From the IMG/VR virus record IMGVR_UViG_3300049783_000823: a stretch of 20,000 bases of DNA; one strand, written 5' to 3'. A program made the position numbers and the translations under genes. The notes under the pieces were generated by a model that was not told the DNA's origin, did no database searches, and saw only the letters and a list, made by a program, of their open reading frames with translations. The stretch comes from an uncultured virus (IMG/VR IMGVR_UViG_3300049783_000823). Lineage: Duplodnaviria > Heunggongvirae > Uroviricota > Caudoviricetes. Of the stretch, positions 1 through 20,000 are shown piece after piece (positions within the stretch are counted from its first letter, which is position 1; every line of letters begins with the position of its first letter).

Positions 1-1
1 G

Positions 2-1012
2 CCAACAGAGTGGAATTACAAGTCTAAGCAAAACAGCAACGGGAGATGGGAACGTTATAAGACATCCCCTAAGATCACGGAAGACAGCTTAGAATTTCTA
101 GGAGGGGATGGTAAGCTATACTTAGACTATTTAACAACCTCTTCTAGACACGGTATCTTGAATACTTGGCTTGAAGAAGTTGATGAAAATGATAGACTGC
201 ATGGTAGCTGTATGGTTGTAGGAACGCCAAGTATGAGGATGCGGCACTCTATTATTGTAAACGTACCATCTGTAGATAGCGCGTGGGGAAAAGAAATGCG
301 ACAGCTATTCACTTGTAAGAAAGGGTGGAAGATAGTAGGGTGTGATAGCTCAGGCAACCAAGCCAGAGGGCTTGCACACTATCTTAAATCTCAGTCTTAC
401 ATTGATTTGCTACTGAATGGTGACATACATCAACACAATGCTGATATTCTTACAAATGTAATGCAAGCCATTGGTTTTGATATAGTTGTACCGCGTAGTG
501 CTGCAAAGCGTTGTCTGTATGCTACTTTGTTTGGCGCGAGTGGGGCTAAGTTATTCAGCTACATAATGGCCGCACAAGATGAAGTAAACGGAAAGATTGT
601 AAAGCGTGATTTCCTTAAAGCTATACCAGGGTTTAGAGACTTAATGGATGAGCTTGAAGGGACATTCGGCAATACAAAGAAGATAGGTCCAGGTTATATC
701 ATCGGGATAGCTGGTAACAAAATCTTTTGTGATTCATTTCATAAGTTATTAGTTTACCTCTTACAAGCTACAGAGAAGGCGACATGTTCTGCAGCCGTGT
801 TCTTGACTATGCGTATCTTGGAAAAAGAAGGTATACCCTATCAACCTCTTATCATGATGCATGATGAATTTCAGGTGATGGTTCCTGACGAACATGCTGA
901 GAGAGTTCTTGAGATAGGTTCCATGGCTTTCAAAGAGGGTCCGAAGCTCTTTGGTGTCACCATAATGGATGGTGATGGGAGCATCGGTGATAACTGGTTT
1001 GAAACACACTAG
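2..1012 (+). CDS. polA: Phage family A DNA polymerase, C-terminal polymerase domain (5' end outside window)
   Basis: Frame is open from position 2 (PTEWNYK...KTSPKITEDSL). Motif A (GCDSSGNQARGL), motif B (RSAAKRCLYATLFG) and motif C (MMHDEFQ) are present, ending GDNWFETH. Confidence 0.96.
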   Translation, partial: PTEWNYKSKQNSNGRWERYKTSPKITEDSLEFLGGDGKLYLDYLTTSSRHGILNTWLEEVDENDRLHGSCMVVGTPSMRMRHSIIVNVPSVDSAWGKEMRQLFTCKKGWKIVGCDSSGNQARGLAHYLKSQSYIDLLLNGDIHQHNADILTNVMQAIGFDIVVPRSAAKRCLYATLFGASGAKLFSYIMAAQDEVNGKIVKRDFLKAIPGFRDLMDELEGTFGNTKKIGPGYIIGIAGNKIFCDSFHKLLVYLLQATEKATCSAAVFLTMRILEKEGIPYQPLIMMHDEFQVMVPDEHAERVLEIGSMAFKEGPKLFGVTIMDGDGSIGDNWFETH

Positions 1013-1051
1013 GGTTGAACATATTTATTTAAAAGGAAAAGGAGATTCAAG

Positions 1052-1243
1052 ATGTTAATATTAACTAGAAAATTAGGCGAATCGATTATAGTAGGTGGAG
1101 ATGTTAAAGTTACAGTGCTCAGTCGGGTTGGTAATCGGGTAAGCATAGGCGTGGAGGCGCCTGACGACGTCTCAGTACATCGAGAAGAGATACAAGAAAG
1201 ATTGGATAAAGGAGAAACTTTTGAAAGAAAAGACATCATCTGA
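1052..1243 (+). CDS. csrA: Carbon storage regulator CsrA/RsmA homologue (RNA-binding translational regulator)
   Basis: [23 protein letters not shown]...[18 protein letters not shown] matches the CsrA consensus over its length; SD AAGGAG upstream. Confidence 0.95.
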
Positions 1244-1433
1244 AGAAAGATTACAGACAGCAGTGAATGACATAACAGGAGCACCGATAAGAGGTACAAT
1301 ACCTCCTACATTCCGTTCAAGCTATAGAGTCTGTGATAACTGTAACAAGAAAGATGAAACTACAAACATGCATTGTGTTATGTTTGAATTAAAACCTAGC
1401 GAGGGAACTTGCGTAAAATTTAGAGGAAAATAA
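1221..1433 (+). CDS. Small Cys-containing hypothetical protein
   Basis: TTG start preceded by AAAGGAG inside csrA; CDNC...C...C residues; fills the gap between genes. Confidence 0.6.
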
Positions 1434-1434
1434 T

Positions 1435-1611
1435 ATGCTATCATTTAATAACGACATACTAGGAACAGCCAGAAACAGCCGTGAGTCTGGGATGAAGAAG
1501 AATCGTCACTATACAAAGAAAGGGCCTGGACGTGTGACTTATAACAAAGGTAACCCCCATAAACCTCATAACACAATTTCCACAGGTAACGTATTGGTGA
1601 TGCCTAAATGA
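1435..1611 (+). CDS. Small basic hypothetical protein (58 aa, not in ORF track)
   Basis: ATG 1435 after GAGGA; MLSFNNDILG...YTKKGPGR...VMPK; its TGA overlaps the next ATG (ATGA). Confidence 0.6.
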   Translation: MLSFNNDILGTARNSRESGMKKNRHYTKKGPGRVTYNKGNPHKPHNTISTGNVLVMPK

Positions 1612-2435
1612 AGTCTTACGCATTAATCGATGGCGACGTTATAGCCTTTCACGCATGCCCTTATGTCAGACATGATGTTCCCGGTCAAAACGGTGTGCCT
1701 GTATTAGACGAGAACGGTGATGTTGAATTCAAAGCTGGGAGACCTGTATTTGAGTATAGCGAAGCTGAAGATGAAGCCTTTCTGGCTCTTTGTTGGGAAA
1801 ATCTTGTTCGCAGATACAACATTATCATTGAAAAGACATTTTCTGATGAAGCCAAGTGTGCCGTAAAAGGCCCAACAAATTTCAGAGATGAAGTTCATGA
1901 CAACTATAAAGGTCATCGTGACAAGTCAGCCGCAACTCGTAATAACTTTGTGCCAGCTCTAAGGCTTATGATGGTTGAAGAAGGTCTAGCGATTGAAGCC
2001 CAAGGGATGGAGGCTGATGATTACCTTCGTATCTGGGCTGAAGAGTGCAGAGACGATGGCGATGACTTTACTATCTGCTCAGTTGATAAAGATCTTAAGT
2101 GCATTCCAGGAAAGTATTTCAACATGAAGACGGATAAAGTTGAAATGATTACCCCTGAATTTGCATCAAGGTTCTATTACGAGCAGTTGTTAAAAGGTGA
2201 TAGCGTTGATAACATCCCAGGTCTTCCTGGGGTTGGCCCTAAACGTGCGACAAGCATACTCGCAGATTGTAACACGGAAGAAGAGTTTCAGATTGTTGTT
2301 CAAGCTTCTTATCGAGAGAAGTTCGGCGACAACTGGCATAAAGAGCTTATGTTTACAGGGCAGCTCATTTACATCCTGAAGCATGAGAAAGATAGGTTCT
2401 CAACAGCGTCATGGCCTAAGCTTCTTGATGAATGA
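1608..2435 (+). CDS. 5'-3' exonuclease / RNase H (T7 gp6 / FEN-like)
   Basis: Motifs LIDGD, NFR...YKGHR, EADD, DKDL and the helix-hairpin-helix GDSVDNIPGLPGVGPKRA. Confidence 0.93.
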   Translation: MKSYALIDGDVIAFHACPYVRHDVPGQNGVPVLDENGDVEFKAGRPVFEYSEAEDEAFLALCWENLVRRYNIIIEKTFSDEAKCAVKGPTNFRDEVHDNYKGHRDKSAATRNNFVPALRLMMVEEGLAIEAQGMEADDYLRIWAEECRDDGDDFTICSVDKDLKCIPGKYFNMKTDKVEMITPEFASRFYYEQLLKGDSVDNIPGLPGVGPKRATSILADCNTEEEFQIVVQASYREKFGDNWHKELMFTGQLIYILKHEKDRFSTASWPKLLDE

Positions 2436-2635
2436 ATGGCGAAAAGAAAAGAGCATTTAATGTAAGTGTGGCTGTCATAACACACCTGCGAGTAGATGCA
2501 AGCTCTAGCGAAGAAGCTCTCGAAACGGTGGCTTCTCTTCCAGTTAGCGTACTAATCACGGAGGCAGGGGTATCTGCCGCCTACAACCCTAAAGACTCGA
2601 TAATAATCGGGCAAAACATATCGGAGACACAATAA
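2432..2635 (+). CDS. Hypothetical protein
   Basis: ORF translationally coupled to both neighbours. Confidence 0.55.
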   Translation: MNGEKKRAFNVSVAVITHLRVDASSSEEALETVASLPVSVLITEAGVSAAYNPKDSIIIGQNISETQ

Positions 2636-3042
2636 TGGGAAATAAAGAAAGTAATGAAATGCCAGGTGATCCAAGCGGATCTGTAAGAGATATCGATGGA
2701 AACTTTGCCATAACGTCAGAGAGCGCATCTGAAGCGAGTTCAGAAGACAGAGCAGCCCTAGCGAGAAAAGGCGAACAAGAACTCGCTGATATGTCGGATA
2801 TCGGTTTTGTCAATCACTTGATGCTTAACTCGCCATCGCCTAGATTCGCCAACTTATTTATTCTAGCGGCAGCTGAAGCCTATGCTTTCGGTGTGATACA
2901 ACAGATGGAGGAAAGCCAATCTGCTGAAGAAGCGCAAGGGGTTATGCCTTGGAAAGACATAGCGCCGTGGGTGCTAGAAGAGTTTGACAAGCGATACAAA
3001 GAGCTGGAAAGAAGAAAACAAGAGGAGCTGTCAGATGCATGA
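2635..3042 (+). CDS. Hypothetical acidic protein
   Basis: 135-aa ORF with GGAG SD and TAATG coupling. Confidence 0.65.
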   Translation: MGNKESNEMPGDPSGSVRDIDGNFAITSESASEASSEDRAALARKGEQELADMSDIGFVNHLMLNSPSPRFANLFILAAAEAYAFGVIQQMEESQSAEEAQGVMPWKDIAPWVLEEFDKRYKELERRKQEELSDA

Positions 3043-3265
3043 TGTGTTAGTAGAAGTAAATGCTAATGGCGTAAAACCGCTCACAGGGGATCCTTACAGA
3101 TTAGGTGGGGAAAAGTCCACAGCGGCAGCCATTGCTTTGCATCCGACGTGTTCTGAGTGCGGACGAGAGAACCCTTATAATGGGTTAAACAGTAATGGTC
3201 AGCTAAAAGAATTCTGTGAAAGCGGTAGATGCTGTAGCTGCCAGATCTCAATATTTGGGAGATAA
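3035..3265 (+). CDS. Small putative zinc-binding protein
   Basis: Likely start is ATG 3035 (GAGGAG upstream); CSEC...EFCESGRCCSCQ cysteine motif. Confidence 0.6.
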   Translation: MHDVLVEVNANGVKPLTGDPYRLGGEKSTAAAIALHPTCSECGRENPYNGLNSNGQLKEFCESGRCCSCQISIFGR

Positions 3266-3267
3266 AT

Positions 3268-3900
3268 ATGAGTGTGCCTAAGTTCCCGCTAAGAGGAAAA
3301 GGTAAGATTAAATCTAAGAAGGCTTTCCTTCCTGACCTTCAAAATGAGCGTGTAAAACCTAACCAGATAACTAGCGTTTGGATAGACGAAGCAGGAGAGA
3401 TATCTGAAAGAAAACCCTCAGTATCATTAGAAGGGCAGGTCGGAAAGCGTGTTAACCGAAAGAAATATGACGATCTTCCTAACGGTCATTGGGAGTTCGA
3501 GGGCGATATGCGAAGCGGAAAAGCTGTTGGCTTCATATACGTCATTAAAGATCTCAGAAATAATATGCTGTATCTTGGAAAGAAGAGTTATGTAGGGGCG
3601 GGTAAGTTAAACAAAGGTGTAGAGTCAAACTGGCGGTGGTATATATCGTCATCTAAACTCTTAAGTGAATCAGTTAAGACAAACGGTAAAGAAAACTTCA
3701 AATTTTATGCTATAGAAGAGTATAGCTTTAAAGGTGGGCTAAGCTTTGCTGAGACATGGTCTCTCTGTAAGGTGGAAGCTCTGAACGAAAACAGCCGTTG
3801 GTATAATGGTCTGATTGGGAAGGTATCTTGGAAAGTTAAAGAACCTGTAACAGCTAGACACAGAAGGCGACTTCAACAGATAATAGATGGAGAGATATGA
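3268..3900 (+). CDS. GIY-YIG-like (Seg-type) nuclease with N-terminal extension
   Basis: GFIYVIKDLRNNMLYLGKK, WRWYISSS, a conserved E (AET) and WYNG resemble phage GIY-YIG/Seg-like proteins. Confidence 0.7.
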   Translation: MSVPKFPLRGKGKIKSKKAFLPDLQNERVKPNQITSVWIDEAGEISERKPSVSLEGQVGKRVNRKKYDDLPNGHWEFEGDMRSGKAVGFIYVIKDLRNNMLYLGKKSYVGAGKLNKGVESNWRWYISSSKLLSESVKTNGKENFKFYAIEEYSFKGGLSFAETWSLCKVEALNENSRWYNGLIGKVSWKVKEPVTARHRRRLQQIIDGEI

Positions 3901-4121
3901 AAACAGTATCAAGTATTTTAGTGATTATATTATTCGGATTAATTGGCTACAGGTCGTATCTGATATTAACAGCCGGAGTTCCGCTTGACTCAGCTGACTA
4001 CCTGGTCTTAGCTGCGGCTACCTACTTGCTTAACGCAATTGTAACAATATGGAATGACAGTGCTGCCAGCAAGATAGCAAATAAGACATTTAATATAGAT
4101 GAAAATAGCCCAAGGCATTAG
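3897..4121 (+). CDS. Small membrane protein (two predicted TM segments)
   Basis: Hydrophobic stretches ILVIILFGLIGY and YLVLAAATYLLNAIVTIW. Confidence 0.65.
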   Translation: MKTVSSILVIILFGLIGYRSYLILTAGVPLDSADYLVLAAATYLLNAIVTIWNDSAASKIANKTFNIDENSPRH

Positions 4122-5909
4122 ATGGGACGCATTGTAGAACATAACAAGCCCTGCATTTCGTGCACCAGTTCAGACGCGATGCAGATATATGAAGATGGAG
4201 GGGCTAAGTGTTATTCTTGCGGAAAGTCCTTCCACCACTCAAAAGTTGAAAAGGAAAATATGACATCACCTAGGGGGTTTAAAGTACCAAAGAAAAGAGG
4301 GCCATTAGACCCTGAAGATTTTGCTAAAGCTAAAACAGAAGTAGTGAAGGCGACACCGAAAGTATCTTGCGATGAGATCGAAGAGTTTGGAGTGCGTGGT
4401 TTTAAAGACAGGCTTGTCAAGAAGGCAACGAACGAATTCTATGGTGTCAAGGTAGGTTACGATTCAAATGGTCAGATAGATTCTCACTATTACCCTTACG
4501 GTAATGACAAAAAGCGTGGCTATAAAATCAGAGAGTTGCCTAAGACTTTCTCTTTCGTTGGCACATTCGGAGGTCTCTTTGGAAGAGAAAAGTTTTCAGC
4601 CGGAGGGAAGCGTCTCATCATAACGGAGGGAGAAGTTGATGCCCTTTCTGTTGCCCAAGCTTCTTTTGACAGGTATAATAAGTACTATCCTGTAGTCTCT
4701 CTGCCAAGCTCTTCTTGTTCCTCTGTGCTAATGGAAGAACGCGAATGGATTCGTAGTTTTCAAGAAGTAGTCCTATGGATGGATAACGATGAGGCGGGTA
4801 TCACGGCAAGAGATAAGGCCATAAAGATAATTGGCGCTGATAAGGTAAAAGTTGTAGAGATTGCAGAAAATGACGCGTCTGATGTCCTCACAAGCGGTGA
4901 AGATGGCAGCAAGCGAATAATGGAAGCGATATGGGATGCGCAGATGTTCAAGCCTGCTGGCATTATTGGCCAAACAGAGCTTTGGGATGCGTTGGTAAAC
5001 TACAACGAAATCAAGGCCATTCCGTATCCTGAATGTCTGACAGGGATTAACTCAAAGATAAAAGGGGCACGCTTGGGAGAGATTGCGCTCTTTATATCAG
5101 GGACAGGTAGTGGCAAGAGTACCATTGTTAGAGAAATAGGTCTTGAGTTTCTAAGGGCTACTGAAGATAAAATTGGTATAATTTCTTTAGAGGAAAGCCC
5201 AGGTGAAACTGCAAGATTGTTCTCAGGAATGGCTATCCATCGTAACCCTGCAGAAGAAGAAATACCTCTTGATGAGTTGAAGGTTGGCTTTGATAGTGTA
5301 TTCGGCGAAGACAGGGTTGTTGTTCTGGATCATCAAGGCTCCATAAAGGACGATAGCATTTTAGACCAGTTCGAGTACATGTGTCTCTCTGGCTGTAAAT
5401 ATTTATTCGTTGATCACATAACTATTTTAGTATCGGAAGGCGCTGATGGGCTGACAGGTAATGAGGCTATAGATAAGATTATGAATGACCTGCTGAGGCT
5501 GGCTAAGCGTCATACTGTTTGGATCGGCCTTATCTCTCATTTGAGAAAAGCAGAAACAGGTCGGAAAAGCTTTGAGGAGGGCAGGTTGCCATCTATAGAT
5601 GATATACGTGGCTCAGGTAGTATCAAGCAGGTCTCATTTGACATAATAGCCTTCGCTAGAAATATGACGGCTAGACAAGAGCGTGTAAGAAACAGGATTG
5701 AGATGGCAATTCTTAAATCCAGAACAACAGGTAAAACAGGGCCAGTTCTAGGGGCTGACTATAATGTAAAGACAGGTCGTCTTGTAGCAGCTCCGCCTGA
5801 CCTTGAAGATGATGAAGAAGCCTTTGGCGAGGAGAAGACGGAAACAGTAGTATACGAAGAAGCGTTATCCGAAGAAGATCTTATAAATAAATTCAAAAGA
5901 GACAAATAA
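4122..5909 (+). CDS. DNA primase-helicase (T7 gp4-like)
   Basis: N-terminal Zn ribbon (CISC...CYSC), TOPRIM motifs (IITEGEVDALS, MDND), DnaB-type Walker A SGTGSGKS, VDHITI, ISHLRK, DIRGSGSIKQ. Confidence 0.96.
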   Translation: MGRIVEHNKPCISCTSSDAMQIYEDGGAKCYSCGKSFHHSKVEKENMTSPRGFKVPKKRGPLDPEDFAKAKTEVVKATPKVSCDEIEEFGVRGFKDRLVKKATNEFYGVKVGYDSNGQIDSHYYPYGNDKKRGYKIRELPKTFSFVGTFGGLFGREKFSAGGKRLIITEGEVDALSVAQASFDRYNKYYPVVSLPSSSCSSVLMEEREWIRSFQEVVLWMDNDEAGITARDKAIKIIGADKVKVVEIAENDASDVLTSGEDGSKRIMEAIWDAQMFKPAGIIGQTELWDALVNYNEIKAIPYPECLTGINSKIKGARLGEIALFISGTGSGKSTIVREIGLEFLRATEDKIGIISLEESPGETARLFSGMAIHRNPAEEEIPLDELKVGFDSVFGEDRVVVLDHQGSIKDDSILDQFEYMCLSGCKYLFVDHITILVSEGADGLTGNEAIDKIMNDLLRLAKRHTVWIGLISHLRKAETGRKSFEEGRLPSIDDIRGSGSIKQVSFDIIAFARNMTARQERVRNRIEMAILKSRTTGKTGPVLGADYNVKTGRLVAAPPDLEDDEEAFGEEKTETVVYEEALSEEDLINKFKRDK

Positions 5910-7819
5910 TGACTGATAAAATAGAAACACCCTGGAGTTCCGTAGGTTACTTAACATACAAGAGAACCTATTCACGCCCCATTCCAGGGGAAGGCAGGAC
6001 AGAAGAATTCCCTGAGACCATTGACCGTGTAATTAAGAGCTGTAGAGAGCAGCTCAAAGTAGGTTTCACAGAAGAGGAGGAAGAGACGCTTCGTGGTTAC
6101 CTCTTAGAGCTTAAAGGATCAGTAGCCGGTAGATTCCTATGGCAGATGGGTACAGAGACAGTCGATCGAATCGGTCTTGCTAGCTTGCAAAATTGTGCAT
6201 TTACAGTTGTTGATGACCCTATCGTGCCGTTCACTTGGTGCATGGATATGTTAGCCCTAGGCAGCGGAGTCGGTTATAACATCCAACGGGAGCATGTCGA
6301 GAAGATTCCAGCCGTTCGAGAGTGGTTCGCCGCGCCTACCAGAGTGGACGATGGTGGGGCGGATTTCATAATTCCAGACTCTCGTGAGGGGTGGGTGCGT
6401 TTCTTAGCTAAGACGCTTAAAGCCGCCTTCCTATCGGAAAGGCAAGAAAAAGGATCTTTCACATATTCAACGCAAGTTATTCGTGGGAAAGGAACACCAA
6501 TCAAGGGATTCGGTGGTGTAGCAAGCGGGCCTGAAGATCTGGTGAAAGGTGTAGGCCAGATAAGCGCAATCCTAGAGAAAAGGAGAGGAAAGAAAATCAG
6601 ACCTATTGATGCCTTGGATATAATGAACATAATCGGTGCAATCATTGTAGCCGGTAACGTTCGTAGATCAGCTCAAATTGCCATAGGTGATGGTGATGAT
6701 ATTGAGTTCCTTCTTGCAAAACGGTGGGATCTAGGGCACATCCCTCCTTGGCGTGGCATGTCTAACAACAGCGTGGTGTGCTCAAATATCGAAGAACTTC
6801 ATGATTACTTTTGGGATGGGTATGAAGGAAAAGGAGAGCCGTACGGATTAATCAATCTCGATCTGTCCAGAAAAGAAGGTAGATCAGGTGAGACAGAATA
6901 TCCCGACCCTGAAGTCATGGGGTATAATCCGTGCGCTGAGCAATCTCTTGCGCCATATGAGACATGCTGTCTGGCTGAGATCTATTTGCCAAACATAGAC
7001 TCATTGGGCGAATTCCTTGATTTGCTGACATTGCTTTATAAAATAAATAAGCACTCTCTTACACTGCCTGCACATCATCCTGAGACTGCCGCTATTGTCC
7101 ATAAGAATATGCGAATGGGAATAGGTATGACAGGTATCATGCAAGCATCTGAAGAGCAGCTTAGTTGGTTGGATGAAGGTTATCGCTATCTTCGTGACTT
7201 TGACAACCGCTACTCTGAGCTGAAAGGCTTTGAAAGATCAATAAAGCTTACGACAGTAAAGCCTTCAGGCACTCTATCATTGTTGCCAGGTGTTACTCCG
7301 GGTGTTCATCCAGGGTACTCACAGTATATGATACGTCGTATATGTGTATCGGCGGAGCATCCTCTTATTGCCACATGTAAAGAGCATGGATATGAAATGG
7401 AATTCCAAAGAAGATTAGATGGTAGCGAAGATTACAATACATACGTTGTATCTTTTCCTTTCAGATACCCTGAAGGGACTATTCTTGCCAAAGACATGAC
7501 AGCCATAAAACAGCTGAAAACTGTTAAGCAGATGCAGAAAGTTTGGTCAGATAATAGCGTCAGCTGTACAGTCTACTATCGGAAAGAAGAGATACCTGAA
7601 ATAAAACAGTATCTTAAAGAAAACTATGCCAAGACACACAAGTCTTTATCATTCTTGCTACACAACGAGCACGGTTTCGACCAAGCGCCTTTTGAAGAAA
7701 TTACGGAGGAATTATACAATGAAATGACTAAATCTACCAGCACCATAACAGCTATTGCTGACCTTACAAGCTTAGGGTTAGAAGATGAATGTGCAAGCGG
7801 TGCTTGCCCTGTACGATAG
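5909..7819 (+). CDS. nrdJ: Class II (adenosylcobalamin-dependent, monomeric RTPR-type) ribonucleotide reductase
   Basis: TYKRTYSR, NCAF, GNVRRSA, YNPCAEQ (radical Cys), TTVKPSGT and C-terminal redox pair ECASGACPVR; no adjacent beta subunit gene. Confidence 0.9.
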   Translation: MTDKIETPWSSVGYLTYKRTYSRPIPGEGRTEEFPETIDRVIKSCREQLKVGFTEEEEETLRGYLLELKGSVAGRFLWQMGTETVDRIGLASLQNCAFTVVDDPIVPFTWCMDMLALGSGVGYNIQREHVEKIPAVREWFAAPTRVDDGGADFIIPDSREGWVRFLAKTLKAAFLSERQEKGSFTYSTQVIRGKGTPIKGFGGVASGPEDLVKGVGQISAILEKRRGKKIRPIDALDIMNIIGAIIVAGNVRRSAQIAIGDGDDIEFLLAKRWDLGHIPPWRGMSNNSVVCSNIEELHDYFWDGYEGKGEPYGLINLDLSRKEGRSGETEYPDPEVMGYNPCAEQSLAPYETCCLAEIYLPNIDSLGEFLDLLTLLYKINKHSLTLPAHHPETAAIVHKNMRMGIGMTGIMQASEEQLSWLDEGYRYLRDFDNRYSELKGFERSIKLTTVKPSGTLSLLPGVTPGVHPGYSQYMIRRICVSAEHPLIATCKEHGYEMEFQRRLDGSEDYNTYVVSFPFRYPEGTILAKDMTAIKQLKTVKQMQKVWSDNSVSCTVYYRKEEIPEIKQYLKENYAKTHKSLSFLLHNEHGFDQAPFEEITEELYNEMTKSTSTITAIADLTSLGLEDECASGACPVR

Positions 7820-7826
7820 CACCTAC

Positions 7827-7851
7827 GGCCCTCTGTAACGGAGGGCCTTTT
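7827..7851 (+). terminator. Rho-independent terminator
   Basis: GGCCCTC-tgtaacg-GAGGGCC followed by TTTT, directly after the RNR stop. Confidence 0.8.
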
Positions 7852-7867
7852 AATTGAGGAAAACAAA

Positions 7868-8137
7868 ATGAATGGAGATAGTGAGAGCAACGAAGAATTT
7901 TATAAAGTTGGTGACAAGTTCAAATGGGAGAACAAAAACTGGCCTTCAAAAGACTACAAGCCTGTGGTATATGTAATAGCTCGGGTGGATGCTGAAAGAG
8001 TGCTTATTCTTAACACTGAAACCTGGAACAGATGGTCTAACTCTGTGTTAACAGAGAGTAATACACGTATAACGGAAGAAGAGCTAACAGAAATCATGGG
8101 AGGGGCGCGTAATGAGTTCACAAAAATCGAAGGGTAA
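7868..8137 (+). CDS. Hypothetical protein
   Basis: GAGGA SD; 89-aa ORF. Confidence 0.7.
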   Translation: MNGDSESNEEFYKVGDKFKWENKNWPSKDYKPVVYVIARVDAERVLILNTETWNRWSNSVLTESNTRITEEELTEIMGGARNEFTKIEG

Positions 8138-8441
8138 TGTATCAGCAGAAGACCTCATAAAGGACATAGAGTTTAACGGAATACAGGTAAAGAGAGGTCT
8201 GACCCACATTGACAATATGCTGCAAAAGTTGCTTGAAGATTCGCCTCTAATGGGGTGTTTCCACCCTCAATCACCTGGGTTCTGTTTTTCCATATGGAGA
8301 GAGGATGGTGAGGTGGCTGATCGCGCTTATGTCGTTTTTGAAAAAGGAAAATGGAAACACCTTGATGAAGGAAACCAAAACCCAAGGAAAAGAGAAGTAC
8401 TTGAAATACTAACCGAATTAATAGGAGAAGAATATGTTTAA
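8112..8441 (+). CDS. Hypothetical protein
   Basis: GGAGG SD; overlaps both neighbours. Confidence 0.65.
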   Translation: MSSQKSKGNVSAEDLIKDIEFNGIQVKRGLTHIDNMLQKLLEDSPLMGCFHPQSPGFCFSIWREDGEVADRAYVVFEKGKWKHLDEGNQNPRKREVLEILTELIGEEYV

Positions 8442-9348
8442 ACCTTTACTTGCCCCAAATGACGACCCTTTAAGAAACCCTAAATTCTTCGACTTATTGA
8501 AGTATCCACTAATGGTATCACCAAAACTGGATGGAATACGTGCCGTTATGCGCAAAGACATATGCAGCTCGCGTACCAATAAAGAACTCCCTAACATCAA
8601 TTTGGGGGAGTTTGCTTTCAACCTGCGTGGGCTTGATGGTGAATTCATAGCAGGTGAAGTTACTGACCATGATGTTTACAATCGAACGCAAAGTGTTATC
8701 ATGTCAATCAACAAACCTACGGATGATATTACTTACTATGTATTTGATGTGGCGGACCCTGAGTTCGCTAATACTCCTTTTAAGACTCGTATTCAGATAG
8801 CGGAACGAGACGTGAGAGCAGCTAATCTTAAGCACCCAGGTCTCAAGGTTGAATTTGTTGAGCATAGCCTCGTTGAAACATATGAAGAGCTTATAGCTTA
8901 CGAAGAAGAGATGCTTGAGAAGGGGTTTGAAGGTATCATGCTAAGGGATCCTGAAGGGGTTTATAAACATGGCCGATCTACGATGCTGCAAGGGCATCTT
9001 ATAAAGTTGAAGCGGTTTCAAGATGATGAGGCTGAAGTTATTGGGTTCATCGAGCAGCAAACCAACAACAATCCTATTTTTGTAAATGAAGTAGGCGGAT
9101 CCTCGCGTTCAACTAAGAAAGACGGTCTAACACCAGCTGGTACTCTAGGGAAGCTGATTGTGAGCTACAATGATATGGATCTAGAAGTATCATGTGGAAC
9201 GCTCTCGCATGCTGATAGGAAGGTCATATGGAAAAACCAAGATGCCTTTTTAGGACAACATATAACATTCAGACATTTCTTGCATGGCGCTAAAGACAAG
9301 CCGAGGTTTCCGAGATTCGTTGGATGGCGCAACATGGAGCATATGTGA
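8434..9348 (+). CDS. ATP-dependent DNA ligase
   Basis: Motif I SPKLDGIR, LDGE, YYVFD, GFEGIMLR, KLKR and C-terminal PRFPRF. Confidence 0.95.
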   Translation: MFKPLLAPNDDPLRNPKFFDLLKYPLMVSPKLDGIRAVMRKDICSSRTNKELPNINLGEFAFNLRGLDGEFIAGEVTDHDVYNRTQSVIMSINKPTDDITYYVFDVADPEFANTPFKTRIQIAERDVRAANLKHPGLKVEFVEHSLVETYEELIAYEEEMLEKGFEGIMLRDPEGVYKHGRSTMLQGHLIKLKRFQDDEAEVIGFIEQQTNNNPIFVNEVGGSSRSTKKDGLTPAGTLGKLIVSYNDMDLEVSCGTLSHADRKVIWKNQDAFLGQHITFRHFLHGAKDKPRFPRFVGWRNMEHM

Positions 9349-9581
9349 TGGGTATACAGTTCACAGAAGTTAAGAGAGTGCGACCTAACCTTTCGATAGC
9401 CCGTAAAGTAGATACATCGGTTGCGTATGCCATGAGGGTGCTGACACCTACTAAGCTACAGATGATGAAATCTAATGTAGATATATTAGATTCAGTAATC
9501 CGCACTTCGAGAGATCCAGAAGCTGTCGAGCGAGCTAAAGAATCTAAACAAAATATAAAAGAACAAATGAAAGGAGCATAA
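9348..9581 (+). CDS. Hypothetical protein
   Basis: Likely start is ATG 9348, overlapping the ligase stop (TGATG), with GGAG upstream. Confidence 0.6.
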   Translation: MGIQFTEVKRVRPNLSIARKVDTSVAYAMRVLTPTKLQMMKSNVDILDSVIRTSRDPEAVERAKESKQNIKEQMKGA

Positions 9582-10385
9582 ATGACTACGTCATTAACAC
9601 CTGAATACTTAAGACTTGATAGCGCATTGTCTCGTTTCTTCGGAGACGGCTTCGGAGAAGACTATGAGTTTAGTCTTCAGGATCTTAAACGCGACTTTGC
9701 TGAAGCTGGCACAATGCTGTGCGGAGGTGCGATAACAAGCATTTATTCAGGTATGAAGATCAATGACCTCGACTTCTATGTAAGAGACGAAGCTGGTGCT
9801 GATAAGTTACGAAAGGCTATTCTAACGCGTGGATACGAAGAAGTTTGCATCTCGAGAAATGCAATGACATATAAGCGCAAGAGCGTCAACTCTAGAAAGG
9901 TATGGACCATTCAAATCATAACAAGATTTATGGGACCGCCTTCTGAAATATTTGACACTTTCGATTTCACAATAACTCAGGGAGCTTATGATTTCAATCT
10001 AGGTTTCACAGCTTGTGAAGACAACCATGCTATGCCTAAAGGGGGTTTCGTTCTAGGAACCAGATTCTTGGAGGACATAGCCAGAAGAAGATTAGTATAC
10101 CTCGGCGGGTCTAGATACCCCCTGTGCGCAATGTACAGAACAAAGAAGTATGAAGCAAAAGGCTATCGACTCCCAGGTAGTACCATAATGCATATCGGAA
10201 TATCTATAATGCGTCTTGAGCTAGAAACCTATGGTGATCTCAAGGAACAGCTAAACGGTATCGATACGCAATTTCTTGGTAATATCTTGGGTGACTACGA
10301 TGATATGCAAGAAGATGCTCCTCTAGATTATTCTTTATTTCTAGAAAGAGTTTTTGAAAAAATGACACCAGAACTATTCGATTAA
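9582..10385 (+). CDS. Pol-beta superfamily nucleotidyltransferase (tRNA nucleotidyltransferase / poly(A) polymerase-like head domain)
   Basis: CGGAITS...INDLDFY (GG...DxD) and FDFTITQGAYD (xDFT motif). Confidence 0.75.
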   Translation: MTTSLTPEYLRLDSALSRFFGDGFGEDYEFSLQDLKRDFAEAGTMLCGGAITSIYSGMKINDLDFYVRDEAGADKLRKAILTRGYEEVCISRNAMTYKRKSVNSRKVWTIQIITRFMGPPSEIFDTFDFTITQGAYDFNLGFTACEDNHAMPKGGFVLGTRFLEDIARRRLVYLGGSRYPLCAMYRTKKYEAKGYRLPGSTIMHIGISIMRLELETYGDLKEQLNGIDTQFLGNILGDYDDMQEDAPLDYSLFLERVFEKMTPELFD

Positions 10386-10403
10386 TATAATACAGGAAAA
10401 ATT

Positions 10404-10871
10404 ATGACAAGCTTTTTTAGAAACATTTGGGAAAAATTAGTGGGAAGACCTAAAGAGGTTCAAGCAGAATACGACAAACTTGTGGATACAACGCCTAGAA
10501 TCGCCTCCACAGGATATGGTGAAAGCGGTTATTTCACTGAAGATGATATCATATCCATAGCTGCAGCGAGCGGATCTGTCCGTTCTCGGCTGGAAAGAAA
10601 TTCCGAAAGAGTAATGTCTATTGTAAAGAAGAGATCAAGGATATCTGATCCCAACTTTGTTAAGTCTGGAAGGATATCAAGACAATGGAAGGTAGAAGGA
10701 AGTCTTCTTTGTTACAGGATGCCGGCAAGCGTCAATCCTAAGCGGCTTATTCTGATGGCTTTTGATCCAAACACCACGTCTACCTTTACAGATAGCGTGG
10801 GTGTAACTTTAGAAGCGCTTGGGAAAGTTATGCCTAAGTGTCTCGAAGAGACCGAACGTCACCCGAACTAG
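10404..10871 (+). CDS. Hypothetical protein
   Basis: 155-aa ORF with CAGGA SD. Confidence 0.7.
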   Translation: MTSFFRNIWEKLVGRPKEVQAEYDKLVDTTPRIASTGYGESGYFTEDDIISIAAASGSVRSRLERNSERVMSIVKKRSRISDPNFVKSGRISRQWKVEGSLLCYRMPASVNPKRLILMAFDPNTTSTFTDSVGVTLEALGKVMPKCLEETERHPN

Positions 10872-11056
10872 CCCCGTTTGGGGCACAGTTGGCAGACAGG
10901 ATGTTTTTCGCCAGCGAAGTGAGCTTCACCACGGCTCTCTCAAAACGCCTCAGGGTTTCGCTCTCTCAGCGTGCCTAGGCGTGTTTAACCCGTTAAATTA
11001 ACCCTGAAAGGGAAGTCGAATTAGCGGTATCACATCTCAGTTAGATTGGGAAATTG

Positions 11057-11080
11057 CCATAGGCAAATAATGGCCTATGG
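11057..11080. promoter_or_regulatory. Inverted repeat upstream of the 11131 gene (possible operator or mRNA leader hairpin)
   Basis: CCATAGGC-aaataatg-GCCTATGG, perfect 8-bp arms. Confidence 0.45.
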
Positions 11081-11130
11081 TATTACATTAAAAAGATTCA
11101 ATAATGAATCACAACATACAGGAATATAAC

Positions 11131-11745
11131 ATGTCTGAATTAAAAAAAGGTTTCGTAGTAGAAGGTCAATTTTTCGCAACTAAAGCAGACGCAGAAGAAT
11201 TTTTGCGTACACCGGTTGTCTTAGAAGCTTTGACAGTACTAACTTCTGACGAAGCAAGTTCGAAGTGGTTGTTAGAAAATCGCGATGCAATTCTTAGCAC
11301 GTATAAAGCAGGTCAAATCAGACGTGTATCAAAAGCTGAGCGTAAAGCATTGGTTAAAGCGTTAGATGAAGTTACCGAAGGTTTCTTAGCAGATAACCGT
11401 GATAGCATTATCACATCATTCCGCTGGCCTAAAGTAACCCGTGACACGGACTCAGCTGAAGCCCTTAAAACAGCTTTTGTTGAGCTATGCGAAGGTAACG
11501 AAGAACTAGCTGATTGGTTGCTTGCTACTAAAGCTGAATTGGAAGAAGCTTTCAATGCAGGCAAGCCTAAGCGTAAAGTTTCTCAGAAAGCTTTAGATGC
11601 TCTTGCCGAGTTCCGTAACTTGTCTAAAGAAGAGCAAGAAGCTCGTCGTGCAGAAAACCGTGCCAAGAAAGCAGCCGCTACAAAATCAGTTGAAGAAGCT
11701 ACAGAAGCTCCAGAAGCTGAAGAAGCAAAGGCTGACAAAAGCTAA
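11131..11745 (+). CDS. Hypothetical Ala/Glu/Lys-rich protein with internal repeats, probably highly expressed
   Basis: Likely start is ATG 11131 (CAGGA SD); codon usage rich in CGT/GCT/GAA; repeated W/F-L-x-x-N-R/K-D/A helical segments. Confidence 0.8.
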   Translation: MSELKKGFVVEGQFFATKADAEEFLRTPVVLEALTVLTSDEASSKWLLENRDAILSTYKAGQIRRVSKAERKALVKALDEVTEGFLADNRDSIITSFRWPKVTRDTDSAEALKTAFVELCEGNEELADWLLATKAELEEAFNAGKPKRKVSQKALDALAEFRNLSKEEQEARRAENRAKKAAATKSVEEATEAPEAEEAKADKS

Positions 11746-11759
11746 TTAATTAGCTAAAT

Positions 11760-12060
11760 GAGCATAACCGACAAGGTCGGTCTAGCTTAAAGTACTATAA
11801 AACCACTCGATGTCTATTTGAAGATCACTGCCTACTGTCTAGCCGTAGGGTGTCCCTTTGATTTGACTAGAGTGGTTTTATTTTTGAACATTATAGGTTA
11901 GCAGACCTTTTCTGCTAGGGTGGGCTTACTCTCCACCCGCGTTACACTTTGGTGTAATTAGACTGAATATTAATACCACCAATGCCTTTCTCCTTTATAG
12001 GCAGAAATCTCATCAGAGACGCTGTACTTGGGTGGTATGATTTCTTCAGTTATCATAATG
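11760..12060 (+). ncRNA. Candidate structured non-coding RNA / long 3' UTR
   Basis: No long ORF. Multiple stems: 11767-11781; ATAAAACCACTC/GAGTGGTTTTAT (11797-11881); 11899-11917; 11918-11938; 11942-11957; multibranch 11962-12050. Ends at a terminator. Confidence 0.5.
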
Positions 12061-12064
12061 GTAG

Positions 12065-12087
12065 CCCCTCTTAATTGAGGGGTTTTT
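12065..12087 (+). terminator. Rho-independent terminator
   Basis: CCCCTC-ttaatt-GAGGGG followed by TTTTT. Confidence 0.8.
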
Positions 12088-12107
12088 AATTGAAAGAGGA
12101 GACTATA

Positions 12108-12689
12108 ATGAAACGAAAAGGCATAGATACAGCTGCGTTAGCGAAGGCTTTCAGATTGAGAAGCTCCGCCGCAGATCTTGAGAAGGCAATGCTAGCCTTC
12201 AGCAAATTTAATCAAAACAAACAGAGGTTAGAAGAAATGAGCGAATCACTAAAAAACGATTACTTGGTAAGATTTTATGATAACGACAACGGCCCTGTGC
12301 CTGTTAAAGAAGATATCTATAGAGGCAGGTCAGCCACAGAAGTTATAAATTCCATCGAGAATAGCCAAATGTATGAAAACAGTCGTTTCTCTAGCTTTGC
12401 CGTCCGTAAGGTGGACGATATTGTAAGAATTAGAAACAGGACTCTGAGAAAGAGAGTGTTAATACGAAGGGTTGCGAATGGTGTTCCGTTTCAGATAATC
12501 GAAGAGAATGGGGGTCTAGGCAGTATGGCTATGAAAGTCAAATCCTCAAATACGACAAAAGATGCAAAAAACATTTTAGTGAACCTAAACACCAATACAT
12601 CCTTTAGGATTAGAGGCGATGATCGCGAATGCTATCTTATCAACTGGACGTCCCATTTTACTGGCTATGTACTTGAGGGAGATGAATAA
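12108..12689 (+). CDS. Hypothetical protein
   Basis: Likely start is ATG 12108 (GAGGAG SD). Confidence 0.7.
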   Translation: MKRKGIDTAALAKAFRLRSSAADLEKAMLAFSKFNQNKQRLEEMSESLKNDYLVRFYDNDNGPVPVKEDIYRGRSATEVINSIENSQMYENSRFSSFAVRKVDDIVRIRNRTLRKRVLIRRVANGVPFQIIEENGGLGSMAMKVKSSNTTKDAKNILVNLNTNTSFRIRGDDRECYLINWTSHFTGYVLEGDE

Positions 12690-13564
12690 TGGAGCACATA
12701 CCAAAACTTTGCATATATCACGGGGACTGTTTAGATGGATTCACTGCAGCTTGGGTTGTTGATAAAGCTCATGATTCTATAGAGTTTCATGCAGGTAAAT
12801 ATGGAGAAGTCCCACCTGACTGCTCTGGAATGGATGTCATTCTGGTGGATTTCAGCTATCCAAGAGATGTTATGGTAAAGATAGCGAATGAAGCTAATAG
12901 TGTCTTAGTTATCGATCATCACAAGACAGCGCAAGCAAACCTGGTAAACCTTCCAGGCAATGTTACGCTTGTCTTTGACATGGAGAAAAGCGGTGCTAGA
13001 TTGACTTTCGAATTCTTTTTCCCGCTTGAACCTGTGCCTGATCTTGTAGCCTACGTGGAAGACAGAGACCTATGGCGTTTCAATTTAGAAGGTACTGAAG
13101 CATTCAATACCATGCTTGCAACCGTGCCGCATACATTCAAAGATTGGTCCGGAGTTGCTGATATGTCCCCTGAAGATGCTGCAAAGTTCTTAATAGCAGG
13201 TGCGCTGATAAGGGATGCTCATCTCCTTAGCGTCAATCGGTTGATAGATTCGGGAGCCAATATCGAGACCTTCGAAGGCTATGAAGTGCCTTTTCTTAAT
13301 GCGCCTTACTTTTACGCATCTGATGCAGGGAGCATCTTAGCGAAAGGCCATCCCTTTGCCGTCACTTTTTACATCTCAGATGGTTATGCCAACTTTTCTC
13401 TGAGATCTTCTGATGAAGGTGAAGACGTGTCTAAGATAGCTGAGAAATTCGGAGGAGGTGGCCATCGGAATGCAGCAGGTTTTAGAATAAAGCGAAGCGA
13501 AGGTATGTCGCTTATCTTTACACAAAAGGGTGAGACAGATGCTAGTAATAGTCGACACAGATGA
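12689..13564 (+). CDS. DHH/DHHA1 family phosphoesterase (NrnA/NrnB-like)
   Basis: IYHGDCLDG, VDFS, IDHHKT, EDRDLW, SLRS and GGGGHRNAAGF motifs. Confidence 0.92.
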   Translation: MEHIPKLCIYHGDCLDGFTAAWVVDKAHDSIEFHAGKYGEVPPDCSGMDVILVDFSYPRDVMVKIANEANSVLVIDHHKTAQANLVNLPGNVTLVFDMEKSGARLTFEFFFPLEPVPDLVAYVEDRDLWRFNLEGTEAFNTMLATVPHTFKDWSGVADMSPEDAAKFLIAGALIRDAHLLSVNRLIDSGANIETFEGYEVPFLNAPYFYASDAGSILAKGHPFAVTFYISDGYANFSLRSSDEGEDVSKIAEKFGGGGHRNAAGFRIKRSEGMSLIFTQKGETDASNSRHR

Positions 13565-13760
13565 AAAAACGATAAAAGTAGATATACGTGAAAGAAGTAA
13601 CTTAGTAGTAGATGATGTGATTGATGTGTTGGAAAAAGCAGCCAAATCCTTACGTATGTCATCCAATGGGTGGATGCCGGACGCTGCTACTGCTGAGATA
13701 ATAAAGAACGGAGGGATAACCTCAGAATTCAAACAACAACTTAAGAAGGAAAACAAATGA
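13530..13760 (+). CDS. Hypothetical protein
   Basis: Short ORF coupled to its neighbours (start may be ATG 13539). Confidence 0.55.
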   Translation: MRQMLVIVDTDEKTIKVDIRERSNLVVDDVIDVLEKAAKSLRMSSNGWMPDAATAEIIKNGGITSEFKQQLKKENK

Positions 13761-14152
13761 ATGACTATTTAGAATACACATGCATAGGAGCCAAGAGGGC
13801 TTTAGGGGATGCCTATGACAGTCTGAGGGTCGCACTGGAGTCTGCCGGAGACTTGACTGCAGACCAGTTAGAGCTTGCCGAAGAGGCATGTGCGGCGATT
13901 AAAAAGGAACTGGCGCATGTCAGATCTGTGAAACAAGACATCGAAAGCATTGAGCGTCTCAAGTCAGAGCCTAGGCAGGGGCTTGAAAGATTAAGCGAAG
14001 CAGAATGCGATAACTTAATTTTCATACGGCAGCGGCTTGTCAATGTCTATGGTGAAAGCCCTAACGTTGACTATGTGCATAACTTCTCTGCAACTGTAGA
14101 CAAAATCTTAAAGAACCAGCGGCGGTTGCTTGCTACTGAAGCTGAACTATAA
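13757..14152 (+). CDS. Hypothetical coiled-coil protein
   Basis: 131-aa ORF with AAGGA SD; RLVNVYGESPNVDY segment. Confidence 0.7.
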   Translation: MNDYLEYTCIGAKRALGDAYDSLRVALESAGDLTADQLELAEEACAAIKKELAHVRSVKQDIESIERLKSEPRQGLERLSEAECDNLIFIRQRLVNVYGESPNVDYVHNFSATVDKILKNQRRLLATEAEL

Positions 14153-14245
14153 CAAAGCGGTTCGTGAAGAGGCTGGTTGCTCGAGCTTCTCGTGGAGAGC
14201 AACCACCTTGGTTTGGGAAAATGGCTATATAAGAGTAGGTATGAG

Positions 14246-14326
14246 CGAAGACGGAGTAAGACAATGAAAACAATATTCACAATCGAAGACGGAGTAAGAC
14301 AATGAAAACAATATTCACAATCGAAG
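14246..14326 (+). repeat. Exact 38-bp tandem duplication (2.1 copies) of a translation-initiation region
   Basis: CGAAGACGGAGTAAGACAATGAAAACAATATTCACAAT at 14246 and 14284, plus CGAAG at 14322. Confidence 0.95.
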
Positions 14327-14874
14327 GCCAAGTGATCAGAGCAGCTTTATTATGTGCGGCTAAGAATGACGCGAGACGTTATCTCAACGGTGTAATGGTC
14401 AATACAATAGATAATGTATTGGTTAGTACGAACGGACACGTGTTGTATAAGAATAAGATTTATGTCGATCGTGAGTGTAACTTAGAGAAAGAGTACATTT
14501 TAGAATCTTTTAAAGTACCAAGGTCAGTTCTTGAGGTCGTGATAACAATAGAAGACGATGCTAATGTTGCACTCGTTACAATGTATGACAAGAAGAAAAT
14601 TACGAACATGATTGAAGTTGATTTAATCGACGGTAGGTTCCCTGATTACAAAAGGATATTACCAGCACCCACTGATAAAGTTGAAATCAGTGAGTGTGGT
14701 TTCACGGGTGAGCATCTATCATTAGTTGATAAAGTGTTCCCCAAGAGTGTAGTGCGGTTCGACTTTAAATCTAACAGTCGTGTTATTGTTCAGGCTCAAG
14801 TTTACAGTAATAAAGAGTACATAATAAATAGAGATCGGGGTATGCTGTTGGTAGCGAACGCAAAGATTAAATAG
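14302..14874 (+). CDS. DNA polymerase III beta-clamp-like protein (truncated, central-domain homologue)
   Basis: AAKNDARRYLNGV, VSTNGHVL and LIDGRFPDYKRILP resemble DnaN DVRYYLNG / ATDGHRL / DGRFPDYRRVLP; only 190 aa. Confidence 0.8.
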   Translation: MKTIFTIEGQVIRAALLCAAKNDARRYLNGVMVNTIDNVLVSTNGHVLYKNKIYVDRECNLEKEYILESFKVPRSVLEVVITIEDDANVALVTMYDKKKITNMIEVDLIDGRFPDYKRILPAPTDKVEISECGFTGEHLSLVDKVFPKSVVRFDFKSNSRVIVQAQVYSNKEYIINRDRGMLLVANAKIK

Positions 14875-14884
14875 GAGCAAGACA

Positions 14885-15160
14885 ATGATCACCAATCGAT
14901 ACAATTATTTAATACACAGAGTCGAATACCCTGCTGAACGTGGATATCGTATGGAACGAAAGCCACTACCTGATTGGATATACGTTACTGTTACTACAGA
15001 TGATGATAATGATACTAAATACCTCACTGTGCATTCTCGGTTTCACATGAATAAAGAGGTTCGTATTAACTCTGATTACAGCACCAGCTTTAGTGATAAT
15101 GAAATCATAAAAGACTTGAGTGGTGATATTGCTCACAGATTTTCTATAGGAAAAGGATAA
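14885..15160 (+). CDS. Hypothetical protein
   Basis: AGGAG SD; 91 aa. Confidence 0.65.
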   Translation: MITNRYNYLIHRVEYPAERGYRMERKPLPDWIYVTVTTDDDNDTKYLTVHSRFHMNKEVRINSDYSTSFSDNEIIKDLSGDIAHRFSIGKG

Positions 15161-15356
15161 GACAATGACAAACAGAAAACTGTACAACTTGGTGTGATGT
15201 GGTGAAGGTACACCGCACTGGTGGACAAGGCTACCAAGCCACTGTGTATCGAAGCGGCGGCTGAAAACGGTAGGATCAGGAGGTGAGAAGAATGCCAATT
15301 AGATCATATCATAAATATTTAATGAAAAGCGGTGAATAATTAACATAGGAGTAGTT

Positions 15357-15587
15357 ATGGGCATGAAACTGAAAGGCACTGTAGTGCAATACTTTGAAGC
15401 GGACATAAGGATTCAATATCCCTATGTGGCAGCTGATCGTGATGGAGAGATCTTCAATTATGCTGAAGTCCCTACGATAGTTGCCAGCGGCGGCTATTTC
15501 AAGAAAAATGGCGAGGCTGTTCGTGTAGGTCAAGCAGACCTGAATGGTATCGATTGGAAAGAAACACTTAAGAAATTTAAAATATAG
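15357..15587 (+). CDS. Hypothetical phage protein
   Basis: AGGAG SD; YVAADRDGEIFNY...P...DWKETL is a pattern typical of small phage proteins. Confidence 0.7.
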   Translation: MGMKLKGTVVQYFEADIRIQYPYVAADRDGEIFNYAEVPTIVASGGYFKKNGEAVRVGQADLNGIDWKETLKKFKI

Positions 15588-15658
15588 GAAATAAAATGAA
15601 AAGATTAGGAAAATAAGTAGATTACTATGGTCTTACACAAGACTCTACAAGGACAGAT

Positions 15659-15931
15659 ATGAACATCGAAGACACAAGAAAAATGAACCTAAATGAGGAA
15701 GTCTATGTAAAGCTCACGAAGCTTGGACATGATGAGTTTAAGCTTCAGTTTGATGACCTCAAAAGTATGGCAGGTGGTGATCTGGTATATGCGCCTATCG
15801 TGGAAGACGAAGAGGGTTGGAGCAAATGGCAATTATGGCGTTTGATGGCTACGTTCGGCCATATGCTCAGTACGACAGGTGATCTTCCTTTTGAAATCAA
15901 TATTAGAATTAAGGGTGAAAAAGATGAGTAA
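15659..15931 (+). CDS. Hypothetical phage protein
   Basis: NLNEEVYVKLT...G, QLWRLMATFG. Confidence 0.7.
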   Translation: MNIEDTRKMNLNEEVYVKLTKLGHDEFKLQFDDLKSMAGGDLVYAPIVEDEEGWSKWQLWRLMATFGHMLSTTGDLPFEINIRIKGEKDE

Positions 15932-16283
15932 GAATGTAGAAACACTGAATGAAAGAATAGCCGAAAGGCTCGGCAAAGATTTAGTTGACTTAATGCCTGA
16001 AGGTGAGTGGCAAAAGATGGTGGATAAAGAAGTATTGAAATTCAAGGCAACAGTGGCTCCCAAAATAATTGAGACATTATTGCGTGAAGACTTCCTGGAA
16101 AGGGCGAAATCAAGAATACAAACCCTTACGCAAACCACCGAATGGTCTGATACTTCTAATGCGCTAATAAATACTGAACTTGAAAGGTTCATAGGGGAGT
16201 CTTCTGGCCTAGTATTTGCTGCCATGTTGTCACCTGCTATGAGTCTCGCTCTGGGAGATTTAAGAAACAGACTGGGATACTAG
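15924..16283 (+). CDS. Hypothetical protein
   Basis: Likely start is ATG 15924, overlapping the upstream gene end. Confidence 0.65.
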   Translation: MSKNVETLNERIAERLGKDLVDLMPEGEWQKMVDKEVLKFKATVAPKIIETLLREDFLERAKSRIQTLTQTTEWSDTSNALINTELERFIGESSGLVFAAMLSPAMSLALGDLRNRLGY

Positions 16284-16284
16284 G

Positions 16285-16581
16285 ATGGCAAGCCTAGACG
16301 AGCCTAATGCTATGCGCCTCATGGAAGACGCTCTTATGAAAGACTTGAAGAAAAGTCTAACAAATAGCCTTGTCAAGGAACTTATGAAGGAAGCGCAAGA
16401 GAAGTTCGAAAAGGAGGCACGCGCAACTGTGACGAAAAGGCTTGAAAATCTGACGTTAGAGACTGTATTGGCCTTCAGAAACCTTGCAAGGATGCGAGAT
16501 GAGGTTGAGGTCTATGTGAAGTGGAATGACGACAAGAAGAAGGCAATAAATGACAAACCGGCTAGCGATAAGCCTAAGTAA
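16285..16581 (+). CDS. Hypothetical helical protein
   Basis: 98-aa ORF directly after the upstream stop. Confidence 0.65.
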   Translation: MASLDEPNAMRLMEDALMKDLKKSLTNSLVKELMKEAQEKFEKEARATVTKRLENLTLETVLAFRNLARMRDEVEVYVKWNDDKKKAINDKPASDKPK

Positions 16582-16594
16582 ACAAGGAAATAAT

Positions 16595-16831
16595 ATGGAT
16601 TATAAATTAAAAACGAATGCGGTGATGGTCTCTGAATTGGAAGCAGGTGATTGCTTTATTGATGCCAGCGATCCACCACAGACAGCGCCTGTCTATATGG
16701 TTTTAAACAAGACGAGCGCTCTATATGACTCTAAATTCGAATTGGTAGACCTTCAGACAGGCCACCGTCATTTTCACAGTGACTTTGAAGTAAACAAAGT
16801 GTTGCCATCTTTAACTTTTGAAATAGCATAA
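16595..16831 (+). CDS. Hypothetical protein, paralogue of 16894..17139
   Basis: Likely start is ATG 16595 (AAGGA SD); MVSELEAGDCFI...VYMVL. Confidence 0.7.
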   Translation: MDYKLKTNAVMVSELEAGDCFIDASDPPQTAPVYMVLNKTSALYDSKFELVDLQTGHRHFHSDFEVNKVLPSLTFEIA

Positions 16832-16893
16832 AGCGTAAAGCATAAGGCAATAAATCTAGTACTATTTGATTAATACAACAAAAGGAGAAAGAT

Positions 16894-17139
16894 ATGATAT
16901 ACAACGTAACACAACCGATAAGGATTATGCTTGCAGACCTTGAGCCAGGTGAATGCTTCATTCTCGCATATGACACTGAGCATGAGCCTACGGTATACAT
17001 TCTATTAGCCAGTATAGAGTCGACACCTGAAGGTTCTTTCGATGTTGTTTCAATTGCAAACGGCGTACGTTATAATTGGTATGAGACAGAGGTTATACAT
17101 GTCGTTGGTGATGTTCAGTTCACGCAAGTATCACAGTAG
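16894..17139 (+). CDS. Hypothetical protein, paralogue of 16595..16831
   Basis: AAGGAG SD; MLADLEPGECFI...VYILL. Confidence 0.7.
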   Translation: MIYNVTQPIRIMLADLEPGECFILAYDTEHEPTVYILLASIESTPEGSFDVVSIANGVRYNWYETEVIHVVGDVQFTQVSQ

Positions 17140-17227
17140 GTTATTATGAAAACAAAACATGACATAGAAACATCAAAAGCTGTGGAACCGGTCTGGTTAG
17201 CCAGCCTATCATAGGATTAGATGATTT

Positions 17228-17425
17228 ATGACTAATTGGATTGATTCAGAAGATGAAGTAAAACCCGTTGTAGCTAGAACGGTGTTGGCGTATTGCCCTG
17301 ACTGGAACAATAGCGGGTATCAAGTGTGTTACTGGGACGGAAAGGTTTTTAGGTACGAAGAGCAACCTAATGACGATTTCCATACCTATGTGAACTCATG
17401 GGCGATATTTATGGAAGCCGATTAA
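17228..17425 (+). CDS. Small DUF551-like phage protein
   Basis: MTNWID...KP...VLAY...YWDG...VNSWA architecture. Confidence 0.55.
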   Translation: MTNWIDSEDEVKPVVARTVLAYCPDWNNSGYQVCYWDGKVFRYEEQPNDDFHTYVNSWAIFMEAD

Positions 17426-17428
17426 TGT

Positions 17429-17556
17429 ATATAACCCCTGGGGGGTAATTAGCCGCCTTTGGTGGCACAGAATTGGAGCAATGATGATGTCAAACGAAGC
17501 TGAGAAACAAGAAACCGACACAACAGTAGGCGGTCTGATTGACCCAGTTGTTATGT
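17429..17556 (-). repeat. attC-like site 1 (128 bp, long loop)
   Basis: Minus strand: R'' ACATAAC-AACTG-L'' GGT(C)AATC-AG(A)CCGCC...GGCGGCT-L' AATTACC-8-nt spacer-R' GTTATAT. Confidence 0.75.
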
Positions 17557-17783
17557 GCTGGACACCTGTATCAGAGAAGTTGCCTGATAACGGAAAGATG
17601 GTGCTTGTAACAATTAATACAGAAACACCTTGTAGTGGCGTATCTAGCTACACTCCCTGCGATGGGGGTCAGTGGTACAGATGGCAGGAGGCTGATGAAT
17701 ACAAAACAGATACTCCGTACTACAGTGACTATGATATGGAGATAACGCACTGGATGTATATGCCTGAAGCGTTTGGCACATAA
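17481..17783 (+). CDS. DUF551-family protein (cassette ORF) whose N-terminus is encoded inside attC site 1
   Basis: WTPVSEKLP...VLV...ITHWMYMPEA; its stop TAA is the TAA of the next TAAC. Confidence 0.8.
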   Translation: MMMSNEAEKQETDTTVGGLIDPVVMCWTPVSEKLPDNGKMVLVTINTETPCSGVSSYTPCDGGQWYRWQEADEYKTDTPYYSDYDMEITHWMYMPEAFGT

Positions 17784-17837
17784 CCTCGCAAATAAAGCGC
17801 GAGCTTTAGCGAGTCGAATTTAATGCCGTTGTTATAC
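17778..17837 (-). repeat. attC-like site 2 (60 bp)
   Basis: Minus strand: GTATAAC-AACGG-CAT(T)AAAT...CTTTATT-TGCGAG-GTTATGT. Confidence 0.85.
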
Positions 17838-17844
17838 GGCGAGG

Positions 17845-18153
17845 ATGAGAGGTATGGATTTATTATCTAGACCAAAAGATCAGGAACACAAGACAGTGGT
17901 GTCTTTAAGAACAGAGATGTTTAAAAGAGGTAGTGGGTTCGTTGCCGCTAAAGTTTTAACGACCCTAAAAAGAAAATCTACAGGGTTTGATATTTTAAAC
18001 GAAGGCGTATCTGAAGAGATTGAAGATCTGAGTAATATTGATGGGTTGTATACGCTCCCTGACGGTATTTATGAGCTGAGGTACGCTAACATAAGTAGGG
18101 ATTACGAATCAGGTCACTGGGAGTATTACGGCTACGAGTTGGTAGCCGTATAA
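17845..18153 (+). CDS. Hypothetical phage protein (cassette ORF)
   Basis: LPDGIYEL...NISRDYESG; stop lies in TAAC. Confidence 0.75.
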   Translation: MRGMDLLSRPKDQEHKTVVSLRTEMFKRGSGFVAAKVLTTLKRKSTGFDILNEGVSEEIEDLSNIDGLYTLPDGIYELRYANISRDYESGHWEYYGYELVAV

Positions 18154-18206
18154 CCCCTCGATTAACCGTCGAGTTTACGAGTCCGAGTTTAATGCCGTTT
18201 TTATAC
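18148..18206 (-). repeat. attC-like site 3 (59 bp, R'' AAC>AAA)
   Basis: Minus strand: GTATAAA-AACGG-CATTAAAC...GTTAATC-GAGGG-GTTATAC; related in sequence to site 2. Confidence 0.8.
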
Positions 18207-18236
18207 GGCTTAATAGTTAACAAACAGGATGATGAG

Positions 18237-18398
18237 ATGAAAACACGAGCAGAATATGGTTGTTACGAGAACTTTAAAAGGGAAAAAGAACGTGAGCTAC
18301 TTAGCGAATACAGAGCTAATCACGAGAATTTTAAAGATCAATATGATTACCCAAGCTTTGAAGACTTTTGCATAGGTAAGTGGCAATGGCTTAGGTAG
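18237..18398 (+). CDS. Hypothetical protein (cassette ORF)
   Basis: Likely start is ATG 18237 after CAGGATGA; the ORF-track start at 18192 lies inside the attC. Confidence 0.65.
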   Translation: MKTRAEYGCYENFKREKERELLSEYRANHENFKDQYDYPSFEDFCIGKWQWLR

Positions 18399-18400
18399 CC

Positions 18401-18479
18401 GCATAACCTTTGCGTTAAGCGGTTAAAACGGAGCGTAGCGGCCAACTGTTTTAATCCGACTTGCACGGCGTTGTTATGT
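18401..18479 (-). repeat. attC-like site 4 (79 bp)
   Basis: Minus strand: ACATAAC-AACGC-CGTGCAAG-TCGG(A)TTAAAAC...GTTTTAACCG-CTTAACG-CAAAG-GTTATGC. Confidence 0.85.
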
Positions 18480-18517
18480 GGCGTATTGAATATTAAATTA
18501 AAAAAGAGGATAGAAAA

Positions 18518-18670
18518 ATGGGCTTTAGTTTAGAGGGTTTATTTATACAGTTAGAGCAAGTAATCAATAATGGTGATATTAACGAGCAAGACCAGTTAGC
18601 CGAACTGATAGAGAAAATAGAGTGGTGGAAAAATTATGCTATTCAGTGCGGAAACATGAAAGACACATAA
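18518..18670 (+). CDS. Hypothetical 50-aa protein (cassette ORF, not in ORF track)
   Basis: GAGGA SD; MGFSLEGLFIQLEQ...WWKNYAIQCGNMKDT; stop lies in TAAC. Confidence 0.7.
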   Translation: MGFSLEGLFIQLEQVINNGDINEQDQLAELIEKIEWWKNYAIQCGNMKDT

Positions 18671-18748
18671 CGCTCTAGCTAAATTGGCGCTGGACGTAAA
18701 CAGAACAGGCGCGAAACTTTAACGCTCAATTTGAGCGTCTTGTTAGGC
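18665..18748 (-). repeat. attC-like site 5 (84 bp), closest match to canonical geometry
   Basis: Minus strand: GCCTAAC-AAGAC-GCT(C)AAAT-TG(A)GCG...CGCCA-ATTTAGC-TAGAGC-GTTATGT. Confidence 0.9.
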
Positions 18749-18767
18749 GCATTACGGAGAAATAATT

Positions 18768-18953
18768 ATGGAAACAAGGACAATACAGCAGCTAGCTAAT
18801 GACTTTAACTTAAAGTACTGCGAGGCTTGCAATACATCAAAGCCTGTCGATTGGGGGCAGGCGGCGCTTGCCGCGAGACAAATGGTAGACGCAATGGCCG
18901 AGAGAGGGCTTATTACTGATTCGTTACCAGAATTACAAGAACGCAGCACCTAA
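18768..18953 (+). CDS. Hypothetical protein (cassette ORF)
   Basis: GGAG SD; stop lies in TAAC. Confidence 0.7.
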   Translation: METRTIQQLANDFNLKYCEACNTSKPVDWGQAALAARQMVDAMAERGLITDSLPELQERST

Positions 18954-19007
18954 CGCCCGTTAATAAGCCGTGAGCGTCAGCGAGTCCAAACCACTGCTTT
19001 GTTATAT
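18948..19007 (-). repeat. attC-like site 6 (60 bp, degenerate L'' box)
   Basis: Plus strand ACCTAAC...GAGCGTCAGCGAGTCC...TTTGTTATAT; central motif shared with sites 2, 3 and 9. Confidence 0.7.
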
Positions 19008-19021
19008 TCAGGAGATAAAAC

Positions 19022-19186
19022 ATGACGAAGAAAGAATTAATTTTCGCTTTGCAAGATTTTGATGATGATGAAGTTATCGTAATTTCTGACGACGAGGGCG
19101 GATGGGATAATATCGAAGCAGTTGGCCGAATAGATGGAACAGCAGCGATATTTTTTGGCGGCGGTTCTCCCTTCAGTGATGAGTGA
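19022..19186 (+). CDS. Hypothetical acidic 54-aa protein (cassette ORF, not in ORF track)
   Basis: AGGAG SD; MTKKELIFALQDFDDDEVIVISDDEGGWDNI... Confidence 0.75.
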   Translation: MTKKELIFALQDFDDDEVIVISDDEGGWDNIEAVGRIDGTAAIFFGGGSPFSDE

Positions 19187-19273
19187 ATATAATCCCGTAA
19201 ATACGCGAGACGACTGGATGAACCGGTGCCCTTTGGTTACATAACCAAGAATTAACCAAAACGGAGATATAAA

Positions 19274-19597
19274 ATGAGATTATACATGATTAAAGTAGGT
19301 AAAAAGTGGGATAAAGGCGCTATTTACATAGGTCGTGGAAGTCCGCTAGGTAATCCCTTTGTAATGAGTAGTGAAATCGAAAGAGATCATGTATGTGATC
19401 TCTATGAGGACTGGCTGAAGGCTCGTATTGAAGAGCGTGATCCAAAGGTGATAGATGCCTTAAATCATATAGCCATTAAGTCTCGTAAAGAAGATGTCAC
19501 ATTAGGTTGCTTCTGTGCGCCTAAGCGGTGTCATGGAGACACTATCAAGCGCGTTATCGAAGATAAGCTAAAGTGCGGCGATAGCCGTCAATTTTGA
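19274..19597 (+). CDS. DUF4326-family protein
   Basis: IYIGRGSPLGNPF...R..VC..YE...LGCFCAPKRCHGD. Confidence 0.85.
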   Translation: MRLYMIKVGKKWDKGAIYIGRGSPLGNPFVMSSEIERDHVCDLYEDWLKARIEERDPKVIDALNHIAIKSRKEDVTLGCFCAPKRCHGDTIKRVIEDKLKCGDSRQF

Positions 19598-19611
19598 GCG
19601 CCTTGTTATTA
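19567..19611 (-). repeat. Truncated attC-like site 8 (R' lost), overlapping the 3' end of the DUF4326 gene
   Basis: Minus strand: TAATAAC-AAGGC-GCT(C)AAAA-TTG(A)CGGC-TATC-GCCGCA-CTTTAGC, with no GTT after the spacer. Confidence 0.7.
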
Positions 19612-19624
19612 TGCGCTGGGAGGT

Positions 19625-19831
19625 GTGAGAATGATTAACGTACCAAGATACACTGCATTAGAACTAGATACAGCACAAATCGTTGAGGATTACTATTACC
19701 TAGAAAACGGCTACTGGATGAGTAATGGCAAGCCAGACTTAAACCAGCCAGTCGAGCGCCACTACATTGTTGATGTTGATGGTAGGCACAGAGAGATTGC
19801 TGAAAATACATTAGACGGATTAGGGGTATAA
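19625..19831 (+). CDS. Hypothetical protein (cassette ORF)
   Basis: GGGAGG SD, start GTG 19625 or ATG 19631; stop lies in TAAC. Confidence 0.7.
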   Translation: MRMINVPRYTALELDTAQIVEDYYYLENGYWMSNGKPDLNQPVERHYIVDVDGRHREIAENTLDGLGV

Positions 19832-19886
19832 CCTCGCAAATAAAGCGCGAGCTTTAGCGAGTCGATTTTAACTTGCCTTGTTAGGC
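19826..19886 (-). repeat. attC-like site 9 (61 bp), near copy of site 2
   Basis: 19828-19865 is identical to 17780-17817 (38 bp); ends CTTGTTAGGC. Confidence 0.85.
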
Positions 19887-19907
19887 GGGAACGAACAGGA
19901 GAGATTG

Positions 19908-20000
19908 ATGGAACACTTAAGAGTTAACAAGCATTGTGATTGCACACACAAAATTACATGGTTTGCTGAGAATGTAGAAAACTGTGTTATTGATAGGGAG
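19908..20000 (+). CDS. Next cassette ORF, truncated by the window end
   Basis: CAGGAGA SD, then MEHLRVNKHCDCTHK..., open to the window end. Confidence 0.6.
   Translation, partial: MEHLRVNKHCDCTHKITWFAENVENCVIDRE

Follow-up and report, generated by a model that had tools for sequence, protein, structure and literature searches.

Antisense gene cassettes in a marine phage: one-gene modules separated by attC-type sites of opposite polarity

Many toxin-antitoxin cassettes in sedentary chromosomal integrons are inverted, and in T4-type phages the intergenic stem-loops known as PeSL "mobile regulatory cassettes" bound small accessory genes and mark the junctions at which these are shuffled. PeSLs are promoter and stem-loop units without attC architecture. 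attC sites have likewise been described in phages by a single publication, which treats them as ordinary cassette arrays in the sections available to us (Qi et al. 2023, PMC9892861). According to these sections, IntI1 recombined attC1 and attC2 of Pseudoalteromonas phage PH101, with the crossover at G|TT. The better-recombining strand determined by experiment is the gene strand. The available parts of two further papers report that a bottom strand that lies in the lagging-strand template leads to more folding and excision (PMC5371416, PMC13108822).

Here we analyzed 20,000 nucleotides of an uncultured virus (the whole stretch is called the window in the following), whose source is a marine phage of the lytic type. 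At 17.4–20 kb, small one-gene modules alternate with attC-type hairpins that are oriented opposite to the genes. A sequence-only reading had described backwards cassettes at 17429..19886; the elements it reported are present at these positions and the observation is confirmed. All array genes lie on the plus strand, in the same direction as the phage genes across 20 kb, and plus was assigned as the coding strand based on Pfam (ORF1, ORF7), homologs (ORF1, ORF2, ORF8) and RBSs. Sites were scored with R1, a covariance model of our own build (distinct from the IntegronFinder model) based on 20 bona fide attC sites whose polarity was set by intI or annotated cassette genes, and with bulge geometry, a sequence-independent test of extrahelical-base placement with up to 7 pairs (given below as minus v plus); pfold refers to the canonical attC fold. 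The array comprises the following features:

17429..17556, minus strand: S0, long, weak attC-like site (R1 8.9 bits)
17481..17783, plus strand: ORF1, DUF551 protein (Pfam PF04448, E 1.2e-7), stop TAA in R' of S1
17778..17837, minus strand: S1, attC-type (R1 18.6 bits on minus, 3.3 on plus; geometry 5 v 4; pfold 2e-6)
17845..18153, plus strand: ORF2, likely start ATG 17854
18148..18206, minus strand: S2, degenerate attC-type (R1 3.0 bits on minus; geometry 5 v 4; pfold 6e-3)
18192..18398, plus strand: ORF3, likely start ATG 18237, ends in TAG 6 nt ahead of TAAC
18401..18479, minus strand: S3, attC-type (R1 16.6 bits on minus, 5.5 (partial) on plus; geometry 6 v 3; pfold 0.41)
18518..18670, plus strand: ORF4, 50 aa, RBS GAGG upstream, stop TAA in R' of S4
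18665..18748, minus strand: S4, textbook attC geometry (R1 27.7 bits on minus, 2.9 (partial) on plus; pfold 3e-4)
18768..18953, plus strand: ORF5, 61 aa, stop TAA in R' of S5
18948..19007, minus strand: S5, attC-type ends (R1 17.1 bits on minus, 5.6 (partial) on plus; geometry 2 v 1; pfold 2e-9)
19022..19186, plus strand: ORF6, 54 aa, followed by a degenerate remnant
19187-19250, after ORF6: the degenerate remnant, with core-like ends only
19274..19597, plus strand: ORF7, DUF4326 protein, reads on into S7
19561..19611, minus strand: S7, degenerate attC-type, inside the 3' end of ORF7 (R1 7.9 bits on minus; geometry 1 v 1)
19625..19831, plus strand: ORF8, 68 aa, stop TAA in R' of S8
19826..19886, minus strand: S8, attC-type (R1 20.6 bits on minus, 4.9 (partial) on plus; geometry 6 v 3)
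19909..20000, plus strand: ORF9, open at the window end, module start at about 19875-19878

Five window sites are recognized by the attC covariance model. They represent the five best R1 matches (27.7, 20.6, 18.6, 17.1 and 16.6 bits; E between 2e-4 and 0.05 over 40 kb), every one of them within the array and on minus, while plus reached at most 5.6 bits at these five places; the next-best match anywhere in the window scored 9.2 bits. As a control, R1 detected 4/6 held-out class 1 attCs (18.3–30.3 bits), all on the correct strand. Bulge geometry favoured the true strand in 33/33 bona fide sites, which score 5–7 of 7 pairs; in the window, minus beats plus in 6/7 sites, with 7 of 7 pairs on minus and 5 on plus for S4. 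The attC polarity of the window is therefore the minus strand, as proposed from the sequence alone, and, since the genes are on plus, every gene is antisense to the sites. Given this polarity, the mRNA-like strand would be the recombinogenic bottom strand, a further proposal of the sequence-only reading that by analogy would fit the reported behaviour of PH101.

The site ends carry the inverted cores (R'' RYYYAAC, R' GTTRRRY), which read on minus GCCTAAC...GTTATGT in S4, ACATAAC...GTTATGC in S3, GCCTAAC...GTTATAC in S8, GTATAAC...GTTATGT in S1 and ATATAAC...GTTAGGT in S5. S2 and S7 are degenerate, with CTTATCT in S7 and with TAAAAA in place of TAACAA in R'' of S2. An L box is likewise present at a distance of 5 nt from R'', its R''-L'' arm carries an extrahelical base, and 5-6 nt separate it from R'; this feature scores highest in S3, S4 and S8 and is missing in canonical form from S5 and S7. 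The example called site 5 by the sequence-only reading, and correctly described there, is S4, with the minus reading GCCTAAC-AAGAC-GCT(C)AAATTG(A)GCG ... CGCCAATTT-AGC-TAGAGC-GTTATGT; it shares the geometry of the aadA1 attC (R'', 5 nt, 3 bp, bulged C, 6 bp, bulged A, 6-nt spacer, R'). The loop of S5 contains the Shewanella-type motif GGACTCGCTGACGCTC, common to Shewanella attC sites. A genome scan with this 16-mer returned 121 stretches, mostly in high-G+C genomes, which is chance level at that length, and therefore no host was deduced from it. S3 is the best folder of the array and the only site with a high pfold, and in the minus reading its bulges are all found on the 5' arm; pfold is 2e-6 or less for S1, S5 and S8, and unconstrained folding of S1, S4, S5 and S8 favours local hairpins over the attC fold. 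S8 and S1 bodies are 98% identical over 44 nt (repeat family D1), and S1 is a mosaic of an S2-like R''-L'' arm and an S8-like remainder (repeat families D1 and D3). In S0, the R'' core (17550-17556) lies within ORF1, and the site encodes the RBS, the start codon and a 23-aa head of this ORF. R1 gave no match at the remnant 19187-19250.

TTGTTA occurs in 28 copies in the window, compared to 14.5 ± 3.6 in shuffled sequences. Seven copies form the right ends of sites on the plus strand (17548, 17829, 18471, 18740, 18999, 19603 and 19878), the number counted by the sequence-only reading; an eighth plus-strand copy in the array, at 18260, lies within an ORF. For five ORFs (ends 17783, 18153, 18670, 18953 and 19831), the stop TAA corresponds to positions 4–6 of a site, again as this reading had listed. 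A promoter scan yielded 7 promoter-like patterns (7.6 expected) without an excess at the sites, and none of the 6 terminator-like sites coincides with an attC-type site. In the window, no Rfam family reached the gathering score, with chance-level matches only at 17300-20000, and megablast of 16800-20000 against GenBank phages gave no match.

With five model-supported sites within 2.1 kb and no integrase in the 17 kb upstream of the array, the locus represents a CALIN (at least two attC sites close together, no intI nearby), here with reversed gene polarity. No complete integron, i.e. intI with adjacent attI and Pc, was found among the window ORFs. PF00589 (tyrosine recombinase) and TIGR02249 had no match in contig G001, which is the same sequence as window positions 1–12359 and ends there, or in contig G002 (see below). 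The ORFs are on plus and the sites on minus, and thus the ORF does not precede its attC on the attC top strand, an order that is typical, not strictly defining, of canonical gene cassettes.

This array layout is not unique to the phage analyzed here. G002, a 55-kb viral contig, is otherwise unrelated and has a single gene, ORF2, in common with the window (70% amino acid identity to 9543-9842 of its array, L016), with identical flanking cores TTGTTATACGGC ... GCCGTATAA. Among the 16 R1 matches listed for this array, all 15 with E <= 1 are on the minus strand, between plus-strand ORFs, and bulge geometry prefers minus in 12/15. Two further arrays (L032, L034) each contain divergent gene blocks, and the polarity of the sites flips along with gene direction. 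Overall, 27 of 33 phage sites are antisense (4 unclear, 2 sense), compared to 2 of 33 bacterial-type sites (24 sense, 7 unclear); in captured Vibrio and Shewanella blocks, 18/25 sites are sense and 2 antisense.

PH101 has no ORF in common with the window, and its published array is antisense too. Four sites score 31–37.7 bits with R1 on plus, all annotated genes there are on minus, and both sites reported to recombine are among these four; the bottom strands given in Table S3 of the study agree with the R1 polarity. This polarity is not remarked on in the sections of the study available to us (PMC9892861). attC1 of PH101 has a pfold of 3e-5 although it is reported as recombination-active. Not every phage array is reversed: TJE1 has the sense layout, and the active attC2 of P12002L is sense to its methylase gene. 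Applied to five further phages of the tables of Qi et al., R1 gave a single weak match (15.1 bits), in Shewanella phage 3/49, and four phages had no match. Even with filters off, the two published P12002L sites went undetected; some attC types thus escape R1, and these five phages were not used for polarity statistics.

Comparison with other contigs showed that single genes are exchanged as modules with junctions at the R-box cores. Modules 17443-17784 (ORF1) and 18177-18409 (ORF3) recur in seawater contigs at ~96% identity each and diverge from the window just past TAAC; window parts without cover in runs X5 and X6 carry no weight as absence. The right-hand module ends (17784, 18407-18409 and 18668) fall at the predicted TAA|C, matching the crossover at AA|C on plus expected from the sequence alone. 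At the left, the ends lie inside sites (17443 for ORF1, 18177 for ORF3), and the gene is accompanied by no more than the right portion of its upstream site: the seawater contigs share 17443-17554 of S0 and the right 33 nt of S2. Of the unit suggested by the sequence-only reading, an attC body followed by gene and TAA, the right end thus holds, and the upstream body is only partly linked, as also seen from the ORF9 module, which was found in four other viral contigs with three different upstream contexts, and from site bodies located elsewhere. An S1-type body adjoins ORF2 in the window and ORF9 in L031, with the junction at G|TTA, and a 90.8% identical S4 body lies between other ORFs in L033. 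The downstream site body is unlinked to the gene in 2/2 informative cases, so the linkage that would have contradicted the reversed reading, homologous genes held to their downstream body, was not found. The data do not extend to linkage of a whole body to its gene or to IntI as the only agent.

A 34-nt module consisting of the R'' hairpin and a Shine-Dalgarno sequence (18729-18762) has other DNA on either side in two runs, and an 86% homolog of ORF1 (L009) starts with another head, attached at an identical GTT ATG. Neither of the site bodies next to ORF2 is conserved in G002 (ranks 13 and 15 of 23). Junctions at G|TTA (R'' side), junctions inside sites and the S1/S2/S8 mosaic are not expected from bottom-strand IntI exchange. 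Homologs of ORF1 and ORF8 also occur in phages without attC sites, including a 67% homolog of ORF8 (L021); no attC match was found near the relatives of ORF5 and ORF8 in L020-L022, and in other phages homologous ORFs lie between unrelated short repeats. Exact-pattern scans of viral contigs (S1/S8 body, stretches of ORF3 and ORF1) gave 0 hits, and metagenome scans returned 0 relatives for an ORF2 alignment and 0 hits for the 25-nt R''-hairpin module. The sequence-only reading places any attI to the right of the window. In L033, where ORF9 is complete (positions 31–354), five more sites follow downstream and then terminase genes. Pfam revealed no integrase among the ORFs of at least 110 aa of L033, one minus-strand ORF excepted, or in 40 of the 44 ORFs of this size in L032-L034. 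L032 and L034 encode RecT, and L032 contains a methylase cassette.

Taken together, the locus is probably a genuine attC CALIN with antisense genes, in which one-gene modules are exchanged by a host integrase acting in trans and by homologous recombination. Each gene ends in a TAA formed by the complement of the R' core, with its RBS after the R'' core of the preceding site. The host, probably a marine gammaproteobacterium, would supply the integron integrase that recombines the sites in trans. Because the bottom strand is the coding strand, it would be left single-stranded as the non-template strand during transcription and, if forks run with transcription, would also be the lagging-strand template. 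Such exposure may favour attC folding and rapid cassette turnover during infection, and homologous recombination between similar sites could add the junctions inside sites. GC skew is positive in ten of ten 2-kb bins; positive skew can arise from transcription alone.

A rather unlikely alternative is that the attC-like sites serve only as hot spots for phage-encoded recombination based on homology or microhomology (of RecT or Erf type, with template switching at hairpins), possibly with a role in RNA-level punctuation; the integron integrase would be uninvolved, and polarity would be set by the role of the hairpin in the mRNA. The occurrence of junctions both at R-box cores and within sites, the R''-hairpin module lying between other DNA in two runs, the RecT genes of L032 and L034 and the homologous ORFs between unrelated short repeats are all compatible with this explanation, as are the low pfold of 4/6 window sites and the lack of an integrase on any contig searched. 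However, R1 scores and geometry match those of true attCs, and the arms pair across the two site halves, a pairing that independently acting half-elements do not need. Promoter- and terminator-like patterns are not in excess at the sites, and sites of this type and polarity in PH101 are reported to recombine with IntI1 at G|TT (PMC9892861, sections available).

Degenerate elements (S2, S5, S7 and the remnant 19187-19250) and the integron fragments known in phages from the same source could also indicate a passive relic, i.e. a bacterial chromosomal-integron block captured once and now decaying, as in Vibrio phage Va_90-11-286_p16. We regard this as improbable, since such captured blocks are mainly sense whereas the window genes are all antisense and share their orientation with the remaining phage genes; the genes are phage-type (DUF551 and DUF4326, the latter with PF14216 at E 1.9e-19 covering residues 9–92 of 107 in ORF7), single modules are common to unrelated phages, and in L032 and L034 the polarity of the sites changes with the direction of the genes. 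The idea of an ordinary orientation, with the sites read on plus and each gene followed by its own attC, draws on the xxxTAAC ... GTTAxxx that comes after each ORF on plus, as in a normal cassette, and complementary cores flanking the ORFs indeed fit both readings. Yet this orientation is highly improbable given 5.6 bits or less on plus against 16.6–27.7 on minus, bulges on the wrong arm and downstream bodies that are unlinked to the genes in 2/2 cases.

Extending the CALIN reading, we tentatively propose, as one joint claim that we hold to be possible but doubtful, that many phages of integron-bearing bacteria keep a mirror-image cassette pool and hijack the host integrase to shuffle accessory genes during infection, that the recombinogenic strand is the coding strand, exposed by transcription and lagging-strand synthesis, and that the cassettes fall silent once captured by a bacterial integron. 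Silence from Pc in a host integron would be expected for such cassettes, as the sequence-only reading suggested. If a class of phage arrays were generally of reversed polarity, phage and bacterial pools would be kept functionally apart, each being silent in the context of the other, strand choice by the integrase would be a design principle exploited by phages, and the rapid mosaicism of phage accessory regions, which hold methylases and other counter-defence genes, would gain a site-specific mechanism. As far as the available sections go, the published PH101 data already contain the reversed pattern.

Among known systems, the array of PH101 is the closest, sharing short attC sites, small genes, a lytic marine phage and no integrase with the window (PMC9892861, sections available), as well as the polarity of genes to attC (in PH101, sites on plus and genes on minus). 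The window goes beyond PH101 in the evidence for exchange of single modules between unrelated phages. Its elements differ from PeSLs in matching the attC model and in showing no promoter-like excess. Own-promoter cassettes of sedentary chromosomal integrons, e.g. toxin-antitoxin cassettes, resemble the window in Pc-independent expression (available parts of PMC13108822), but represent a minority in sense arrays, whereas antisense is the rule in the phage arrays surveyed (27/33 sites). With classical cassettes (class 1 aadA1, aadB and catB3; Vibrio and Shewanella attC), the window has in common the R''/R' cores, the 5-nt and 5-6-nt spacers, the L box whose R'' arm carries an extrahelical base, a length of 60–84 nt and the stop in the R-box TAAC. 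In contrast to these cassettes, intI, attI and Pc are absent, the folds are weaker and A+T-rich, and the genes are on the other strand; therefore, the stop uses the complement of R' instead of R'', and the site precedes its gene.

Every ORF of appreciable size in the 20-kb window lies on the plus strand; the encoded proteins include a family A DNA polymerase, a 5'-3' exonuclease, a SegE-like GIY-YIG endonuclease, a T7-type primase-helicase, a class II ribonucleotide reductase, an ATP-dependent ligase, a DHH phosphoesterase and a clamp-like protein. Judged by the primase-helicase, the closest cultured phages are marine (Roseobacter phage CRP-7, 50%; DSS3_VP1, 45%; Pelagibacter phage Kolga, 41%), and the IMG/VR fragment G001 is identical to positions 1–12359, where it stops. 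The SegE-like gene, a GIY-YIG homing endonuclease (3268–3900), lies between the exonuclease and primase-helicase genes; at 14246–14321, a perfect 38-nt tandem duplication (repeat family D4) copies the RBS and opening codons of the clamp-like ORF (14302–14874). Two long non-coding gaps in the replication module (10871–11104 and 11745–12090) form strong DNA folds of −39 and −56 kcal/mol and are candidates for an origin or a promoter region; an origin in either gap would bear on fork direction across the array. Past 17.2 kb, small genes (50–107 aa) are separated by imperfect palindromes of 60–85 nt.

The polarity of these palindromes was assessed against reference attC sites chosen because their top strand is known independently. 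They came from the chromosomal-integron fragment of Vibrio phage Va_90-11-286_p16 (intI at 27091–28053 on minus, array on plus), from Shewanella phage M16-3 (integron and CALIN, a cluster of attC sites lacking integrase), and from class 1 and class 2 arrays of four plasmids, oriented by intI and annotated resistance cassettes. In all sets the top strand starts with xxxTAAC (then mostly AA) and ends in GTTAxxx, and in constrained folds every bulge lies on the 5' (R''-L'') arm. The 20 sites aligning cleanly at both ends (alignment A2) were built into a covariance model, R1, with 10 base pairs (the R box and two 3-bp L-box helices flanking an extrahelical column). R1 recovered 4/6 held-out class 1 attCs, each on the correct strand (aadA1, 30.3 and 29.9 bits; catB3, 29.4; aadB, 18.3), and missed the TAACCC-type sites of blaOXA-1 and aac(6')-Ib.

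Searching both strands of the whole window with filters off gave 14 matches at E ≤10. The top five all lie in the array and on the minus strand, and the sixth-ranked match anywhere scored 9.2 bits. Since held-out class 1 attCs scored 18.3–30.3 bits, the window scores fall in the range of true attCs unseen by the model. A second, sequence-independent test took the canonical L box (a spacer of 5 nt, 3 bp, a single bulged base and 4 bp, with a 4–6-nt spacer on the opposite arm) and compared its number of Watson-Crick pairs with that of the mirror image. In the control, the true top strand was ahead in 33/33 bona fide sites (5–7 pairs versus 3–5); in the window, the minus reading was ahead at six of seven sites.

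attC-type sites of the array, with R1 score and L-box pairs (minus versus plus reading); scores of S0, S7 and S2 are weak matches from a search of 17400–20000
S4, 18665–18748, minus: 27.7 bits; 7 v 5
S8, 19826–19886, minus: 20.6 bits; 6 v 3
S1, 17778–17837, minus: 18.6 bits; 5 v 4
S5, 18948–19007, minus: 17.1 bits; 2 v 1
S3, 18401–18479, minus: 16.6 bits; 6 v 3
S0, 17429–17556, minus: 8.9 bits
S7, 19561–19611, minus: 7.9 bits; 1 v 1 (tie)
S2, 18148–18206, minus: 3.0 bits; 5 v 4

Comparing model scores strand by strand, as the sequence-only reading had suggested, set 16.6–27.7 bits on minus at the five best sites against 2.9–5.6 bits on plus, where the search of 17400–20000 found partial matches only. 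Read on minus, S4 has exactly the layout of the aadA1 attC, S8 shares its layout with a Shewanella attC site (AAG-T-TAAA against AAG-T-CAGC), and S5 has the loop motif GGACTCGCTGACGCTC in common with Shewanella sites, in the same polarity. Separately, a contig of a Candidatus Oceanisphaera genome has two 16-mer loop-motif matches 1.1 kb apart and could represent a true attC array of the S5 loop type; among the rows listed it is the only genome contig with two such matches, the others being one contig each, mostly from high-G+C genomes.

The genes run the other way. Plus is the coding strand according to Pfam matches (ORF1, DUF551; ORF7, DUF4326), protein-level homologs of ORF1, ORF2 and ORF8, Shine-Dalgarno motifs ahead of plus-strand starts, and the co-orientation of phage genes over 20 kb. 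Together with R1 scores and bulge geometry, this bears out the proposal that the array ORFs are antisense to their attC sites. The accompanying claim that five ORFs take their stop from the site also holds: those ending at 17783, 18153, 18670, 18953 and 19831 stop at the TAA of site positions 4–6, the complement of the R' core.

Some genes extend into sites. The first 23 residues of ORF1 (17481–17556) are encoded within the long attC-like S0, the junction with the DUF551 body being GTT ATG of the R'' core; an ORF1 homolog in another viral contig (L009, 1755–1795) has an unrelated head with the junction unchanged, and the head part occurs alone in one seawater contig. ORF7 reads through a degenerate attC (19561–19611), its last ~15 residues being site-encoded and its Pfam match ending at residue 92/107. 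A 34-nt unit at 18729–18762 (small hairpin with TTGTTA loop, then GGAG) recurs in two other runs with both flanks different, and similar TTGTTA-centred hairpins precede most array genes.

Metagenome contigs of four runs were aligned to positions 16500–20000. The ice-metagenome runs X3 and X4 match exactly, their contigs breaking at the repeated S1/S8 body. Seawater run X6, from a different study, carries single modules at ~96% identity:

Record 22: 17443–17784 (ORF1); match lost just past TAAC, then GCTTTAGTTAAACAGG..., similar to one site body of the viral contig L033
Record 23: 17443–17554 only, ending at TTGTTAT inside ORF1
Record 25: 18177–18409, the right 33 nt of S2, ORF3 and TAACCT; thereafter unlike the window

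Allowing for the shared C and chance identities, the right-hand ends of the ORF1 and ORF3 modules (records 22 and 25) fall at the predicted TAA|C. Of the unit proposed earlier, [attC body]-gene-TAA, this right boundary stands and the left one does not: left ends lie inside sites (17443, 18177) and upstream bodies vary. The downstream body was unlinked to its gene in 2/2 cases, and part of the upstream site, not its whole body, travelled along; this favours the sequence-only reading, against which linkage to the downstream body would have counted. ORF9 follows S8 in the window, an S1-like body in L031, and only GCCTTGTTAGGC, right after another gene's stop, in L032 and L034. A G|TTA junction connects the S1-type body to ORF2 or to ORF9, and S1 itself is a mosaic of an S2-like and an S8-like half; an S4-like body (90.8% identical) in L033 follows a different ORF and lacks its R''. 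These comparisons demonstrate modular exchange in an array of reversed polarity. Bottom-strand IntI recombination alone does not account for exchange at both R-box cores and within sites. Candidates for the additional process are top-strand events, less frequent than bottom-strand ones in the published assay (PMC9892861), and homologous recombination between sites of similar sequence; RecT is encoded by L032 and L034.

The same layout was found in other phages. On G002 (a viral contig of 55 kb, 47% G+C), an ORF2 homolog (70% identity) lies between two minus-strand sites with cores as in the window (TTGTTATACGGC ... GCCGTATAA) and site bodies unrelated to those flanking ORF2 here. ORF2 is all the two share: tblastn of 41 window ORFs gave one match, and blastn of the whole window one place. 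Among 16 R1 matches listed for G002, 15 have E ≤1, all on minus between plus-strand ORFs; in its array stretch the minus reading led geometrically at 12/15 sites, with one tie and two reversed. A search of G002 for a tyrosine recombinase found none. ORF9, at the right-hand end of the window, is also present in four more viral contigs, with 99% identity. L032 and L034 each have two divergently transcribed blocks, and site polarity switches with gene direction. By a crude call that considered ORFs no shorter than 45 aa and up to 250 nt from the site on either side, the phage sites (window, G002 array stretch, L031–L034; n = 33) were 27 antisense, 4 unclear and 2 sense, with an antisense ORF stop inside R' at 26, versus 24 sense, 7 unclear and 2 antisense for bacterial-type sites (n = 33).

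In L032 (3201–4092), an N6/N4 DNA methylase gene (3253–4008, minus) has a reversed attC site as its exact boundary on either side, and a second methylase is close by; such genes represent counter-restriction cargo of reversed cassettes. Around the ORF1 and ORF8 homologs of L009 (1715–2290) and L021 (1460–2180), small genes are set apart by other short direct repeats, GGCACATAACACCAACCTAAACGACAACGGGAG and CTACATCAA, which also begin at a TAAC stop; no attC is present in these two stretches.

For the right-hand side, where the sequence-only reading had placed any attI, the contig L033, which shares ORF9, gives a comparison: past ORF9 its array runs on for five more minus-strand sites, followed by an A+T-rich gap and by genes for the small and large terminase, portal and capsid. 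Its 10 kb yielded no integrase among the scanned ORFs of at least 110 aa. Canonical-fold probability was 0.41 for S3, comparable to class 1 sites (0.14–0.7), 6e-3 for S2, 3e-4 for S4 and ≤2e-6 for S1, S5 and S8; PH101 attC1 has 3e-5, yet recombined in the published assay (PMC9892861).

We infer both the acting recombinase and the selective reason for the reversal as follows. The sites look able to serve a host-supplied integron integrase, which would act on them in trans. The attC bottom strand would be the coding strand and hence the non-template strand in transcription. In T7-type phages, replication forks move with transcription; were this so here, the bottom strand would also be the lagging-strand template. 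All ten 2-kb bins show positive GC skew, which is compatible with such forks and no proof of them. According to PMC5371416 and PMC13108822, folding and recombination increase when the bottom strand is the lagging-strand template, 25/30 chromosomal integrons are arranged the opposite way, and excision rose from below 7e-5 to 3e-2 once the V. cholerae array was inverted. Given this link between strand and activity, reversed polarity, by making the bottom strand the coding strand, may maximise cassette turnover in the phage while genes stay co-directional.

Virulent phages are described as CALIN carriers by Qi et al. (2023, PMC9892861), in whose text IntI1 is shown to recombine PH101 attC1 and attC2 with attI1, bottom strands better than top, and these cassettes are termed typical of bacterial arrays. 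In PH101, R1 found four sites (31–37.7 bits), all on plus, and all 14 annotated genes of the array region are on minus. Two of the four are identical to experimentally tested sites, and R1 polarity agrees with the bottom strands of Table S3; the experimentally recombinogenic strand of PH101 is therefore the gene strand. Our literature search found no description of reversed gene-attC polarity. Reversal is not universal in phages: both tested sites of TJE1 are sense to their genes, and the two sites of P12002L differ, attC2 (active) being sense to the methylase gp35 and attC1 (inactive) antisense to gp36. The attC sites of the array form a genuine cluster in which gene polarity is reversed, and as a phage CALIN it belongs to a kind already known.

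Follow-up and report, generated by a model that had tools for sequence, protein, structure and literature searches.

The window (our name for the whole stretch of 20,000 nt of viral DNA analysed here, from IMG/VR record IMGVR_UViG_3300049783_000823) ends in a run of small genes arranged in units whose two ends are complementary to each other, which raises the question of how such an arrangement arose. Over the last 2.6 kb, small genes alternate with at least eight integron-type attC-like sites. A T7-like phage replication module lies upstream of them, and the primase-helicase of this phage is 50% identical to its homologue in Roseobacter phage CRP-7. Integrons are best known as systems by which bacteria capture genes, and an integron attC is a site of 55-140 nt ended by two inverted 7-bp cores (RYYYAAC ... 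GTTRRRY). Since at least eight attC-like sites are present and no integrase, the array is classed as a CALIN (an attC cluster lacking an integrase). With a probability of roughly 0.7, the region from 17.4 to 20.0 kb is an integron-type cassette array without integrase, carried in the genome of a phage with a T7-like replication module.

Layout of the array

Sites were scored with R1, an attC model derived from 28 sites in five intI-adjacent bacterial arrays (L154, L155, L158, L159 and L164; Gammaproteobacteria). The RNAalifold consensus on a MAFFT alignment of bacterial attC sites contained only 3 pairs, the register of the inner stem being off by one column between families, so that R1 is mostly a sequence model. 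On 15 intI-adjacent arrays on which it had not been trained, R1 identified 76 sites, 76/76 on the expected strand, and untrained bacterial attC sites scored 10-51 bits. Five matches were obtained in the window, all within 17426-19889, all at intergenic sites and all on the minus strand. They correspond to five of eight window sites, with E < 0.001 at site D only; being largely a sequence profile with three base pairs, drawn from one bacterial order, R1 is weak evidence for most of the sites.

All units described below are on the plus strand and all sites on the minus strand. Site 0 (17427..17559; R1 match 17426-17559, 8.9 bits, E 0.63) is long, with 114 nt between a ..TATAAC core that ends at 17435 and GTTATGTGC at 17550, and the 5′ extension of the unit 1 ORF falls within it. 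Unit 1 (17550..17784) carries a DUF551 gene (ORF 17481-17783), whose codon 25 is the ATG within the core GTTATG, with the Pfam domain beginning at residue 26. Between it and unit 2 (17831..18154; ORF 17845-18153, 102 aa, no family) lies site A (17776..17840), a member of repeat family D1 (98%). Site B (18145..18210), of repeat family D3, is followed by unit 3 (18200..18407), whose ORF spans 18192-18398 with a likelier start at 18237, and then by site C (18397..18482; R1 match 18398-18482, 8.6 bits, E 0.77) and unit 4 (18473..18671; ORF 18518-18670, 50 aa). Site D (18662..18751) is the window's best match to bacterial attC; R1 matched it over its full length (18662-18751, 26.5 bits, E 3.3e-6), and its minus strand reads ..CCTAACAAG....GCGTTATG... 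Beyond it are unit 5 (18742..18954; ORF 18768-18953, 61 aa), the weakly folding site E (18946..19010) and unit 6 (19001..19193; ORF 19022-19186, 54 aa).

The following two sites are degenerate. Site F (19184..19247; ..TATAAT ... GGTTACATAACC) includes the end of unit 6, and site G (19558..19614; R1 match 19558-19614, 10.4 bits, E 0.23) has its left core within the 3′ end of the DUF4326 ORF (19274-19597) of unit 7 (19236..19604). After unit 8 (19605..19832; ORF 19625-19831, 68 aa) comes site H (19823..19889; R1 match 19823-19889, 7.9 bits, E 1.3), which has almost the same centre as site A. Sites A, B, E and F gave no R1 match. The start of unit 9 (19880..20000) shows homology to runs X5 and X6 from 19875. 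Its ORF begins at about 19909 and is cut by the end of the window, beyond which the array probably extends. Inverted cores of the form ..(A/C)TAAC + GTTA(T/G).., 43-114 nt apart, were present in six of the nine listed sites (0, A, C, D, E and H), the exceptions being B (TTT for GTT, at 18200), F (AAT for AAC, the end core of unit 6) and G (degenerate left core).

Complementarity between unit ends

The original prediction was that, in six units, the bases after GTT at the start complement those before AAC at the end of the same unit. All six pairs were recovered with the match counts claimed, at 17550/17776 (unit 1, 9/9), 17831/18145 (unit 2, 10/10), 18201/18397 (unit 3, 9/10), 18473/18664 (unit 4, 8/8), 18742/18946 (unit 5, 8/9) and 19001/19184 (unit 6, 9/10). 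Arms are poorly paired in unit 7, which has no matching end arm, and in unit 8, where they pair in the core only. For a pairing score, GTT and AAC were taken as anchors and nine positions beyond each were counted. The own pairings of the six units scored 40, compared with a permutation mean of 28.8, and 6 of 720 permutations reached 40; scored as contiguous runs, the values were 30 and 16.2, with 3/720 permutations as high. When a seventh unit with a poor pair (19605/19832) was included, the score was 43 versus 31.7, and 16 of 5040 permutations were as high. The tied permutations result from exchanging units whose arms are almost the same (U1/U4 and U2/U3), and in both sets the true pairings were better than permuted ones.

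Similar results were obtained with nine units of the independent phage contig G155 (46 for own pairing versus 30.3; 1/20000 permutations) and with a bacterial intI-adjacent array used as a positive control, L159 (40 versus 22.1; 10/20000). A second bacterial array, L154, scored 29 versus 20.8 (759/20000), the consecutive sites taken there not all being adjacent cassettes. The complementarity is thus unit-specific, statistically real and equal in size to that of bacterial integron arrays. Pairing within present-day sites is poorer, as had been claimed (a contiguous total of 15 over five sites), but the exception named there, the third site, is not the only one, as B and C each depart from the trend.

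Polarity of the sites and crossover point

The gene-coding plus strand of the array is the attC bottom strand, as judged from the strand of the model matches, the flank motifs, the arm that carries the bulges and the ends of homology. R1 matches lie opposite to the ORFs not only in the window but also in L183 (4/4), G153 (1/1) and G155 (4/5). TT precedes GTT in 16/17 phage sites, which corresponds to TAACAA on the minus strand, and AA follows AAC in 16/17 bacterial sites versus 0/17 phage sites. In seven of the eight phage sites with a helix of at least 8 bp, the coding strand carries the greater number of bulged bases in its 3′ arm, and the same asymmetry was found in 10/11 bacterial bottom strands; in site A it is the opposite.

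Since the plus strand is the attC bottom strand, the canonical crossover is at ..AA|C and a site moves with the gene downstream of it. The circularisation point in the original prediction, AA|C, was therefore well chosen, but its label R″ for ..ATAAC has to be changed, because this is the cleaved core and the site centre belongs to the downstream gene. With genes on the attC bottom strand, each site is located upstream of its gene, and the typical cassette layout, with the ORF on the attC top strand and the site downstream of the gene, is found neither in the window nor in Pseudoalteromonas phage H101, which is compared below. A top-strand ORF is typical of cassettes and not a defining feature, and reverse-oriented cassettes exist in bacteria.

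Each intergenic element would accordingly be an attC-type site with inverted cores (..TAAC / GTTA..), unit-specific flanking arms and a variable centre, and a cassette would consist, on the plus strand, of C, the site centre, GTTA with the start arm, a ribosome-binding site, the ORF, the end arm and ..AA. When a free cassette is circular, its end arm would meet its start arm, and the two would pair to form the outer stem when the single-stranded site folds; once the cassette is inserted, the two arms would sit at opposite ends of the unit, which would produce the complementarity observed. The exchange would presumably be catalysed by a host integron integrase (IntI), and we infer that circular forms exist and that the array may be active at present.

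Folding of the sites

Circularising the units in silico at AA|C, a check suggested with the original prediction, gave sites which, with their own arms, folded better by 1-3 kcal/mol than the linear-array sites or permuted pairings. The attC hairpin fold was seen in only one of six circularised window sites, site C, which forms a long imperfect hairpin with a 10-bp outer stem, 5+5 unpaired bases and an 18-bp bulged helix. Folded by hand, site D gives an attC-like hairpin with spacers of 5 nt and a single extra G on the plus strand. The minimum-energy folds of sites A, B, E and F contained no attC-type hairpin, site A forming a local hairpin with 17 unpaired bases. An attC-like hairpin, with outer stem, spacer, inner stem and extrahelical bases on one arm, was found in six of nine G155 sites.

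A small hairpin with GTTA in its loop, in which the bases directly before TTGTTA pair with those following it, is present at sites A, B, D, G and H but was discarded as a general feature (own mean stem 3.39 versus 3.20 for non-own; 4310/20000 permutations); bacterial sites behave alike. A strict palindrome finder (at least 7 contiguous bases) was also abandoned, as it failed to single out true attC even in bacterial arrays.

Units and sites in other genomes

Units 1 and 3 were found beside different neighbours in other metagenomes, as the original prediction had anticipated. Homologues of unit 1 occur in other contexts in run X6, L183 (95.6% identity) and L184 (80.7% identity), a homologue of unit 3, spanning 18177-18409, occurs in another context in X6, and site D was found with other flanks in runs X3, X4 and X5. 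The right ends compared, three of unit 1 (X6, L183, L184) and one of unit 3 (X6), all fall at AAC or AAC+2. Left ends of the shared units vary (AAC+4-7, AAC+22 and one at TTGTTA), indicating that recombination within site centres also occurs. A duplication in G155 (10 sites; CheckV 87%; contig ends overlapping by 101 nt) has both ends at the AAC core, and in bacterial arrays both boundaries of repeated cassettes are at |GTTA. The site centres are mosaics in which hairpin and right-hand portions are variously combined, and a right half with its 5′ leader (18729-18762) precedes a different ORF in X5 and X6. An unrelated MAG has a 98% identical copy of site H in a contig that looks phage-like.

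The assembled contigs compared contained no circular junction with the window's arrangement, which says little because rare variants are lost from contigs. A joint in X6 that goes back 984 was rejected as a circular junction; the contig continues into unlike sequence after 17784, so that the joint reflects a different gene order. The pattern of the site A/H centre had no match in viral contigs, none in metagenome contigs and a single one among 185,579 species genomes, located in a contig of a MAG that looks phage-like and is not an integron. The site type gave single matches with 2 mismatches in 3 of 401 genomes, versus 1 for a control pattern. No bacterial-integron source was thus found, in the genomes sampled, for the A/H centre or the right-hand module. 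An over-degenerate pattern (GAGTC..TTTAA..TTGTTA) hit more than 120 single-match loci in viral contigs, which were judged to be chance. Searches of GenBank phages by blastn with the array, the rest of the window and site D gave no match, in a collection that may lack close relatives; a search with the DHH protein yielded no related loci, and one with the protein of the duplicated G155 cassette only itself. A tRNA scan gave no match.

Integrase and alternative explanations

Among the 32 window ORFs scanned none had a recombinase domain, and the tyrosine and serine recombinase families PF00589 and PF00239 were absent from G001, G153, G154 and G155; no integrase was seen in three related phage contigs. 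An integron integrase above the curated cut-off was found in 83/151 sampled genomes of the order to which the MAG with the site H copy belongs; since the contig of that MAG is phage-like, the host link through its order is loose. Cassettes of this kind might also be moved site-specifically by another recombinase, for instance XerCD of the host or a phage enzyme not yet recognised, in a parallel phage system that merely resembles attC. Such a system would agree with the lack of an integron integrase linked to any phage array examined, with the lack of these site types in the bacterial genomes sampled (185,579 species genomes and 401 genomes) and with the placement of genes on the bottom strand, which is unlike that of typical bacterial cassettes. 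We consider it unlikely, however, as the cores, flanks and bulge asymmetry agree with bacterial attC bottom strands, and the integrase-bearing order just mentioned, loose as the link is, points the same way. Two sites of the same family, from phage H101, are moreover among the substrates in the IntI1 assay listed by Qi et al. 2023 (PMC9892861, Table S3), which also speaks against the next alternative.

That alternative, which appears rather improbable, is that the elements are phage regulatory modules, each with a terminator-like hairpin, a promoter and a 5′ leader, that are shuffled by homologous recombination and resemble attC superficially. The varied combinations of hairpin and right-hand parts in the mosaic centres, the leader that precedes different ORFs in X5 and X6, a site and leader common to two different genes of H101 up to the ATG, and fold z values of about -2 in several array-form sites would all be expected of such modules. 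Homologous crossovers alone, though, do not yield unit-specific arms that are complementary between the ends of a unit, and R1, a purely bacterial attC model, detects the elements, on one strand in the window. Regulatory signals were also few: sigma-70-like promoter sites were not enriched (16 versus 14.3 expected), and of the terminator-like sites in the window (8 versus 4.1 expected) none was on the plus strand within a site. No intergenic site contained a T-run or a plus-strand terminator-like site, in line with the view in the original prediction that these are recombination products and not terminators. It is very improbable that the complementary ends are instead kept by selection for pairing in RNA, between the 5′ and 3′ ends of small mRNAs with an effect on stability or processing, and without DNA recombination. 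Transcripts would include both arms, since one falls in the 5′ leader of each ORF and the other at its stop codon. Against this, the three mismatches in the window are A/C, G/A and C/A and none is G/U, one G155 unit is 2.7 kb long, no Rfam family was matched, and the ends of homology at the AAC core and the match to bacterial attC would be left unexplained. An integron-type cassette array best accounts for these features together.

Implications

On that reading, it is possible, if still doubtful, that lytic marine phages keep an integron-type cassette pool of their own, distinct from the bacterial one and with genes on the bottom strand, from which, in the course of infection, a host integron integrase shuffles accessory genes between co-infecting phages. 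The genes shuffled would then be DUF551, DUF4326, methyltransferases and ORFans, possibly serving in counter-defence, and phages could both supply and receive integron cassettes. Were replication forks to move in the direction of transcription, the lagging-strand template would be the recombinogenic strand. The array is dense, with at least eight sites (10 in the related contig G155), it has the classical footprint of cassette cycling, and its units are common to uncultured phages of different studies, suggesting that cassette exchange may contribute to the mosaicism of accessory genes in marine phages.

Comparison with known systems

Among phage elements, the array invites comparison with the PeSLs, promoter/stem-loop mobile regulatory cassettes of T4-type phages reportedly described by Arbiol et al. 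in 2010. These are said to carry sigma-70 promoters and terminators and to recombine by homology; as repeated intergenic elements they reportedly lie on either side of small accessory ORFs, in a plastic part of the genome of a lytic phage, with gene shuffling and small circles. The window likewise has repeated intergenic elements beside small accessory ORFs, but unlike PeSLs these have no promoter or terminator signal, and they possess conserved TAAC/GTTA cores, unit-specific inverted arms and matches to a bacterial attC model.

The likeness to the sedentary chromosomal integron arrays of Gammaproteobacteria extends to the inverted cores, the unit-specific complementarity over 8-10 nt, small co-directional ORFs, a stop codon in the core, repeated cassettes that end at the crossover core and, for some sites, hairpins with extra bases on one arm. 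The window differs from these arrays in having no intI, attI or Pc beside its units, as a complete integron would, in carrying its genes on the attC bottom strand with the site upstream of the gene, and in its heterogeneous mosaic centres, with site sequences not found in the bacterial genomes sampled.

The window sites are also kin to published phage attC. In Qi et al. 2023 (Front Microbiol, PMC9892861), CALINs are reported in virulent phages, with 17 attC clusters in 10,705 phage genomes, mostly of 2-4 predicted sites each; according to section 3.4, IntI1 integrated 5/6 tested phage attC into attI1, and Table S3 places PH101_attC1 and PH101_attC2 among the substrates of the IntI1 panel. These are two of the four sites of Pseudoalteromonas phage H101 (PH101 in that study), in which architecture and polarity are as in the window. 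Its coding-strand sites start with ..ATAAC(G/A) and end with CTTGTTAT.., and they are opposite to the genes, with four R1 matches on the plus strand and 8/8 CDS on the minus strand. The arms of each of three H101 units are complementary at 6/8 positions, two repeat blocks are bounded at the AAC core (the first starts |ATAAC and the second ends ..TATAAC|), and no integrase is adjacent. Global identity between window and H101 sites (about 65-70% over 60-nt sites) had no random control and was not used as evidence. H101 is a different virus, a 132-kb Shandongvirus with no nucleotide match to the window by blastn, and has four sites, compared with at least eight in 2.6 kb of the window. Genes are placed on the bottom strand in the H101 array too, a feature not found stated in the text of Qi et al. 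2023 (PMC9892861) as available to us; it would matter for the detection, annotation and expression of such arrays and bears on the origin of integron cassettes. Arrays of this type have been published already for a few lytic phages, and the window adds another example.

Results

The large ORFs of the window lie on the + strand throughout and together form a phage replication module, encoding the C-terminal part of a family-A DNA polymerase, a 5′-3′ exonuclease, a GIY-YIG SegE-like endonuclease, a T7-type primase-helicase, a class II ribonucleotide reductase, an ATP-dependent ligase and a DHH phosphoesterase. Identity of the primase-helicase to GenBank phage homologues does not exceed 50% (top match, Roseobacter phage CRP-7), and blastn of the window against the GenBank phage collection returned no nucleotide relatives. 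The closest IMG/VR record (G001) has the same sequence as window 1-12359, where that contig stops. The gene for the SegE-like homing endonuclease (3268-3900) is inserted between the exonuclease and primase-helicase genes. A 38-nt stretch is perfectly duplicated in tandem (14246-14283 and 14284-14321), and a partial third copy extends the repeat to 14334; the repeat lies directly upstream of ORF 14302-14874 and overlaps its start. PHROG classes the product of this ORF as RusA-like, and Pfam as clamp-like. At about 17.4 kb the layout switches to an array of ORFs of 50-107 aa, on the + strand only, spaced by elements of 45-115 nt. The DUF551 ORF of this array runs through a GTTATG core (17481-17555) whose ATG is codon 25; residue 26 is the first of the Pfam domain, and the first 24 residues are coded by the centre of the site. 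DUF551 ORFs in two metagenome contigs (L183 and L184) are arranged likewise, with differing upstream extensions.

Six units of the array had been proposed to carry complementary arms at their starts and ends, and all six pairs of the original prediction were found where it had placed them. Pairing was scored over the nine positions beyond the GTT and AAC anchors and compared with permuted end-to-start assignments. The six units scored 40 with their own partners versus a mean of 28.8, a value reached by 6 of 720 permutations; adding the poorly paired unit 19605/19832 as a seventh gave 43 versus 31.7 (16 of 5040 permutations). The tying permutations exchanged units whose arms are almost the same (U1/U4, U2/U3). 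In unit 7 (DUF4326) the end arm has no match to the start arm. Since own pairings outscore permuted ones with few ties, the complementarity is real and far above chance, though imperfect. Weaker pairing within present-day sites was also borne out, with a contiguous total of 15 over five sites versus 30 over the six own pairs; the third site is not the sole exception that it was taken to be, as sites B and C both pair well either way.

A pattern based on the right halves of sites A and B matched three IMG/VR contigs, among them G155 (37.3 kb, listed as linear), which holds ten attC-like sites. Because its first and last 101 nt overlap with 99% identity, G155 is probably a complete phage genome, terminally redundant or circularly permuted. 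Its nine units scored 46 with their own partners versus 30.3, with 1 of 20000 permutations reaching 46. As a positive control, 151 genomes of a single bacterial order were searched for integron integrase genes, which 83 of them carried, and repeated attC sites were extracted from 20 intI-adjacent stretches of these genomes. Two such arrays showed the same signature at a strength equal to that in phages: L159 scored 40 versus 22.1 (10 of 20000 permutations), and L154, in which the consecutive sites used do not all bound adjacent cassettes, 29 versus 20.8 (759 of 20000). Start/end complementarity is a trait of the family, beyond the window alone. Another IMG/VR phage contig, G153 (L178), contains two further families of ∼48-nt sites with TAAC...GTTAT ends, each repeated within the contig (6104-6150 and 12652-12700; 8465-8512 and 15306-15353); the family includes more site types than the window does.

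Kinship with bacterial attC sites was assessed with a model (R1) built from 28 sites of five arrays, whose consensus has just three base pairs, making it mainly a sequence profile. In 15 intI-adjacent arrays outside the training set it found 76 sites (10-51 bits), all 76 on the strand running away from intI. In the window it gave five matches, all at intergenic sites within 17426-19889 and all on the − strand; site D matched over its full length (26.5 bits, E 3e-6) and the remainder at 8-10 bits. Matches also lay opposite to the ORFs in L183 (4/4), G153 (1/1) and G155 (4/5). Of 17 phage sites, 16 have TT in front of GTT (TAACAA when read on the − strand) and none has AA after AAC; AA does follow AAC in 16 of 17 bacterial sites. 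Among phage sites with a helix of at least 8 bp beside the outer stem, seven of eight have more bulged bases on the 3′ than on the 5′ arm when read along the coding strand, window site A being the exception; the same asymmetry occurs in 10 of 11 bacterial bottom strands. Of the aadA7 primers in Table S3 of Qi et al. 2023 (PMC9892861), the reverse has the bacterial top-strand pattern ..CTAACAA....GCGTTAG.. and the forward, ..CTAACGC....TTGTTAGAC, the pattern of the window + strand. Model strand, flanking motifs, bulge asymmetry and primers all indicate that the + strand corresponds to the attC bottom strand. The canonical attC cut is at G|TT on the top strand, and with this polarity it would fall at ..AA|C on the window + strand.

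For sites folded as they stand in the array, z-scores were near −2 at A, B, D, G and H but not at E and F. In the proposed circularisation in silico, sites joined from a unit's own arms folded better than array sites, by a mean of 0.9-1.2 kcal/mol for the window and 2.1-3.1 kcal/mol for G155, and also better than permuted pairings. The textbook attC shape was obtained for six of nine sites in G155 and, in the window, for site C only, plus site D by hand, so the predicted structures there conform only partly to attC. A local hairpin around GTTA was considered as a general feature and was not significant.

In bacterial arrays repeated cassettes are bounded by |GTTA at either side; shared blocks in the phages have their limits at the AAC core. 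In G155 a duplicated stretch of 344 nt starts at |ATAAC and finishes with ..GCATAACA|, and of two repeat blocks in the Pseudoalteromonas phage H101 one begins at |ATAAC and ends at a start codon, while the right end of the other is ..TATAAC|. Copies of unit 1 (17443-17784) occur in X6, a seawater run from a different study (96% identity), in the 203-kb L183 (95.6%) and in L184 (80.7%), and in all three the sequence diverges immediately after ..GGCACATAAC. Homology of unit 3 with X6 spans 18177-18409, its right end being AAC plus 2 nt. The left ends vary: upstream AAC plus 4-7 nt (X6, L183), AAC plus 22 nt (unit 3) or TTGTTA (L184). Units 1 and 3 were thus found beside other neighbours in metagenomes, as had been anticipated. 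Site D (18665-18745) and its right half with the leader (18729-18762) have other flanks in runs X3-X6. Site H has a 98% copy in an unrelated MAG, on a contig that looks phage-like; the copy adjoins a second site, which is followed by an ORF with N6/N4 DNA methyltransferase motifs as read by eye. Units and sites are thus reused in other contexts; their downstream boundary is sharp at the predicted crossover, and the site centres are mosaic besides.

In L184 (1729-2000) genes end in ..GGCACATAAC, followed by a conserved ∼23-nt leader (ACCAACCTAAACGACAACGGGAG) and the start codon, and the GTTA core is absent; these partnerless AAC cores are possibly decayed sites. The array is near-whole in four runs labelled as ice metagenomes, two of them possibly its source, and seawater, estuary and ballast-water runs contain single units only.

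Discussion

The best reading of the window array is that of cassettes cycling via a circular form, with an integron integrase acting at ..AA|C. Within the circle, end and start arms would pair to make the outer stem when the bottom strand of attC folds, and the integrase would cut and rejoin at ..AA|C. The original integron interpretation is supported except in polarity: its cores were labelled as though the + strand were the top strand, and its suggested circularisation at AA|C is correct. No circular junction was seen in the contigs compared, which came from runs X3-X6.

Regulatory repeats would account for the mosaic centres and shared leaders of the sites, but leave unexplained the unit-specific inverted arms and the strand-specific match to bacterial attC sites, and promoter or terminator signals are lacking. 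Pairing of RNA ends, which could also produce complementary arms, finds no support, as the arm mismatches are not G/U, one unit (in G155) is 2.7 kb long and there were no Rfam matches. If the array consists of integron-type cassettes, the host would have to supply the recombining enzyme, since no recombinase gene was found in the window, G001, G153, G154 or G155. Among 185,579 species genomes the site types matched once, on a contig that looks phage-like, and in 401 genomes there were three single two-mismatch matches versus one for a control pattern; that they were not found in the bacterial genomes searched would be compatible with a cassette pool specific to phages or with a different recombinase.

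Attachment-site clusters of this sort are on record: according to the text of Qi et al. 2023 (PMC9892861), a screen of 10,705 phage genomes gave 17 integrase-less attC clusters, several in virulent marine phages, IntI1 integrated five of six tested phage attC sites into attI1, and bottom strands were more efficient than top strands. In the text of that paper no statement was found that genes lie on the attC bottom strand, and among the papers listed by a literature search no other dealt with attC clusters of virulent phages. H101 (PH101 in that study) has four R1 sites on its + strand at 75.9-78.0 kb, where all eight annotated CDS are on the − strand; two of the sites are PH101_attC1 and attC2 of its Table S3. 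By eye, two of the published H101 cassettes (L191, 76.2-77.6 kb) carry on the attC top strand, opposite the annotated genes, an unannotated repeated RBS-like stretch with ATG and open frame, and these cassettes may hold convergent gene pairs. On the coding strand the H101 sites read ..ATAAC(G/A)....CTTGTTAT.., and the window sites are alike. Since such sites are published as attC, the window array, although new and larger, belongs to a kind already published.
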